Below are positions 1 to 64,000 of a stretch of 64,000 bases of DNA, in pieces. How positions within the stretch are numbered: position 1 is the stretch's first letter; each line of letters opens with the position of its first letter. The translations under genes and the position numbers were made by a program. Source of the DNA: Obrimoposthia wandeli. Its lineage: Eukaryota. The notes beneath the pieces were generated by a model. That model saw only the letters and a program-made list of their open reading frames with translations. It ran no database searches and was not told where the DNA came from. The stretch covers positions 62,001-126,000 of the forward strand of contig CDROCS010004962.1 in NCBI GenBank assembly GCA_977020255.1. The letters are read 5' to 3'.

Positions 1-3000
1 CATTAATCAAGAATCAAGAATGTCAATTTTCAATAACGTCGATTTGGATAAAGAAATGGAGGTTCAACTATATGGTGATCTCTCTCCAGTACAGCTGCAA
101 ACGCCACCACCGGCGCAGAACATTGACTTACTTTAGTCAAGACTCGACGGTGGTGAGCGAATGAGACGAAGGAGAAGCAGCAGCAAGAGCCGAGCTGTTG
201 CTAGAAGAACCGCCATTGGCCAGCTCAACTCCTAGAGAAGAACTAATGAGCGTGAGAGGTGGGGTACAGAGATCCCAATATATCTACGACTAAGATTGAG
301 ACCCGGACCTACGTAAAGTATGGGGCCTTTGAAAAATTGATTGCGTTCACATTAATAAATGTTTGATAATAATAAAATATAATAATAATAATAATAACAA
401 ATACAATACTGATATCCCAGTTGATGTAACAGATGAAGAAACTTTTAAAAATCCTTTTGTAGATGTAATTTATAGGAGCAAAAATGAGGGGACTCAGGTC
501 AACTTAATTTTTACTCAAACAATAATAAAAAATTTCACTATGCTGCAATTCCCAATCGTCTCAAATTTAGATAATGGAGCCTTCCCGGTTAGGATAAGGT
601 GTAAGTGGTATCATAGATGTTTGCATGGATTCCGATCCGAGCTCTCTTACAGCAAACATCTGACATTATGTTCACTGAATCCTGATGACAATACGCTATA
701 CAGCAGGTCTAAGGATAAGGATTTAAAATTCAGGGATTGGGCAAAATGCAAAATGCAATTTTAGCATTGTACGACCAGTATGAGAGTATTCACCTACCGG
801 CTTCGGCAAAACTACTATTCTTAGTCCCCAATATTACACAGTATCATAAATTTTCCGGTCCAAATTGTATTTTAGATTTTATGTTAAAATAAGAAGAATT
901 AGGAACAACAATTGTCAAACCGTGTTATGATCTTAATGCTCATCAAGCAATGATCATGACAGGCATAGACTGGGTTAATTTTAATTCTTGTAGATTATGT
1001 TATTTGTGTGGAACCCAGTCTAAGTTAGTCAGAGATCACAATCATGTTATGGGGCGATACCTGGGAGCCGCGTGCAACCTCTGTAACCTTGGTCGTCGTC
1101 TCCCTAAAAAACCACGAATTCCCATCGTGTTTCATAACCTCAAAGGATATGATTTGCATCATATACTTAAATATGCGTTGGGTACATTAAACTCTTGGGA
1201 AATTTCATGTATACCTCAAACTTCAGAGAAATATTTATCTTTAACTGCATATACTGAATTCTGTAGTTTGAGATTCATAGATTCTCTGCAGTTTTTGAGC
1301 GGGTCTTTAAAAAATTAAACGGCATCTTTAAATGCATGGCCAATCACACAGTCAGTGTTCTCAGCTTCGGTTAACGATATGGGTATTTTTCCGTATAAAT
1401 TTGCAAAAACCTTTGCAGATTTAGAAAATACTACAGAAATCCCACCCATAACTGAATTTGAGGGTGTAAGTCTTCAAGACTATAATGAGGCCCGTACATT
1501 TTGGGCGAATAATTGTCGAAATCTTCTAGAATATATGCTTTATTATATGAAGTTAGACATTTATCTTTTAGCTGATGTGTTTGAGTCCTTTCCTGTAAAA
1601 TCTTTAGCAGAAGATGGGCTAGATCCCATGCATTTCTTTAGTTTACCTGGTCTTTCATGGGCAACAGCATTAAACTCTTAAAATTAATATAGAGTTACTG
1701 CAAGATCCCGCGATGTATCAAATGTATGATTATGCGCGGTGGAATGACTTTTGTCAACAAACATCATCTTGTCAAAAATCAATCCACGGAGATTCTGTAC
1801 ATCGACATCAATAATTTGTATGGGTGGGCGCTTACTCAACCTCTACCTCATGCCAACTTTAAGTGGGTTTATGATGAGGAAGAGTTGAATAAGTTGATGA
1901 CAGATTTGGCTACTGTTGATACAGTTTCATCAGACATCGGCTATTTGGTTGAGGTTGACTTAACAATCCCTTCCAATGTGCATGATAAATTAGATGATCT
2001 CCCAGTAGCACCTGTTCATCAATGCCCACCTAATTCAAAGGTTAAGCAATTATTGTTAACCCATGAAGACAAGTTGAATTATGTTGTGCATTGGCGGATT
2101 CTTCAATTCTACTTAAAGTTTGGAGCGAAAGTTATCCGAATTCATCGTGCTATAAGCTTCAGTCAAAACTTTGTGTTTAAAGACTATATTGAGAAGAATT
2201 CTAGAAAACGTAATTTGGCCACTAGCAAATTTTATCGGGATTTTTACAAGTTAAAAAGTAATAGTCTCTTTGGAAAAACTGTAGAGGACTTGCGGAAACG
2301 TATTTATCTACGGTTTTGCAATGATGAGCGTAAACTAATAACATATACTAGCAAGTACAACTTCAAGCGTAGTTTTACAATTGCAGATGATTTGGTAGCA
2401 GTGTTATTAGGAAAACAGAGTATTTGTCTCGATCGACCGAGTTATATAGGTCAAACGGTTTTAGACATTTCTAAACTCAGAATGTACGAGCTTCAATACA
2501 TAGAATTAGAGAAATATCGAAGAGAATTTAATTGTGAGATTAAAATCGCAGCTGGGGACACTGACTCTTTCTTTTTAGAATGTAGGAATGTTAGTTTAGA
2601 TAATCAATTATTACCGGCAATGTTTAGGGACAACTTATTAGATACCCAAAAATATCCCGCTAACCATTCTCTACATTCTATGAGTTTAAAGGATATTATC
2701 GGGAAATTTAAGGATGAAAGCGAGGGACAGGTTTCGTATGACGATTGTATTTTCCTACGCCCTAAATGCTACAGTTTACATGCATCTAATAATACATGTT
2801 CAATGAGAGCAAAGGGTGTGGGAAGAAACAATCTTGTTGGGAATATTTTATAGCTGTTTATTTTGGAAAAATAAAAAAATATATATATATAAAAAATTTA
2901 AAAAAAAATAAAAATAAGAATTAATTAATTAAAGAATTAATTAAGAACTTTCCTTAATTAGGGAAAATTTCTATTTAGAAAATATGCATTTTGGCATTTT

Positions 3001-3016
3001 AGTTTAGAGTGGTCAA

Positions 3017-3066
3017 TCTCCGACGGGTAAAAAGCCCGTTTCGCCCTGCCGGGCTCATCAGGGAGA
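3017..3066 (-). ncRNA. Type I hammerhead ribozyme
   Basis: Minus strand: UCUCC CUGAUGA GCCC ggca GGGC GAA ACGGG cuuuuua CCCGU C GGAGA. All core nucleotides are present, stems I/II/III pair perfectly (5/4/5 bp), and the cleavage triplet is GUC (cut between 3022 and 3021). Confidence 0.92.
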
Positions 3067-3070
3067 TGGC

Positions 3071-3118
3071 TTGTTATCTCTAACTTCGCGGTGGATTCCG
3101 CGAAGCCAGAGATAACAA
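3071..3118. other. Stem-loop immediately 5' of the hammerhead (minus strand)
   Basis: TTGTTATCTCT/AGAGATAACAA plus CTTCGCGG/CCGCGAAG arms, 6-nt loop; a shortened version sits next to the 32.1 kb copy. Confidence 0.75.
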
Positions 3119-3551
3119 TAATAAAAAGCCAGGGAAAAGAGGGAAAAATTCCCCCTTTCATGTGCCGACGAATATCGTCGACATGTGATGTTGGTGTGCG
3201 CAAGTACACATTTCAACACACACACACTCACACAGCAGACATCACTCAACTCACTCACTCTCACTACTCACTCAATCGCTCACTCAATCCCTTGTTCACT
3301 CACTCTCCCTACTCACTCACTCACCTATCCATTGTGCACATGTGTGTGTGTTTAATTTGAAATTTTCCGCCTGCCCAGAGTTCGACAGGCGGTGAAATTT
3401 CCCGGCTGCACATGTGAGTGTGTGCAGAGCCGGGAAATATCGGTTCTTTTCCGATCCTGCCCTGTCTGTGTGTGCGAGATAAAGGGCAAAGCCACAGAAT
3501 CCCCTCTCTCTCACCTGCCCAATTCTGGAATTGCCGGTGTAATAAAATTGC

Positions 3552-3582
3552 TATAAATAGCAACAGTTTTTGGAATTTCAGT
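3552..3582 (+). promoter_or_regulatory. TATA box plus initiator of the LTR
   Basis: TATAAATA at 3552 followed by TCAGT with the A at 3580, 28 nt downstream (canonical spacing). Confidence 0.55.
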
Positions 3583-3685
3583 AAAACAAAAATCCAATCA
3601 CAGTTCAGTATCTGAAGAATTTACATTATTACTATAAATAGATAAATTAGAGGAGTTTCGTTTTGGTTGGCAGAAAATATATCGA

Positions 3686-4005
3686 CTGATTTACTTTTCA
3701 GACTATTTGGAAACAGTTTCAATTGATTTACTCAGACTATTTGGAAACAGCTTCAATTGATTTACTTTTCAGACTATTTGGAAACAGTTTCAATTGATTT
3801 ACTCAGACTATTTGGAAACAGCTTCAATTGATTTACTTTTCAGAAATATTCAGACTATTTGGAAACAGTTTCAATTGATTTACTCAGACTATTTGGCAAC
3901 AGCTTCAATTGATTTACTTTTCAGACTATTTGGAAACAGTTTCAATTGATTTACTCAGACTATTTGGAAACAGCTTCAATTGATTTACTCAGACTATTTG
4001 GAAAA
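3686..4005. repeat. Tandem array of mostly alternating 37- and 34-bp units inside the LTR
   Basis: AATTGATTTACTTTTCAGACTATTTGGAAACAGTTTC alternates with AATTGATTTACTCAGACTATTTGGAAACAGCTTC, about 9 units. Confidence 0.95.
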
Positions 4006-4499
4006 CAAATTAGAGAGAATTTTTGAATATATTATTATTGGAGACAATTTTCATTTTTCCCACCTAACAATCTTACACATGAGGCATACCGGAAAGTTTA
4101 TGATACTGGGTGTATTGAAAGCGTTGGGCAAACTAGATTTATTTCAAGAGCCCATCAACTGTATTCCCATAAATCAACCAAAATCGCTTTTGGGTAGAAA
4201 AGAACGCTAGCCTGGCTTATGGACACTTCAGAATTTAAACAATTTTCATTTTTTGATTTTTTAGTTTAGTTTTTAAAATTTTAGATCCCTATGGCACCTT
4301 GACTCTAACTTTTTGTTATTTCAATATATTTTTTAGGTTGGGCCTTATCTTTGCTGACAGATCTCATTGTCATGTTGTTTTTAATAAATGTATTAAAAAA
4401 TATTCGTCTTATGTCTTTTATTATTTTACCCTTATATTTTTTAGGGATTTAAAAAAATAATTCAAAATAAAACATTAAAAATATTTATTTTTATAACAC

Positions 4500-4880
4500 A
4501 CTAATCGTTTTCCAACGATTACCATAAAATACATAAATGTCCACAGTTTCTCGTCGCAGGATCCTGATATTGTATCTTGTTGTAAAATACTCTTCTTCGT
4601 CCTTTTTGAATAGTTGAAACAAGTTTGTGAGGATAATACATTCCAAGTGGATCAAATACATGTATTTTCCACTCTTTAACATAAATAGCTATCCAATATT
4701 CTCCCAGTAAATTCGAAGTATGAGTATTGATAATGTAACCTTCAGATTGAAAAAATGGGATCATATCAATTGAATAAACTCCATTGAATTTATCTCCCAG
4801 GACCTTCTCTGCTGATTCTTGTACTTGTAATGAACTAAATAAAATTAATAAATATAAATTTTAAAAATGTCTTACTTCAA
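4500..4880 (-). pseudogene. Adenain-type (C5-like) cysteine protease of element A, spliced; catalytic His replaced by Tyr
   Basis: KFNGVYSID..P....GYIINT....GEYW (normally GEHW), FDPLG, QYQ....NCG.LC. Predicted 41-nt intron 4835-4875 (GTAAG..TTTAG) after a 5-nt first exon TTGAA. Confidence 0.85.
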
Positions 4881-4881
4881 T

Positions 4882-5450
4882 CTATAATATGACAGTTCTG
4901 TTTTTATTGATTTGTATTTCCGAATCAAACACTCCGTAAATAAGCACCGTAGTAGGATGTGTTAAAGCTGCATTGAACTTAATTTCTAGTCATAAATTTC
5001 CATCCTTTCATAGTTGGCATTGGTTTATATCAAAGTCTGGTGCCAAACAAATGTGAAGAACGGGCAGCTACTTTTAAACTCAGTGAAAGAAATACCATTG
5101 TTTATATTTTTATCTAGTTGGCCCAAATTCCGAATAATAGATTGCGTATAAGCCAAAGCATAAACGTTACCTTCCAAATCTGTTTTATATGTTTCGCGAT
5201 AATCAGTATTTCTTGAAAGTGTCACTGAACCTACATTAAGATTGTCAAATTGAGTTGCATCTGTCGTATAATTTCCTAGATACTTTGCAGTTTTTTGAAA
5301 AGAAATTAAAATGAATTTCGGTAATCTTACATCACCAAAAATTTGATCCTTATTAAAAGCTTGTGTATCCGTACCTAAAGAATAGAATATAAGTTTAGTT
5401 TCTCTAATAGGATAACAAGCATTGTTTTTTTCCATTCCTATATTACGATT
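4882..5450 (-). pseudogene. Major capsid protein (PY), C-terminal half, element A
   Basis: NACYPIR..K...SL, IFG..RLPKFILISF, F....VGSVTL, YTQS..RNLG....NNGISF..FK...FFTF, LIYGVFDSEIQI; aligns by eye with the element B MCP. The N-terminal half is missing at the RT junction. Confidence 0.9.
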
Positions 5451-5476
5451 TTAGCGATGTCGATTTAGATGGAAGG

Positions 5477-6784
5477 ATGCATATGTTGGCTACAAAAGGC
5501 TATGCGCCTTTTGCCTCCATTAAAGCCTCCAGGCAAAGGAAGAGAGTCAATGTTAATCAAGATGAGAAGCAACACATCGATGCATGCGTTCAAGCTCTTT
5601 TTCAGGCAGGTATCATTGAGAAATATACTAAAGGCCCCTTTTGCTCTCAAGTAAGAATGGTGCCCAAAGCCAACTCAGAATTACGGCGTCTTATAGTAGA
5701 TTTTAAACATCTAACGCCACATTTGCCTCAGCTGCATATGAAAATTCCGAATTTAGCCAACAGGCTCAAAAGTATCCCAGCTAATAGACTAGCAATTAGA
5801 ATTGACCTCAAGGGAGCTTTTTATCAAGTCAAGATACGTCAAGCTGCAAGACATCTGACAAATTTTTGGAATACCGAATGTTACTACCGTTTTACACGGT
5901 TGCCCATGGGTCTTCGCCAAAGCCCAGCAATCTTGCAATGGGCCATAACCAGAATCCTCGGACAATTGAAGACAAAGTGGCAAGTGGATTTAGCCCAAGT
6001 TCATATTGATGACATCTTGATCATCGCAATGCCCAATGCCAAAGTTTGGAATGAGATAAAGACTTTCTTCGAAGGATGGGGCCTCCAAATTAATTGGAAG
6101 AAGTCACAACTACAGCCAGTATCCAAGATCGAGTATTGCGGCATGTTTATTGACATACAACGCCAGGAGGTGAGTGTCAGTGACACCAAGTGGAACACCG
6201 CCAATGACATCATCGAAAAAGGTCAGTACTCAGATGACGCAATAGGTTTTTTAAATTACATAAGTTGTGTTTTACATTGGCCATATGTGGCAAACTATGT
6301 TAATCCGAGCCTCAGGAAACTATGCTACTACACATTAAAGAAGTATGCCTCTACTTGGAGTTGGAGAAACAAAAGCGGGCTCATCTGGGCCACGGATGTG
6401 ACCAAGACAACTATCGCAGTTACAAAGGCCAAACCGCTGGAAATCGCGCTCACAGCGAAACTAAAAGAAGAAAACATCTATCTTCAAGAGGCCAGAGCGG
6501 TGCTGATGGCTATGTGGAAGGCGAGTCGAGGAGATACAATTCTCTGCGACAATCTAGCCTTGGTTTGGAGCATCAGGAATAGGCGAATACCAGCGCAAGT
6601 GGAGCATTGGTGGACGCTTATCGCGGTGCAACTGCTCGCCGTTATCAAACAAATCACAGTACAATTCATCCGTACTCAGTATAATCCAGCTGACGCTCCA
6701 ACCAGATCTGCAGAGACCCAAGCCAAGAAGGAAGAAGATTGGGGAGTGTTACTATCTCTAACCATGCATCAAGCAATAACATGA
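5477..6784 (+). CDS. Reverse transcriptase-RNase H (DIRS/hepadnavirus-like), intact 435-aa ORF
   Basis: RT: VPK....RRLIVDF..L, IDLKGAFYQV, FTRLPMGLRQSP, VHIDDILI, GLQIN.KKS.L.P...IEYCG..ID. RNase H: WATDVT, LQEARAV, LCDNLA, YNPADAPTR. No gag, protease, integrase or tyrosine recombinase nearby. Confidence 0.92.
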   Translation: MHMLATKGYAPFASIKASRQRKRVNVNQDEKQHIDACVQALFQAGIIEKYTKGPFCSQVRMVPKANSELRRLIVDFKHLTPHLPQLHMKIPNLANRLKSIPANRLAIRIDLKGAFYQVKIRQAARHLTNFWNTECYYRFTRLPMGLRQSPAILQWAITRILGQLKTKWQVDLAQVHIDDILIIAMPNAKVWNEIKTFFEGWGLQINWKKSQLQPVSKIEYCGMFIDIQRQEVSVSDTKWNTANDIIEKGQYSDDAIGFLNYISCVLHWPYVANYVNPSLRKLCYYTLKKYASTWSWRNKSGLIWATDVTKTTIAVTKAKPLEIALTAKLKEENIYLQEARAVLMAMWKASRGDTILCDNLALVWSIRNRRIPAQVEHWWTLIAVQLLAVIKQITVQFIRTQYNPADAPTRSAETQAKKEEDWGVLLSLTMHQAIT

Positions 6785-6874
6785 TCCTTCTGTCCTTTTG
6801 TGTATAAAGTTTTTATGGCTTAAAATTTTTGTGTCTATGTCTCTGTCGCTTACTCAGTCACATCACTTCTAGCC

Positions 6875-7008
6875 TACCACCTTTGGGTTCCAGGCGTGAT
6901 GTGATTGGGTGGCATTTATTATATAAGCTGGCACAAAAATACAATCAGTGCCAGTCTTATATAATAAATGCCACCCAATCACATCACGCCTGGAACCCGA
7001 AGGTGGTA
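6875..7008. repeat. Near-perfect inverted repeat (60-bp stem, 13-nt loop)
   Basis: Arm 6875-6934 is the reverse complement of 6948-7008 apart from one bulged T and one T/G pair; loop AAAAATACAATCA. Confidence 0.97.
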
Positions 7009-7208
7009 TCTAGAAGAGTTTTTCTATATTTCTTTAATATATTTTTCCGTTTTCCAATTTTTACTCGACCCAAAACTATATTATACAAAACTTCCAATAA
7101 ATCGTCTACAACAAAAGATGGAAATGCTTTAAGAATAATCATTCTCTTATGAGAAGAGGCTTTGACTAAAGCTTTAAAATAGGGTATGCTTCTTTGTATT
7201 TTCTTCAT
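6984..7208 (-). pseudogene. Small conserved Polinton-type protein, C-terminus disrupted at the hairpin
   Basis: IL..FP.FVVDDL.EVLYN...G.V.IG.RK..LKKY.K.LL pattern, as I recall from small basic Polinton/adintovirus ORFs; natural C-terminus not reached. Confidence 0.55.
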
Positions 7209-7234
7209 TTTAATAAAAAGGTTTAATTTGAATA

Positions 7235-7243
7235 TTGTTTATA
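7235..7243 (-). promoter_or_regulatory. TATAAACAA motif
   Basis: 26 nt upstream of the ATG at 7208; overlaps the TAA of the upstream small ORF. Confidence 0.65.
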
Positions 7244-7376
7244 TTCGAAGCCATTTAAGTTTTTTTTATTTCTAACTACAGATTTGATTAATATTTTCAC
7301 CTCTTTTTTCTTTATGATTTTTTTTTGATTTCTTAGGCTTTGCTTTAAGTTTTACTATCAACTTCGTAAAAGGCAT
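7239..7376 (-). pseudogene. Short lysine-rich ORF downstream of the ATPase
   Basis: MPFTKLIVKLKAKPKKSKK..., probable frameshift in an A-run, ending W-L-R-I-TAA. Confidence 0.4.
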
Positions 7377-7383
7377 TGTAAAT

Positions 7384-8030
7384 TTATCTTTTATAATTGT
7401 TCTCTATTTGTTTATAAACAGTTACTCCCTTAGAATTAAATATGTCGGTTAAAACACGTAAATCATCTGGGCAAGCTTGTGTAAAGTCAATAAATATATA
7501 CCCATGTGCTTGTTTAGCAGCATCATGGAATGAATCAACTAGAAAGTTCTTATTTTGAGGAAATGCCTGTCTGGCCACGAAATCTACAACTGTTTGATGT
7601 CTAGGATTTTTAAATAAAACTAAGTAATGTACATTAAGATTTCTAGTTCTATGGTGACCTCCTTGGTGAAATAGATTTTGAGTGATAAATATAACTGTTA
7701 TTTCACGATGTCTTGCAATCTTTGTAAATAAATTATTAAAGTCCGATTCCTTGTTAGCCTCCTCATACAAATCATCAATTATTATTACATCTTCTTTTTT
7801 CAATCTTTCACACCAATTTGCATCAAATCCTTCAATAAATTGTATTCCCTTCAACTTGCAAACTTCTGTTTTGGTTAATCCGCTTTCCGCTCCTCCACCA
7901 TGATGCAATAAATATTTTTGAAACTAGATTTGAAAATAGATTCATTTTTCAACAATTTACATACGAAATGTGTCTTTCCACTTCCACTGGGACCAACTAT
8001 TTGAAATACAGCATTATTATTTAGCTCCAT
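7384..8030 (-). pseudogene. A32/FtsK-like packaging ATPase (one frameshift near 7910)
   Basis: Walker A VGPSGSGKT (upstream of the tracked ORF, other frame), Walker B IIIDDL, LFTKIARH..ITVIFITQN, RNLNVHYLVLFKNPR. Confidence 0.93.
7408..7416 (-). promoter_or_regulatory. TATAAACAA motif
   Basis: Inside the ATPase 3' end, 31 nt upstream of the ATG at 7376. Confidence 0.55.
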
Positions 8031-8055
8031 TGCATATACTCTTTCATTTTTAATA

Positions 8056-8064
8056 TTGTTTATA
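8056..8064 (-). promoter_or_regulatory. TATAAACAA motif
   Basis: 25 nt upstream of the ATPase ATG at 8030. Confidence 0.65.
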
Positions 8065-8067
8065 TTA

Positions 8068-8340
8068 TCATAGAAGTTTCCTTATTGAAATGTACAATGT
8101 TAGTGCTATTGTAGATGAAATACAAAAATTAATTGATGAATATTTGGCTATAATTTTATTTATTTGTGTACGATTTCTAAATTCTCGAATAACGTGTGAT
8201 CTAACCAATATTTCAATGTTATCTCTTGTTATATCATTATTTTTTAATTCTGATAAAATTTCTTTACCCCTAATTTTCCCAGAAAATATTTCGTCGGAAA
8301 GACGATCCACTTCATTGTCTGTATTTATAGTATTATTCAT
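8068..8340 (-). CDS. Unknown small protein with hydrophobic C-terminal tail
   Basis: Open frame from the ATG at 8340, ending FCISSTIALTLYISIRKLL; preceded by the TATAAACAA motif. Confidence 0.5.
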   Translation of the reverse strand: MNNTINTDNEVDRLSDEIFSGKIRGKEILSELKNNDITRDNIEILVRSHVIREFRNRTQINKIIAKYSSINFCISSTIALTLYISIRKLL

Positions 8341-8364
8341 TTGAAACAATAAGTTTAAACGGGT

Positions 8365-8373
8365 TTGTTTATA
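8365..8373 (-). promoter_or_regulatory. TATAAACAA motif
   Basis: Overlaps the stop codon of TBP-like A; 24 nt upstream of the ATG at 8340. Confidence 0.65.
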
Positions 8374-8871
8374 GAAAAGATAACAAGATGTAATAAGATA
8401 TATTTTCTAAAATCAAATCAACAATGTCTGGATAATCAAAATTTTTCAATCCCAATATCATAACTTTACTACTGGAAAATATATTTACACATAGCGGTTT
8501 AAACTTCAAATAACTGAGATCAGGAAAAATTTCTGGTTCAAACATGCATTCTTCTTTCATTTTCTCTGCAGTTTTAAAAAGATTTATCTGTTTCCCGAGA
8601 TTGGCCGAAATTGTGATAGATTCTATTTCAGTGATTCGAATTCCAAATGGTAAATTGAACCCAAGCATTGGTATTTTGCATCCCATAACACGACAATTTC
8701 CTAAAAGAATTCAATATGAAAATAAAATTAAAAAAACTAACCTTTAGGAAAAATAACCACTGTGAAATTGTCAAATATTTCCACATATTGTGTCGGCTTC
8801 CATTCCTTGAATGGTAAGTACGAAACATCATCTTCTGTTCTACCTTTATAATTTATATTTACGAGTTTCAT
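8369..8871 (-). CDS. TATA-binding-protein-like factor, copy A (153 aa after splicing)
   Basis: Exon 1 8871-8742 (MKLVNINYKG...VVIFPKG), 41-nt GT-AG intron 8741-8701, exon 2 8700-8369 (NCRVMGCK...MFEPEIFPDL...CVNIFSSSKVMILG). The total of 462 nt is an intact frame. Matches TBP repeats LIF.SGK...TG and YEPELFPGL...LIFVSGKVVLTG. Confidence 0.85.
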
Positions 8872-9120
8872 TAGGCTAAAATTGTATTCTGTAAAATGTT
8901 CTTTATATATGTCTGAACCTGCTTTTTTATTGCACGTTTCTTGTAATTATCTTGCAAACCTATTATAATTGGATGATATATTTCTTCCAATCAAATTTGA
9001 TTTTTAATATGGATTTAATCCAATCAAATTCAATGCTTTAGTTATATTAACCAATGAGATTCATGTCTTTGTTAGAAATTAGTATAAAAGAATGCGCCAT
9101 TGGAGGACAAATCACAGTAA
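8872..9120. promoter_or_regulatory. Bidirectional host-type promoter (CCAAT cluster plus two TATA boxes)
   Basis: TATATAAAG on minus (8901-8909), TATAAAAG on plus (9083-9090), four CCAAT boxes 8968-9055; CCAATGAGA and CCAATCA recur in element B at 14765-14785. Confidence 0.6.
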
Positions 9121-9603
9121 ATGCATTCATATCAAAGACAATTATCAACGATGGAGGATAGCCAACGGATATTAAGCGGTGACGAATATTCGGAAATGTT
9201 TGAAGAATCGGATAAGGATATGTATGAAGAAATGAAACAATATTTCAAATACAAATTCAGATTCTTGAAGAAGGCTCAACTGATTGCTTTAGTAAATCCT
9301 GTGACAATTGAAAGAAGAAAGTTCAGCTACTATCTATCAAATATTCAAAAACCAGATTTTCAATATCTTAAACAGAAAGTTGAAAAGGCAGTTCCGAATT
9401 TTACTTTCAATAAGAACAAATTTTATATCCGAGGACCCGATGAAGCATTTCTAGATAACTATGGAAAATATGTTGATATTGATGCATTTCCGAAAAAGAA
9501 GCAATGGACTGTAACAATTCGGCTTTATGGTTACAAGAAAGATGAAATGGGAACAAAGTTGCATATGTGGAAAGTTGAACGTGCTCATAATTCTATGTTT
9601 TAA
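9121..9603 (+). CDS. Conserved hypothetical protein U1, copy A
   Basis: Intact 160-aa ORF; shares YF.Y...FLK, F.Y..S.I...D and FPK.K.W...I...G.K.D..G.....W....H with 14840-15349. Confidence 0.8.
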   Translation: MHSYQRQLSTMEDSQRILSGDEYSEMFEESDKDMYEEMKQYFKYKFRFLKKAQLIALVNPVTIERRKFSYYLSNIQKPDFQYLKQKVEKAVPNFTFNKNKFYIRGPDEAFLDNYGKYVDIDAFPKKKQWTVTIRLYGYKKDEMGTKLHMWKVERAHNSMF

Positions 9604-9701
9604 ATATTTGCGTGTAATAAATTGTAATCGGTTTTACTATGTTTCTTTCATTTAATAATCAGTTTTATTTTTTAAATATTTGTATCTTATATGTATCTTA
9701 A

Positions 9702-10127
9702 ATGTATTTTTTTATAAACATTGTTTTTAATCAATTTCCACATTTTAGAATGGATAAGAGATGTGTAGCAAATTATTATTATCCAGAAAGAATTTCAAAA
9801 GGAAAACTATGTAATATATTAAAGAGGCATCAAATTATACGAGTTATGAATCCTGTGAAAATATCAAAAGTGGAGAATAACTAACTCATCAAAATTTTAA
9901 CAACATCTGATTTTTATCAATTCAAAAATATTTTGGGATTTTACATTCCTGATTATGTATATGAAGGAAATTGTTTCGAGCTTGAAACTGATCCCAGTCT
10001 GGATTTTAAAGATGATCTAGGATATTTGATTGCTCCAATTCTAGATGAAGAACTATGGAATATCTCAATACGTCTCAATAGATATTTTGCTGATGATGGG
10101 AAAATGCAGCCTCTGGACTTTGAGTGA
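9702..10127 (+). pseudogene. Hypothetical protein U2 (two in-frame ORF pieces separated by a stop)
   Basis: 9702-9884 and 9933-10127 are in the same frame and read through one TAA; no recognisable domain. Confidence 0.45.
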
Positions 10128-10379
10128 AGCCAATATGTCGTTTAATGTTTAATAAATGTTTTGAAAAATAATTTTGACTAGTATTTTGTTTTTTCTCCTC
10201 TAAATTATATAGATCTATTTTTATACTATAAAACTGACCTAAATATTTAACATGTAGTAATCTTTCTTAAAAAAAGTAGTAACATATTTTTAATATGCGA
10301 TAAGCCGCTGGGGTCAATATGGATTCCCGTGGTCTTCTCTAACCACTTTCGAGATAAATTTCAAAGTAAATTAAAAAAT

Positions 10380-10652
10380 ATAGGGGGAACCCCCCGCCCC
10401 TCCCTCCTATTTGATGCTTTTTCCCCTACACATACACAAAATTTCACTCCACACACATGCACGAATTTTCACTCCACACACATGCACGGTTTTAAGGGAC
10501 AGTGGTACCCCCGGGGGTAGAAAATTTCACTTCACACACATACACGAATTTTCACTCCACACACATGCACGAATTTTCACTCCACACACATGCACGGTTT
10601 TAAAGGACAGGGGGAGTGGGGGTGTGGATTAGACCGGACACATCCACCTACT
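10380..10652. repeat. Right terminal region of element A: 24-bp CGAATTTTCACTCCACACACATGCA repeats, CCCC-GGGG palindrome, short terminal hairpin
   Basis: About 5 copies of the 24-mer, GGTACCCCCGGGGG at about 10504-10517, GTGGAT/ATCCAC hairpin just inside the CTACT end. Confidence 0.8.
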
Positions 10653-10800
10653 CATATCCACCAGGTTTTAGCGTCGGTATTTTATCCATAGGAAACACTC
10701 CTTTGAATTTATGTTTTAATAATTCCATTCCCGCAGTATTAAGCTGTTTAGAACTACATTAATTATTATTATTATTAAGATCAATAAACACTTACTTCAT
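10653..10800 (-). pseudogene. 5' part of the element B protease, truncated by element A
   Basis: ATGAA, 42-nt intron 10795-10754, then (MN)SKQLNTAGMELLKHKFKGVFPMDKIPTLKPGGY, ending at the AGTAG terminus of A. Confidence 0.8.
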
Positions 10801-12055
10801 CCAACAATTGCACGTTTGTCTTTAGTTACTTGAATTTCAGTATCGAAAACACCGTTAATTATAATATTTGATGGATGTTCCAATCCTTCGAGAAACATTA
10901 CGTCAAGTCTTAGATTACCTTGTCTCGGTAATTGATGTTGATTTATATCAAAGTCGGGAGCCAATAAGAATGTAAAAAATGGGTAATGTTCCTTAAAATC
11001 TTCAGATGTTATACCTATGTTTATATTCTTATCCAATAATCCCATGTTTCTAACCAGTGATTGAATACACGCAAACATGTATTCATCTTTTTCAAAGTTT
11101 GTAGTGTACGTTTCAACAAAATCAGTGTTTCTACTAAGGGAAATTTAAAAAAAAAACATTACAATGATCAAATTCTGAAGTGTCTGTTTCACTAGACCCG
11201 TCCATTTTAAGATTATGTTGAAATGTAACCAAAACAAATTTAGGTAATTGCTCATCATCAAAAATAGGTGATTTATAAAATGTTGTAGAGCCTTTAGGTA
11301 GTGAATAATGTACCACCTTTCCCCGTCTATATGGATAAACCGCATTTTGAGTTTCCAAACCAACATTATGAGCCATCAAAACTGATGGTTCAACTCGTAC
11401 ACGTCTAACTTTCATTTTAGCATTCAAAAATTTTATTCTACAATGAGTTGTACCTGTTTTTAGTGATATGTTTGCTTTTGGAAATAATCAATTTTATACC
11501 GACATTCTTACCGGGGAGCAAATATTTGGGTTGTTCAAGGAAATCCGATCAAATTGAACCGCACAACTCAAATTCACTCGATTTTTCAATCCACCCTTTT
11601 CGTTCATTCTGATTACTATCATAACCAATTCCATCTAAAGAAACACTTTTCGTATCTTTGCTATAATTAAGCATACATTCAATCAAAGCCTTGTGAGCAT
11701 AATTACCATTTCCTCCTTCAATACGAGTATTATTCAGGTGAATTTGCACATCTTTAAATAGTGTATGGAAAAAGAAATTTGTTGGTATAAATTTATCTGC
11801 TTCCACCATGTCAATATAACTGTTTGTTCCATTATTTTTTAAAACTTTAATTTTCAAATATAATAGAGAATCGTTCAAATCTAAATATTCTGTTTCACTC
11901 GAATGGATATTAAACTCGATTGTATTAATATTACTACCGTTAATATTATTAACCGGGTAAATATTCTCAAAACATTTATTTTCTATAGCAATTTGAGGTA
12001 GTGGACAATCAAATAAACACAGTTCAGATTTTTGCACATGCCACTTCTTACTCAA
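10797..12055 (-). pseudogene. Major capsid protein (PY), element B, frameshifted
   Basis: KSELCLF..P.PQ..IE, IEF.I......YLDL....LY.K.KV, NY.HKA.IE..LNY, VRRVRVEPSV..AH..GL....A.YP, LAPDFD, G.LRLD..F, GVFDTEIQV. Confidence 0.93.
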
Positions 12056-12431
12056 ATATGGTTACTATATTACTACGTTTGTTTATACTACCACTACCTT
12101 TCTGTACTTCTTCTTTCATTTTAACAGGAATTTGTGCTGGTCGTTTTTGACTTTTCTTTATTGCAGTCATTAGTTGAGTAGCAGCTTTTGTTGCTTCAGG
12201 CAACAAACCTGGTACTTCACTCATTGCATTTGATTTTAGTTCACTCAAATTTGGTTTATCGTTCATTACTACATTTGTAAGTGTTTTTGCTCCAATTCGT
12301 CCTAAATGTGATAGTGTAGGAAACGCAATTCTCCCCAAAACTTTCAACTAACCTGAACCATATTGTTTTCCAACAAAGTAAGGTAGTTCACCACCCGTTT
12401 GGGTTGTACTATACACATCAAATAGACACAT
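12048..12431 (-). pseudogene. Putative core/virion protein precursor with Gly-Gly protease sites (one premature TAG)
   Basis: MCLFDVYSTTQTGGELPYFVGKQYGSG*LKVLGRIAFP...; the Q.GG.LP.F.G.QYG.G pattern is typical of Polinton core-like ORFs. Confidence 0.7.
12079..12087 (-). promoter_or_regulatory. TATAAACAA motif
   Basis: Inside core-gene codons (S-I-N-K), 23 nt upstream of the MCP-B start at 12055. Confidence 0.65.
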
Positions 12432-12456
12432 TATTAACGATTAACATTGTATAATT

Positions 12457-12465
12457 TTGTTTATA
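12457..12465 (-). promoter_or_regulatory. TATAAACAA motif
   Basis: 25 nt upstream of the core-gene ATG at 12431. Confidence 0.65.
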
Positions 12466-13413
12466 CATAACCTTTCAGAAATTTAGTGTTAAACTAGTTT
12501 TTGCGTTATGAGCAAAGTTTATCGGTATTCCACTATCATTACGAATATTTACTTCAATATTGGAAATAGATGTTGATATTACAGGAAGATACATATGGTC
12601 TAATGATTGTAATATTTGCGATATCACCATTTTTTTGTTTTTATCTAATCAAATTGTTTTTAACAATGGTATTTTTACACCACCAACATTTATAGACTCT
12701 ATCAAATTGGTATACAGGTACTTGTGATCAAACTCACATATTAATTGTGGAATGCCTTTACCGTCACCTGTAAATTCTGTTTTATTAAGACCCAGTACAA
12801 ATGCCATAAGATTATTAAACAGTATGCTTGAAATATTAGATTTTAACTTGAACTTAATGAATTTATCTTTTTCAATGTAAAACATACTAAAAATATGATT
12901 ACATTTAGATATAACGTATTTAACTAATGCATTCAAATCTGTACTATTGAAAACGTTGTCAAACACGATTTTTGAATTGATATCTTTCTTTCCTAATTGA
13001 TAATATTCGAATTTTGTTGATACATATTTATGATGTATGGTTTTTTGAGCAGTTAAAATACAATTATCATCAGATGCTAAGTAATTTTCATGGTTTAATT
13101 CATTATTTAGGAAACCCAATTGATTTTTCAATTTTTTCGATAGTTTTATATAGAATTTCTGTTTATTTAAAGATTTTAAAACAAGTACATTTTCCTTTTT
13201 ATCTTTGCCATATGTACCAAACTCACAATAAAGATTAGCAATGCGTTTTGATGATTTTATTTCTACTTTTGAAATTTTCTTTATATTAAATTTAACAGGT
13301 TTATGCTTATCATTATGAATTTCCCCATCTTTAAATTCAACATTTAATGAGACAGTATCGGTTTTCTTAGCACTTACCGTTTCCTTATAATTTATTTCAC
13401 TACCCTTGTCCAC
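12461..13413 (-). pseudogene. Minor capsid protein (penton, PX), N-terminus apparently deleted
   Basis: C-terminal signature YLYTNLIESINVGGVKIPLLKT, then PY......I..IEVNIR...G.PI.F......TL.F after a stop. Confidence 0.8.
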
Positions 13414-14197
13414 ATAGTAGAAATACTACTTCAATATGATTATTCAAACATACTACACATTCAGGTTCATTTAACATGTATGAAAGTATATTTAAGTATT
13501 GTTTTTCAGGGTCTTTTTCTAAATTATATAAATCACAAATCATTTCAAATAATGAATTGTATTCTCCATATTGCATCATTTTATATTTTAAAACAGATTT
13601 TATTCTCTCTCTCGTGAAAAACCTTTTCAAGTATCTGATGTTGTTGGTATCCATCAACATGTCGAATTTTTCCGTAGTTAAAGGATATTCACTTATACAA
13701 TCTGATTCGTTTTTCTCAATAACATTAGCATCATTATAGGGTCCTAAACCTTTTGAATAACATATATCAGGTAATTTTACAACAATATCTGATATATATA
13801 CTTTTCCAATCAATGGTGATGTATCAAAATCAATTTTCTTGACCATAGTTTCAATTATTGGTACATTTGAAACATTTAACTTTAAAATAAATGGACATGT
13901 AAGAAAAAATTTCATATGTTGCTTCATTGGTTTAAGATACCATTCCCATTCGGATATTGCACCTTGACAGTATATACATTTTACTTTATCAGTTGAATCA
14001 TCATCATGTTTATAAAATCCAGCTTTAGCTAAATTATATACAGATTGTTTCCCTTTAAAATTTATAATTAACAATCTTAATCTTTCACTTTCACGTCTAT
14101 ATTTCCCGTGTAAAACTTTCATTCTAGAATAATCTACTTTTCGTCTAACTAAAACATCATCAACAGTTTTATAATGAAGTATATAATCAACAAGCAT
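13400..14197 (-). CDS. Inhibitor-of-apoptosis-like protein: one BIR domain plus truncated RING
   Basis: E.ERL...LAKAGFY...VKCIYC...EWE...PM.QH......CPF (CCHC zinc ligands intact); C-terminal ECVVC...VVFLLCGQ stops mid-RING. Likely start is the ATG at 14197. Confidence 0.88.
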   Translation of the reverse strand: MLVDYILHYKTVDDVLVRRKVDYSRMKVLHGKYRRESERLRLLIINFKGKQSVYNLAKAGFYKHDDDSTDKVKCIYCQGAISEWEWYLKPMKQHMKFFLTCPFILKLNVSNVPIIETMVKKIDFDTSPLIGKVYISDIVVKLPDICYSKGLGPYNDANVIEKNESDCISEYPLTTEKFDMLMDTNNIRYLKRFFTRERIKSVLKYKMMQYGEYNSLFEMICDLYNLEKDPEKQYLNILSYMLNEPECVVCLNNHIEVVFLLCGQG

Positions 14198-14222
14198 TTT
14201 TAAAAAATCAAAAAACATATAT

Positions 14223-14231
14223 TTGTTTATA
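14223..14231 (-). promoter_or_regulatory. TATAAACAA motif
   Basis: Overlaps the TBP-like B stop; 25 nt upstream of the ATG at 14197. Confidence 0.65.
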
Positions 14232-14545
14232 AGAAACTATCAAGAAAAAATACAATAGACTCGACTTGACAATGATAATCAAAATCTTTAATACCAAGAA
14301 TAATCACTTTTCCACTAGCAAACACATTAACACAGAGGATTATATTTTAAAATTCTGAGTGCTGGAAACAATTCTGGTTCAAACATACAATTTCTTCCCA
14401 TTTTCATAGATATCTTATACAAATTAACCTTCTTGTTGATATTCACTAGGATACTTAGAGATTGAATACGTTCAATTTCTATATTTTGAGCATCTTTGAT
14501 TGGTTGTTTGCAATCCATAATTCTACATGAACCTAAATAGTAGTA

Positions 14546-14587
<42 letters not shown>

Positions 14588-14715
14588 GTTGGAAATATAA
14601 CTATAGTATAATCCTTTAACTTTTCAACATATTGTATAGGTTTCTTTGATCGAAAAGGTAAGTGACTAACACTTCCCTTAAATTTACCTTTATAATTTAT
14701 ATTGATTATTTTCAT
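14227..14715 (-). pseudogene. TBP-like factor, copy B (spliced; 2-nt deletion near 14330)
   Basis: MKIININYKG...VIFPT, 53-nt intron 14585-14533 at the same phase-1 position as copy A, SCRIMDCK...CMFEPELFPAL...PLC, then (V)NVFASGKVIILG in a shifted frame. Confidence 0.85.
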
Positions 14716-14839
14716 TATGTGATAATAATTGATGATGTCACAAACATATATAGTTTCATATTATCCAATGAGAATCAACCAATCATATTCAAGTAGTCAA
14801 CTATAACTACCGAAACATTTCAGTTTACTCTCATTCATT

Positions 14840-15349
14840 ATGTTCAATTTACAAAAATCGATTTTGAAGAGCACAAAAAAGAGGAATAATGAAATTTTAA
14901 ATACAAGCAAAGTTGTACAGATAGATTCTGATGATACAGAATTAGAGGATATTTTTAATAGAGAAACAGAAGACCTATTCAAAGAATATGTACCTTATTT
15001 CAGCTATACAATGAATTTTCTCAAGATGCCTGTTACCTTTAGATTAAAATACCCTGTTATGCTAACAAAGTCCAAGTTTGACTATTTCATCTCAAGGATC
15101 CATCAAAATGATATTAACAATATCAATGTTATTTTCAGAAGAATGAAATTAGATAACAAAATTGAAAACTTTAGTGCTTTTATTAAAGCTGATGAACATC
15201 TGTTTAAAGGAATATATACTTACTCTGAAGAAGAATTTCCCAAAAGCAAATATTGGATTTTATTTATTCAAATTCAAGGATTCAAAGTCGATAGACTCGG
15301 GAGACAGAAGCCTATTTGGAGAATTACTGAAGGACATAAGAAAGTTTAA
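14840..15349 (+). CDS. Conserved hypothetical protein U1, copy B
   Basis: Intact 169-aa ORF homologous by eye to 9121-9603, in the same head-to-head position with the TBP-like gene. Confidence 0.8.
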   Translation: MFNLQKSILKSTKKRNNEILNTSKVVQIDSDDTELEDIFNRETEDLFKEYVPYFSYTMNFLKMPVTFRLKYPVMLTKSKFDYFISRIHQNDINNINVIFRRMKLDNKIENFSAFIKADEHLFKGIYTYSEEEFPKSKYWILFIQIQGFKVDRLGRQKPIWRITEGHKKV

Positions 15350-15594
15350 TGTAATCATATGAATAAATTATTTATTGATTTTATTTATCATATGAATAAA
15401 TTATTTTATTAATCTTTAACTAGAAACAAAAGTAATATAAATATAATCTTTGCCAAAGGTGTTGCCCGGTCTTCGGATGAAGGGCTTCCCTCTTAGGAGG
15501 CTCCGTAAGGGAGATTTTGGCCACTTAAAATCTACTTTTGTTTTAAACGGCGAGATATTTAGCGCCATATTTGAAAATAGGTCTTAAAATCACG

Positions 15595-16075
15595 CATACA
15601 ACGCCAAAAAAGGTTTTGCAGTAAAACGTACCCCACCTATTGCCTTGAGTTAGTATGCGCGATTTTCAGACCAAATGTAGGCCAAGTCTCGAAATCCTAC
15701 ATACGAACTCAAATTGATTTTGCAGTAAAAAGGTACCCCCCCTCCGGGGGGACCTATTACCATTGAGTTAGTATGCACGATTTCAAGGCTTTTTGGTCAA
15801 GTCCGGAAATCACACATACGAACTCAAATAGATTTTGCAGTAAAAGGTACCCCCCGGGAGGACCTATTACCGTTGGTTTAGTATGCGTGATTTTCAGACC
15901 AAATTTAGGTCAAGTCTCGAAATCCTGCATACAACGCCAATATGGTTTTGCAGTAAAAAGTACCCGGCCCCGGGGGGGACCTATTACCATTGGTTTAGTA
16001 TGCGTGATTTCGAGACATTTTGATCAAGTCCAGAAATCACACATACGAACTCAAATAGATTTTGCAGTAAAAACG
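15595..16075. repeat. Subterminal array of about 104-115-bp units with central C-run/G-run palindromes
   Basis: TTTTGCAGTAAAA recurs at 15614, 15718, 15833, 15946 and 16060; two alternating subtypes; GTACCCC..GGGGGACC cores. Confidence 0.9.
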
Positions 16076-16199
16076 TAGAAATTTGAGTCATTTTGAGTCA
16101 TTTTAAGCCAATTTAAACAAATTTTAGACATTTTAATGACATTCTGTCTAAAAAATAACAGTATACAGAATCAATAAATGATTTTTCATTATCATTCAA

Positions 16200-16745
16200 C
16201 TTCAAACGCAGCAAATGTTCGTGTTATTTATTCCCGAAAAGACACAACTTATCTGTGAGAGCTGTCACATCTTCTGGGCAGAAATTAACGAAGGATTGGG
16301 AAGAGAAAATGACTGTTTTTGAAACTTTTCTCAAAACGGCGATTACTGGAGTCGATATTGAACAAATTGGTAATATGGATCCACTAATGTCAAAATCACT
16401 ACTACTGGAAATGAAAAGTGAAATTATACTATTGTTTTATGTGTTATAGTCAAGGGTGGAAAATGCAAAGCTTTAGTGATTTTAAAAAAAAAATAATATT
16501 CTTAAAGGTGATTTTCCTGAAAGTGTTGTTGTTACAGCAAATGAAAAAAGATGGGTCAATGCAGATATTGAATTGTTCAATACCTTCAACATCGATACTG
16601 ATTAAGAGTTTGATGGCTTCGATTAATTAATGTATATATATATTGTGTATAAGCCGGACTTATGTATAGGCCAATTGCTTATTTTTCCTTATTTACACTT
16701 TTTTTCTTAGATAAGCCGCGGCTTATTGACAAGAACTTAGGGTAG
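16200..16745 (+). mobile_element. pogo/Tigger-like DNA transposon fossil
   Basis: Remnants F..RHNLSVR..T, QIGNMD, VVV.ANEK.W; GGCTTA(T) subterminal repeats near 16650-16730. Confidence 0.7.
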
Positions 16746-17624
16746 TATAATTTTAGGGGGTTTCTAAGGGGCAGCTCATGTATTGTTCATAGCCATACCA
16801 ATCTTATTCACATAAACCACTACTATTCACATAATCCATTAATAACTGTCAAAATGTCTGGATCTTATGTAGCCCAGATATATACAATATATGTGCATTT
16901 ATATCACTAAGAATATTGGCAATTGACCGAAAACCTTCACACAACACAAATAAAACACTGTAAATATACATCGGTCTCTCATCGACTCATTCATATTCGA
17001 ACCACTGTGATTAAGCATTTGCTGAATCACAATTTACCTTTATATTTACAAACTGTTCATTCAAATTTTACAGTGGTTGTATTGTAGATAGATGACATTT
17101 GACATATAATGACGATATGTTACCTTTTTCAAATTTAATTAAAAAACTTATCCCAAAAGCATATAAACAATAATACAGTGTATACTTGAAATCCGTACAT
17201 TGGGTTAAAAATCTGACAGTTTGATAGATCATCTTGAAATTTGAGACACATGTTAAAAATTATAGATATTAAAAAATACTTTTATTTTAACCAATCATTT
17301 TATACAACTTATCGATTTAAAGCGTAAAATGGAGAATTTAAATGATCAACAACGAAGAGATGTAATTATACAATACCACCTATCTTAAACTGATGAATCA
17401 TTAAATAAAGTTGCCATCTACGTCAAAGAGCTCGGGATTACAATACAAACTGTCTATGATGTGCTTAACAGCTTCAAAAAACGAAATTTATCTAAGAGGG
17501 CACAAGGATCGGGCAAAGTAGGTGAGAAGATGAATGAAAGAAAATTCAAGAAAATGTTGAAAGAGATACAGCCAAGCTGTTCGTCAATGCGTGAAGTAGC
17601 ATCAACGTATGAAATTCATCATAC

Positions 17625-19383
17625 TGTTAGATTTAGGAATTGAAAAATTAAAAGAATTAGTTAAATTTATACTAAAATGAAAATCCTTGAAAGCAAGGTT
17701 GAAAATTAAATATTAAAATCGAGTTAAAATATTAGGACTAGAATTAGGGGTAAATATTAAGAGGACCACGAAGGTCGTGTGTAGTGTGTTGTATATATAG
17801 GTTAATTAGAAAATATTAAAGTGCAAAATAAGCAAAAAAGCAAAAAGAGACAAATAAGAAAATCGAAGAAAAAGAAAAGTTAATTGCTGAATCGACGTCA
17901 GCAGAAGAAGAAAAGAGTAAGCGCATTTTTGGGTGCAGAGTTAATTAACTCCGTCACAGGTAGAAAACCCGGAAACCAGCTGTCGATCAAGTGATCGACA
18001 ATCACAAGTCCCAGTCGCGGGAAAGCCAGAGCTCAGCAAGCAGCTGCAAATCAAGTGCTCCACAACCAACTATATAAGTCGACTAAAAACCCGCACAGAG
18101 AATCAACAGAGAAAGCCAGGACACACAGAGGTGAGTGCTTTGTTTAAGTGCTCAGAATTCAGAAAATAAAAGTATAAAAGGAAATTATCCTTTTGCGAAT
18201 TGCCAGAAAACGAAATAAACTAGAATAAAGAGAAAGCGAAATTGAACTCGTTGATTTAAGCCAAGCAGAAGGATCGAACAATACTACCAAAGGAAACTCC
18301 GGACAAACGATCAGGAGCGCTTGATTAAGCCGAGCAGAAGGATCAACCAATACTAGCGAGAGAATTTCTGGTCAAACGATCAGGAGCGCGGAAGGAGTTA
18401 ACTAGGAGACGAAACGCGGTTAGTCAGCAAGTCTTGTTTCCGTGGAGACCTTGCAGCACCAGTTCCCAGCAATTCTAAGCTCGGAGTTCGTCGGACATCG
18501 CAGAGACGCAGACTCGAATCGGCGGCATTCCTAATCATTGGTGAGATAGGAGATATAGCGGCGTCTGTTTATATATATTCGTATTTTGAAGTAGAAAGTT
18601 GAATAAATAACTGATTCGTATTTTGAAGTAGAAAGTTGAATAAATAACTGATTCGTATTTTGAAGTAAAAAGTTGAATAAATAACTGATTCGTATTTTGA
18701 AGTAGAAAGTTGAATAAATAACTGATTCGTATTTTGAAGTAAAAAGTTGAATAAATAACTGATTCGTATTTTGAAGTAGAAAGTTGATAAATAACTGATT
18801 TGTATAATCGTATTTTGAAGTAGAAGTTGATAAATAATTGATTTATATAATCGTATTTTGAAGTAGAAAGTTGATAAATAACTGATTTATATAATCGTAT
18901 TTTGAAGTAGAAAGTTGATAAATAACTGAATTGTATAATCGTATTTTGAAGTATAAAATTTTGAAGAATTAGAGTTGATTCAAATCTATAAAGTCAAAGT
19001 TACCCTCATTTTTAAGAGTCCAGACTTTAGGGATCAACTAACCTTAACCTTAAAATCGATACGTGGTTCATCCCCACTTGTGTAGAGACTTACAGAAGTC
19101 TTAGGAATTCTTACCATACTTTTTAGAAGATACGTACATAAACGTATTGTTGTGTTATAGTTTAGTGTGTTACCAATAAACGATTTCCTACATTAGAAAA
19201 CGTTGTTTTAAACCTTTCAGATTAAGAGACGTCAAACAAACACCTTCAGATAAGAAATAGAGATAGGCAACCATAACCCTAAGTAGGCCACGACCAACTT
19301 TAAGACCTGCTTCTATTCGAACTCACGTTGGGGCCCTCCGCACAAAAGAGGATCTATACAAGTTTCATATAGAAACCCCAACA
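17625..19383 (+). mobile_element. Solo LTR (Gypsy-type), 1759 bp
   Basis: TGTTAG...CCAACA ends with 4-bp TSD ATAC (17621-17624 / 19384-19387); removal restores the transposase frame; TATATAA at 18071; internal ~68-bp duplication 18257-18390. Confidence 0.88.
18577..18955. repeat. 37-44-bp tandem array inside the solo LTR
   Basis: About 10 copies of CTGATTCGTATTTTGAAGTAGAAAGTTGAATAAATAA and longer variants. Confidence 0.95.
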
Positions 19384-22300
19384 ATACTTATGAATCAAAT
19401 ATCTGCAAAGAACATGGGGTACAGTGTATCCGGTATATGCATTCAAAAAAGAAAGGCGTCCTTTTAACGCTGAAAAGCAGAGAGAAGTCCAAAAAATAAG
19501 AACCTCTAAACTTCTTACGCAGCTATGAAAAGACCAATTCCCCTCCATTATCATGGATGACGAATCGTATTTTACACTCACACATGATTAACTATCTGAT
19601 ATTGTGTTGAAGAATGGATGGAAGGGTGAAACTCATCGGTAACTTAAGCAACACATACAACTTTGCTTGGGCCAGATTTATATGGAAGTCATTGCAAATA
19701 TGATGGCTAGTATTGTTGATACCTTGAAATAAGCAACAAAAAAACATGGTGTAGAAAGACTTCTCCATTAACTGGATTACTTTATTTTGTTTGTTATAAT
19801 ATATTTGCCTTGTATTTAGCAATAAAATCTGTTACAAAATCTTTTCACGGATTTCAAGTATACACCCGTTATATATTGTAATTAACTTTACAGATTAATT
19901 TAGATGTAAAAATCTAATTGGATGATATTTTTAGTGACACCTGTTTAAAGTGATTCAATTGATAATTCGTAATAATTATGAAAATCAAGTCTTGATGTAG
20001 TAATCGCATACATTAGCATTAATAATTAATTAATTTTTTTACAATCGCATACAAATAATTCTCATCTATAGTACATATAAGCTTTCTCTATATTTTTAGT
20101 TATAACCCTAGCACATATTCAATATTAAAATATGCTACGGGTTCCATAATTGATGCAGATTCCATATCAAAAACAAATTTTCTTCGGCTGCTTAACTACA
20201 ACTTATTTTATAAATTTCTTGGCAACCCATAATCATCAATTTAAAATACAAATAATCATATCATATACATAGTCATGATAGCACAATAAAAAGAACATTC
20301 ATTTCCCGTCTCTCCAGAATAAAATAATTAATATTTTTTAAAATTTTTTCAGCACGCGTACAAAATATCTGCAAAACACAATAATTTAAATTGTAAGATA
20401 TAAATGAAGAAATTTACAATCTGTTTAATAATATTGTCAAAATATTGTAAATAAAATTTGAGTTTTAATAAAATTTTAAAGTTATGAATATTGCAAATTA
20501 TTTTGATGAACTCCTAAGTTTTAATTATAATGAGTCAATCTCCTAAGTCAAAATTGTATTACTCTAAGCAACGGAAGTATATTATATTATCTAAAACAAC
20601 ATACACATAAAAGATACATCTAAATGCGCTTTCAAACAAAAATGTTCTTATAAAAGTAGGTACCCAAATCTTCCGCTAATTCAATGAAATGTTAATATAA
20701 GAAACAACAATAAAATGATGTATTATATAATTAATTAAAGAGTAGTAAAAGTGAGATCGATGTAAAAGAGAGTTAATTTTGTTGAAAATAAATAGAGATC
20801 AGTTGATATGCGTGATTAGATATATGGTTATTTACTCATTGGAGTTGTTCAAATTTTCTTGATAAGCCGTATTGGGATTTTGTTCCACTCTGAAGGGTCT
20901 CTCTACAAATATTGAAAAATAAATCAAATAAAGTATGAATACTCCAAGACATATTGATAATAAAGAACATGTATTTCTTCAAACAAAACCTCAAAAACTT
21001 TATAAACTTCAGTTTTCAAGATACGCACGATAAAATGATTTAAAGAATTAATCTCAAACTCGTATGCGAGTCAGGTACACAATTTGACAATTTACGAATT
21101 CAAGTTATTTAGCGCTCGTCCATGAGTAAAGTTTATTGCTGGCTTTAACATAATATCAATCTGCAGTTTTAGGTCCAGTTTGAGATCACTATTATAGAAG
21201 ACGGAACAATGAAACTAATTTTAACTAATCACACATTCAGTTGATTATACATGCATACAGTTCATCATAACATTATTGTTTACATATTTCTGTACAATAT
21301 TGTAAAAATAAAGGTGCACTTAAATATGCATTTTGGTCATTTCATCTTGCTGTTCGTTAGTTTGAAAATTGATTTCAATTCTTCCCGAATAGGGGGGCAG
21401 TCAGAACCGTAACTTGAAAACACGAACCCGCCTGATCGGAGACAGAGGTAGCAATACAATAAAGGGGGAAATAGAAAAAACCGTTAGCTACATATATGAA
21501 CAATACGTTAAGAATGCTAATTCCTATTCACATAAAGAAAAAATAGTCGATTTGTGACCTTTCAATGACATCAGTAATTATGGTTTGGCGTTCCCCAAAA
21601 AGCTGTTCAAGGAGGGAGAAAATCCCTGTTACGGGACTGGGGACAGTAGATCATAATCGTTTATAATATATGGCTTAATTGAAATACCATTGCAACCTTA
21701 CGAATTTTTCCTAGTGTAGGAACGTTGTTTAAAATCTAATTCTAAGATCGAAAATTACTACCCAAATGAACTCACTTTGTTTCGGAATGTTGCTGATTCG
21801 TAGTGAGCTTCACCATGCACTCGTTAGCAACTTTGAACTGAAGAGTGTTTAAGGGTTTGTAAAAATGTATGTTATTTTGAAAAAAAATTTACCAGTTTTA
21901 GTAGGATTTTAAAAAACATTAATCAAAACTTTATTTAGTTCGTGAAATTATGACAATTTTACAGTTTACGGATTCATTCAAACAAACAAACATGAAATAT
22001 TTAGTATGGCGCTAGAATCTATCTGATAATATTAAACGTTCAATATCATCTATTGAACCAGTGACTTCTTCATCGATTTAGCTCTCTCATTAAAAATGAA
22101 GAAATTGATAACAAATATATTCATTTACTTTTACTAACTCTTCCAGCTCGTGATTCTCTTTTTTGCAAATCACCTCTGGATTAAAGATTAAAATTTTAAA
22201 GTGAATTCTTTGATCTTCACTAAAACTACCCCTAATTTTTCAGACCTATTATAAGAAAATGTAAAAGCAACCAATCGTTTCGAATATTGTAAAACTGATT

Positions 22301-23069
22301 CTGTTGGTATTTTTCCGCTGTGTTTATCAATTAAACCCTTCGAGGTCACTCAACTGTGTCCAATTTATCCCCCAGTTCTAAGAAATTTATTTACATGTTT
22401 TAAGACCCACCATCAATATTTGTTGCCATATTCCTGTATGTACTTATTCTTTTTTTTTGTATGTGTGATAAAACAATTAGTCTAGTTAGTTATGACACAC
22501 AGAAAGCAAAGTAAGTGCTCGAAAACTTAGATTGAACAAGCAAAGGTTTTTACAAAAAGATGTTGACAACAAAAAGTTTTTACAAAACATTGAACAAAAA
22601 GTTTTTAAAACAAAAAGTTTAAGAAACTTTTTTTAAAGTTTTAAACAAAAAGTTGTTTACAAAATATTTAACAAAGAAAGTTTAAAAAAAAAAAATATTT
22701 AAAAATGAATTAATATAATACAAATAGGATCTTGACTATTAAATCATATACAATATAACAAAATGTGACCTTCACTAATAATTATTTTGAAAAAATAGAC
22801 GTATTATAGTATGATTTTAAATTAGCGCGCATAAAAATTGATGCATTTAAACAAAAACATTAAAAATTAGACCAAAATCGGTCTTAAACAGAATTACTTT
22901 AACACACTATGATCTACTTATGAATTTGATCCTCAACATCATGTGTACTATAACAAAATGTGACCTACTTTTCACATTGACCTTATAAAAAGAACGTACT
23001 ATAGTGCGTTTTTGAAATTTGCGCGAGTTTTTGCTTAGTTATCGCCTGGGGGAGTGGCCGCTAGTCCTC

Positions 23070-24900
23070 ACTTCCTTCTACTCACTTTACATACATTTAC
23101 AAAGTAACTAATATTCCCCATAACAAAAATGTTGGACGAATTAAATGGGTCAAAATATGTTTGCACAATTGATCTTGGTAATGCATACTCTCGAGGTGAA
23201 TGAGATGAAGAACTATTTTGTATTACTAGTGCTACAGCAACATTTGAAAAGCTGATGACTGAGGTAATAGTACCAGCAAACTGGAAAAAAACTGTAGTCC
23301 ATATTGATGACATTTTAATATTTGCAAAAAGCGAAAAAGAACATAGAGAAAGATTGGAAAAAGTGTTACAACGAATCGAAGAGGCCACACTTAATGCTGT
23401 TTTAATACACAATGAGTCAAATATCTTGGTTATTAAATTAATAAAAACGTAATTAAAATAGATAATGATAAAACAAAAGCGTTACAGGAATCTGAAAGAC
23501 CAAGGCGTATTAAACGCCTTCAAAGTTTCTTAAAATAACTAAAAGGTGTTAAGGACGTTGTAAAATATGTAAGAGTTTTAGAAAGTTTGTGTGGTTCGAG
23601 CAAAAGTAAGCTGATTTGGTCTGATGAATGTGAAAAAGCATTTTTAAATCTAAACAACTAATTTATGAGCAGAGCTAAATACCCTAAAGCGAAAAATGAT
23701 TTTATCTTTGATACGGATGCGTTTTGATGGGACGTAGCAAAATGACCAAAGACAAGAACAAGATCTAAAGCCATAAAAAAGCACGAACTAGGATATTGTA
23801 TCACGAGAAAAGAACTATTGGGGATTTCTCATTTGACTCAAAGTTTCAGGTATTATTTATATGGAAAAGTTTTACTTTGATGGGGGTCCATAAAGCGATA
23901 AAGCGTATGATAAAAAAATCACTGTACAGTTTTTCAGACATGATTGAATTATCTCAGTAGTTTAGATACCATAATGCAATATCGAAAAGGAGCTATATTC
24001 GAACACAGATACTCTATCTAGAAATAACTGTGTTTTATGTAATCAATGTCTGACTATTTATGAAAATGGGGATAAAAATAAGACAAAAGTGCTGGTGACT
24101 AAAGATTGCGAAAGTGTGAATAAGATGAAAATAATTTAAAGAACGCAAATAAGACACACATGTCATGCGGTTTGTAAAAGTCACCGATTATGTGAAGAAG
24201 AACATGAAATGAAAATTACTGCGTCAATTTTAAATAAAACGGTAAAGAATTGTGAAATATGTCAACAAAAAGAAAACACTTGGAAATACGAAACAAAAGA
24301 ATATATTATAAACCAAGGAACAAATGATGTTTTCAAAGTTATTTTTATAGAATTTTCTGAACATCTTAAGGACGGCTACAAGTAAACAGTATCTTGGCAA
24401 TCATAGATCAACTTAGTATAAATATTTCTTTAGTGGCTGTAGCTCATCAGAACGAAAAAACAATAGCAAATATATTGAGAGAAAAGTGGATTTTTAAATT
24501 CTGTGTGCCGAAAGAAATTCATTCAGGTAGAGGCCGCGTCTTTGAATCAAAAGTGTCAAAAGAACTATCGAATTCACATCGTATTACTATAAAGTTCCCA
24601 AGTCTGTACCATCATAAAGCAAATGGACGTGAAAAGACAATTTAGGACGATTAGAAACGCGTTAGCCACTTTACTGTGAAAACAACATCTAAATAAAGGA
24701 TGCAAATATTACCAGATGTGGAATTTATGATTAACGTAGAAGCATAGCAAAGAACGGACTTTTCGTCCACAGAGTTTGTATTTAGACATACAATCTATCC
24801 GATTTTAGTAGTAGAAAAATAGTCGAAAATATAAGAATGAAAGAAAGCATAAGACAAAATAGAGAAGTTAGAGAAACTAAATGACAATTTTTGAAAGAAA
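23070..24900 (+). mobile_element. Degenerate Ty3/Gypsy pol (RT-RH-INT)
   Basis: LDEL.GSKY..TIDLGN, VHIDDILIF, FI.DTDA, Y.ITRKELL, integrase YLAIID and WIFKFCVPKEIHS..G..FES; many stops. Confidence 0.85.
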
Positions 24901-25218
24901 ATTAAGTGTAAGTTTAAAAAAAAACATTAAAAACATCCTTACTAAATTTTAAAAAACGTCATGATATAATTTAAATTTTGAAAACTAAAATGGGTAAAAC
25001 TTTAATACCTAATGTAGAATGGTTGTAAGGTTTTAAAATGGAGGAATGTAATGATGAAGAAATTGCAGGACTGTTTATTTTAAAATATTGGTGGTTTGTC
25101 TGTTTTAGATATAAGGTAATGTGTCAGGAGAATAAACCATAACACTCCCTTTTTAGACGATGGCAATTCGGAGAATAATACTGAACATCAACGTCATAAA
25201 ATAATTTTTGGTTTAGAA

Positions 25219-25667
25219 CAGTGTTTCTCAATCTCTGTTAGTCCATGGTTCGCTTAGCAACATAATATTTCCGGTTGCCCACATAGGTGATTGAAAAAAA
25301 ATAAATAAAAACTAATGTTTTTAATGAAAATACAAACACACCCTGAGAATTATCCAGTGGAGCCTTGGGGTGGATATTAAACAAGTTAATATTCAAATAA
25401 TAATACCATAATATTACGATTAAAAATACTAAAATAATATTATTATGATTTCTTTAAATTTTTTATTAAAAGGTATCATCGTAAAGTATAAATGCATTTT
25501 GTAGATTACCAGGAAACGCAAATTTAATAATGTAGAAATAATATAAAATATGTAACCAAAATTGAGCAACATTATGGGGATTTTGACGGAAGCTGTTGTG
25601 ACGCACAAGAAGAGTCTGATTCCCCAAACTAATATTTCTTACTCGTGGTCCCGGTTGAGAAACACTG
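25219..25667. mobile_element. hAT (Charlie-like) MITE
   Basis: TIRs CAGTGTTTCTCAA / TTGAGAAACACTG; 8-bp TSD GTTTAGAA / GTTTAGAG. Confidence 0.9.
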
Positions 25668-25929
25668 GTTTAGAGGGATATTTTCAGACTTAACAAATAC
25701 AATCTTTAAAGATTTTAAATTATTTTAAAATTCATAGAAAATTGTAAATATGTAAGCGAAGTAACTTATTGATCAAATAAATTATCATATTATTCCAATA
25801 TCAATTCCTTTCATGTATTTTCCTATTTTAAAACACTCGCGAAACACAGCCCTTTGAAAATTTTGGAAGTTTATTCGAAATTGTTTGGTTTTCAGTTCAC
25901 TCCAGAATTCTAGAAATTTATTTCTCACC

Positions 25930-26788
25930 TTGATGAACTTGCGGCTCTTCTCACTGAGTCCGTATGAGGCAAGAGTGAACCTGATACCAAGCGCCACTAA
26001 CAATATGGCAACAACAACGAGGGATGGACCCACGAATACACCTTGATCAAGTGAGAAGAAAATATTGCCAAAGTGGTTCAGAATAATCACAGTCAGACCC
26101 GCTATCAGAAATAGAAGAGCGGAAAAGTAGCACACAAACCCATATAAAAAGGGAGTGCGACCAAGTCCGTACCACGGTTTTGCGATCTCCCGACGAATCT
26201 GAATTAAAATCAAGTCGTTGTCTCATGGTTAGACATAATTACTACTAAATTTTGAATTATAATTTAATTTTAACGATTTTAATTGATTTTTTAAAGAATT
26301 TTAAATTAGAATATTATTTTTATTTGAGTTTTTTACGTAACTTATCATTAAAAAAAAATTAAATTAGTGAAAACATTGTAATATTTAATTTTAATAATAT
26401 AATATAGATGACGGTTAGTATCGATACTTACCATTATATCCTGAGCTTCTTGTTGGATAGTACTTCGTTTCAGAGCTAAGGACGCTAAAGATGCATTCAT
26501 GCTCCTAGACTTTGCTGCAGGATTAAGAGTACCAATGGACTTGAGAGATCGGACACTTGTAGGTAAACCGATTACATGATAAGAGTCGGGTAGATCTGTA
26601 TTCATCAATTGACGTGTTCTGTCTGAGATTGGTTCAGTGAATATTGAATGGCCAAGTTCGCTATCGGCACATCGATAGCTCATAATACTTTGAACTTCAC
26701 TTCTGGGCTCATTTTGATAAATGTGGGGAGGAGATTTACCCGCATTTTTAATTATTTTGATTTTTGATTTATGGGAATATTCTGACAT
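25930..26788 (-). CDS. Host gene, two exons seen, predicted two-transmembrane protein of unknown family
   Basis: Exon 1 from the ATG at 26788 to the donor GTAAG at about 26432; exon 2 about 26220-25930 with two hydrophobic stretches, ending at the donor AAG|GTGAG; downstream exons not resolved. Confidence 0.7.
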
Positions 26789-29289
26789 ATTTAGATTTGC
26801 GTTTGAAGATTTAAAAATATCTAAAAATATTTTTCACATTAAATTAGAGTTATTATACATTTTTCTTGACAAATAAGTAAATAATTAATCTAAGTAAAAG
26901 TAAAATTAATAATATTAATGATAATACATTAATACAATTCAAAAATGATATGATAAGTGTATTAAGAAATAGCACAGTAAAACTGCCAAATAAATATTCC
27001 AAATGATATAATTATTTAGATTGAAAGAAACTTATAGATCCCAATTTTGTTTAGTTTATAAGTGCGAAAAGAAAATTTTAATGCTCTGAGATTCAGCATT
27101 TTCTTTAAAATTATAAAGACAGTAAAAGATCTATAATTTCTACATTATAAAGTTTTCATTTAATTAATGCAGCAGAGTTTATTCATTTTTAAAAAGTTCA
27201 CTGTAACTTCAAATACTCCATAATTTCATTTCTATATTCTTCATCGTACATGGTGAAATAAGAGTTTTTATTGAATTATTTTTAATAAATATATTTAGAC
27301 TGCCGATTAGCAATTGATGCAACAAAAATTAAATGAAATAAATTTTAATGTTTATTACACACATACTAATATTTAAGATAAATTTTATAAATTTTAACTG
27401 GAAACTATTATTGTTACTAATATTAAATAATAAAACAATAATCTGGGACGCAATTTAGTAGGTTTAAAGAGAAATAATTCACCTTGACCGGGCATTGAAC
27501 CACAGTATCACTACTAGTAAGTTATGTATCATATCAATGAACCACAGTTGCTTAAATGTCATACGATAACCAAAATAATAATTTAGAATAGGAATTGTGA
27601 GTTTACAATTTGTAATGTAACTGAATTTAGTCAAATATTTATCTTAACAAATATATATCTTTATATCAGAATGATTATTTTATACGAGAAAATTATTTAA
27701 TTTACTTACTGTTAAGACTGAGAATATTACAAATATTATTATCATATTGAAGTCTCATTTTATATTCTGAACTGCCATCACCATATATTGTATTTTTACC
27801 AAATTACAACTATTGGGGTTTTCTAGAAACTCTTTCTTAGAGTCCTCGTATGGAAGCTCCCATCGTGAGTGCTATGGAGATATATATTGTGGATCTTTTT
27901 TGGCCATTACAGTTTAATCAAAATCTGAAGGTATTTGTGCTGCGTATTTGTGATGGCTTCAATTAACCGAAATATCCCAAAACTATTGGAGTGGGATATA
28001 GGTATTGTATGCAGCCGGTTAGACCAAATGTTAGTTATATTTTTTAAAATTCTAGCTAACTCTATACTAGTAAAATGGGGACTTATGAGCCGGACGACTC
28101 TACAGCAAAACGACATTTCTAGTGTACGGCATGGGTTGTTTTTATGCAGGTTGAATCTAGGCCGTATTACAAACCTTTTATTTCTTATTAACTCTCAGAG
28201 TGTTAACGCGTCTTTGATGAAAATGAGCAGAGTTTGTTGACAGTTGATTTAGTCTAAAATTACCATCATTTATTAAAATAACATTTTGAATCACCAATCA
28301 ACAGTTAAACTCTAATAGTGGCAACACAATGTGCGTCCTTTAACTTCTTGGTTACAAATAACTGAAATAGTTTATGTCTATAAATTCAACGTACTGCAAT
28401 TAATACAGCTATTTCTATATGAGTTTCGACGGAATTAAATCAATAATACTTACTATTGTCATGTTATTCCAAGGATTGTAGGATTCAGTTCATTTTTTGA
28501 TTTGAAGCTGAACTACGAAATGGTGTAATTCCGAGATCTGAAGTCGAACTGTGAAATCAATTTGTAAACGTTTTTTGAAACAACCTAATTCGACTTTGGA
28601 TATTTATTTGACAGTGATTTTTGTCACTGAGGCTTCAACTGTGGAAAATTCCGCTGAAATTTGCAGTCTGGGTGAAGTTGTTTCCTTTTCTACTATAGTA
28701 GGAATTTATTTAATCTTCACTTATATTTCTTTATTTTGTAGGTCCTCTTTTTTCATACTGTTGTCTTTATATACTCTTACACATTTTCAAGACCTATCAA
28801 GGTCATAATTTCTTTCTTAGTTTTACTTTATTTTTACCATTTGTTTCTTAATTTATTTTTTATATTTTATTAGTTAAGCAAGAATATTTTATTGACTATA
28901 AATAGCTGATTTTAATATTTTTTTATATTCTAACACAACTGTCAAATAATCGATTTACTTAAACCCAATATTTAAGTACCAAAATAAGATGAAAGGTTTT
29001 TCACAATCACAGTCAACAAGTTATTTTAAATTTCAATTTTCTATGCAAAATCTTATGATTAAATTAGTTTTCAAAATGTTTTATATCCCAAAAACAGTAT
29101 TTCGAAGTGATACTTATCAGTAATTATCACCATGCATCCGCACGTTTCAATTATTGGTCCAATGCTATATTCGATTTATACCTCGCCAGTTGTAACTATT
29201 AAAAGCTTAACAATACTCCTTTCACCTCTATGCTGATGACACACAATTGTTTTAATTTATTCTGATGACTATACAATAGGGTAATAACT

Positions 29290-31330
29290 TTTTAACATCA
29301 TCGAACTTCCATGATTTTACAGGCTGAGAATTTGTGAAAAATCAATGAGTTTTATACATTCAAGCATTTTTATAACAAAATCCTCTCCCATGAACCAAAA
29401 TGCTAAAAATTAAATTTCTTGAATATACCGAATTATTATCATTATCGAATTGTATTGCACTAAAAATGCATACACGCTACGTCTAATACGAAAGATTATT
29501 CCAAAACAAATTTCAATTTCAAAGTACGGTTACTTTTACAACGAGCCAAGTCCCGCATAATTTTAATTCCACGTTCAGCATATATGTTGCTGCGTTGACA
29601 GTTCAACCGCAAATCGTCGACAACATAGTGTCGGTCAAATGACTTGTTGGCCTTCTTGAAGGGAAGTACGACTGATTTAAGTTTTTTCATACGTTGTCAC
29701 ATAATACAGGTGCTTAGAAAACCATACGTCTGACCACACACCGGCAATGAATCGACATACAGGCTTCAGTTCCTTACACCAATCCGGCAGCAAAATGAAC
29801 GCATGTAGTGCCAATATTCTCCGAGAGTTCCATCTAAAGATATTACTGTAGATAAAAAGCATGCTATAACAAAATTATTTCAACAAATAAAAGACCTCCA
29901 ATGCTGATGTATGGCACTGATTTGAAATTCACAAATGAAAATTATCATGCTTCTCGTAATTCTGGTAATACTGTACAAGTTCCAAAAGAAATTCCATATC
30001 ATCTCTCCATCTAATATTTGAAATCTTGATCTTGACGCCGCTCGTCTCAAACTCTGACTTTAGAGTAACATAGTTTTCTACTAACTGATTTATAAAAGCG
30101 TAGCTGATATTAGGTGATGTTGTTTTGCCTTCCAATACTTATTCCATTACATGCTTCAAAAGCAAATCAAGCACGTGGTGTTGGCACCCAATGTACTTTA
30201 TTCGTCAACACTGAGTGATTAAAAATGCTTCTTCAGTGAAGTTAGTACCCCCCCCCCTTTCGGCCAGTATTTGAATTTGTAGTGTCTGTTATAATCATTT
30301 TCACATAACTTCATAAATTAAAATCATCAAAAATAGTTTTAATTTAAGAATAACTAGTTTGACTTCTCTATTTTCATTTTTTAAAATCGCAACTTGTAAC
30401 TCTATATTGCTCATCTTCTTTCCATCTAAATTTAAGGCCCATTTCTCCTCCAAAAGTGTATGATTCAGGTTAGCTGTAACTTTCTCTCCTTCTTGATGAA
30501 TTGCTTTAAGAACTCCAGCATGCTTAGGCGTTGGTAGGGCGACACCATCAATAGCCAGCTGTTGGCAAATTTTGTTTGTTTTGTGGGAGCTTTGCTTTTC
30601 TCGATAGCTTGGTTGCTGTATGTCACTTTTTTTCTTAATTTAGCAGGAGGTTTATAAAAATTGTCATAGTCAATAGTAGATGTTGATTCAATGTTTGAAT
30701 CACAAAGTATGTATGAGGTGCTTTGAGCTGTTCCTGTCACATGGATATATTTACTTGGATGAACTGGTAATGTAGCTGCATATGAGAAACCAACTTCGCC
30801 CTTGGACTCTAATTGTGTGCCATAAAAAGCTCGATCTTCTTGGCTTAGCCAAACATCTTTTGCGTTCGTAATATCAAGCAGATCTGAAAACTGACTGCTC
30901 AACTGACCAAGACTTTAATAAGTTGTCATACTTCGAAATCAATCTATTCGCCTTTCTTTGAATTAAAATTCTAGCTATAACCAGGATACTCAATTTTGAC
31001 CATAGCTTTTCCAACTCAATAAAAATCCATTTGAAACGTCCCACTCTAGATTTCTCCTCTGTTGCCATTGCATAAAAACGACCTTTCACAGATAATTCCC
31101 TTGATAATCTCACCGTAGAAAATAAAGAATCCTCTATATTAGGTATTGCATTTCGCTTGCTCTTCGATCTTTCAAAGGAAGTAAGATTTTTAGTTCAAGG
31201 GACAGCATTTTTATCAACAATATCCTTACTTTTTTATAAGACATTCCAATGTGCATTCAATTAGTAATTTATAAAACAATGTAAACAACTCAATTTCAAT
31301 AGATGCCGAATTTATTTTCTAAATTTAAAT
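29290..31330 (-). mobile_element. Degenerate hAT-like (hATm-type) DDE transposase
   Basis: YIGCQHHVLDL (cf. CRHH), RWNSR....L, AERGIKIM motifs spread over broken ORFs; subfamily assignment from memory. Confidence 0.55.
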
Positions 31331-32006
31331 CAATAAATGAAAATTATTTAAAATGTAAAATTAAAAATCATATATTTTTACTAATAAAGTTTTATTTGGG
31401 ATGTTTTTAGAAATAATGCTGATAATATAGATATTTTTGTTATTTTGTAACAAAAGGTCACTCCATGAGACATTGTAAAATTGTAAATACTAAAAAAATG
31501 ACCGAGTTATCACCCCACTATACAATCAAATTTTCTGAAATTGAAAGTCTTATTAATGAAATAGCTATATTGATGAAATAAAGACAATTAAAGATTAATG
31601 ATACTAAAACTGAGGTTATATTATTTGGATATTAGAATAATATAAACCGTATTAAAGTAACAAAAAAGAGTTTCGTACATAATCCAAAACGTCATAAAAA
31701 AGAACATTTAATGCGTTCTCGATGAAAACATTACAATGAATTATTAAATTAATAAAGTAATAAGAACATGTAACAGTCATATCTAAAAGATTATTTTTAA
31801 ACAAAAAATAACATACTACTTAAATATTACAATGCTAACGCATGATATTATGACATCAGGATTTGATTTAGAAAATTATTTACTGTTTAAACAAAGCTGC
31901 CAGAATTATATTTCAATTCAAGAAAATTCCAAGTAAAAGTGAACATTTTAGGGAACTTCTTTGGCTACGAATCAATGCCAGAATTAATTTCAATATCGTA
32001 CATATT

Positions 32007-32685
32007 TGTTTGGATTTAAATTTGAATAGTTAATGGTTAATTAAAATGAATTACGGAGGTAAATTGGGTTTCAACCTCCGACGGGATAAACCCGTCTCGC
32101 CCTGCCGGGCTCTTCAGCGAAGTGGCTTTATCTCTGACTTCACGATAAACAAACGCCTGCAAAGCCCGACATAAGAAATGAAATAAATTCCATCACACAT
32201 ACACACACAGACAGACAACAATTTATACATATATACACACTTTCCAACTCACTCCCTACTCTCTCATTACTCACCAATCGCTTTCCGTACTCATTCATTG
32301 TTCTGTGTGTATGTTTGTAAATGTAGCACGTTTTCCCACCTTCTCAGAATCCAAGCAGGCGGCCAAAAATCCAGGCTGTGTATCTGTGTGTGCAGAGCCG
32401 TGTATTTATCTTTTCCCTCTCTCCATCAGTGACGGCCACTCTATCAGCGCTCTCAGCCTCGCTCTCGCTCAGTTCCTCTCTCATATCTATCTTTACCATC
32501 GTCCGCAGGCTCCAACTACCAGTTACAAATATACAATTATTATTAATGCATAAATATTTATCACCACAAAAGGTCAATGTACAATTTGCCACAAAAGTGA
32601 ATTTATTGAAGAATCACAAAAGTCCACGAAAAGTTTGTCATTACAATATATCTACGAAACCTTTACCATTACCAACTCATTAACA
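32007..32685. mobile_element. LTR-like insertion related to 2835-4069
   Basis: TGTT...AACA ends; shares the hammerhead, adjacent hairpin, CA-rich tract and GTGTGCAGAGCCG with the first LTR; no clean TSD found. Confidence 0.6.
32074..32123 (-). ncRNA. Type I hammerhead ribozyme, degenerate copy
   Basis: ACUUCG CUGAAGA GCCC ggca GGGC GAGA CGGG uuuau CCCG UC GGAGGU. Same scaffold, but GAGA replaces GAAA and there is a G-G mismatch at the base of stem I. Confidence 0.8.
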
Positions 32686-33408
32686 AAAGGTATTATTTGA
32701 CAAAAGCATATATATTTATATGATTTTCTCGAGTCTTGTACATTGAGTATGCATATGAATCTTACTAGTAACGATAATGACTGTAGATTGGTCAAGAAAT
32801 TCTCCACTAACAAACCGAAACATGGAATATTTAACTATTATACTTTGAATCTGTACAATAATTTAGCGATAAATATAAGAAACTGTAACAATATTGGAAT
32901 ATTCAAAAATCATCTAAAATCATGGTCGATCCTTATTTGTCACAAATATCTGAAGGCTACTTTGTGTATTGTGATAATTTGATTGGGTTTAGCCAACTAT
33001 TAATTTATAGCATCAGGTTTCTTATTGGTATTGGTCTGCACTAAATTTGTGATACGAGTGTACAAATGGTTTCTTAAGTAGATTATTTGTGACCTATTGA
33101 ATGTATGCGTATTCGAATCGAGTAACATCGTCAATATCTATTCTATGGTTAACACGGTTAAATTTCTAGTAATGTAAGCTTATCAAAAAAGACTTTATTA
33201 TTCGTTCTCAATGCAAAATGAGTTTAATTCGTAAAAACACCTTATACTATAAGATATTTACAACAAAACACTTTAGTTCAAAATATAAGAATAACAAACA
33301 CTTTAATATATATATATGCAAATATTTTTTTTACTCAGTTATTGTGACAAAAAATATTCCAACAAAATCAGTTCATAATTAAATACAAAGATAAACGTTT
33401 TTAGCAAT

Positions 33409-36400
33409 CTACATGGTTGATAAGTCATCATCATTGTTCGTTTTGAAGTCTGGGAGAAGACTGGATACTTTCTCACGCATTGCCTTCAACCTTCTTTGGC
33501 GTTCTTTTTCCAATCGAGTCACCATAGGAATCTGCTTCCAGACTTCAAGGCATCTTTTCTTGAGACACCTGTGAAATGGAGGGAGTGAGATTTGTCATTT
33601 ATATTTATTCACAGTTAAGCTTTCATTATATTTGTAATATAATCGGCATAAAATCAAAATCCTAACTTTTGATCATCATAATCAAGATTTATTATCGCAA
33701 CGTAAATCTGTGGATTTTACTTAAACGAAAGAAAACGCCACAAAGAATAGCCACTGTGGCTCACACCTCTGCATATGGGTCTTTATAGCCTAAACACACG
33801 AATACAACTGGACACACAAGCACAAACAAAACACTAAAGTGCATTAACCCAATTACGACCTCTTTTTGGTCAATTCAAACTTCTGACTATAAAGCGCTGA
33901 ATGTGCACACTGCTTAGTCAGCTCAAACGCAACATATTTGATGTGTACTCATAGATATTGTGGTATTGTTCCTATTTATAATTAGAGACCAACAGCCACA
34001 GTTATTAAACATTTAGAAGATTAAAGGCGTTCGAAGATAGGAAAGTAAATAAACAATATCAAGTGTTGTCAAATTGGATGCTCGTTTCTGATTTGTTCAC
34101 AGGCAAATACCGAACCTGTTTAGGGCAATCTGGTCGAAATATTAAAATGCATGACTAAAGCGATAATTGGTTATAAAAGAACGTAAGGTATTTTATAAGT
34201 ACACAAATACATCATTTAATATAGCATTAGAAACTAACCGAAAAAAGCGATTCAGAAGATCCTAAATCATGTCATATCTTTAAAAATAATTATTGATCAG
34301 TAAACTTCTTGAATTATTACATTTTCAAAATTCCTTTGTAGGTATCAGTATTTTTGCAAACGCTCAAACGAAGTGGCAACTGATTAAAAAATTGTCCACT
34401 AAATATATTAAATTTCCAATTTTATGAAATTTTTGAAGCTTTAACTAAGATTTTTTCCTCATTCCTTCGGATATTTATTTTCTTATTAGAAGTTTATATT
34501 TATACCATATCGCTTAAGCACTTATGTTATTTAAATAATAAGCACTTTTGGATTGTCATAAGAACTATTTATTCTATTCAATTTTTATAGGAGCAAATGT
34601 AGTTGTTTTAATATGCTGTAATTGATTCAGTTTTATTAGTACAGATTTGTTAAGAATGGTTTGTAAACTATGCATCATCTTATTTGAAATTTTACTGGGC
34701 ATCGAATTACATTAATCTAATCTAGAAGATGTAGACGAATGTGTTAACATTATTACAACATATTTAGATAAAATTTGACAAATTTGACCTGTTATTGTAG
34801 ATTTTTTTCAAATTTAACAAAATACTCTGCTGATAAAGCGTCCTCGCGTATAACCCTCATAATTTCAATTACAAAAATTTATATGGTAACCCACATGATT
34901 ATTAAAGTATAAATAATCACAATTTTGTCTTTATTTTCATAATCAATATTATGTACAATTCGCAAAGAAAGAATACCAAACACAAAGCAACTTTTAAATT
35001 GAAGGTAATATTATATTTAGTTGTATATTTTTATTATTATGTGTAGTTCATTCACTGAAATTATAAAAAAGCAATGGAGAAACAGGGAAATATTTTGATG
35101 TTGACGAAAAGAGCGTTAAAGAGTAGTTTTTTTACTTATCCACGACAAAATGGCAAAAGAGAAGAAATTGAATAGACATGGGTTTTTGAAATGGCCTCAA
35201 CTGCACCAATGGATCATCCAAAGAAGATAATTAATAAATGAAATCGCAACAGCGACCAGAGTAAAATGAATATATTTATCCAAACTGAATATAGAAAATT
35301 TTAAAGCTTCATTGGGTGATTTGAAAATGTTAAAAAGATAGCTGGTGTAAGTGTCATTTGATTGGGTCAAAACAGTAGAAACATTTAAGGCTGACGTTGA
35401 TAATAAAGTTAATTTATATAATATTCTATTTAGTAATTGTTATTTATCAGAAAAACACATACAAATGGATAAAATTACCTACACATTCAATATGCTGGTT
35501 TCTAAAACGTTGGATGTGAGAGTGAAAATATTTCAATTGCAATTGCATTAGAGAAAAACCATTTTACAATTATTCTGGCAAGATAAAATTTATTATAGTA
35601 GCTTTATTCTGACAGAAAACAATGCCTAAAGAAACGCCTCCATCTGAAATAATAGTAACGTGTAATAAAAAGGGTTGGGTAAATGTTCCTTTAATTGAAA
35701 ATAGCTTTTGATCATTTTGGAAGAAACGATCATCTCTGCATTTCTGGAACAACAAAAAACACGAAAGAGTACTAATTTTGGATTAATGTTGAGCTCATAA
35801 TACAGAAAAACTAAAATCTTTGTTTCAAATCATACAGAGCTGGTAGTAATTTCAATAGGTTTAACAAATCATTTACAGCTCCTCGAAATACCAGTTAATA
35901 ACCCATTCAATGATTACATACGACAACTTTGGGACGAACGACGAAATTAATCTTATACAAGGAAATAAGCGAAGAAAAGCATCATATTCAACAATATGTG
36001 AAGAGATGATAAAAAATGAAAGAAAAAGTATCATCAGATTCGATTAAAACTGGATTCATTAAAGCAGGAGACCGAACAATAGAATTTTAATAGAGTAAAA
36101 TTGAAAAGATTGGGAAATTTTTGAAAGAAATTGAAATAGATAATGTTAATTTAATAGAATTAATCGGTGCAAAAGTAATTTAAAATGAATTTTATGGATG
36201 GAATTTATGATTTTAATAAATAATTTTTTAATTATTCAATTTATTACTTTTTTCTATTTGATAAATAAAAACTATTAAACAAATATCATAGCTTTTATAT
36301 AATACTTTCATAATATATTATCTTTTTTTTTCATAAAAATTATATATTTGCTTTTTTATGATATTATTTGACTTTCTAAATTTTTATAATATGCTTTTAG

Positions 36401-39400
36401 CTTTTTTGGTAATTTCCGATAACCCGCACTTGGGTATAATCCCCACCTTCAATTTCCTACCATAAACCCGAGGATTAAGAGTAAATAAAGTTCATATTTT
36501 CATGGAAACATTTTAATTCATTTATAATTCATAATAATCCCATTATAGAAATTGTGCAAAATTGTGCAAAATTTACCATTGTACTTTTAAAATGCTATAC
36601 ATTTTTATTAGATTGTTTTCTCAATTTTGGATACTTATTCTATAATAGCAACTTTTTAAAAGAAATTATCAACGGTATAAAACAGAGGAAATTTAAAGAT
36701 TTCATTTACACAATTAATTGCTAATAAGTAATAACATTGTAGCAAAGATTTTTCAAAACAGAGAAAATGTCCTAAACTTTTATTGGTTACTAATACCAGC
36801 TAGACTGCACTTCAAAATATTATTATCGGTTCAAAATGTATTGGTAGCACATAATATTTAAATTAAATGCAACATCTAGAATATGCAAAAAAATCGAAAT
36901 ATCTAAGGCTTAGAGGTATCGTTTGTTCAAGATATACATAACGAAAAAGTAGAATAAATTGCATCAAATATAAGAAAATCCAGAAATATGACTAACTTCA
37001 AACAAAATTTAAAGACCAATATATTCAAGATTTTTAGAAAACCAAAACGAAGATGGCTAGATACTAGCTCTATTACAAATGAATAAATAGTCCGTACCAA
37101 ATTTATTGTTCAGTGTGTATAAGAAATATCACAAATGTCAGAAATGAGAATTAAATAACTTTCATGAATAATTATATGTCACGATATATAATAATATATG
37201 TTGGTTACGAATTAAAAAATAAAGTTTACTTCTAAATTATATTTACATATTTGTTTCAAAGTGTAAATTAATAAAATCAAATTGCATGCCAAAATTCTTT
37301 TATACGACATGAACACGTAATTTAAGCATATTTTATCCTTTACTTCAGATATTCCAAAGATATTTAAATTCCATAAGAGTGGATTCTTTTCGATAAATAG
37401 TCTCCGACATTACAGTATTTCGAATTTCACAACAATTGGATTTATTAAGACTTAACATTATACAAATCATTAGAATATAAAGTTATTTAATTTAAAAGTA
37501 ATGTAGAGACGTAAACCGATATGAACAAAAAGAATTGCATGCAAAATCAGTTAAACTTAACAAAATTCAAACAAAATATGGTACCAAGGTAACATCAAGA
37601 TTTATAAATTATCATTCCCAAGAGGTTTAACTCAAAGAACATCCCAAAGGTTGCTTAACAAATGTTCTAAGTTAAAATATTGTAAAATTAAGAAATAATA
37701 GTTTTGCAACCATTTTTTAAAGAAGGTGAGAATAAATATCATTAATGAGTGGTTTCGTCAAAGTCTAACTTTAGAGTCCATCAATTTTTCTAATGAATGT
37801 TGCTTTTCGCTAATAACAATAGGCTCTAACAATTTTCGATGCTGGCAACCTCTTGATAATCATAGAAAGGAATTAATAGATTATAGACCTTGTTAAGGAG
37901 TTACGTTATAAGTTTCAAAAAAACGGGGGGGTCTTAATATTTTTCAGTTTCATTCATTTTTATCCGAAGAAATGACTACAGCTTTGAATAACCTTTATTA
38001 AGACAACTTTATTTTCCATCAGAATATTGTAGGACTGCTTATTTGTGAAATAATGCCATAATAATTCAATGAAGCAACCATTAAATATTTAAAATGAACG
38101 TTTTAAATCCAATTATAAATGTTACTGAAATTTTTTAGAAAGTTATGCGATGAGGTGTATTACAAGCAAAGACTTTTGAATAAAGATTAATTGTAGAACA
38201 AAATTCAAAGTCCTTCGCTGCGTTTTTCAACTATTAGAAATTATATATATTCACCTATATAGGTTAGTTTTGTTTTAATTTAGTTTTAATAATGTAGTGC
38301 TTTTATATAGGTACAAGTGTTGTTTAGGATCGACTCATTATTTAATATATTATTTAATAAGATTTGAAATGTTTTTATAAAAGGTTATCCCCAAGGTCAT
38401 TTCATTTTTTAAAGTTATGGATTTATGTATGATGTTGCCAAAGTAAAGGTATAATTTGTAAGTTTGAATTTGATTAATGTAAATCAATGTTTTAGAAAAG
38501 TTGTATTGAACAAATAAAAGTTATGTCTTCGATGTTAATTTTGATGCGCCCTAAATGTAAAATGTAAATGTAAAAAGTGTTTTAAAAAAGGTATTTTTTG
38601 GCATGAAATCAGCTAACACTTCTAAATTACTACAGTATCATGTAACTAAAGAAGCTACAGTATAAAGCTTTTCAAATAAACTTTATTTCTAAAGTTAAAC
38701 ATTTGAAATCATATTTTTAAGTCAAAAACAATTGAATAATTTATTGCAATTATTTTATAATTATAAAGTATAAAATAAATTTGGCGCCGACAATGGTAAT
38801 AATTTTTTTAAAATATGTAACTTTGCAATTTTAATTTACGAAATATATTGATATTGAAAAGTATTATTTCATAATGAGCAGGTATGTACTATAAAATACT
38901 ATAAAGTATTAAAAAAATGTGAAGTGAGCGAGAAAAAAGAAAATTCATCAGCTACAGTCTCACTTTTCATAGAAGTCCGCTGCCAACACAGTCAGTCTAT
39001 CTAATCGAATTTGCTGTCGATGATTGAGCAACCTCCACGACAGAAAGCAGGACTTCTTCATGACCTGTCGATGATGATCTGCGGCCCGCAGATCCATCAA
39101 TGACATGCGGTGCTTGAACTGCATTAATAACCGCTTGTACAAAGGAACGGGAAAACATTAACTTTAAGAAGCAAACGATTGGTTGCAGAAATATTAGAAA
39201 TCGTTAGAATTAAAATTTTTCACACATGATTGTTCTTATTTGTTTAAATAAAAATGAAACTTCATGTAAAAGGAAAAAGAAACCAGTTCTAAAACCTCAT
39301 CACAAAAAGACCAGATTGCAGTTTGGTAAAGCATATGAGTTTGACAGAAAAATTGAACAATGTAATTTAAAGGGGGGGAATAATTTAGACAGCCCTGATG

Positions 39401-42400
39401 GGTTTATATATTTTTGGTACGATTTGCTAACAGAAGCAAAGTTATTTTCGAACAGAGTTCAAGGCGGTGGATAAGTAATGTTGTAGGCATTTTCGGATCA
39501 AAAGAACTATCGCATATAGTTATCTGTGACAAGAAAATTAATTAAAAGAAATATATAACAATACTAAAAGAATTTTTATCAATAAGTACAGATATTTCGG
39601 TGACTAATTGGATTTTTCAAGAGGACAATGTGTCTATTCACGCGTCCATAGAATCTCGAGAATTGTTTCAGAGAAATAATATTCATTTATTGAGTCATCC
39701 TCCATGTAGTCCTGATTTAAACGCCATTTAAATTCGTGGAGATAAATGTATGATGAACAATCATTTGCTTCAGTTGAACAGTTGAAAAATACGAATATCA
39801 AGTATGGAACGAAATTCCCATGGATACAATATATAACTTGATAAATTCAATGCCTGGTGTTATTAAGAGCAACGATGGATTGAGAAAATATTACTTTATT
39901 TGATTGTTTTAAAAAAACAAATCGTGTTTTTCATTTATGCCTTTACAAATATTTTTTTTTAAAAATTAATAAATCTAGTTTAAACCTAGATTTAAGTATA
40001 AATAAATTTTGAGATCAGTTTCTGAATCCAAATTTAAATTTTGCATTGATTTTTTCTAAAAAATCACTAGTTGGAATATATAGAATTGTGGTGGATGGAG
40101 GCCGGATTTGAAAAAAAGTACAATCCACCAGGGACTTTTATGAGGTGGTGTGATGAGGATGTGTCAGTACAAGTGAAATTAGATCCACAATCCAGGGAAT
40201 CCTAAATCAGTTGAATTAAACCAGGAAATAAGTTTGTCGATGACTAGGCCAACGTAACGCATTGAAGCACAGATTAATTGAAAATTCTCGAATAAACAAG
40301 GTAATCCACAAGAAAAAATGACAAATCCGAGATATCCTGTCTGACACTTTCCAGCGTGCAGTTTTACCACTTAATAAGAAAATTTTCTAAATTAATAAAT
40401 ATTTTAAAATAAATTTAAAAATTTAATAAAAAGAAAATAACAAAAATTAATAGTGATTTATCTAGTTATTTAGTTTTGAGGGGTTGAATGTGATTTTATC
40501 ACTGATGTTACAGAACAGTTTCGGGTAAATTTTGGAAAACCTAGATAATGAAAAAAGTTCAATATTCAGAAGAATATTGTTGAAATAATATAAAATGTTT
40601 ATAAGAGCCGTAATTTTTAATGCAAAATCAGTTCAAAATGATTATTTTAAAAAATTAGTACATACCAGTTTAAAATGATGAAAACATTTTCTTAAAATAC
40701 ATTGATCGTAAAATGTAAAGACAATGTTATTTTGGATGTTCATCTCCTCTCGAAATATTTGAAGCCAGTTGAAGAAAATCTTTCTGAAATTTTCAAAAAT
40801 GTAAATATGATTCAAAAAATGAAAATATTCTGCTATTTAAATTAGACTTTTGAAAATACCAAAGTTCATTTTCAATTAATTTTATTAGCATTTATAAGAG
40901 AAATTATTAAACTCAAACCCTGACTATTGTTTTATGAAAATATCAAAAAGAAAAAACCATCCACATAAATAATCTTACGAAATATGTTAACAGGAAATAT
41001 CAAATTTGGGTTTTTTAACTACTTACAAATATAAGTAAAGTAAACATTAATAAATCTTTGAATACTGTTTATTCGGATGTAGATTTCTACAATATTTACA
41101 ATTATTTTTAAATTCATCATAATTTTTTTTTATTTTGACATAATAATTTTGATAAGACAGTTTAACCTTTTGATTGTGATTTCAAAATGTTCCGTTGCCT
41201 TCTTTTTGTTTTCATCTTTTACAGTCAAAAGTTTTGACCACCTTTTAACTCCGTATCGCTTTAGTAACAATTTTTTATAAAATTCATCAACTTTATTCAA
41301 TTTGGACTCTTCTTCTCTATGCTTCTTCAGTCTGATTTCTTCTTTCTACGGTTAGATAGATATAAATAATAGATTGGAAAAAAAAATAATATTCTCAAAA
41401 CACACTAGTAACAGAATTAGCACTTTAGTAACAGGATATTTGTTATTATGCAAGTTGCATATATTTGCATTACAACAATTGTGTAACGATGTAAAATTAT
41501 CTACTCTTATATATGTTACCTTATCAATAAACATATTTTATAAAATCTCAAGATGCTACTAAAACAATGTTGAGTAATTAATAATTTTATGTAGATAGGC
41601 TCTAAGGCAGCGGTTCCCAACCTTTCTGGTGCGGTGACCCCTTGATAACATTTGCCAAGTTTCGGTAAAATAATTTTATCAACACAACAATTTGTTATAT
41701 TTTATTATTTTATATTACCGCGAGAATACAACACAAGGACATTCGGTATCATAAAACAACTTTTTAAAAGGCCTTGCAGCCTTAGGCGACTCCAGGCAAA
41801 TTGTCAGGCGACCCCAGTTGGGGTCGCGACCAACAGGTTGGGAACCGCTGCTCTAAAGCAATCCTGGGGAATATTACCTCTTCAATGCTTGTATTATTAT
41901 ACAAAGCTCAGATTATGAAGATTTCTAACCAAAATGCTTTATATAGTAGAAACTACTGACCATTAAATTGATTCCATGCAGTTAAATCCCGTTTTTCGAT
42001 TTATGAATCATCTAGATTCAAAATGTCCTATACCAGATGAATTGAAAACTCTCAAAGTATGTCATTCCACTTGCATTAACCAAGAAATTACAACCTTCGG
42101 TTTTATCAGTAAACAGATCATACAAATAATTTCAGAAAATCATAGATTTATGTTGATAAGGAAGACAGATGACAACGAAGAATAAATTCCAAATGCACAA
42201 TTGAAAGAAATGAAGACTTTCATTAATATTTATAGTTGATTTGATTTTTTACACATTAAAACAAATCTAATTATAAAGCGTGTTATCTGCAGAATTTCAA
42301 AGTATTAAGAAAGTATTAATCTTAAAAATCAAAATTAGTTAGAGTTGTAAATAATAAATTGCACAGATTTGTTTGAAGATAAACACAGTGTACATATAAC

Positions 42401-45400
42401 ACTGCAACAACAAAAATATTTCTGCTGTTTGTCAAGTTTTTAATTGTTTCTAAATGCTTTTTTTCCTGATTCCAAAAATGTATTTCTATTTTTCTAAGTC
42501 TAAAATTTTTAGAGTTATTTCTATTTTACAATTGTTCATTTTTTATTTTAATAATAATAATAACATATTTATTTATTTTTTGTTTATACAATAATTATTT
42601 TTGAATTTGGCTACTCAGAATGTCTAAATTAACAGCAGATTAATTTGCTTCAAAATATTTGGATGAAAAAATAAATACAGTTGAAAAGAAGGACATGGAC
42701 ATCTTTTCGCAACGTTATTAATGTTTTCTTAAGCAGTGTGCGTACTGAAAATTACAAAGATTTAAAAGAGGAATTTATAATATATTTTAAAAAACAGATG
42801 CAGAATGCCATTAAAATGCTTCATTCACATCTAGACATTTTCAAAGAAAGTGTAAGTGAATAACATAGCGAGCTATTCCATAAAGACATTGTAGGTATAG
42901 AAAAACGATATTAAGGTAGATGAGATGAATCTAAATATGTCGATTCGTGCGTCATAATCCAAATAAGCATTGCAGAAAAGTCTAGATAAAATGTTCGCTT
43001 TTGAAATTTATTTGATGTAAATAAATCCAAATATATGTTTATTATTGTAAAAAGCTATTTTATTATTTTCTATTCGAATTTTGAAGGATTTAATGACATA
43101 CAATTAACATAATTTTCAATCATTTGAAATGCCTACAATTTAAAAACTTTTAGACTTAGGAAAAAAAAGTACAGTTTTTAAATCAGCGTCAAATTTTCAT
43201 TCAATATCACTTTAAAAGTTAGACAAACAATTTTTGTTTCATAGTGTAATTTAATCGATGTACCAATTTTGCTCACATTATAGATATAGTAGCTTAAATA
43301 ATATTAAATATATGGAAAATCATTACAACTAAAGTGTTTTGAGCAATTAACTAAAAAAAACAATTCAATAATTATATTAAATAAACTACTTGTTTTTCTT
43401 TCAGTCTCTTTTCTCGTAACATTTTATCCCGCTCTGATTTTTGCTCGGCTTCGATTCGATTTTGTTCAGTGATTTCTTCTTCAAGCCTTTTCTGAATAAT
43501 GTTCATTATTAAAATATATATATATATTTTAAATATAAATGTATTATACACCTACTGTAAAATTCCGTATATAATGCCTGCGTAATACCTTAATTATACA
43601 CCTTAAGAATTTCATTACGTTGGAAAAGCCAGTACAATGTACACAAAATTTTTATTTATTTAATAAGGCTTTATAAGAGTTTTGGAGTCTATTTCAGAGT
43701 TTTATAATAAATGAGATATTAATATAATGATATATTTGTTTCTTTTTATTTATTTTTATTTAGATATTTTATTCACAAAATTGATATATATATATTTCTA
43801 AATTAAGAAAAAGAATTAAAATTAATTATTTTTAGAAAAACCCATTTATTTTAGACTACTAATTTTCTAAACTGGTCGTGTGAAAGGGTATTTTGAAAAT
43901 AGTTTTTATTAAATATTTATAGTTTATATAATCGTGGAAAAAGCATTAACAATCAAATTTGGCTGAAAGAAAGTTGGTCATTGTGAAGTTCAAAGGAAAA
44001 TGACAAAAGAGCGGCAGCGATAACATATGAAGTAAACAAACGCTAAATAATAACTCAAGGCTTAAGAACAACCAGTAAATAAAATATTCATTTAAAATAA
44101 TATTTAGATCAGTATTATTATTTATTCTAGAATATTGTTAATAGTTTAAAAATTAAATTTTATCAAAGTTTTAAGATAAAATATTTACTCGTTTTTCTTC
44201 TTCAGCTTGGCGTTTTCTTTCCATTCTTTCTGCTTTCATTTTCTCTCTTTCTTTCATTCTTTCTTCCATTTCTGAAAAGTTAATTAATATTTCAATGTAA
44301 TGTTTCTCAATTTGGTTTAATTTTCAAAAATCCCTGAATATTTAAGATAGAAAATGTATTTAAATTACATTTATGATTTAATAAATATTTTAGTAAAGCT
44401 TTAATACATATTAAATAACCACTGTTCTTAGTACAAAATTTTCACCGGGGTTAACTTAATTATTAATTGTGTACAATCATTATTTGCACAAAATCGTTTA
44501 CTCACTACTGTTAGTAAGCATATTTTAGATATTTACTTTCTAAATTTATCTTTTTCGGAAGGGACATAGATATGGTGAATTTGCTTATAAGTGTGATGAT
44601 ATCGGTACGGCGACAAATATAATTTTATTCACATGATTGTTTATCAAATTTATTCACAAAGATTATTTATTTTTAATTTAGTAATTTTAGAATAAAATGA
44701 TATAATTTTCAAATAAATTATAAAAACTGGAGTACCTTTATCTTTGACCTTAATAAAAAGTCCAAACCTGATTAACCTTCAAATATTTTCCCCTTCGGTT
44801 AGTATTTCAATGTACATAGAGCATCACTTTTTACGCCATCAGTTATCCAGAATATTTAAGAGATATCTTAAAGTACATAAGTGTCTAGCGAATACTACCA
44901 TTATAATGTTAATTTATTTAGGCTAAAATTTAACTCGATTTCTGAGATCAGGAAAGAATCAGTAACAATCACTTAAATAGTTTTGCTTATCGTAAATAAA
45001 CAACTATTACTGAGTTACTGTCGAGATATTGCATTAAATTTAGTAGTATATCGTTTGAATAAAACACCTTCAGAATTGAGACAATTTCGAGTAGGCCTTA
45101 TCTATTAAGCACTTAAAAGTCGGAGGTTAGCCTAACCAGTGAAATAACTTTCATTTCAACCATACTATAAACGTAAGTCAAACGCTAAGTCAATTAATAA
45201 GTATTGTATTCAGATTTTTTTAAATTAGGCAGTATAGATGAACTACTTTAGCAGAACTCATGAACTGAAAGATACATGTACTTAAAATAATCGACTAAAA
45301 ATTGAAAAAACATTATGTTGTCAAAAAGCAATCCACGAAGATTTTGTTCATCGACATTAATAATTTGTATGGGTGGGTGCTTACTCAACCTCTACCACAT

Positions 45401-48400
45401 GCCAACTTTAAGTGGGTGTATGATGTGGAAGAGTTGAATAAGTTGATAATAAATTTGGCTACTGTTGGCTATTTGGTTGAGGTCGATTTAACAATCCCTC
45501 CAAATGTGCATAATAAATTGTTCATCAATTAAAAAATCTAAAATATTAAGGTTACTTTATATTAAAAAGTTTTGTTATAAATTACTTGGATAGTTCATGA
45601 ATTTTTAGGTATTTTGTAAAATTCCTAAATATACAATTTCATTGTAACTTATTTTAATTGTAAATATCTTAAAATGATGAATATTAATAAGTAAACAATG
45701 GTGTTTTAGGACAAATAAAACATTTTAAAATATTGTATAATTCTGTGATTTTCACTTTCAAAAATTCCCTTGTTAGTAAAAGATTTTCAAAATCTAAAAA
45801 GAAAATCTAACGTGTAACAAACTTGTCCTTTTTTCTTGCTGATATTTCCCGTTTTTCTTGTGAGAGGTTCTCGATGTTGTCCGGTAGCCGAGCGCTTTCA
45901 ATCACGATTTCTCTGAAGATAAATATTGGTATTCTTGTATTATATATAAATACAGACCAATTTCATACAATAGTCTATAATCACATTCGCAAGATAAAAT
46001 TGTCGGTTAAATATTTGACCAGTTGTAATTTAAATGAGAATAGAATATCAACATATGAATAGAAATATTAAAAAAATCGAATTATAATTTGACTAAATAT
46101 TACTCAAAATTTTTTCCTTGAAATTTTTAATATTCAATCATTTTTTAAATTACAACTAATGTCCGAATTAATATTACTGGTTTAACTTTACTGTGTCTCG
46201 CGTGCGACAGCCAATGGTGGAAAATGCAAACCTTTAGTGATTTTCAATGAAAAATTCAATTCCTAACTGGACTTGTCGTCAGATCAAACAAAAAGGGATG
46301 AGTCAACGTAGATATGGTTAGCTATTGGTTAGCAAATGTAAAGATTAAATGAAAGAATTCATTTTTGTTAGAATTCAATTTTAATTTAAAATTCATAACT
46401 CATAAGAGTAAAAAAATAAAATAATTAGAAGTTAAATCAGAACTAAAACTTTATTTATAAATTCCAAAATATTTAAATAGATTTATTAGTAGTTCTTTAT
46501 TATGATTATCATTAATTTAACTATACCGGGTGTCTTACAGCAAACGCTACTCCCAAAATCCACAAAGTCATAATAAAATATTAATATAATAGTTATACAG
46601 AATAATAAATTACTAGATTATTAATACAGTTTATTTTCAATGTAGCCACCATTTTTGTAAGGGATAGACGTATTCGTTGCTCCACATCTTAACAACTCTA
46701 ATTTTCCCTACAATTAACCAGATACCATAACAAATGCGTCGGTTATTCGAGGTACGTAAACTAGAGTACGTATATGTGTTTTGTGCGCAAACTCCACAAG
46801 GTATCCGTATAAGAAAAAATCTTACAGATAAAATCTTGGGGCTACTCTAGAAGATTACGTTTACAGCCTATCCATCGGTTAGAAAAATCATTACTTAAAT
46901 ATCCCATGAATTGACGGCAATAGTGCACAGAAGCACCATCTTGCATTCAATTACCTCGACGCGGAACGGCTTCTGTAAAGACTTCCTGAAACACGTTTAA
47001 ATATATAAAGCCATTCACAACTCTATCAAATAAGTAGGATCTGATAACACCTTGTACTGATATACCAGCCCAAAACGTGACACCTTCCATATCCATATAT
47101 CTGGTATGCAGACGGTGTTCATTTACTCATATCAGTAAATTGAACTATAGAGATGATTACACAACTTAGACAAAAAATTGTTTCATCTGTCCACACTATC
47201 CGATCTAAAAATTGTGTGTTATTCTCAAACATTTCAAAAAGAAATTCACAAAATTTGAATTTTCTGTCAGGATCATTTTCATTCAAATAATGGTGTAATG
47301 TGAAATGAGTCATGAATAATCTAACTTCAATATGTGATAGACGGATGACTTTGATATGCTTAATACGTCTGCACCATTTCGTATGGAAATAATTTTAACA
47401 ATCTTTCATTACTTCAACCCTAATTATCGTATTTTTTAATTACGAAATTCCGGTTTATAATGCTTGACCTCATCAACACTCCTGATCTCTTCAATCTTCC
47501 TATCAGTGATAGTATTGAATTTGTCTATAATATAGTGTCTATAATCTACTTCAAATAATTAACTTCTGTACAAATACCAGTTTGATAAAATTTCTTCATA
47601 ATAAATACTCCATAATGAAACTATCGATTATTAAATTGTTACTTATTTAATAAAAAAATAAAATACCGGCCACATTAAAAATAAACTGTTTTATTATATA
47701 GTTATGTATTATTTAGTAGATATAAAACAAATCACTTTCCCTGTGAGATACCAGATATAAACAATTTTCATTTATACTCATTTTAAAAAAATCCACCCAG
47801 TCTAATGATTAAAAAATTACAAGTGTATATTTGAACAACATAATTACAATAAATAAAAGATTGTCAAAAATATGTATAACCAACTCTTTTTACAATACAT
47901 TCCTGAGGGCGTCCTGGGATACTGTCAATTAGATTTCGTATTTCTTCCTGAGGAATCTCATTGCAGGTGTTTACCATTCTTTCTTTTAACTGGTGGATTG
48001 ATATTGGTTAGTCATATTGTTCTCAATATCGTCTTTGCATGATGTACTATGTGCACAAATCAGGAGGTCGTGCTGGCCAAGGTAACAATTTACTATTTTG
48101 TTTCTGTAAAGCCATTCTTGCAACACGACACGTATTTGGGCTTACATTGTCCTGTTGAAAAATTAAATAGTTTTCATGAACAACATTGATGACAACATGC
48201 ACAATTATTTATTCTACATATTGCTCACCATTGATATTTCCATTTGTTGCAATCGCTGCTCTTCTTCTTTCATACCAGAAACTTCTCCAAATCACCCCGC
48301 TTCCGCCTTGTATCCATTGTACTTAGCAATACAACACGCTAAAATCCCCATTATGGGCAAACGACGAACTAGAACTCTTCCATAATTTATATCCACTATC

Positions 48401-51400
48401 GTGATTTATCAGACCACATTACTCCCTTCCTAAATATATTTGCCATGTTATAAAATTTTCACAACATTGTAAACAGAGTGCTTTGTGTTGAAAACTGAGC
48501 GGAATTCGTTGAAGTGGTTTGCATTTCTTGTATCCACAACATAGGACTCTTCTATAAGCTGTTCGTATTGAGTAAGGAAGTTGTTTACCTGGGTAATTGC
48601 TCCTTAACAATCGTCGAATGGATCCAAAACGAATTTTTCTTCTCATACATCATCAATATTCTGTTGTATCGCTCTGTTTCTTTATGTGGTCTACCGCTTT
48701 CAGGTTTTCTGTTGACATTGCCCCTCTGTTGATATTCTATCCCCCATTTTCAAACTGTATTTTGATCACATTCTATTTTTCCTGGACACCATCTTGATTG
48801 ACAATTCTGCTTCTAACATCCCAATTATTCTTCCCTTGTCAAATTCACTTAAAATCATGATGACTTGTACACTAAAAGTGAAAAAAAATCATAAGAAATT
48901 ACTAAAAGTTTACATCAATACATAAAAATTATAATAAGTAGAAAAATGATTGATAAACGACACCAGAGTATACAGTACATTGTGTTTTAAAGTGGGTGAC
49001 TTTTTTTGGCGGTGAGTATATAATAAAAAAACATATTTTGTAAATAAATAATTAGAACATATTTTATAAATAAAATATAAGTAATTTTACTTTTAAAACA
49101 GATAAAAATGCTCATAAAATCCACTCCAACTGCTGAACCCATTTGGATAATACTCTAAATTCTAGTATACATATATATTAATTATTTACGATGTTTTCAA
49201 TGTTTTCAATAACTTCATAAAATGTCTGTCGAAATTGAGCATTACTCAAAAACTACCACATTACATAATAGTAGATTATCTTAATTATGTTAGTTATGAA
49301 TTACTTGGTTTATTTCATTTTGATTCTTTATAATCAGTATTTCAGTATTCAAAGAAATATCAAAATTAGCAACAAAAAACGTATTTTTATGTTGAAGATT
49401 TTCAAGTCATTCATAAAAGAAATATGATTTTTTTTAAATCAAAAAATTGTGGAAGACAATTATAAAAATAATACAAATCTATCAATATAATTCAGTATCC
49501 AAATACCGTTTATTTAATTTGCTATATCCAAATTTTCGATATTGTATTTCCTCTCCTAATACCGAGATACTTGTAATATTTGTATTGTATCGTGAAACAT
49601 ATCACTTTCAAATATAAAAAATATATTTAATAATTTTACTCAGCATATATAACATAAGACTTACTCGATAGTATCTTCTGATTTGTGCTTATCTGGCAGA
49701 TCACGACTCCGTTCAGCCAGGTCGTCCTTAAGTTTCCCCAGCAATTCTGTACACTGGATCTGCTCCAGAAGAGACTCTTGTTCCCGAATTTTCTGTTGCT
49801 GCTTCTCGATCAACTCCTGTTGTGCTGCATGCCGACTCGCATACGTGTTGACGGGCTGAATAAACAACGAAATCATCAATATGTGTCCATTACAATCTTT
49901 AGCATTTTTTTATAGTACACTGTGTTTTTTGTAAATGTTGCTGATAGCAGGGAGGAATTTGGCCATTTTAAAAAGTGATAAAATCGTGACAAGTTTTATA
50001 AAATATCAATTAATTTTTAATAGAAATGAATAGTAAACAATTAACATTAAAATAAAATCGATTCTTTAATTGTGAACTATTTTTTATCGAATGTAGGACA
50101 TTTCGGACACACGTTTTGGACTGGACGTTTCAGACTGACTTTTTTTAAAAGTAGTACGTTTCGGACACTCCAAATTTTTGGTAGAAATTGATATTTTTTC
50201 TAATAGTTTTTTGTTGAGTCAATTTATAAAAAATTATTAGTTTTCAGTTTGATAGAAAATGGTGTTCTTTCTATAGGTTATTTTGGGTCAATTTATAAGA
50301 AATAGTTAGTTTTCAGAAAATATTACTTTTCTTTTTTATAAGAAATAAGAAATACTTTTATTTAAAAGAAAAATCATAAAATATCAAAGTTCAATTGCTT
50401 ATTTATTAACAACATTTACAGCAATTCAATCAAACAAACTTATCCAAAAACTAACTATTTCTTCAAAATTTAACAAAATAAAATTATTAGAAAAAACACC
50501 ATTTTCTACCAAAAAATCTGGAAAGTCCGATAGGTCCTACTTTTAAAAAATACCATTTCGAAACGTCCGTGCACCATTTTTTCATTTGAGATATTTCTAA
50601 ATTTTCATTGTTTGTTAGATTTGAATAGTCAAATACTTGATTATTTTTTAAATTTTTTAGAAGTAAAAAGGGTAAACCTCTGTTTCATAAACTTATCAGT
50701 ATTTATAGAATTAATGAACAACGAATTGACAATTCTGTCACATCGTTTTCCATATAGAAACAAAGAAACGGAAATACACAGATACATATATAGCATTGGG
50801 TTTCACAGGCATTACCGTTAGTGATGTGGAAAGTTGGTGAAAACTAAGCAGACCCAACCATCTCACTAAAAATTTAACATGTACAAAAATATATTTTGAT
50901 TTTGTATAATAAACATTTTTCGAGGAATCCTTTATATCAATGGAAGCCATAAAATTGTGATTGTAGGGTAAATATTTTAAATTTTATAATAAATAAGAGA
51001 GGAAATTAATATATGAATATCACAAAAGAGTAAAAGGTATGTTTATGTCAATCGTCTGAGGACCACAGAGGATCATAGCCGGTCGAAATTAAAATGACCA
51101 TTTTAGTGACGGAACAAGACAATTTCTTTGTTAAAAAAAACAATAGTAATAAAATACGAGGGTTGATAAAACCTTCCGTCCATCATGTAAAGTAAAAACT
51201 AACATACCTTGGGATGCTTGAGAGATTTAATATCTTCTGCTGAAGGTCGAGTTGGAGGATGACCGAGCAGTTTCTCTATTGGCATATACACATGCTGCTT
51301 GGATACCTAAAAGGAAACAGTATAAATAAGTTTAAACTGCCTTGCATATAAGGGTAATTCCATTTCAGAGCTAAATAATTTAATATTTTCCAAGTATAAT

Positions 51401-54400
51401 TTTAGCAAATTTCTTTTGATAAAATGTAAATTGAATATATCAGAGTAATTAAATACTTCATAGTTACTAAAAAATCGAATTCTAAGCCTATATGAGTAAA
51501 GGTTATTGATAGAAACATAAATTTACAAACCATCGTACATTTTTTCAAATATTATAACTTTTTATTTGATGGAAAAAATCGTATCAAATTTGAACTAAAT
51601 ATATTTTGTTCTTACTCGAATAAAACCAACTTTCTAGGTCTTAGATAGTTTAAATAATAAACAACGTTTCTTTTAGTGAATGGCGTCGCCCAGAAAATTA
51701 AAATATCAACATAAGACATATTACGAAAATAAATTAAAAATTAAATCAACATTAAATATATTGCACAATTCATGTTATATTAATACCAATATATTATATA
51801 ATACATGATATATAAATAAATTTACGTCACGAAAAATTTGTATGTTTTTTTTCAAATACATATTTATCGTTCTGAAGTTCTTCCTTAATTTACATTGCTC
51901 ATTTAGCACATTGATTTGTACGTCAAATATTAATTATTGTACTTTCATAAGTCCAGTGAGTTTTGAAGCATTTTAAAGCTTTAGTATAATTAATCAGTGC
52001 AGCCTCAAGATTATGTCCAATATTTGGATCATTATGATCCCTGTATCACGTGTCTGTGCCCGAACCAGAAATCAAATCGCATAATTGCTCTAAGTATGTC
52101 TGAGTTTCTGGAATCAAAAAATAAGAAACCAATGCCATTATAGCACGAGAATTCCAGTAGGGCTGACTATGCCATTTCAAAATTGGACGAATAACCGACT
52201 TGTACCATCACAGATAATACAGCATATTGAATGACATGCATTAAAATTATCAAATAGTGCAAATAATGTTTTTGTAATTGTTATAGATCTTCCATTGTTT
52301 AATTTAAGGGTCTCAATTTTATTTCACGGGTTTCATTTGTCAACACAACGTCATTTAGTTTTCCTTATCCTTTTTCCGTATTATTGATATTTTAAAAAAA
52401 AATAATAAACAAAAGGTTTATTTCGAAAATTCTACTTTTTTAAAAATGGCAGAAGCTTTTTTGATTTAAATATAATGAAATAAAGATTTTTCATCATTAC
52501 TCAATATTATTCAAGTTTATCTCATATAGGTTTTTGAAATGAAATATGTCTAGCCCACATACAAATAATTATTCAATGAAGAAACTTTAAAGAATCTTAA
52601 GGTGCTTTGAAGGTATTTCTGATATTTGAAAATTCTCTAATATCTTTTTGTATCAAGACTAATCAAACCCGCCCACCAACCTGCCATGCTTCTCTAGGTC
52701 TCTCCACAGATTGTGGTCGAGCCAGCCGAGTAGACTGGACCTCTTTGGACCTTTCCTGGCCATTGGCTGGAACAGGCCTGTGGGAGTGACAGCCCTCACC
52801 ATTGAATGACGACTGGTGTGGAACACGACTGGGTTCTTGGTGTTTGTCATTCTGAAATCATAATATAAATAAGCTCCCAATGTACAATTATGTTGTGAGC
52901 GCAGCCACAAGGGAAACCCAGAAACCAAATTAGCATAATAAATTTTGCGGGGGTTAAAACAAGATTTCACCCCAATTTCAAACTTTAATTACTAAATAGT
53001 CTATTAGCAATGAAAGTGTGTCCAGATATATCAGGCCCTGATTAATCTGTTTAAATTTCAAATTAGTTGAATGAGCAATAACGAATCATTCGTTGGTGAT
53101 AACACAGAGGAAAAATGTTTTGTGACATAGTTTATTTGGAAAATGTACGATTTTACACTTAAAATAAGACTCAAAACAAATGATTATTCAACAAGATTCG
53201 TTATGTATTCACAAAACGTGTATGTGCATCACAATATAACCAAAAGAAGAAAAAAAATGGATAGATACCAAATCCACTTTTTGTCTAGTAAAGTGTGTAT
53301 AAATTAGATAAATTTAAAGACAAGAATTTGCGCTTGTCGCTCTTGCATTTATAATAACAATGTTGAACAAGGTTCCATCAGTAATATTCATTCATATGTT
53401 ATCTCATCGCACTTGATAATGCTCTTACATGGTCAAGAGATCTTGATGAAAATGCTTCTTCTGTTTATCACTTACATCCCCAAGATTCTCGAGGAATTGA
53501 TTAAGACAACTGTTCAGAAAAAATACTTATGTTACACCCAAGATCGTGAGAAGCCAACAGCATTCTAGAAACCAGAATTTCATAGTTTTTTGCTTTTTGT
53601 TACCCATACGTTTTTGTAAAATTTCCACAAAATAGAGTCACGATTCATTCCTCTGGCAAATTCCTCGTAACGTACAAGCCTAGCTATTTCAGTTCATCTG
53701 GAAAGCGAAATAAGGAAGATCAGAATTTATATGTTAAAAACATTTACCGTCAGTATTCAGTGTCCTCAATAACTGTTTCAGCAAGCCGAGCTTGATATGG
53801 AGTGGCAGAAAAGATTATATTTTGTCGGCTGACGATTGGGTTATTCACAATGTTAATTTCTGTCGAGCACAGCTGCCCCACAGGCACAGAAAAGATGGGA
53901 ACTTTGTGAAGTACCAATTTCAGGTCCCACAAATAATCCAGTTGTGTTCGTCATATTTGAGTAAGTCATTGACCATATTTATGTCATTATTTTGAGTAAT
54001 CAACTGAAAAGATTATAGGCACGCCTCACAAACGATAGTATATTGTGTCTATGCGGAAGAAGTGTGTAGAAGCCACATTCTTTATTATAACAATTAATAT
54101 TAATTTTCAACAGTCGCGGAAGAAAAAAATTCAACAGTATTTTTGAAATTGACACTTTTATCTTTCTGGAATTTTAGTAAATATAACATATAAAATGAAA
54201 ATATCAAAATATTTGAATTAACTTATTTAATTTAGAATAGAAAATGGCATCAAAAATCACAATTTTTAAATAAAATATAATTGAAATTTGAACTTTTTTT
54301 GCTATAAATAAATGAGAGGTTTGGAATGTAGTCTTCAAAATGAAATTGTAATAATTCTAAAATTTACCCATTCGATTCAATATCAAAAAATTGTACGTAT

Positions 54401-57400
54401 AAACATATATACATACTTGCGAAGTATCATGTGTAGCTAATTCTTCGAGTTTCTGCTGATTCTCTGCGACCTTTTCTTTTAAAGACTCGATGTAGTCTGC
54501 CATCTTTCTCTTTCGCATCTCTTCAAGCTTGGAGCACCATCTCGCTTCCTGACAAATGACAAATGGTGCAAAGTTAATATAAAAACAAAACTATGTGTAT
54601 TTACAAATATACAATACGTTTCAAAAAGTAACATGTGGATTGCTATTGTGGAATTATCAATTATTTATTAGTTAAAATTAAATGATAATATAAATATGAA
54701 ATAGTTAAATTTTCATTATATTTACTGACTTATCAAGAAAAAACCAAACTTTTCGTGTGAAATTGATTATATAAAAATGTTTTTCGATTGAAAGAAATTA
54801 AAGATAAAGTTGATGATTTTATTAATATTTCGTGCAGCAAACAAATTGCTTGACAATACAATTTCAATTTTTATTATAAACATTGCCAAACACCCGATGA
54901 GCCTAGTAACCAAAATAAATAATGTGTTAAAATTTTTAAATCGTTTATTTTTACAAAATACGTCAATATTACTAAAACTCTATTTGTTTTAAAAATAGAC
55001 TGCAATAATATACCGTAGGTTCAAAATCCACAGACATTTAAAGTCAGTGTGTGAAGGATTTTTCTGAGAAGTTTTAGGAATCTACAAACAATGAATTTTA
55101 TTGTGTAATATTTTCTCCCATTAAAAAATCTGAAAAAAAACATAAAGTGTATTAATGATGGATAATCCAGGAATATCTTCTTATACTTGCTAAAGTTGTT
55201 ACATTGTCAACCTAAATGACAGAGAAAGAATCGGAACTTACTCCCAGAAAATGTTAGCGATTGATTGATTAGAATTGATAATTATTTGAGTACATATTAT
55301 TTATTTTATATACAACTCAATATATTTTTTAGGTTAAAATAATTCAAAATTTTAGAGAAATTAAGTCAAAATAAAATTCCCTTAGTAATCACAAATCGAG
55401 TAACTTAAAAAATTACTTAAAACATCATTAGCAATTGATGAATTATTAAATAGAGTGCACGTTTAGATAATTTTAAATTTTGATACATATTTTATCATTT
55501 AAAATAAACTAAAAAATAACCCAAGTTTCACTTCAATTGAAGTTTTAAATCAGTAAAATTAATTATATTGCTTATAAGAAATTAAAAATGTATTGTAAGA
55601 AATTTTAAATTGTTAGGTGACCGATATTGAGCACATTTACGAATATAAATATTTAAAAAAACTTAAAGAAAATATTAACTAACCTTTGCATCAACCACAA
55701 AAAGGCTCCAGTTAAGGAGGCACTTTTTCAAAAGTTTTTTCTTCGCGAATGATGCAGCATATTCTTCTCTTCTGTATAGATCAAGTACAATTTTAAAAGG
55801 CATTGGCTTTAAAAAACACCGACATAACGCCTCCAACATTTAAAAATATGTTAAGAAAAGCATGAAATGAAATTTAAATTAAAAAGGGAACCGTACCATA
55901 AAATAAATAACCGAACTTTAACAATATTTGGGATTAACAGAAATAGATAATGCATGCATTCATGATGGGGTCCAGTCTCAAAATATATTTTAATATTGAA
56001 AACCTCAATAATTTGAAACATGAGCCATTGTTCGATTCTCAGAATGTCAACTTTAAATATGATGTACCATAAAATTTTGTGTATAACACGCGCGTTATAT
56101 TAATAGAAAAGTTAATTTCCGTCTAAAAATGTTATAGGGTGCTATGTTAATTAAAATGGTTATCATCCGATTCTTCAAACTCCGCATTTTGTAAACAATC
56201 AATCAAAGAGTTTGAGAAATCTACATCACATGATTCCATCTTCACGTTTCCATTAAAAAGATAAGATAAGATAAGAAAACTCATGCATGTACTAATATTC
56301 CCTATAGCAATCCACCGTAAAGTGTCTTCTATTTCATGTAGAACCGATGAATCTCCATGGGAGATTGTTTGTGCGACAATTATTCGCCTGCGTGTCCTTT
56401 TTATCCACAGTGAGGAAAAACAGATAATTGTGTAATAAATGGAAGGCAAATACTTACGCAATCATATATGTACAGATATTCATAATTTAATTATTTGTCT
56501 AACAATATATATATGAAAATTTGAGACTGGTTCTTCTCATTTTAATGGGAGGATCTGGTCAGTTAAATAAACAGCTTGGAGAGCTCACTTATTTTGCTTC
56601 ATTAACCTTAGTACATGTATAATACATTGAAACTAAAAATAATATATTACACCAACAATCGGATGCCAGAAAATCAGTTAAGGGCATAAATTGTGTCCTC
56701 TTTATGCTTTGTCATAGTCAAGACGGTAGAAACTTGCATTCCAATGTCTCTTTGGGCGATAATCCAATGTTCGAAATCACTTTAAATCTGGCCAGAAGTG
56801 GAATCAATCACTTCTAGCTCTATTTTTGCCTAGTGTTTTCTTAATCCTTACTTTTTTTAATTTTCTTTCATTTTACCAACAAAAACTACTTGCATCCCTA
56901 TTTCCACTTTGCCCAGAGAAATTAATTATCTTTCATTTAGTTACAGCCGCAAATGAATTGTGAGTAATTATGAAAATACTGTATATTGCAATTTTTTAGT
57001 AAATCAAAACAAAAACTTAAAATAATATTACTTTTAACATTTTTGTTAAATCTTTAAAGCGGAAATTGAAGCGAATTTTACGCTAAAATGATTGATGGAA
57101 TGTTTCAGGATTATGCATATCTCAAGCAGATAATGATGGGTGCTGATCGTACATTGAAGATACGTAGAGAAATAGACCGTTCAATTAGCTGTTAAGAGGA
57201 ATATAAAAAGAAAAACATGGAAAATTTGAGGCAAACACGTTAACAGCAAGAGTTAAACATGGATTAAAACAGTTCATGCACTGTTTCTGCAATACGAAAT
57301 CTTCAAACTAAATACTACAACCGGGGAAATTTTGAATTTGCAATGAATTTGCTTGGAATGTGAATATAACTTATTTAAATTTTAGGGCATTGATTATAAT

Positions 57401-58030
57401 AATCTATAAATATGTAGAATAATCAATTATATATATTATGAAAATCTATTAAATGCCGTTGGTACAAAGGTTAGATTTCACAACTATCAGAAAATGTTTG
57501 ATTTTCTTTCTTTCATATACCTGCGATTTTGAATCATGCGCGTCTGATCCAAGGTCAACTCTCGATCCAGTCTAGATGATCTTGCTTCCTCTCTCCAAGC
57601 CCGCGTTACCCTACCTAGCAACAACCAATCCCGCCACGCCGCTGCGGTTTCTAAGCGTTGCTGACCAGCAAGTGCTACATCTCGCCACGCTCGAAAGCAC
57701 TGTTTCAGAGTCTGAGATAAAAATCGTTATAAATAGTTAATAATTCATTCAATTTGGTACTTAAAATTATCAGTTTTATAAACACAACAAAGTATAATAA
57801 ATATGTAAATGATGAACATTTCTGTGAAGATTAGAGCCACATCAAACTTACCTGATGTTGTCGATTTGCGGTTCGTTTATTGATAAATTCAATAATGAGC
57901 GCAAATCGCTCTTCTGAAGTAGATTCGATCTTCTTCTGAATCAAGCAACTTTGTTTTTGCAATTTCTGATTCTCTTCGCTCATATGTGTCTGACGGGCGA
58001 ACATTTCTTGTGCTGCTCGAAGTCTGGATA
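33409..58030 (-). CDS. CCDC191: Multi-exon host gene, CCDC191 (KIAA1407)-like coiled-coil protein; 5' end not resolved
   Basis: Exons with GT-AG borders, e.g. about 57520-57712 (LKQCFRAWRDVALAGQQRLETAAAWRDWLLLGRVTRAWREE), about 55680-55770 (KKKLLKKCLLNW), 54420-54552, 49660-49860, 44190-44275, 38960-39140, and last exon 33568-33409 (WKQIPMVTRLEKERQRRLKAMREKVSSLLPDF*), which resembles the CCDC191 C-terminus as I recall it. Confidence 0.75.
34835..36480 (+). mobile_element. pogo-like DNA transposon fossil
   Basis: Remnants F.VDEK.V, MPKE..P..I.V..NKKGW, VI..GLT.HLQ.L...VN.PF; CGTATAA/GATTA subterminal motifs. Confidence 0.7.
39200..39900 (+). mobile_element. Tc1-like transposase fossil
   Basis: KPVL.PHHK..RLQF, NLD.PDG..Y.W.D, QGGG.VM, IFQEDN..IH.S, PP.SPDLN.I. 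Confidence 0.8.
41608..41850. mobile_element. hAT (Charlie-like) MITE
   Basis: TIRs CAGCGGTTCCCAACC / GGTTGGGAACCGCTG; TSD CTCTAAGG / CTCTAAAG. Confidence 0.92.
42400..43246 (+). mobile_element. Chapaev3-like (CMC) internally deleted transposon
   Basis: CACTG..AAC ends with TAA TSD; C-terminal transposase remnants W.SF.NV..VFL...R.ENY, K.LHSHLD.F, FHKDI...EKRY.GRW. Confidence 0.8.
45308..45525 (+). pseudogene. Isolated fragment of the same Polinton polB (motif A region)
   Basis: Closely matches about 1765-1990 (IDINNLYGW.LTQPLPHANFKWVYD.EELNKL) with an internal deletion of about 21 nt. Confidence 0.9.
46525..47680 (-). mobile_element. mariner-like (maT/DD37D-type) transposon fossil
   Basis: IVWTDETIF, QDGA..HY....YL...F..RWIG motifs; TACCGG-type ends. 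Confidence 0.8.
47773..49021 (-). mobile_element. Tc1-like transposon fossil
   Basis: QQDN..P.T.RVA, WPAR.PDL..I..V, G.VLVRR; imperfect TIRs TATACTCA..AAAAAA.TC.ACCC at both ends. Confidence 0.8.
50095..50580. mobile_element. Foldback/MITE-like element with long imperfect inverted repeats
   Basis: GGAC.TTTCGGAC repeats at left mirrored by GTCCGA/GAAACGTCC at right; internal arms complementary. Confidence 0.55.
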
Positions 58031-60787
58031 AAGAAAAAATATTCAAGTCAATGTGTATACTCATATAATCTTACTGATAAAATAAACTAAAACAATAGAT
58101 GAATTGAATAATAATTTCGACAATATGAATAACACAGTTTGAAATAAACTCTTTAAATATACTATATGAGAATGTAATTGTTTCTGAAAATATATCGTGA
58201 TATTTGGATACAGACAGGCACAATGATAATCTATTTTTTCTCAGTGTCATCAAATTATGAAAAAAGAAATAGTCAGTTGATAGTTTTTCTATGTTTAGTG
58301 CAATATTTGAATTGGATACACGCAAAACATTAACATTTGATAATCTTGATCTTGTTTGTAATTTGTAAAAAATTGTTCACAGTGATATCATATTTTGAGC
58401 TTGTATTCTTTTCATAGAGTTTTTCCTTAATTACGTCGTTATATTTCACTTTCAATAGCTCATTATTTTGCAAGTCACATAATTCAACTTGAACACGTAT
58501 GATACAGGGATTTTAAAGCCTATATTTAAGTTGATTTGGAAAAAACTCAAATTCACCTTGAAAAGCTCAAAATCACCTAAGCGTTCAGAAAATTGATAGA
58601 AGAGATGAGCGATAATTTCAGAAATTAATCTCTTTAATCAAACTTTTAATGATGCAGTTACTTTAAAAATGTAAGGTTTTATCAAAGATATTCAGAGATT
58701 CTTCAAATTGACACAACTGAAAGAAGCAAAGGTGCATCAAATTTGGGTACGAGAATTTTTATCAATAGAGGCAACGAAGAAATTTTACGTAGTTGAAACA
58801 AGGAATACGTATCAAGAAAGTTTCTCCATGTTTTCAAGAGCGAGATTTGACAGGATTTTTTTTTGCAATGGATTTTAAGAAGAATTCGATGTTGGTGTCA
58901 GAATATTTTGAAGAAATTGACAAGTTGATTGAAAAAGTGTTCCAACATAAATTGGACTAAGAAAGATTCAAGATATTTCTGATTAATAATTCTCTTGATG
59001 ATTATGAAATGAAGAAAGATCTCAAAATGCAGAATATAGTAGATACATAAATTATGAAAACAATACTCTTAAGATTAGAATAAATAAGGGAATAACATGG
59101 AGAAGTAAATGCTATCAAGCCCATCATAGCGATATGGCAACAAGAAATAAATTGCAATTTACAAAGAAGGATCACACTTTTTATTACCAGAGAAGGAATA
59201 ATCTAAGTTATCCAAAATCAAATTTTTGGAATAAAGAAATCAATTTTTATATTATGAGAAGACACAATCTGAATTACAAAAGTGAAGAAATCAGAAGAGT
59301 GAAAAGGTGATGGGCATGTCGTGAAGGACACGCACGAAGTGAATGTCTAAACGTTAAATGCCATCATTGTAAGAAATGGACACTTCAAGTATCAGTGCTA
59401 TGAAGCATATTCAGAACGAAGAAGAAAAGCTGTAGTAATTGACAAACACCACAGAGAAATAGAGAAATACCACGAAGATGACTGCGGTTTAAGCTACAGA
59501 GCTCCCCAGCGAGAGGAGGTTATCGCAGCGTTAAGATATTGTGAGTGATTATTTTATTGAGCATAGCATAATTGAAAATGATTGTGAATGTTTGGTTTAT
59601 GATCTTTTATATAGTTTTTATACTAAACGAAGTATTAATTATAATAATTTTTCAGTTTGTAAATTAAATAGCAATAAATGAAACAAAATAAAAACTATTT
59701 TATAAAATATGATTCGATGAGAAATATGCCTACCGTTTCAATAAAAGTGTTCCTTAGATACCGGTGTAAACCTTAATGTAATTGAATGTAGTTCATTAAT
59801 TGATGAAAAACTAAGTACGATGGAGTATAATGCTTTGAAGATAAACTGTACTAATGGAGTCCCTTAGCTATTTTAGGAAAAATTAAACTATCAGTGGAGA
59901 TAAACGGCATCGATAAACTGTACTAATGGGAGTCCCTAAGCTATTTTAGGAAAAATTAAACTATCGGTGGAGATAAAAGGCATCGACTACAAGCATACCG
60001 TATACTTTGTGGCAAAAACTTTTTAAATATTTTTAATATGAAATTGACATTTAAATGAGATTAAACCTAATGATTTGAGTACGTTTGGGATAAGTTTGGA
60101 TGACGTTGAGATACAAATACTAATAAAGAGGTACCATATAATAAATATGAAACATTAGTGGGATATTGGAAAAAATTATCTTTTAAAGCATGGAATTTTA
60201 ACGAGTCCTAAACCTATTAAAATTCCTTCAAACCGACAACCAGCTCAGCTATTGAGTAAAATTGAAGATAATAAAAAATAAAAAGAAGATAATAAAAAAT
60301 AAAAAGAAGATAATGGAATCATAAGATATTGCTAATCTTCGGGAACACTCCATTAGTCTGTATCAAAAAGAAAGATACTGAGGATGTAATAATATGTTTA
60401 GATTTTCGATTATTAAACAAAATTCCAGAGGCACTTGTATTTCAAATTCAAAATATTGATGAAATTTTAGATAGCATCGGAGGTTCAAGATATTTTCCCA
60501 CTATTGATCTTGGAAATGGATACTATCAATTGGAGTTGAAGGAAAATTCACAACTTGCAATGTTTTTTCAACTAAACATAAACAATACTGTTTTACTAGA
60601 ATGTATTTCGGAATCGCAGCAGCTCCAACTACCTTTCAACGGTTGATGAAAATAGGTTCTCGGTAATATTAATTGGAAAACTGCTATTGTATATTTGGAC
60701 AATATTTTAGGTTATTCAAAAACTTTGTCTGATCATTAAAAAACAGGGGGAATGTTTTCAATAATATACGAAGCCGGTCTCAAGATA

Positions 60788-61340
60788 CAGTCAGACCTCT
60801 ACATAACGAACACTCTACATAACGAACACTTTTTTTTAACGAACGGTAAACCAAAATTCCCTGGATTTTTATTGCTTTTTTGAACTTTACATGGATTTAA
60901 CGAACACTTTTTTTTAACGAACATGACATTTTTTGAAACAATGGAATTAGCGCTTCAAAACTATATAAATAAAATCAAGAAATATCTTGTTTAAATATTC
61001 GTTTATATTAAATTCTATTTAAATTTATTTTAACCTCTAAATGAAAGTGTGTAACAACCAGAAGAAAGGTAGGAAAAGTTATTCAATTAACGAAAAAATC
61101 GAAGTTATCAAATTCAAAGAATCAAAGAGAGGGTTTTTATACTCTCAAAGAGATCTGGCTGCAAAATTTACCATGCCTATCGGAGTGATAAATAAAATTC
61201 TGAAAGATAAAGTGGAGATCGTAAATAAAAATGAATTTAAAGATGCAAAGAAAGTTTATAATAACTTCAGCACTTTAAGAATTGATTGTTTAGTGTATGA
61301 GTGGTTTGTTAAGAAGAGACACAAAAATAAGCACTACAAA
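60788..61340 (+). mobile_element. Tigger/pogo 5' fragment (CENP-B-type HTH) inserted in the Gypsy RT
   Basis: TA|CAGTCAGACCTCTACATAACGAAC end; ORF RKSYSINEKIEVI...LVYEWF. Confidence 0.85.
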
Positions 61341-61596
61341 GTATAATTTCCTTAAAAACGCAAGTTATTTCATATTTTAGATGAAAGTGGATTAAGAACA
61401 AATCTCGAAAAGATTGATGCTTTTATAAATTTTAGTAGGCCTAAGTGTATTAAAAAGTTAAGAACTTTTTTGGGTGTAGCGAATTATTATCATTAGTTTA
61501 TAAACAGTTATGCGAAATACTCGAAGATATTAGAAAATTTATGTACTAATAAAAACACGAAGCTTATTTAGACAAATGATTGTGAAGATGCATTTG

Positions 61597-62240
61597 CAGT
61601 GATGTGAGTTTTGCTGTTAATTGCAAAAATGTGCTGTTAAATGCTAACAGCAGAAAATGCTGTTAAACAGCACATATTATGTAATATTATTAACAGGTAT
61701 TAATGTATATATCCAAACCAGCTTTTAGATTAAAATAAGCAGAGCAGATGAATCAGTAGAATCATATGCAAATATCATAAGAAAAGAAAGTATATGAAAC
61801 AATATATATTAAAAATCAAATTGCAACATACTACATATTGTATAACAAATATACTTATGTTAGGTTATGTCGCGTTTAATTTTATTATAAGTTATTGTTT
61901 ATAAAATATATAATCAAAATAATATCGAATAAATAATAATACATTTTTCTTCATTAAGCATGTCCTCATGCTGTTTCATATGATTTCTCAGCGAGGAACT
62001 ATGCAAATGGCCATTTACATATTTTATTCTTTTATTACAATAATTACATACAGTAAAATGCTTCTATAAATCCATTTTTTTTCTATTATATTATGTAAGA
62101 TTAATTAAATTTTAAAATTTTAAATATTATTTAAACAAATTTCAACTTTTTATTTTTTTTATTTACTATAATAGAAATAATATAAATTCTATTATTTAAC
62201 TATTGCTGGTAATTTGCTGTTAACTTGGATAACATCACTG
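61597..62240. mobile_element. hAT-type MITE inserted in the Gypsy element
   Basis: TIRs CAGTGATGT / ACATCACTG; perfect 8-bp TSD TGCATTTG. Confidence 0.92.
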
Positions 62241-64000
62241 TGCATTTGTGAAATTAAAAGCAAAATTATGTGAAGCTCGTTTGTTGGCGTTTACAAAATC
62301 TATGTGACCATTTATCTTGGATACAGATGCAAGTTTTGATCAAATAAGAGCTTTATTGTCGCAATTAAATGAAAATAATAAAGAAATAGCAATTGCTTAC
62401 GTATTTCATGCTATGTCTCAACATGAGATTGAATATTGTATTACAAAGAAAGAATTACTGGCAGTTTATTTGTTTACTAATCATTTTAAGTACCATTTAT
62501 ATGGAAAAAGATTTTCCCTTAGAACAGATTACAAGGCAATAACATTTATGATTAAAACCAAGAAGCCAATAACTGCACAATTCCAGTCGTGGATAAATTA
62601 TTTAAGTAGTCTAGATATGGAACTTCAATATCGGAAAGGATAAATCTACATAAATGTTTATTCATTATCAATAAGTGAATGTTCAACGTGTGTAAAATAT
62701 CAGACAATTCATTCAGATACAAATTTATCTCGTTCGAAAACAAAAATATTGGTTTTAGTAGCAAAAAATAGAAGCAAACAAGATAGTGACAAATTTGTTC
62801 AAATAAAGAATATAAACAGTGAAGTATTAGATGAATTTGAGATCGAAAATGGGATAGTAAAGACAAAAGAGGGGAAAATATGGATAACATAAAACAGCAA
62901 ATATGAATTTATTTTGAAACAGCCTAAATATTTATATCATGCAGGTAGTTTAAAAGTACATAAATATTTAAAAGATGATTTCGATATGAAAAAAATATAA
63001 ATTAAAAAAAACAAGAAACCGAAAGCTGTGAAAGTTGTCAAATTAGAAACAATATAAACAGGTCAAGTAAAAAAATAAAAACACAACTAAATATTAATAT
63101 TTTTGAATCGAATTTTGTGGACTTTTGTGGACCCCTGCGAACAACGGTACATAATAATATATATTAGTTATTATAGACCAGGTGAACAAATACGTAGCAC
63201 AAGCTTGCAAAATAAAAGAACGGTTGTTCAAATAAACAAAAGTGAATGGATTCTTATGATAATAAATACAAACAGAGGAAGGTCTTTTGAAAGTTCATTA
63301 TTAAAAGAGCTGACAAGATCTTGTAACATAGGTTTAAATTTTTCTAGTTTGTATCATCATTCGGCGAATGTCCAAATTGAACGATTATAGATGCAAATCA
63401 AAGAAGTTTAAAATACAAAATCATAAAATTTGGGCTGAATTATTACCTGAATTTCAATATATACTTAATTCTACTTATCTACGCTATGAAAGACACCAGC
63501 AGAAGTCGTTTTCAGGAGAAAAATATGTGAAGAATAGACGAGTGAGAAAATGGGAATTTTTGAAAGTAAAGAAAAATGTAAATATAAAGTTTGTAGATCA
63601 AGTTCTTAAAAAATAAAGAAAATCTTTATGAAGAGCCTCTTACAATTACTAAAATTATACACGATTGAAGTTACGAAATAACTTTCGAAAACGGAAGAAA
63701 GCTCATACGAAACATTGAGTGGCTAAAAAAAAAGCCTTTTAAAGAGAGGAAGATCTGAGATGGCTAAAATAAAATAACTTTAGTCGAAGGTCAAGGACGA
63801 AATAAAAAACAAGAACTATCTGTTGTGTTTTTTGTTTGAAAATAAATTGGTAATATGAATTTAATGAGTCACAACGAAACTAGCGTACATTAAAATAATT
63901 AAAATTATAAAAATAAAACATTTATACAATAAACTGAAGAATTAAAGAAATTAAGACTATTTTAAATATTATATGTTTTGACAAAAATAACAAAAAATCA

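Follow-up and report, generated by a model that had tools for sequence, protein, structure and literature searches.

In this study, comparison of LTR sequences shows that the autonomous Ty3/Gypsy elements of an env-bearing clade in Obrimoposthia wandeli keep an antisense type I hammerhead in their U3. A literature search revealed no autonomous LTR retrotransposon with a hammerhead and, as far as that search shows, this would be the first ribozyme in such an element and, if the counter-defence explanation given below is true, a new job for the hammerhead. We infer from conserved sequence features that the hammerheads of this clade are catalytically competent. The best explanation, to which we give about an even chance, is that the U3 hammerhead severs antisense RNA just before it reaches the coding region and thereby would reduce silencing.

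The window, i.e. the whole stretch of 64,000 nt that was analysed, contains a solo LTR (2835..4069, plus strand) of a gag-env-pol Ty3/Gypsy element, assigned to family A. As the sequence-only reading had recognized, it has TG..CA ends (TGTT at 2835, AACA at 4069) and identical 4-bp target-site duplications on the left (2831..2834) and right (4070..4073). Its insertion broke a Polinton-like DNA polymerase B reading frame (1693..2830, plus strand; Pfam PF03175, E 1.9e-16). The hammerhead, proposed at 3017-3066 on the minus strand, is present there but extends by a further pair at either end, to 3016-3067. Folding of the minus strand yields the three-helix structure, and the type I core (CUGANGA, GAAA and UH around three helices, with helix I open) is complete, with 13/13 letters and every scored pair. 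Helix I (3067-3062/3021-3016, 6 pairs) encloses CUGAUGA (3061-3055), helix II (3054-3043, 4 pairs), GAAA (3042-3039) and helix III (3038-3024, 5 pairs). Cleavage is predicted after GUC between 3022 and 3021, 187 nt from the LTR 5' end, where it had been placed before. Rfam RF00163 matches the module with 32.4 bits (E 7.1e-6), just below the gathering score of 34 bits, and therefore a scan of the window at that score gave 0 matches. Genome-wide, 6/24 RF00163 matches were above 34 bits, and all six are modules of these LTR families. The descriptor found 0 perfect matches on both strands of 5 block-shuffled copies of the window, and neither Rfam (E<=10) nor the descriptor detected a second, sense-strand ribozyme in the LTR. 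A second, degenerate module in an older related LTR family, F, lies at 32074..32123 on the minus strand (GAGA for GAAA; first helix I pair mismatched). Among four contig runs (of unknown kind, from one sample, blind to strand and ends), the sole listed substitution in 3016-3067 affects N7 (3057), together with a 1-base loss in loop III, a result that may depend on the assembly.

Upstream of the ribozyme lies a long palindrome with GATA-like motifs (3071..3118), outside the conserved core. On the minus strand it forms 21 pairs, two of them G-U, so that the adjacent 19-bp hairpin reported earlier corresponds to its 19 Watson-Crick pairs. The hairpin is present in families A, B and F, shortened in C and lost in E. 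Its arms are swapped between families A and B and, given this and its loss in E, it was rejected as a part of the ribozyme.

The TATA box (3552-3559) and the Inr-like TTCAGT (3577-3582) of the proposed sense promoter are in the sequence on the plus strand (predicted start ~3580), and the sequence around the TATA box can be aligned with families B and E. Further downstream, a U5 tandem array of 34/37-nt units (3687..4004, plus strand) differs in length among copies. The TATA box is no longer needed for orientation, since primer site and ORFs of full-length elements place the element sense on the plus strand and thus the ribozyme, as had been proposed, in U3 and antisense. Such full-length elements, which the earlier reading had suggested looking for, were found and have a tRNA-Trp primer site and gag-env-pol coding capacity. 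The LTR of the window family also bounds a 14.1-kb coding element at C1449. This autonomous Ty3/Gypsy element of ~14 kb has the order gag-env-pol and a coding interior of ~12 kb; Pfam detected the order PR-RT-RH-IN in the ORFs of L061, and the Env is of the mononegavirus/gB type (PF24664, E 1e-88) and located in a 1245-aa gag-env frame upstream of the protease. A motif is conserved before the 3' LTRs of families A, B, C and E, which is weakly purine-rich for a polypurine tract. Families C, D, E and G are taken as LTRs on the basis of their ends, their primer sites, PPT-like motifs and exonuclease matches nearby. For family A, 57 LTR matches are listed, and a first look gave 3204 candidates. 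Duplications of 4 bp were observed in 14/30 end-pair rows, most of the remaining rows being 5' or 3' LTRs of paired elements; the 4-bp flanks match within each LTR pair at C1449 and C6026. The identity of paired LTRs (96.7-98.8%, 5 pairs) indicates that the hammerhead-bearing elements are young. An extra internal ribozyme in C6026 was rejected as a general feature; it belongs to an LTR from a different family, the element being chimeric. Membership in an animal LTR-retrozyme-like family, one of two readings offered before, fails because the LTR belongs to a protein-coding ~14-kb Gypsy element and the polarity is wrong, with the ribozyme opposite the primer-site strand.

The primer site is complementary to a multicopy host tRNA-Trp(CCA) over 11-12 letters including CCA. 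Three earlier tRNA searches were fruitless and yielded bacterial-looking clusters only. With the host tRNA-Trp found, self-priming or a self-encoded primer was rejected. In family A, 10 of the first 11 letters of the antisense core are identical to the primer site, hence tRNA-Trp could bind the core. Potentially, tRNA-Trp or its 3' fragments might switch the ribozyme off in this way, or the genomic RNA might be cyclised by base pairing between the sense-strand U3 and the primer site. We regard such a coupling as very improbable. The primer is indeed a host tRNA-Trp and the predicted U3:PBS duplexes reach -29 (A) and -33 (B) kcal/mol, but in families C, D and G helix II does not track the primer site (of two C rows, one with another element's primer site was discarded), and the likeness was spotted post hoc. 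It is probably due to chance, because unrelated prokaryote-type hammerheads have the identical 24-letter core.

The core pattern matched 8,908 times in the genome and 11 times in the control. The hammerheads are dispersed and LTR-linked, and no tandem arrangement was observed. In 24/27 position-sampled copies the hammerhead is antisense near the LTR 5' end, and the LTR hammerheads of the full-length-element stretches L061-L072 and L217 are antisense in 12/12 cases and sense in none. The scan of these stretches also gave one junk sense row (12/13) in AT-rich DNA. A strict LTR 5' end was located on the strand opposite the hammerhead in 155/192 copies, whereas three control arrangements gave 3, 9 and 2; for this count 192/201 copies were kept after removal of 4 junk rows and of rows with core <12, pairs <10 or short flanks. 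A looser LTR-end pattern (168/199, control 66) was superseded by the strict one; measured with the looser pattern, the distance between the LTR 5' end and the hammerhead is 67-219 nt, with a median of 160. Paired elements carry it in U3 of both LTRs, antisense to primer site and ORFs. When LTRs were chosen by their 3' end alone and the 5' end was reachable, 17/17 kept the module (14 perfect, 1 at 12/13, 2 damaged). It had been considered earlier that the segment might be a Penelope fragment inserted in only some LTR copies; these 17/17 LTRs, and the fact that the module is the main aligned segment between families, speak against this. Penelope-type minimal hammerheads apparently occur elsewhere in the genome (L115/L116).

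Evidence for selection comes from the comparison of families. In blastn alignments of LTR against LTR (one each of families C, G and F, two of E), the ribozyme is the sole or dominant aligned segment; beyond it, the alignment takes in the TATA box for one E LTR and the hairpin for F, and blastn against family D gave no alignment. Alternative Watson-Crick pair types occur in helices I, II and III among 201 copies, e.g. CG 139, GC 27 and TA 11 at helix II pair 2 and GC 129 and CG 31 at helix III pair 2. N7 varies (U 86, C 73, A 24). The copies are not independent and were mostly gathered by similarity or core pattern, which inflates core conservation. Two bases that the scan does not score are also kept, namely U at 1.7 in 195/201 copies and the final A of loop 2 in 193/201. 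In the window, the unpaired U1.7 and the GA after it (3013..3015, minus strand) are candidates for a tertiary contact to the last A of loop 2. The base conservation points to the loop 2/stem I tertiary contact described for hammerheads (PMC11875169). The GCC adjoining helix I (3068..3070, minus strand) could pair with GGC of loop 2; it is present in 168/201 copies. Where a family has fixed a G-U wobble (18 E-type and 16 C-type helix I copies), the pair works in the antisense RNA only. The overall count of G-U versus A-C (153:57) is biased by scoring and was given little weight. Within family A, the minor-letter rate of the ribozyme (0.0115) does not differ from that of the adjoining U3 at 3074-3350 (0.010-0.016; 28 copies), and therefore the selection signal exists only between families. 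This similarity, the decay of the hammerhead in many old copies and the Penelope-type hammerheads mentioned above would agree with a passive relic, i.e. a retrozyme or Penelope piece captured by an ancestral U3 and retained since then through hitch-hiking or a role of the DNA itself, such as that of an enhancer. We consider this improbable, since compensatory changes in all three helices, a free N7 and unpaired tertiary bases are maintained across otherwise unalignable LTR families. The retention of the module in LTRs picked by their 3' end, the stable helix III and the missing tandem arrangement likewise argue against a relic.

Reverse transcription produces the minus strand as DNA. Therefore, the hammerhead can act only on antisense RNA of integrated copies. 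Such RNA might come from host read-through or from the promoter of the LTR acting divergently. The cut in the 3' LTR would occur 70-220 nt ahead of the exit of the antisense transcript from the LTR into the coding region. Cleavage would part a capped 5' piece from an uncapped downstream piece with a 5'-OH end, with no 5' phosphate left; the hammerhead would cut but not terminate. Long antisense RNA, which if left intact would give rise to dsRNA or supply piRNA silencing, would be destabilised or disabled and, it is proposed, ribozyme-keeping lineages would therefore transpose more. Limiting dsRNA or piRNA by cutting antisense read-through RNA, as already suggested from the sequence alone, is the explanation we prefer. 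In yeast, ribozyme-cut mRNAs are rapidly degraded (PMC3241649). However, 5'-OH ends are poor substrates of Rat1/Xrn2 and the polymerase carries on past a hammerhead (PMC2702688, PMC3241649), so that downstream antisense RNA may persist, which counts against severing. Protection would also be partial, because the upstream cleavage product stays complementary to U3 of the genomic RNA.

The resistance of 5'-OH ends to Rat1/Xrn2 would equally suit a role in processing, in which the ribozyme sets the end of a functional antisense RNA. This RNA might be a short upstream hairpin-ribozyme RNA, a 5'-OH RNA antisense into the exonuclease ORF that controls copy number, or a unit-length LTR-to-LTR antisense RNA freed by the ribozymes of both LTRs and possibly circularised. 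The conservation data serve this possibility equally well, the hammerhead is found in both LTRs of paired elements, and efficient ligation is described for type I hammerheads that have tertiary contacts (PMC7229834). The downstream product of family E can form a fold-back structure in 18/18 copies of that helix I type, but this fold-back is missing from most copies of other helix I types (9/81, 0/13, 1/7). Moreover, the loss of the hairpin in family E, the lack of an antisense ORF of at least 100 aa in L061 and L062 and the fact that an antisense circle would have no usable primer site weaken the processing reading; we regard it as the main rival, possible but doubtful.

The ~14-kb element also harbors an ORF for an ISG20-like exonuclease, whose sequence gave no database match in a search for other species. 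Bdelloid LTR retrotransposons encode a DEDDy exonuclease as ORF3 (PMC5408684). In both cases an accessory DEDD 3'-5' exonuclease follows pol in an invertebrate Gypsy-type element, but the exonuclease found here is, among solved structures, closest to ISG20, ISG20L2 and SDN1; the word hammerhead has 0 occurrences in PMC5408684. As a conjecture, an ISG20/SDN1-like exonuclease beside the hammerhead would fit an RNA-defence cassette. With somewhat less than an even chance, the whole clade may use the antisense-only U3 hammerhead as a strand-specific counter-defence at the gate to the coding region, in a 3' cassette with a small-RNA-type exonuclease, spread to ~9,000 sites and also cutting host transcripts across oppositely oriented LTRs.

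Among described elements, the closest relatives come from Schmidtea mediterranea. Both the gB-type GAG-ENV-POL 'errantiviruses' of Platyhelminthes, Smed_errantivirus_1-6 (PMC13524379), and planarian Burro (PMC6431247) have, as here, a mononegavirus/gB-type Env between gag and pol. The Smed rows measure 14.5-18 kb compared with 14.1 kb here, the Smed_1 env row looks clearly homologous by eye only, and no primer tRNA is assigned in the parts available, in contrast to tRNA-Trp here. The word 'ribozyme' has 0 occurrences in the main text of PMC13524379; the accessible part of PMC6431247 names hammerheads only for Penelope, Terminons and retrozymes, unlike the Gypsy LTRs studied here. In an RT database search, no Smed errantivirus or Burro RT was among the matches, the best of which are 38-55% identical; a further search with the RT gave no viral loci. 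Plant LTR retrozymes share the hammerhead in true LTRs, a 4-bp TSD and Ty3/Gypsy-type PBS and PPT, but they are non-coding, ~1-1.5 kb in length and have a type III ribozyme and the primer site on one circularising RNA (PMC4918200, PMC7761336), whereas the element here is autonomous, ~14 kb long and has a type I ribozyme, with the primer site on the other strand. Penelope-like elements and Terminons likewise carry a type I hammerhead in the terminal repeat of an autonomous animal retroelement; their hammerheads are minimal, with weak or no helix III and without tertiary contacts, and lie in pseudo-LTRs (PMC4209133, PMC7761336). Unlike them, the present hammerheads have a stable helix III, show a complete monomeric design and lie in true LTRs of Gypsy elements that encode an integrase. 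Animal non-LTR retrozymes also comprise thousands of copies with a canonical type I hammerhead, but form small tandem repeats without LTR, PBS or PPT (PMC7229834; bioRxiv 10.64898/2026.07.22.740005), unlike the dispersed, LTR-linked hammerheads here. In other species, the core pattern was detected at 11 prokaryote-type loci without Gypsy proteins, and 7/11 of these unrelated hammerheads share the UGA..GCC/GGCA set; the hairpin pattern gave 1 chance match in viral contigs and 0 in metagenomes.

The retroelement ribozymes covered in reviews (PMC6765202, PMC7761336) all process the sense RNA of their own element. A hammerhead that is conserved only in antisense orientation in an autonomous, env-bearing LTR element would imply selection on antisense RNA. 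Schmidtea mediterranea, in which the closest relatives reside, is a model with rich PIWI data, and therefore the antisense-silencing idea is testable at once. The cut site, the cyclic phosphate and the 5'-OH ends would make it possible to follow at single-nucleotide resolution how transposons escape or adjust piRNA/dsRNA silencing. As one genome holds ~8,900 cores that look intact, these hammerheads may shape host transcripts too.

The solo LTR of family A on the plus strand (2835-4069) starts with TGTT, ends with AACA and has the same 4 bp on both sides, in agreement with the TG..CA ends and 4-bp TSD proposed in the sequence-only reading. It splits a reading frame for a Polinton-like polymerase B (Pfam PF03175), and at least 57 matches to it are listed in its own genome, from 3204 first-look candidates. 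The polymerase B region covers 893-2853 and continues beyond 4073, with an endonuclease VII match at 893-1315; a related Polinton is nested inside the family B element on contig C579 (L218). On the minus strand, 3016-3067 matches Rfam Hammerhead_1 (32.4 bits, E 7.1e-6). This score is slightly below the gathering score, and therefore a plain Rfam scan of the window at the gathering score gave no hits. The ribozyme is a type I hammerhead and, judged by its sequence, a predicted catalyst: all 13 core letters are present, helices I, II and III have 6, 4 and 5 pairs, and the GUC site places the predicted cut at 3022/3021. The descriptor (13 core letters plus helix pairs) found no perfect match in five shuffled windows. 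Next after the hammerhead lies a hairpin of 21 pairs, two of them G-U (3071-3118). The perfect type I hammerhead and the adjacent hairpin recognized earlier are confirmed; the former extends by one pair on each side beyond the 3017-3066 given before, and the 19 bp of the latter correspond to its Watson-Crick pairs. A GC-rich U3 segment (3350-3480) folds into several hairpins on either strand (z -3.7 for plus, -5.7 for minus). It can be recognized in family A, in family F and in part of the C copies, and had no Rfam match. At 32040-32480 lies a decayed LTR remnant whose antisense hammerhead is degenerate; it derives from family F, which is related but older (1298 first-look candidates in the genome).

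The search for full-length elements suggested by the sequence-only reading was successful. On contig C1449, a family A LTR pair with a 4-bp duplication encloses a coding 14.1-kb element, a Ty3/Gypsy member whose RT reaches only 38-55% in database matches. All ORFs lie on the plus strand of the LTR, in the order gag-like region fused to a Monjiviricetes-type fusion glycoprotein, protease, RT, RNase H and integrase, followed by unknown ORFs and a 3'-5' exonuclease (best solved relatives ISG20, ISG20L2 and SDN1). Frames are broken in most of the element copies examined. The elements are recent, as the LTRs of five pairs share 96.7-98.8% identity. Immediately past the 5' LTR, the sequence complements the 3' terminus of a multicopy host tRNA-Trp(CCA). 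ORFs and primer site define plus as the sense strand, so that the ribozyme, 187 nt inside U3, is antisense, as had been proposed. Coupling of the ribozyme to the primer tRNA is very improbable: its core resembles the primer site in families A and B, but not in C, D and G. At least 36 tRNA-Trp genes form a tandem array with a period of ~207 bp (L286, G000:C5734:143176-151119). Other tRNA clusters (L220, L222 and most of L157-L186) have bacterial features, which suggests that the assembly includes contigs of bacterial origin.

Platyhelminthes elements of 14.5-18 kb (PMC13524379) and Burro (PMC6431247) are described as having the gag-env-pol order and a gB-type env. The C1449 element resembles the former in order and env type at 14.1 kb, and by eye its env resembles the Smed_1 env row shown there (PMC13524379). 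The host is presumably a flatworm. BIR domains are also known in Burro elements, according to a section of PMC6431247, and an ORF with a BIR (inhibitor of apoptosis) domain occurs at 13400-14236 (-). Tandem arrays are present at 18540-18970 (37/44-nt units), 15607-16072 (~113/228-nt) and 10403-10613 (25-nt). The ORF at 5411-6784 (+) encodes RT and a viral-type RNase H-like domain, and is presumably DIRS-like; after it, 6875-7008 holds a 53-nt near-perfect inverted repeat with a 28-nt loop.

The ribozyme is a fixed part of the LTR. The core was perfect in 29 of 30 loci chosen by whole-LTR similarity. Another selection, of 19 loci, used only the LTR 3' end; the 5' end was within reach in 17 of these, among which 14 have a perfect core, one has 12/13 and two are damaged. 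This contradicts a Penelope fragment inserted in only some copies. A Penelope motif was also ruled out by the defining features tested, and by such features the hammerhead does not belong to a retrozyme, as had been considered. Genome-wide, the core pattern gave 8,908 matches versus 11 with the reversed control. A strict LTR 5' end, counted 60-260 nt past the cut on the opposite strand, was found in 24 of 27 scored among the first 30 matches by position, and in 155 of the 192 copies collected (controls 3, 9 and 2). Hammerhead-bearing LTRs fall into at least seven families (A-G). Family B has a full element with the genes and primer site of A (protein identity 75-84% in pol, ~38-40% in the exonuclease). 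C and E, represented by LTRs with their flanks, each show distinct ends and primer sites, along with PPT-like motifs and adjoining exonuclease matches (32-47%). The element on C6026 (L064:2500-6663) is chimeric: it carries two exonuclease ORFs, and a family E LTR is embedded ahead of its 3' LTR, which is of family A. Together with A-B identities of ~80% in pol but ~40% in the exonuclease, it suggests that an exonuclease-plus-U3 cassette was swapped between lineages. L148:1495-1960 (G000:C4515) contains LTR fragments from two different families, each with a hammerhead, arranged head to head and 4 bp apart. Minimal hammerheads almost without helix III at L115/L116:1500-1545 (G000:C367) are unrelated to the LTR families and probably Penelope-type.

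By blastn, essentially nothing but the ribozyme is alignable in single LTRs of C, E and G, and in B and F the hairpin in addition; the family D LTR gave no blastn alignment, and its ribozyme is evident by descriptor. Conservation was assessed in 201 distinct copies (~4 junk rows); these are related to one another and were mostly picked by similarity, which counts against inferring selection. Every helix contains alternative Watson-Crick pairs, and the free core position N7 varies (U 86, C 73, A 24). Features unscored by the scan are kept: U1.7, an unpaired base and candidate for a tertiary contact, in 195 copies, the last A of loop 2 in 193 and GCC beside helix I in 168. Passages of PMC11875169 describe the U1.7-loop A contact in fast natural hammerheads, and part of PMC3088659 describes pseudoknot contacts as common. 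Seven of 11 unrelated hammerheads of prokaryote type, obtained by core pattern alone, contain the same UGA..GCC/GGCA set; this supports the tertiary contact and marks helix II as generic design. These hammerheads, on metagenome contigs (L287-L297), are prokaryote or phage-type, mostly type III, with the same 24-letter core and UGA..GCC loop, reflecting either convergence or distant origin. G-U pairs that are fixed within family C or E are functional on the antisense strand only. Within family A (28 copies), the ribozyme does not exceed U3 3074-3350 in conservation (minor-letter rates of 0.0115 and 0.010-0.016, respectively), which counts against selection. Overall, the ribozyme is real, widespread and under selection, and the comparisons show, at the level of sequence, that U3 contains close to its 5' end an antisense ribozyme that is intact and selected; that it is a passive relic is improbable.

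Self-cleavage is possible for RNA only and yields a 2',3'-cyclic phosphate and a 5'-OH; passages of PMC2702688 and PMC3241649 describe 5'-OH ends as poor Rat1/Xrn2 substrates and yeast as degrading ribozyme-cut mRNAs. The best explanation, at about even odds, is that antisense RNA from the LTR promoter or host read-through would be severed just ahead of the coding region, which would lower dsRNA/piRNA silencing. Alternatively, the cut might define an antisense or circular RNA with a function of its own. The product with the 5'-OH may be stable, and it folds back in all 18 family E cases; however, fold-back is rare outside family E, and this alternative is rather doubtful. Some other explanation has a small chance. 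We found no prior account of an autonomous LTR element that carries a hammerhead in the literature covered, which lay outside subscription papers, Repbase and Dfam and included the supplement of PMC13524379 only, other supplements possibly bearing on novelty. Potentially, the antisense LTR hammerhead represents a new function for hammerheads.

What the first reader, a model, noticed from the sequence alone, without database searches (positions are those of the whole stretch)
5450..6870. Intact stand-alone RT-RNase H with mixed DIRS/hepadnavirus-like signatures embedded in the virion-gene block
Seen: a 435-aa uninterrupted ORF amid frameshifted neighbours. It replaces the MCP N-terminus and the core/penton region expected from element B, with no gag, integrase, tyrosine recombinase, LTR or TSD. 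The thumb and RNase H resemble DIRS (G..IN..KS.L.P, DN.A, N.AD..R). LPMG..SP and NPADAPTR recall hepadnaviral motifs (IPMG..SP, NPADDPSR), and the catalytic motif is an unusual HIDD. A TATAAA about 20 nt after the stop could be a poly(A) signal. Inference: a truncated DIRS, a hepadna-related retroelement, or an RT travelling with a Polinton as cargo.
Basis: partly seen in the sequence, partly recalled or inferred. Interest (0 to 1): 0.7.

Follow-up and report, generated by a model that had tools for sequence, protein, structure and literature searches.

The report
Integrase-free, hepadnavirus-like genomic retroelement
This reverse transcriptase gene is a broken-off piece of a 2.7-kb mobile element, present in many copies in this genome, that has no integration enzyme and seems to copy itself the way hepatitis B virus does, so it may show what the ancestors of hepatitis B-type viruses looked like.

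Summary
The ORF is real but not stand-alone. It is a 5'-truncated copy (window 5446-7016) of a multicopy 2.73-kb element: ~30-nt terminal repeat R, ORF1 (255-260 aa), overlapping RT-RNase H ORF2 (~740 codons), 3' stem-loop, TATA box, R. A 32-mer occurs 299 times; dN/dS is about 0.04. No integrase, tyrosine recombinase, LTR or poly(A) was seen, and one flank duplication in 76 copies. The window copy replaced 2,245 bp of a Polinton with microhomology and a fold-back end, but flanks are no richer in Polinton than background (25/143 vs 26/119), so it is not cargo. RT-RNase H groups with HEART-like proteins (98/95) and is rejected from the DIRS-like clade (AU p=0.002); the anchors are unnamed. Right ends stop at GATAAT (28/62), and the same hexamer sits unpaired in a covarying 5' stem-bulge-stem holding ORF1's start. 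Best reading, inferred: hepadnavirus-style primer synthesis and transfer, capture of linear cDNA at chromosome breaks, and partial tandems as new templates. Terminal protein and core homology were not found; expression is untested.

The parts
5446..6960 (+). 5'-truncated body of the element (positions ~1218-2732 of a 2,724-nt unit, running a few bases into R); lacks ORF1 and the 5' signals
   Evidence: 95% identical to nearest copies, which continue upstream
5411..6784 (+). open frame holding the C-terminal 445 codons of ORF2 (RT + RNase H); 5411-5445 is Polinton-derived; first ATG 5477
   Evidence: dN/dS 0.036-0.047 against two other copies
5642..6145 (+). RT domain (IDLKGAF, LPMGLRQSP, HIDD)
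   Evidence: Pfam RVT_1 E 3e-18; AF2 model of a homologous copy pLDDT mostly >90 here
6362..6712 (+). RNase H with acidic residues in WATD, QEAR, CDN, NPAD
   Evidence: PF00336 E 4e-4, below cut-off; collinear with HEART-like P0023
6848..6914 (+). nearly invariant 3' stem-bulge-stem-loop (role unknown: RNP signal or promoter-proximal element)
   Evidence: no covariation because it barely varies; also in the ~50%-identity subfamily
6920..6927 (+). TATA box at the element's 3' end, about 32 nt before R
   Evidence: invariant in 10 of 10 unit-length copies; promoter role inferred
6952..6960 (+). start of terminal repeat R (initiator-like CAGT), cut short in this copy
   Evidence: full-length copies begin at this motif
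6956..7016 (-). fold-back arm, an inverted copy of 6868-6927, ending in microhomology with the target
   Evidence: similar fold-backs in L104, L148, L155 and others
5025..5445 (-). left flank: C-terminal remnant of the Polinton MCP-like gene (host of the insertion, not part of the element)
   Evidence: the MCP label is by position and recall, no Pfam hit
7017..7923 (-). right flank: Polinton sequence up to the A32-like ATPase

Best explanation
SHOWN: the window holds a truncated, repair-captured copy of an autonomous, recently active 2.73-kb two-ORF retroelement, R-ORF1-ORF2(RT-RH)-stem-loop-TATA-R, with no integrase, recombinase or endonuclease. INFERRED mechanism: the TATA box drives a slightly over-unit-length RNA from R to beyond the next R, from a circle or partial tandem. 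ORF2 binds a 5' stem-bulge-stem (epsilon-like, about +78 to +140) and makes a short primer on the unpaired GAUAAU, probably protein-linked through a small conserved Tyr-bearing domain before the RT. The primer moves to the matching GATAA(T) at the end of the 3' R and the minus strand is extended to the RNA 5' end. This gives linear DNA R...U3-R, like hepadnaviral double-stranded linear DNA. Host end-joining captures it at chromosome breaks, giving target deletions, microhomology, truncations and fold-backs. A second template switch at R gives over-length copies whose upstream promoter makes them new templates, as in Penelope partial tandems. ORF1 is probably an RNA-packaging protein.
For: Unit 2,723-2,744 nt in 10 copies with both repeats. 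Same layout in a ~50%-identity subfamily (1 copy read). 3' ends within R+8..+35 in 56 of 76 copies; 5' ends at R start in 12, upstream in 11, truncated in 53; no poly(A). No flank duplication above background in 75 of 76. 28 of 62 right ends include GATAAT. GATAAT is unpaired in the 5' stem-loop in 21 of 22 copies; 99.6% of cells pair, 2 pairs change on both sides, slid controls 36-52%. In the subfamily whose R reads GATAAA (4 of 4 continuous repeats), 3 of 3 chromosomal ends that reach this far read GATAAT, as the bulge does (chance about 0.03 by my arithmetic). Two DNAs stop exactly at the bulge hexamer and join an inverted R end (L024, L128), and L030 looks alike. Over-length copies have 94-100% identical terminal redundancies of 90-1,079 nt in 7 of the 12 checked, a weaker 85% one in L101, and L114 is a multimer. 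Tree: 24-row clade with HEART-like rows 98/95. The HBV P model superposes at 4.5 A over 392 columns, non-hepadnaviral named targets over 390 or more columns at 9 A or more. Hepadnaviral priming, transfer and integration as described in PMC5541001 and PMC5408681 (passages).
Against: No terminal-protein profile hit (PF00242 absent at E<=1) and no DR2-like repeat conserved across copies. ORF1 has no core or gag homolog. Caulimoviral RTs outrank HBV by Foldseek E-value. The AU test also rejects a sister position to the tick-HEART-like rows (p=0.025). No hepadnaviral, nackednaviral, Ngaro or VIPER sequence was in the tree. 24 of 62 right ends stop short of the hexamer or are otherwise altered. Covariation rests on two pairs and related copies share changes. 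The terminal-T signal is n=3. Frequent 5' truncation is also typical of target-primed elements. No RNA or extrachromosomal DNA evidence.
Confidence: 0.5

Rival explanations
1. Same element, but primed at the chromosome. A broken DNA end anneals to the 3' R and primes reverse transcription in place (endonuclease-free target priming, Penelope/LINE-like); the 3' stem-loop is the RT binding site and the 5' stem-loop only regulates translation.
For: Fixed 3' end with variable 5' truncation, partial tandems, inverted pieces and a ~30-nt tail match the layout described for Penelope-like elements (PMC8557442 passages). The 3' stem-loop is nearly invariant.
Against: It does not explain the same hexamer in the 5' bulge and at right ends, the extra T in 3 of 3 ends, or DNAs ending at the bulge. 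No poly(A), no TSD. The RT is of the LTR/hepadna type with RNase H, not Penelope-like.
Confidence: 0.2
2. A small non-enveloped reverse-transcribing virus (nackedna/proto-nackedna grade) that infects this animal and is repeatedly endogenised as dead-end linear DNA; ORF1 is a divergent core protein.
For: Size (2.73 kb against 2,766-3,105 bp for nackednaviruses, PMC5604429 section 8). Overlapping basic-tailed ORF1 then P-like ORF2. Several synonymously saturated yet intact lineages coexist. Eight of 10 close database relatives lie on 1.8-3.8-kb contigs.
Against: At least 299 motif copies and long tandem arrays suggest amplification inside the germline. No TP, core or DR2 was found. No close relative in IMG/VR in 4 scans.
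Confidence: 0.17
3. A recombinase-less derivative of a DIRS-order element (Ngaro or VIPER-like), mobilised by repair or by a recombinase in trans.
For: Gag-position ORF1 overlapping RT-RH is DIRS-like. VIPER RNase H also groups with hepadnaviruses (PMC6681497 passages), and the top Atlas hits are unnamed euglenozoan clusters (0.93, 0.92). No named Ngaro or VIPER anchor was tested.
Against: No third ORF in 10 unit-length copies or in the divergent copy. No B2 repeat or ITR, and junctions are imprecise. None of the 104 PF00589 matches is beside a listed copy (compared by eye). AU p=0.0024 against the DIRS-like clade.
Confidence: 0.1
4. An RT carried as cargo by, or targeted to, Polintons.
For: 21 of 73 copies have a Polinton-like flank; a second copy (L019) sits in the same MCP-like gene at another position.
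Against: Background is as high: 25/143 against 26/119 windows, p=0.43. An empty site exists and the insertion destroyed the Polinton's integrase and capsid genes.
Confidence: 0.02

Closest known systems
HEART retroelements (Gong and Han 2018; original paper not held, known here from PMC12691608, PMC11551314, PMC12440569)
   Same: Endogenous invertebrate RT related to Blubervirales; RT-RH collinear over 443 columns with P0023 (E 1e-34), which matches the published Ixodes HEART RT by eye; same 98/95 clade
   Different: Not sister to the tick HEART-like rows (AU p=0.025); HIDD rather than (Y/H)(I/L)DN; complete ends, ORF1 and cis signals are defined here, whereas HEART mobilisation is called unresolved (PMC12440569). 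The structure given in the 2018 paper could not be compared.
Nackednaviruses, proto-nackednaviruses and hepadnaviruses (Blubervirales)
   Same: About 2.7 kb; ORF1 overlapping a P-like ORF; TATA then short terminal redundancy (~33 nt in RTPV, PMC12691608); epsilon-like 5' stem-bulge-stem with a bulge matching a 3' acceptor; integrase-free insertions with promoter separated from ORFs; compact RT-RH fold
   Different: No TP or core homology detected, no DR2, HIDD instead of YMDD, hundreds of germline copies with tandems
DIRS order (DIRS, PAT, Ngaro, VIPER, TATE)
   Same: Gag-position ORF1 overlapping RT-RH; similar thumb and RNase H motifs; Ngaro also inserts into virophage DNA (PMC8547959)
   Different: No tyrosine recombinase, no ITR/ICR or A1-B1A2B2 repeats, no methyltransferase tail, imprecise junctions, no Polinton preference
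Penelope-like elements
   Same: 5' truncation, partial tandems, inverted pieces, ~30-nt tail (PMC8557442)
   Different: Unrelated RT with RNase H, two ORFs, no GIY-YIG, no Rfam ribozyme hit, not confined to chromosome ends as far as the flanks show

Membership tests
DIRS order | tyrosine recombinase ORF | tested here: not met
   no further shared ORF in 10 unit-length copies or L204; PF00589 hits elsewhere
DIRS order | ITR+ICR or split direct repeats A1-B1A2B2 | tested here: not met
   only a ~30-nt R; 56 of 76 copies end within R
DIRS order | RT groups with DIRS/PAT | tested here: not met
   AU p=0.0024; anchors unnamed, chosen by long post-RH tails and one weak Dam hit
DIRS order | RT groups with Ngaro or VIPER/TATE | not tested
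   no named anchors available from the tools
HEART | RT in the HEART-containing lineage outside DIRS and Ortervirales | tested here: met
   24-row clade 98/95; HEART anchors identified by eye only
HEART | sister to described tick HEART | tested here: not met
   AU p=0.025; insect HEART1/2 not available
HEART | element structure as in the original description | not testable with these tools
   paper not held
Blubervirales | terminal protein domain | tested here: inconclusive
   no PF00242 hit; pre-RT region has low pLDDT; invariant Tyr-bearing block present
Blubervirales | HBV-type core protein | tested here: inconclusive
   ORF1 model pLDDT 54, only generic helical matches; Arg/Gly-rich tail
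Blubervirales | epsilon stem-bulge-stem with bulge matching a 3' acceptor | tested here: met
   by sequence, folding and end mapping; function not assayed
Blubervirales | DR1 and DR2 | tested here: not met
   no conserved repeat of the first 45 nt near the 3' end other than R
Blubervirales | circular episomal genome and particles | not testable with these tools
   only assembled contigs of one sample were available
LTR retrotransposons / Ortervirales | LTRs, integrase, protease, short TSD | tested here: not met
Penelope-like elements | TERT-related RT without RNase H | tested here: not met
   RT-RH of LTR/hepadna type

The most novel reading that the evidence does not exclude
This is a still-active genomic retroelement that already uses epsilon-templated protein priming and primer transfer but has neither a recognisable TP/core nor any integration enzyme: a living model of the retroelement stage before Blubervirales, and one member of a large unnamed radiation of short RT-RNase H elements that includes HEART.
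Probability: 0.4. Interest if true: 0.92.

Novelty: new variant of a known kind. Interest (0 to 1): 0.8.

Why it matters
HEART elements are proposed ancestors of hepadnaviruses (PMC12691608), yet their mobilisation is described as unresolved and the sequences as few and decayed (PMC12440569). Here a related lineage has hundreds of copies, many intact, with mappable ends and cis signals. That makes a long-standing question directly testable: did epsilon-directed protein priming arise in a transposon before capsids and the TP domain? It would also be a eukaryotic retroelement that spreads with no integrase, recombinase or endonuclease of its own.

Tried and rejected
Poly(A) signal at 6803: conserved in 3 of 40 copies, rejected. 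Polinton targeting: no enrichment; the background is only 17 regions of 3 kb, and the library covers Polintons related to the window's. TSDs: background level except L042. Rfam on two loci: only sub-threshold miRNA hits. ORF1 homolog search: none among 8,000 scored candidates; Atlas 0.77-0.79, leads only; fold searches generic. ORF1 homodimer prediction: no verdict. Related loci: metagenome scan gave 16 distant loci (25-34% identity), most with long pol-like ORFs and none close; 4 viral scans gave 1 distant locus. Sequencing runs: no RNA holder listed; four contig sets of one sample added nothing on circles or expression. Stop-free +1 frame over ORF1: per-copy probability 0.016-0.165, and that stretch is not conserved in amino acids, so ORF2's true start (leaky scanning or frameshift) is open. 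Earlier findings: three look-ups, nothing. Literature: 10 searches found no description of this structure; Repbase, the 2018 HEART paper and the 2021 nackednavirus epsilon paper were not available. Kuafuorterviruses and Troyka have LTRs and were set aside.

Full report
Observation. The frame 5411-6784 is open for 457 codons, 435 from the first ATG at 5477. It has an RT domain (RVT_1, E 3e-18) and a weak, sub-threshold match to the hepadnaviral RNase H family PF00336. The quoted motifs are present. A 53-bp, 98% perfect inverted repeat follows at 6875-7008. The TATAAA at 6803 occurs in 3 of 40 copies.

It is a truncated copy. A DNA search of the own genome (40 of 3,219 candidates scored) gave about 40 loci at 74-95% identity. 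A protein search gave 93 of 93 scored matches at 71% or more, an ORF1 search 147 matches including a subfamily near 50%, and an exact 32-mer 299 matches against 0 for the control. Other copies continue upstream in frame. I fetched 80 loci, chosen by RT similarity and partly for long ORFs, so counts below are biased to long copies; 28 hold an ORF of 700 codons or more. Five apparent segmental duplicates (L033, L126, L146, L154, L157) were dropped from the end and flank counts.

Anatomy. Ten copies with both termini give a unit of 2,723-2,744 nt: R (about 30 nt, starting CAGTCTTA), a 5' leader, ORF1, overlapping ORF2 in the +1 frame, a 3' stem-loop, TATATAAG, and R again about 32 nt later. ORF1 is 255-260 aa in 10 intact copies and starts at one position with ATG (1), GTG (7) or TTG (2). 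It shows codon-position constraint and ends in an Arg/Gly-rich tail; it has no detectable homolog and only generic helical fold matches at pLDDT 54. ORF2 has dN/dS 0.036-0.047 where dS is measurable, and dS is saturated in 12 of 15 pairs. Its part overlapping ORF1 drifts, but a nearly invariant block of about 50 aa with conserved tyrosines precedes the RT. No third shared ORF exists. One copy of the divergent subfamily has the same layout and no recombinase.

Ends and insertion. Of 76 copies, 56 end within R+8..+35, 13 earlier and 7 later; 12 start at R, 11 upstream of it and 53 are 5'-truncated; none of the single-piece ends has poly(A). Fourteen are in several pieces: tandems, inversions, fold-backs. 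Flank duplications match background (3-8 nt against 3-11 nt) in 75 of 76 testable loci; L042 has 182 nt. Over-length copies carry mostly 94-100% identical upstream copies of their own 3' region, which restores a promoter. The window copy replaced 2,245 bp relative to one empty Polinton site read in full, with a 7-nt microhomology on the right; the loss includes an rve integrase and a chromodomain. Polinton-like hits occur in 25 of 143 flank windows and 26 of 119 background windows from 17 regions (p=0.43). The Polinton setting is therefore incidental.

Relationships. The best database relative is 40% identical (P0002). The HMMER search returned many 400-725-aa RT-RH proteins that end just after NPAD..R, often with H-x-DD. 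Four of them (P0023, P0024, P0034, P0049) match by eye the Ixodes HEART RT rows in the supplement of PMC12691608. In the careful RT-RH tree (45 rows, 392 columns; four intended rows were skipped by the motif filter) the query and these rows share a 24-row clade (98/95), apart from a DIRS-like clade (100/99) and Ortervirales (100/100). On 32 rows (13 dropped for time) AU tests reject placement with the DIRS-like rows (p=0.0024) and as sister to the HEART-like rows (p=0.025). All anchors are unnamed, the root is a midpoint, branches are long, and no hepadnavirus, Ngaro or VIPER is included. The ORF2 model (pLDDT 82) ranks caulimoviral RTs first by E-value but superposes RT and RH together best on HBV P (4.5 A over 392 columns). 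Atlas ranks unnamed euglenozoan clusters first and hepadnaviral P (0.91) above retroviral Pol (0.89); VIPER RNase H is also hepadna-like (PMC6681497), so this signal is not exclusive.

Priming signature. Of 62 right ends, 28 include GATAAT, 4 GATAA, 6 part of it and 24 are shorter or altered. The same hexamer lies about 93 nt from the 5' end, unpaired in a stem-bulge-stem whose upper stem holds ORF1's start codon: 21 of 22 copies keep it, 99.6% of cells pair, two pairs change on both sides, and slid controls give 36-52% (related copies share changes). In the subfamily whose R reads GATAAA in 4 of 4 continuous repeats, 3 of 3 chromosomal ends reaching that point read GATAAT. Of four run-on ends flagged near the bulge, two (L024, L128) stop exactly at it, one stops 13 nt later and one is a deletion. 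In hepadnaviruses a 3-4-nt protein-linked primer is copied from the epsilon bulge and moved to a matching acceptor at DR1* (PMC5541001), and linear DNA only about 16 nt over genome length integrates at breaks with its promoter separated from core and pol (PMC5408681). The element fits this pattern. Protein priming itself, the RNA ends, circles and the role of ORF1 are inferred, not shown. No TP profile or DR2 was found.

Comparison and novelty. It works like hepadnaviral linear-DNA production with Penelope-like partial tandems (PMC8557442). It fails membership of DIRS, LTR and Penelope groups, is not shown to be a Blubervirales virus, and is best filed as a new variant of the HEART-related kind. 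Ten literature searches (listed under Tried and rejected) found no description of this structure; the 2018 HEART paper and Repbase, which I could not see, may bear on that. Papers seen: PMC12691608 (text parts 1-2 of 3, search passages across its supplements, file 6 parts 4-5); PMC12440569 (part 1 of 5 and passages); PMC11673190 (part 1 of 3); PMC5604429 (abstract, section 8); PMC7192593 (abstract); passages of PMC11551314, PMC5408681, PMC5541001, PMC6681497, PMC8547959, PMC8557442 and bioRxiv 10.1101/829473. The labels MCP, penton, initiator and Polinton rest on position and recall plus the Pfam hits. The host species was not determined.

Verdict. Interest 0.8.

Noticed in passing
G000, many contigs (L198-L203): 104 PF00589 matches, the best being intact ~300-aa XerC/D-like ORFs; probably bacterial symbiont or contaminant contigs in the assembly.
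   Followed up: no
window 8369-8710 and 13400-14236: The Polinton-like region carries a TBP-like ORF (E 7e-9) and a BIR+RING inhibitor-of-apoptosis ORF (E 1e-11).
   Followed up: no
L180-L196 background regions: Polinton-like sequence hits 26 of 119 windows of 400 bp, so Polintons make up a very large share of this genome sample.
   Followed up: partly
G000:C1010:71128-81311; L160; G000:C4177: Tandem arrays of partial units: at least nine 1.27-kb repeats on C1010, ~2-kb 5'-truncated units joined through A-runs in L160, and ORF1 hits about 6 kb apart on C4177.
   Followed up: partly
L042 junctions: One copy is flanked by a 182-nt duplication, unlike all others tested.
   Followed up: no
first ~70 nt of full-length copies (L031, L036, L103, L109, L112): A further long hairpin at the very 5' end, variable in sequence but folding in each copy examined.
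   Followed up: partly
P0002-P0152: A large set of unnamed short RT-RNase H proteins with H-x-DD and terminal NPAD..R; 8 of 10 looked up lie on 1.8-3.8-kb contigs, and one is labelled as from a bacterial MAG on a 2.2-kb contig, likely misbinned.
   Followed up: partly
L039 right end: This copy ends in a long GTGTG-type repeat instead of the normal terminus.
   Followed up: no
window 50123-50568: Nested imperfect inverted repeats of about 450 bp, MITE-like.
   Followed up: no

Follow-up and report, generated by a model that had tools for sequence, protein, structure and literature searches.

A compact TBP-like protein and a TATA-variant motif as a candidate early-to-late switch in animal Polintons

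The 64,000-nt window of Obrimoposthia wandeli DNA that we analyzed (contig CDROCS010004962.1) contains two diverged Polinton copies, elements A and B, and their promoters point to a putative early-to-late switch built into a large group of virus-like Polintons that encode a trimmed TBP of their own: the gene for this TBP-like protein is without the motif, whereas the capsid and packaging genes stand behind TATAAACA. A small TBP-like protein and a short DNA box thus constitute a candidate switch; we consider it rather probable that the viral TBP reads TATAAACA and, together with TFIIB and Pol II of the host, activates the late genes.

Two nested Polintons

The window includes a DNA_pol_B_2 match over the Pfam cut-off and a weak Pox_A32 match; sister copies have the full Polinton gene order with pPolB, integrase, A32 ATPase, protease, and capsid genes. 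The names integrase, protease, major capsid protein (MCP), and penton are presumptive: they follow from the order of the genes, from their similarity to one another, and from characteristic motifs; the Pfam search gave no match for MCP or penton. Element B retains a remnant of the penton, or minor capsid, gene (12475..13425, minus strand), which is similar to the 353-aa ORF in the penton position of family A; we assume its identity from gene position and an N-terminal motif. The window copies are nested and truncated, with repeat-rich ends at 10400-10650 and 15570-16080; the genome holds a very large number of copies, the majority of them decayed.

The TBP-like gene of element A (8369..8871, minus strand; exons 8871-8742 and 8700-8369) encodes the 153-aa protein proposed in the first-pass annotation once a 41-nt, phase-1 GT..AG intron (8741-8701) is allowed. 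That of element B (14227..14715, minus strand) is decayed, with a frameshifted exon 2 and a 53-nt intron (14585-14533) in the same position. A GT..AG gap of 34-51 nt was matched 28 times over 50 stretches of the same genome, some copies being counted twice.

The motif in the window

All seven copies of TATAAACAA are located where they were first reported, that is, on the minus strand at 7235, 7408, 8056, 8365, 12079, 12457, and 14223. Positions 7208-14715 contain these 7 copies, all minus, vs a local shuffle mean of 0.48 (maximum 3 of 200); positions 16500-64000 contain 4 vs 2.9 expected, in agreement with the claim that copies outside the block occur at chance level. The motif is present in both elements, as claimed; however, copies 8365 and 14223 both overlap the stop of the TBP-like gene and are one homologous site, so there are six independent sites rather than seven.

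In element A, the copy on the TBP stop (8365..8373) is 24 nt ahead of a 90-aa tail-anchored ORF (8340-8068); of 29 sister copies that could be aligned, 28 have it intact. The copy at 8056..8064 (intact in 25/29) is 25 nt ahead of the frameshifted A32-like packaging ATPase (8030 to about 7384, minus strand), with out-of-frame ATGs at gaps 8 and 20. The copy at 7408..7416 (intact in 20/23) lies within the C-terminal codons of the ATPase (YKQ), 31 nt ahead of a short basic ORF (7376), and that at 7235..7243 (intact in 20/22), which overlaps the stop of the basic ORF in sister copies, is 26 nt ahead of a small conserved ORF (7208-6984). This last ORF, interrupted by an insertion and 109 aa long in the sisters, has a weakly adenovirus pX-like C-terminus (PF05829, E 0.013, under the cut-off).

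In element B, the copy on the TBP stop (14223..14231) is 25 nt ahead of the start of an IAP (14197-13400, minus strand; BIR and partial RING), and in family D copies the IAP begins from the same Met, likewise behind the motif. The copy at 12457..12465, past the penton stop and 25 nt ahead of the core-protein start (12431), takes the place of a penton-internal site found in family A and relatives. The copy at 12079..12087 (intact in 11/12 sister copies) lies within the core-protein codons, ahead of the decayed MCP gene (about 12044-10797, minus strand; without an ATG in the window copy). Two copies are inside codons of the upstream gene (the ATPase and core ends), as previously noted.

The gap of 23-31 nt between motif and ATG first claimed holds for six genes (24-31 nt) but not for MCP, where it is 33-34 nt in family B sisters (10 of 12 stretches, with the MCP start located by pattern) and 33 nt in family A. 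Nor is the motif restricted to the virion/packaging block: TATAAACAT (9713..9721, plus strand) is 37 nt ahead of U2 (ATG 9750), a paralogue of U1, the likely single-stranded DNA-binding protein (SSB) gene; the first-pass annotation had overlooked this site.

The motif in relatives

We assembled 60 dereplicated Polinton loci from metagenomes, each with a compact TBP-like gene of this type. ATAAACA is the commonest upstream 7-mer (67/306 starts vs 6 in a control window); the motif is real, but its consensus is the wider (T>C)ATAAAC(A>G) with position 9 loose. CATAAAC is also found before ORFs (12/53) and at the integrase and penton sites in family A. The chance rate is 26 in 1294 gene-interior windows. 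The motif occurs within 110 nt ahead of 61/82 virion, packaging, integrase, and PLA2 genes vs 4/60 TBP, SSB, and polymerase genes, with the classes set by function rather than by measured timing. It is the sole TATA-like element at most of its genes; within 55 nt, it precedes 0/6 protease genes, and 34/51 TBP genes have neither promoter type.

The position, at first supposed to be fixed, is not: from the first base of the motif to the ATG the quartiles are 36/39/44.5 nt, the range across relatives is about 30-100 nt, and further sites lie 57-107 nt ahead of MCP, core, penton, and integrase. The sites are intergenic (32), on a stop (18), or internal (15 and 13), three frames are used, and the core-gene site is shifted between families. 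Out-of-frame ATGs number 24 in 1017 positions at +9..28 vs 1 in 433 beyond +31, that is, with a boundary near +28 to +31 from the motif; ATG depletion near a true start could be partly general.

The motif might instead act on RNA, either by giving the upstream gene a poly(A) signal of the TATAAA type or as a stop-coupled translation or trans-splicing signal, given that the genes are packed tightly and the TAA of the motif is the upstream stop codon in 18/78 sites. However, in 16/63 sites the motif starts at least 37 nt ahead of the point where the upstream stop codon ends, and poly(A) cleavage would then not clear that codon; at 8 sites the upstream neighbor is on the opposite strand; the distance to the ATG (quartiles 36-44.5) is much tighter than that to the stop (-34 to -0.5); at 4/4 places checked in the window, the genes that end a cluster are followed by canonical AATAAA; and there is no AG acceptor signal before the ATG, with upstream ATGs tolerated right past the motif. 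We give this explanation very little credence.

Forkhead factors recognize the consensus RYAAAYA, with GTAAACA as a strong site. ATAAACA fits this consensus and ATAAATA is mildly enriched (14/151), so the motif could be a site for a host forkhead or other host sequence-specific factor that confers tissue-specific expression. Against this highly improbable reading, GTAAACA is found 22-50 nt before an ORF in only 1/57 cases and TGTTTAC in 0/57, reverse-oriented ATAAACA is so placed in 0/206 cases (the motif is confined to the sense strand), and ATAAACG, which is off consensus, is enriched (12/43). The poly(A) and forkhead readings fail. The motif is strand-specific, is positioned by the ATG that follows it and not by the stop codon before it, shifts position, splits gene classes, and allows out-of-frame ATGs only as far as about +28; the original preference for a promoter over a poly(A) signal is borne out, and comparison among relatives gives the promoter reading good support.

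The four own-genome families seen (four of four) have both the TBP-like gene and the motif. In Polintons selected by their ATPase alone, the motif is ahead of 2/21 genes of the virion/packaging class, most of these control loci being partial contigs from which the TBP gene may simply be absent; in control locus L130, the encoded TBP keeps its N-terminal repeat intact, and TATAAAAGG lies ahead of several genes. The motif was found before 0/23 ORFs of some TBP subfamilies on short contigs (L095, L101, L102, L107, L109, L111, and L118). In the ATPase tree, gene and motif fall on one branch (1 change, SH-aLRT 93, quick method), so shared ancestry alone accounts for their co-occurrence; the proposed association is seen in one clade, and the contrast with motif-less Polintons counts once. 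The promoter class is kept across this clade, in which the ATPases are about 35% identical, and this argues that the capsid and packaging genes are co-regulated as a virion programme. The motif is useful for annotating the starts and structural genes of these elements.

Host-type promoters of the TBP-like and SSB genes

In element A, the TBP-like gene and U1 (9121..9603, plus strand; OB-fold) share a bidirectional host-type promoter (8871..9121) with canonical TATA boxes 38 nt ahead of each ATG (TATATAAA, minus strand, 8909; TATAAAAG, plus strand, 9083) and CCAAT/ATTGG at 8968, 8987, 9020, 9051, and 9099, as the first-pass annotation had it. The equivalent in element B (14715..14840), ahead of its U1 (14840..15349, plus strand), has TATATATG (minus strand, 14752) and CCAAT at 14765 and 14779. 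The family model of U1 (pLDDT 91.7) suggests that it is likely a phage-type single-stranded DNA-binding protein: its top four fold matches are ASFV CP312R, Enc34 SSB, DUF2815, and T7 gp2.5, with middling scores (Z 7.1-7.7, rmsd 2.6-3.7 over 101-121 residues).

Across relatives, the TBP and SSB genes have canonical TATA, Inr, and CCAAT more often than the motif genes: Inr-like TCA[TGC] at +28..33 is found at 9/79 motif sites vs 20/42 canonical-TATA sites (background 7.5%), and CCAAT at 11/78 vs 17/32. These promoters also bear on the idea that the motif is a virophage-style late promoter of a large DNA helper virus, for which the helper promoters shared by PgVV, Sputnik, and mavirus offer a precedent (in the available text of 10.1101/2022.07.28.501842). 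Spliceosomal introns and TATA/Inr/CCAAT promoters imply nuclear transcription by the host, the motif spans a deep clade and many metagenomes, and the element has its own TBP-like gene; a helper is scarcely probable.

The TBP-like protein

Exon 2 of element A matches Pfam PF00352 with 35.8 bits (cut-off 22.9), and eight compact-family relatives score 37.6-63.4 bits. The two-repeat TBP saddle was modelled for L042, an intronless paralogue from the same genome (pLDDT 96.4), which superimposes on TBPs with Z 13.5 and rmsd 2.5 over 147 residues (overall, 144-149 residues at about Z 13; the next family has Z 6.9) at 18-24% identity to PDB TBPs. In the model, the N-terminal repeat is without its long helices H1 and H2 and is about 25 residues shorter than that of cellular TBP; the Polinton proteins of this family are bare saddles of 145-180 aa.

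The protein departs from the canonical set of four Phe and symmetric Asn/Thr/Val/Leu DNA contacts. Three intercalating Phe are kept (59, 62, and 62 of 62 members), and the first such position has no conserved aromatic among the 62. Fixed polar changes on the DNA face are found in the N-terminal repeat (Arg 60, Met 62, Asn 54), where residues were mapped by motif anchoring because hhalign left that repeat unaligned, and in the C-terminal repeat (Ser 58, Cys 54, Asn 62); relative to the host TBP exons (L152), the changes are Val->Asn, Val->Arg, Thr->Met, Asn->Ser, Val->Cys, and Leu->Asn. The C-terminal repeat, described at first as well conserved, does keep both Phe (62/62) but is changed at three DNA-facing positions. 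Its stirrup, YEPE(L/I)FP, is kept (E 56, P 57, E 61, F 62, P 57 of 62), and we take YEPELFP to be the TFIIB-binding surface. This anatomy is compatible with a reader shifted toward the 3' side.

Proposed mechanism

We propose a two-step transcription programme in the nucleus. In the first step, as promoter anatomy suggests, host TFIID and Pol II would transcribe the TBP-like and SSB genes from canonical TATA, Inr, and CCAAT promoters, the TBP-like mRNA being spliced. In the second, the compact viral TBP would bind (T/C)ATAAACA via the rebuilt 3' half of its saddle, the YEPE(L/I)FP stirrup would bring in host TFIIB, and Pol II would start about 30 nt downstream without an Inr, so that the ATPase, capsid, core, integrase, and accessory genes would be switched on at this later time. 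TAF, TFIIA, Mot1, and Brf1 contact the N-terminal helices of TBP; the missing helices may free the viral protein from these contacts.

Alternatively, the motif (CATAAACA/TATAAACA) could be a deliberately weak, Inr-less TATA box that host TBP binds via a Hoogsteen pair and that is productive only on amplified, nucleosome-poor templates, with the viral TBP titrating TFIIB or boosting the early promoters. A Hoogsteen mechanism has been described for TBP on a variant TATA box (available text of PMC4402545), PDB 1QN3 is, by its entry description, a crystal structure of wild-type cellular TBP on the C(-25) box, i.e., TATAAAC, the host has two canonical TBP genes, and the co-occurrence of gene and motif is one phylogenetic event. 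However, many weak TATA variants exist, yet in promoter windows CA comes directly after 56/100 TATAAA hexamers (the next commonest dinucleotide, 10); CATAAAC, which deviates at both position 1 and position 7, is used as well; and the viral protein is constrained on its DNA face to fixed residues that are not the canonical ones. We regard recognition by host TBP as unlikely.

It is quite improbable that the viral TBP represses the motif, keeping the virion genes of integrated copies off, or that it requires a viral or host co-factor, like the herpesvirus vTBP. The N-terminal helices for TFIIA/TAF contacts are absent from the model and the many copies are mostly decayed, as these possibilities would allow; however, the TFIIB stirrup is nearly invariant, and most genes with the motif have no other TATA-like element.

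A broader version of direct activation by the viral TBP is possible, and we advance it tentatively: throughout a deeply branching clade of Polintons in animals, a single TBP of 150 aa whose specificity has been recast might replace TFIID on (T/C)ATAAACA and, with host TFIIB and Pol II and without TAFs or other viral factors, run an autonomous virion programme. This would be the smallest known eukaryotic 'sigma-like' switch, independent of herpesviruses, and an orthogonal TBP-promoter pair.

Comparison with known systems

Like cellular TBP (PF00352), the Polinton protein has the two-repeat saddle, three of the four Phe, the first Asn, and the TFIIB stirrup; unlike it, cellular TBP keeps the first Phe, long H1/H2, and the six DNA-facing positions unchanged. 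The elements resemble Polintons/Mavericks/adintoviruses (Polintoviricetes) in pPolB, integrase, A32 ATPase, protease, penton, MCP, core, and, apparently, terminal repeats. In the available text of PMC8502044 and 10.64898/2026.06.19.733378, 'TBP' is found solely as a label in one figure legend, for MELD viruses from outside the animals, and is not analyzed; neither main text uses the word 'promoter', and no own promoter system is described there.

The TBP-like factors of Nucleocytoviricota (poxvirus VITF-3 and ASFV pB263R), as far as available descriptions go, share the TBP fold and stage-specific promoters. VITF-3 and pB263R serve an RNA polymerase that the virus itself encodes, and they act mostly in the cytoplasm. 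In contrast, these Polintons have introns, and the neighboring ORFs examined include no RNA polymerase or TFIIB gene.

The scheme does have a precedent of sorts, being nearest to the late transcription of beta/gammaherpesviruses, in which the viral TBP mimics ORF24, BcRF1, and UL87 serve TATTWAA promoters (available text of PMC12529657). In both, early genes have host-type promoters, late virion genes have a minimal TATA variant (in the Polintons, the 61/82 vs 4/60 distribution and the Inr/CCAAT split, with early and late presumed from gene function), and the proposed reader of that variant is a viral protein with the TBP fold, transcription being by host Pol II. ORF24, however, is a large multidomain protein that binds Pol II directly in a six-factor complex, and a section title of the same paper reports its model to be incompatible with TFIIB, whereas in the Polintons the protein consists of the saddle alone (145-180 aa), with a TFIIB stirrup and no Pol II-binding N-terminal domain. 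The Polinton box departs from the TATA consensus at position 7 (and 1), the herpesvirus box at 4. The herpesvirus vTBP requires five further viral factors; no partner is evident in these Polintons, and Pfam found no family of the five other activators among 51 neighboring ORFs and the window ORFs. BcRF1 is a distant fold match only (9%/16% identity class), and this low similarity suggests that the likeness is convergence. If the proposed mechanism is true, the Polinton protein would be a natural change-of-specificity TBP, TAF-free and possibly an orthogonal transcription tool, and a minimal convergent counterpart of the herpesvirus late complex.

Polintons in the window and in the genome

Nested, decayed Polintons occupy the first 16 kb of the window, within an AT-rich eukaryotic assembly of 1.35 Gb. 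Element B encodes on the minus strand the TBP-like protein, IAP, a penton remnant, core, MCP, and a protease that is interrupted at ~10650 by element A. In element A, U2 and U1 are plus-strand genes, and the TBP-like protein, a tail-anchored ORF, ATPase, a basic ORF, and a small ORF are encoded by the minus strand; beyond them lie a reverse-transcriptase insertion and then the MCP end and protease. The insertion carries an intact 435-aa reverse transcriptase (5477-6784, plus strand) with a weak, below cut-off match to a hepadnavirus-type C-terminal domain (PF00336), and a 53-nt inverted repeat (6875-7008) adjoins it. Tandem repeats of 71 and 37-44 nt, with an HTH-containing transposase-like fragment, are located at 3626-4060, 17389-17640, and 18540-18970.

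Searches of the same genome with the TBP-like gene, MCP, and ATPase each gave ~30,000 first-look candidates and at least 150 scored matches. The genome has at least four families (A-D), each carrying both the TBP-like gene and the motif. In sister copies of family A the order is TBP, tail-anchored, ATPase, basic, small, integrase, penton, core, MCP, and protease, facing pPolB. Family B copies have IAP joined to the middle of penton and no ATPase-integrase block; their IAP (window 13400-14197) shares 80-89% identity with the family D protein (L149-L151), whereas the capsid genes of families B and D are ~50% identical to family A-type references. This contrast, together with the missing block, suggests that B could be a non-autonomous family with recent gene exchange. 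Among the matches listed, many family D copies score identically for ATPase, indicating a probable young burst. Metagenomic relatives also carry cargo genes, among them those for E2 ubiquitin-conjugating enzyme, LRR proteins, RING fingers, PLA2-like proteins, dynamin-like GTPase, and KilA-N domains (L060:225-719, L062:1918-3327, L083, L093:6273-7037, and L108:6804-7889).

The motif in the window and in relatives

The first-pass annotation placed seven minus-strand copies of the motif, (T>C)ATAAAC(A>G), in 7208..14715; all are located where it put them (0.48 expected locally), and a count against expectation agrees that the remainder of the window is at chance level. Two of the seven copies are one homologous site, and a further site is found on the plus strand ahead of U2. 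The short gap to the ATG that had been described holds for six copies (24-31 nt) and not for MCP, which in sister copies starts 33-34 nt from the motif; the window copy of MCP has no ATG at the expected start. Identity in sister copies is 0.984 for the motif vs 0.947 for its flanks; picking the window copy for exact motifs biases this comparison, and we do not count it as evidence. At the ATPase end, TAT AAA is used in 9/9 cases vs 6.0 expected, a weak codon test. ATAAACA also occurs inside the C-terminal codons of MCP, at the same place in both elements (window 11024 and 5105, minus strand). The protease gene begins ~220-260 nt farther on, so that this copy could either serve as a remote promoter for it or simply reflect the codons.

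For the metagenomic relatives, we removed from 77 loci four that are large-virus-like and without Polinton genes (L114-116 and L120) and 13 near-duplicates, leaving 60 loci (230 kb, 340 ORFs); ORFs with too little upstream sequence are excluded from each count. Motif discovery upstream of the relatives' genes, as had been proposed, showed that ATAAACA outnumbers every other 7-mer in the interval 22-50 nt ahead of ORF starts (67/306, vs 6 farther upstream). Permutations of the same letters gave a median of 4 in-window hits, vs 68 for ATAAACA, and of the reverse-oriented copies 0/206 lie in this interval. Within 110 nt upstream, the motif precedes most genes for ATPase (17/22), MCP (11/12), penton (7/11), core (6/7), integrase (8/13), the small ORF (6/9), and PLA2 (6/7); the counts are 2/48 for TBP, 1/6 for polymerase, 1/6 for U1, and 2/6 for protease, and the gene-interior background is 2%. 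In seven loci with divergent TBPs, no de novo 7-mer exceeded 3/29 ORFs. The motif is real and far more widespread than the window shows.

A conserved ORF of 64-83 aa overlaps the 5' end of integrase in another frame, behind CATAAACA (L040:4377-4595, L060:4536-4736, L068:5592-5786, L075:3410-3661, and L149:5735-5965); we take its Met-Gly start to be a possible myristoylation signal.

The motif as a probable promoter

The position of the motif follows the downstream ATG more closely than the upstream stop; the motif is located in three frames of upstream genes and also between genes, and is present where the upstream neighbor is on the opposite strand. Cluster-terminal genes end in ordinary AATAAA. 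A poly(A) signal is therefore unlikely, and the orientation and position counts make a forkhead site unlikely as well. Out-of-frame ATGs occur as far as about +28 but are avoided beyond +31, and the same holds behind canonical TATA boxes. The core-gene site has turned over between families: in family A and relatives it is ~100 nt upstream, inside penton codons, and in family B this site is absent in 9/9 located stretches and is replaced by one 34 nt upstream. These patterns are indirect evidence, but they agree with one another, and the assignment of the motif as a promoter is well supported.

Canonical TATA forms a second class, located before 16/51 TBP genes and before 7/7 members of one neighboring family. 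An Inr-like TCA occurs at +28..33 in 20/42 canonical-TATA cases vs 9/79 motif cases, and CCAAT in 17/32 vs 11/78. U2, behind a late-type motif, is an exception to the split between gene classes.

The U1/U2 paralogues (window 9121-9603, 9750-10150, and 14840-15349, plus strand, and 19 loci) have folds resembling the single-stranded DNA-binding proteins T7 gp2.5, Enc34, and ASFV CP312R, some with acidic tails. As modeled, they look like OB-fold SSBs, an identity that would suit an early replication role for U1. We considered U1 as a partner factor of the viral TBP and rejected it, the fold pointing to an SSB; a search of the Atlas gave no hit at or above 0.9.

The TBP-like protein

The 153-aa protein proposed for element A is borne out once the apparent ORF break is read as an intron (phase 1, GT..AG). 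Its position is shared by element A, element B, and family D, and it is absent from family C and most metagenomic relatives; the intron implies that the gene is probably transcribed in the nucleus. In four contig runs from one sample, compared with 7900-9250, the 15 joints listed of 310 do not include the intron, a result that bears on neither splicing nor starts. The protein family includes 56 clusters at 50% identity with E below 1e-10, and the gene was recovered in 77 metagenomic loci, most of them adjoining Polinton genes.

A structure model built from 62 members shows with confidence the saddle of TBP (pLDDT 96.4, Z 13.5, rmsd 2.5, 147 residues), with no long helices in the N-terminal repeat; the TBP helices absent here are binding sites of other factors. 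Compared with the host TBP exons (L152), the protein retains the C-terminal stirrup and three Phe and has lost the first Phe, and six DNA-facing positions are near-fixed for changes, which we take in yeast numbering to be V71N, V122R, T124M, N159S, V203C, and L205N. Residues of the N-terminal repeat, which in TBP contacts the 3' end of the box, were mapped by motif anchoring; profile alignment failed to place this repeat. The host locus (G000:C238:871400-874100) contains two canonical TBP genes, head to head, ~0.6 kb apart.

Which protein reads the motif

We consider the viral TBP-like protein the probable reader of the motif, with some reserve; an early-to-late cascade through this putative viral TBP is likely. 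Host TBP, which can bind a TATAAAC box through a Hoogsteen pair (PMC4402545), might serve instead; however, the strong bias toward CA at positions 7-8 (56/100), the use of the doubly deviant CATAAAC, the lack of Inr at motif sites, and the constraint on the DNA face of the viral TBP make this improbable.

The proposed co-occurrence of gene and motif is found in families A-D, and the motif is rare in nine control loci found by ATPase alone (before 2/69 ORFs in all nine and before 2/21 structural or packaging genes in six). One of these, L130, encodes a TBP of another type, in which the N-terminal repeat is intact, and three of its genes, the small-ORF homologue among them, have TATAAAAGG 33-43 nt upstream; this pattern is what co-variation of box and protein would predict. 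However, compact TBP and motif lie on a single branch of the ATPase tree, so the comparison amounts to a single contrast, and the controls are for the most part partial contigs. No relatives came from scanning IMG/VR with alignments of TBP, MCP, and ATPase, and hence no large TBP-free control set; within the genome, a distant ATPase query reached another family, in which the TBP-like gene and motif are again both present.

The L130 protein (JASGCW010000101.1, 11565-12122, minus strand) is a second, full two-repeat TBP type in a Polinton misbinned in a bacterial MAG; Polintons may have gained TBP on more than one occasion. The full-repeat TBP has two genome matches, both host TBP genes, and the L130 capsid protein gave matches of 28-29% only. 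TBP and TFIIB are a textbook pair needing DNA; a viral TFIIB was not seen among 12 low-copy genome matches or 51 neighboring ORFs (0 of the latter).

Relation to known systems

In the open literature searched, a Polinton TBP-promoter system is nowhere described; subscription papers and bioRxiv supplements may bear on this. Starrett et al. (PMC8502044) use the label 'TBP' for MELD viruses of non-animal origin in the legend to a figure, and one supplement of that paper has no match; term searches of the available text of PMC12220804 and PMC11296320 found nothing relevant. The closest logic is that of late transcription in beta/gammaherpesviruses, which, as presented in PMC12529657, matches the Polinton scheme; the Polinton scheme differs in using another box and in being without the five partner proteins of the herpesvirus system.

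Follow-up and report, generated by a model that had tools for sequence, protein, structure and literature searches.

What would a virus-like transposon do with a gene for a TBP-like protein, and which promoters would such a protein read? The question is raised by a 64-kb window (the whole stretch of DNA analysed here, from Obrimoposthia wandeli), which is a mosaic of a Polinton/adintovirus, element A, and a truncated second one, element B, with the same layout of TBP and SSB genes in both. At stake are the status of animal Polintons as true viruses and the timing of capsid production in elements without their own RNA polymerase. An earlier note, made from the sequence alone, had proposed that element A carries an intact TBP-like gene interrupted by a very short intron.

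The TBP-like gene of element A runs from 8871 to 8369 on the minus strand and, after removal of the intron, has 153 codons and no internal stop. Exon 1 (8742..8871, 130 nt) starts with the ATG at 8871 and encodes strands S1-S4 of the N lobe. Exon 2 (8369..8700, 332 nt) encodes S5 of the N lobe and the whole C lobe with its E-P-E stirrup, and ends with the TAA at 8369. The predicted intron between them (8701..8741, minus strand, 41 nt, phase 1, GTTAGT...TTTTAG) is 85% AT, and an unspliced reading meets a stop codon immediately past the donor. Only two of the GT..AG pairs spaced 25-120 nt apart leave the frame open, and the 8741/8701 pair gives the full-length product. Residues 2-48 of an intronless metagenome homologue align to 8880-8740 and residues 48-148 to 8701-8399, with no gap across the junction. 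Because this homologue aligns up to both edges of the insert, the insert is exactly the non-coding part. The frame check and the gapless alignment bear out the 41-nt intron and the intact 153-aa product of the earlier note, and the size is plausible because an intron of a host TBP gene has 47 nt.

The insert is 34-41 nt long in 29 of 30 A copies (the remaining one is truncated), and exon 1 has 130 nt in 23 of them. In the 30 B copies its length ranges from 26 to 236 nt, and the shortest inserts may no longer be spliceable. Among the pattern-matched copies, drawn from 59 A and 30 B copies examined, GT..AG ends are retained in 42/46 and 26/29, respectively. An intron interrupts the identical codon in families A and B, in two further types from the same genome (L085; L087/L090) and in one metagenome locus (L133). 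Intronless versions occur at 8/20 own-genome and 45/57 metagenome loci, while 3 and 11, respectively, were uncallable. GT..AG ends, a homologous frame restored by removal, and a position common to several families are hallmarks of a spliceosomal intron, and we infer from them that the 41-nt insert is spliced. Contigs from four sequencing runs of one sample behave as genomic DNA, and among the joints listed for them none falls at 8701/8741, a result without bearing on splicing. Programmed frameshifting was considered and rejected, since the insert lengths land in different frames and contain stops.

The TBP assignment was confirmed for exon 2, which matches the Pfam TBP family at E 7e-9 (35.8 bits, cut-off 22.9) and 35 solved TBP sequences in the PDB, with archaeal ones ranked first; exon 1 alone has no Pfam match. 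At a threshold of E<=0.01, PF00352 was recovered by 60 of 61 alignment rows, the exception being either exon 1 by itself or a single short row. For the structure we modelled a natural intronless paralogue, P0164 (144 aa), to which the window exons are 50-51% identical. The model (pLDDT 97.6) has strands at residues 2-11, 26-30, 35-39, 43-49 and 62-75, a helix at 82-86, strands at 91-124 and a helix at 130-143. Over its full length of 144 residues it aligns to human TBP 164-336 (Z 14.0, rmsd 2.3), and the next unrelated fold reaches Z 6.7. Foldseek retrieved only TBPs from the PDB, and 22 viral TBP-like models from BFVD, both at E<=0.001. The model thus points to a two-lobed TBP saddle, as the structure prediction foreseen in the earlier note should have given. 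The two-repeat fold proposed there is present, but its first repeat cannot be called intact by usual standards. Up to residue 81 the model contains no helix, so that both N-lobe helices, H1 and H2, are absent, and the S5-S1' linker has 19 residues versus 32 in two canonical TBPs. The protein hence lacks the canonical arrangement of two helices per lobe with a basic patch on the N-lobe H2.

The C-lobe stirrup carries both acidic residues in 92 of the 93 proteins in which it could be located (102 examined), and in the alignment rows E94 is kept in 56/59 and E96 in 58/59. The phenylalanines F39 (53/53), F98 (59/59) and F114 (59/59) are also kept. The N-lobe stirrup position (23, mapped by eye) is not aromatic, which leaves three of the four kinking phenylalanines. 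With the N-lobe register taken from the start of the structural alignment (profile-profile alignment with canonical TBPs placed this lobe wrongly and was set aside), N6 (47/48), R45 (52/53), M47 (59/59), S69 (58/59) and N112 (59/59) replace Val, Val, Thr, Asn and Leu of the host TBP. We take these five positions to face the DNA. The N lobe of TBP meets the 3' half of the TATA box, and the 3' half is where the box of the TBP-bearing family, described below, differs.

TBP and TFIIB form a textbook DNA-dependent pair. As described in excerpts of PMC7221094, two C-lobe loop glutamates bind TFIIB, TFIIA, Mot1, TAF1, Brf1 and Brf2 all dock on the basic patch of the N-lobe H2, and giant-virus TBPs mostly lose the TFIIB-binding acids and come with their own TFIIB. 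None of 66 ORFs of metagenome elements matched TFIIB. The whole genome holds 12 TFIIB-family matches versus thousands of TBP copies, which argues against an element-encoded TFIIB there as well; the host TFIIB gene is in exon pieces. Brf/TFIIB-like host genes are expanded on one contig (C1245, L218-L228), where a Polinton copy of a second class lies between two of them. We judged this coincidental, as other copies are without such neighbours.

Element A is arranged as a polB on the plus strand, followed on the minus strand by protease, the 3' part of the capsid gene, a core-like ORF, ATPase, a 100-codon ORF and TBP, and finally by SSB on the plus strand and the right terminal inverted repeat (TIR). 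The protein-primed polB (435..4226) is spread over several frames and holds a 1.2-kb insertion (about 2835-4066), which contains 71-bp tandem repeats. The protease and the 3' part of the major capsid gene (4522..5459) are both broken, and the A32-like packaging ATPase (7384..8045) is frameshifted near 7908. Reading frames and homology alignments therefore agree with the earlier note that polB, ATPase, capsid and protease of A are broken. The ORF that follows the TBP gene starts at the ATG at 8339. SSB (9121..9603), head-to-head with TBP, is a predicted early gene, and its structure model suggests a T7 gp2.5-like OB-fold (pLDDT 85.8; a middling Z of 7.7 to 1je5, rmsd 3.3, 110 residues aligned). 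Its four best structural matches, at Z 6.8-7.7, are proteins of T7 gp2.5 type and of ASFV. In the ESM Atlas, nothing above 0.84 was found for SSB, and the TBP query returned generic TBP clusters only. The TBP and SSB genes are adjacent in many elements.

The right TIR (10546..10652, plus strand) ends in ...CCTACT, and the sequence flanking it varies among copies. TIRs of the family start with AGT. The window copy keeps the right end only; its left end was not found in the 8 kb upstream of the window, so that a nesting of A inside B is at most tentative. Another family-A copy (L179/L180) has both TIRs with CATACC on each side, i.e. a 6-bp target duplication. A retroelement with RT/RNase H (5411-7008; Pfam RVT_1 E 3e-18, weak DNA_pol_viral_C) ends in a 53-bp perfect hairpin (6875-7008). 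It takes the place of about 3.2 kb of A, comprising integrase, penton-like, pX-like and 5' capsid sequence. The Polinton core set of pPolB, retroviral-type integrase, A32 ATPase and adenain was found in the window and other copies together, as the integrase of the window copy is deleted. Pfam supports polB, integrase, ATPase and protease (in relatives: rve, Pox_A32, Peptidase_C5 and DNA_pol_B_2). The labels penton, pX, pVII and capsid are our presumptions from size and gene order. The putative capsid ORF (420 aa) has no Pfam match, and its profile weakly matches the DJR-annotated capsid of the second Polinton class.

In element B, exon 1 (14586..14718), a 53-nt intron with an ATT microsatellite (14533..14585) and exon 2 (14227..14532) lie on the minus strand, and the intron interrupts the same codon in the same phase as in A. 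The homologue that the earlier note placed at 14227-14715 is real, although its ATG is at 14718 and its frame is shifted near 14330-14337. An SSB homologue (14807..15349, plus strand) again stands head-to-head with TBP. The virion-gene arm of B (10654..14236, minus strand) comprises a protease fragment, capsid, pX-like and penton-like genes and, at 13400-14236, a BIR/RING inhibitor-of-apoptosis (IAP) gene (Pfam BIR E 1e-11) preceded by a box of the late type described below. Family D (L087) additionally encodes a dual-specificity phosphatase. Sub-terminal 113-bp repeats (15574-16077) mark the end of B; elsewhere the window contains a 37/44-bp tandem array (18540-18970) and a 450-bp imperfect palindrome (50123-50568).

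The TBP and SSB genes have promoters of an ordinary, early type. The TATA box of the A TBP gene (TATATAAAG, 8901..8909, minus strand) was read from the sequence, as was the box of the SSB gene (TATAAAAG, 9083-9090, plus strand). The latter lies within a region with several CCAAT/ATTGG boxes that is predicted to serve both genes as a two-way promoter (8960..9090). A TATAWA motif occurs at most 70 nt upstream of the TBP gene in 19 of 31 callable metagenome loci (shuffled sequences: mean 8.7, none of 500 as high), mostly 35-49 nt 5' of the ATG and often together with CCAAT and an initiator-like motif. TATAAAC was found upstream of the TBP gene in none of the 31 loci. Several of the 12 promoters without TATAWA bear TTTGTTTTACTT. 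In six loci (L122, L127, L129, L131, L132, L134) it replaces the TATA box at the same distance and is followed by an AATCAT initiator-like motif. The SSB genes of five loci (L091, L098, L103, L107, L112) have an apparent GT..AG intron of their own just 5' of the conserved domain, and introns may be typical of early genes.

The virion genes are preceded by a different box. On the minus strand of A, TATAAAC lies at 8367..8373, where it overlaps with the stop codon of the TBP gene and precedes the ATG at 8339 by about 33 nt; at 8058..8064, 5' of the packaging ATPase; at 7410..7416, in the last ATPase codons and 5' of a small ORF; at 7237..7243, 5' of the basic core-like ORF (labelled pVII); and twice at 5023..5106, within the capsid gene and upstream of the protease. 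In B, boxes are found at 14231, 12465, 12087 and 11025, the first of which (14231-14225) overlaps the TBP stop codon and lies 5' of the IAP gene. The stop codons of both TBP genes are therefore inside a TATAAAC box, 33-34 nt ahead of the next ATG. The virion arms of 19 elements, several of them close relatives (20 were tried, one without such an arm), add up to 76.8 kb and hold 82 copies of TATAAAC on the coding strand versus 4 on the opposite strand. The controls gave 23/30 for TATAAAT, 22/24 for TATAAAA and 11/5 for TATAAAG, and the polB regions contain TATAAAC 3/0 times in 25 kb. In 12 less redundant arms, ATAAACA (78 versus 22 expected) and TATAAAC (54 versus 15) are the top two among all 7-mers, and 49 of the 54 TATAAAC sites are followed by A. 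A TATAAAC lies 20-110 nt before the next ATG in 40 of 52 cases (23 within 20-50 nt), where the share expected by chance is 13%. At the same spacing, TATAAAA has 0/15 and the other two control boxes 5/13 and 2/8. The remaining 12 of the 52 boxes are farther than 110 nt from a called ATG. By sequence pattern, TATAAAC is a TATA variant peculiar to the virion genes.

The second Polinton class, which shares this genome, offered a control; it has 131 polB matches, a PLA2-integrase fusion, Adeno_PX and a DJR capsid (L229-L250). No TBP match was found in it, the best being E 0.03 in three copies. Five second-class copies contain TATAAAC 1/5 times in 34.6 kb, versus 20/0 in 13.7 kb of TBP-bearing neighbours, although the TBP-less control is one family and hence one contrast. 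The most distant TBP-bearing elements (L136, L143) prefer (A/C/G)ATAAAC over TATAAAC. Distant members (L136, L138, L140, L143; P0107, P0139) have a longer N lobe with short helices maybe kept, and favour CATAAAC boxes; they possibly represent a series of stepwise N-lobe reduction.

The placement of capsid and packaging genes behind the TATAAACA box suggests a built-in early-to-late switch. We consider it likely that a viral TBP made early recognises the late box and brings in TFIIB and Pol II of the host, much as herpesvirus ORF24 acts on TATT. The TBP gene would be transcribed early by the host machinery from the CCAAT/TATA promoter that it has in common with SSB, and its transcript would be spliced in the nucleus. 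Because the predicted ten-stranded saddle, three of four phenylalanines and the acidic C-lobe stirrup are kept, the protein could bind a TATA-like box together with host TFIIB, and Pol II would be recruited. Since H1 and H2 are lost, host TFIIA, TAF1, Brf1 and Mot1 would not dock, a consequence drawn from the excerpts of PMC7221094, and the element TBP may escape Mot1/TFIID control. The DNA-facing strands, with their family-wide polar changes, would read (T/C)ATAAACA about 33-40 nt (up to 110) before each virion gene, and binding of TATAAACA by the element TBP would switch these genes on. A bolder version, to which we give a little better than even chances, is that widespread animal Polintons run an autonomous early-to-late cascade. 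In it, the smallest known two-lobed TBP, blind to TFIIA, TFIID, TFIIIB and Mot1, would on its own divert TFIIB and Pol II of the host to an orthogonal TATAAACA ahead of every virion gene.

The box could also be read by the host TBP as a weak TATA, with late timing set by post-replication copy number and the element TBP acting as a general booster of all element promoters. In favour of this, TATAAACA is one position off the consensus TATA, and the stirrup and three phenylalanines of the element protein are host-like. We take the position C(-25) of TATA variants to be the seventh base of the box. A host-type TBP was crystallised on a C(-25) variant, going by the title of PDB entry 1qn3, and C-G pairs in a TATA element are accommodated by Hoogsteen pairing (PMC4402545, in excerpt). 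A host TBP would, however, hardly account for the strict split in box type between TBP/SSB genes and virion genes, for DNA-facing strands changed family-wide, or for the missing box in the TBP-less class, and we regard this explanation as unlikely.

Still less probable is that the element TBP is a decoy or repressor, which sequesters host TFIIB or occupies host and early promoters while another element protein reads the box. The TFIIB stirrup is indeed its best conserved surface, the activator docking helices are gone, and the elements have ORFs of unassigned function, any of which could be the true box reader. The near-invariant polar residues on the DNA face nevertheless suggest sequence reading, and box and TBP co-occur in the single available contrast.

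TATAAA resembles a poly(A) variant, and in some genes, TBP among them, a box overlaps the stop codon. TATAAAC might then be a 3'-end (polyadenylation/termination) signal, or a by-product of Tyr-Lys or Ile-Asn codons, and TBP would act elsewhere, for example in replication at AT-rich ends with SSB, its neighbour in many elements. The positions of the boxes make this highly improbable. The 54 sites divide into 24 in one reading phase, 14 in a second one and 16 that are non-coding or at a stop; many of the 38 in coding sequence lie 40-110 nt ahead of the stop codon, and cleavage there would truncate the gene. Neither a 3'-end signal nor a codon by-product would explain the fixed spacing to the next ATG. 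Synonymous bias also speaks against a codon by-product, as it is found near gene ends only: Ile-Asn is written ATA-AAC in 28/41 cases within 130 nt of the stop and in 11/75 elsewhere.

A virus-like transposon carrying this gene is present in thousands of genomic copies: a 22-nt pattern over the A acceptor occurs at 5,363 places in the 1.35-Gb genome and a B pattern at 150, and the reversed controls at none. A HMMER scan found 334 proteins at E<=0.001, the best of which are 145-160-aa proteins whose match begins around residue 45, the place expected from the spliced form. A profile search found 249 public relatives at E<=1e-10, named by automatic TBP labels, and a word-index protein search with exon 2 found nothing. 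A core Polinton gene is present in 25 of 57 metagenome loci, rising to 18/24 with at least 3 kb and 8/10 with at least 5 kb of sequence. Scans of IMG/VR gave no TBP or capsid relative, but three distant ATPase contigs without TBP, with box counts of 5/3, 6/3 and 4/1 and no clear bias, and phage records gave no capsid match. In a C-lobe tree of 83 columns and 42 hand-picked rows (20 of 106 Polinton-type and 22 others, with named giant-virus TBPs left out), the Polinton-type rows fall on one side of a branch with support 100/98, and a quick 150-row tree agrees (SH-aLRT 92). The host has TBP paralogues of its own (L061-L070), two head-to-head on C238, an intron-rich one on C968 and an intronless divergent one in two places.

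Between lineages, the median dN/dS is 0.19 (23 non-independent pairs filtered from 43 ORFs), which indicates purifying selection on the TBP gene. The two TBP exons have pN/pS values of 0.74 and 0.65 among genomic copies anchored on a neighbouring gene, and the neighbours have values of 0.57-0.87. Relatives, gene context, separate clade and dN/dS together uphold the earlier note, which had seen a conserved element gene rather than a recent capture: TBP is a conserved gene of one Polinton/adintovirus lineage. The window copy, however, is a decaying fossil, and selection worked at the time of element replication. The TBP frame is fully open in 5 of 24 covered copies, and at the measured 2.4-2.6 disruptions per kb a 462-nt frame stays open by chance with a probability of about 0.3. 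Of the two explanations that had been offered for an open frame amid broken neighbours, short length therefore suffices, and continued selection is not supported, as 3 of the 8 private replacements of this copy affect columns that are 81-97% conserved across the family. Despite that open frame, domestication by the host or recent capture from it is barely credible, given these values and the rejection of a clade of the window copy with three host TBP rows (p-AU 0.0003).

A TBP in such an element is not entirely new. The earlier note had not recognised it as a standard Polinton gene, yet a TBP-like gene was labelled before in a MELD virus/polinton-like element with an adintovirus-like polB (Starrett et al. 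2021, PMC8502044, Fig. 5 legend). In the portion of that paper available, the label stands in the legend and concerns non-animal datasets, and no structure, promoter or function is discussed. The main texts of PMC8097293, PMC11161782, PMC11131425, 10.1101/2023.08.22.554363, 10.64898/2026.06.19.733378, 10.64898/2026.10.13.758929 and 10.64898/2025.12.11.693146 contain no mention of TATA (nor, where also searched, of TBP), and the term Polinton is absent from the available portions of four PMC7221094 supplements. No paper among the matches listed connects TATAAAC with Polintons, while Repbase notes, GenBank annotations, supplements and subscription papers may hold more. The earlier note had missed the reduction of the N lobe and the TATAAACA box that goes with the TBP. 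A dedicated TBP with a cognate late box would be a concrete mechanism, testable with one small protein and oligonucleotides (TATAAACA, TATAAAAG, TATATAAG). The saddle without N-lobe helices is also a natural deletion experiment on TBP, and the TATAAAC box a simple marker for small virion genes. If the cascade reading is true, it would count as direct evidence that a viral life cycle proceeds with no helper virus, and the more than 5,000 copies here would amount to tens of thousands of boxes across the host genome.

Compared with known systems, the elements are Polintons/Mavericks/adintoviruses by their pPolB, rve integrase, A32 ATPase, adenain, TIRs starting with AGT and 6-bp target duplication. 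Intact vertebrate Mavericks were reported as intronless (PMC8097293, in excerpt); here, in contrast, an intron lies within a conserved early gene of several families, so that introns occur in Polinton genes. The Polinton protein has the same two-lobed saddle as cellular TBPs (eukaryotic TBP/TRF, archaeal TBP; PF00352), with Z 13-14 across 144 residues, and like them it carries E-P-E, the phenylalanine of the C-lobe stirrup and the two of loop 5. It differs in being about 29 residues shorter, in lacking H1, H2 and the N-lobe stirrup phenylalanine, in several polar or changed DNA-facing positions, and in forming a separate clade. It is a member of PF00352, but not a canonical TBP. Nucleocytoviricota TBPs are likewise a viral TBP fold that lost the N-lobe regulatory signature. 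About 40% of them keep the stirrup acids and they have their own TFIIB (PMC7221094, in excerpt), whereas the acids are kept in nearly all Polinton proteins and no element TFIIB was found. Herpesvirus late TBP mimics (KSHV ORF24, EBV BcRF1, HCMV UL87) act on TATT boxes, and the likeness extends to host-type early promoters, a variant TATA on virion genes and a viral TBP fold with a more polar DNA face (PMC12529657, in excerpt). ORF24, as described in the same excerpt, is large, makes its own contact with Pol II, acts as part of a complex of six proteins and was modelled as incompatible with TFIIB. The Polinton TBP, in contrast, has 145-160 aa, is a bare TBP core with no extra domain, and hence none at the N terminus for binding Pol II, and retains the stirrup for TFIIB. 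By analogy, there is a good chance that it works like ORF24 without being a member of that family, which would add a third viral solution to those of herpesvirus ORF24 and of the TBP/TFIIB pairs in giant viruses.
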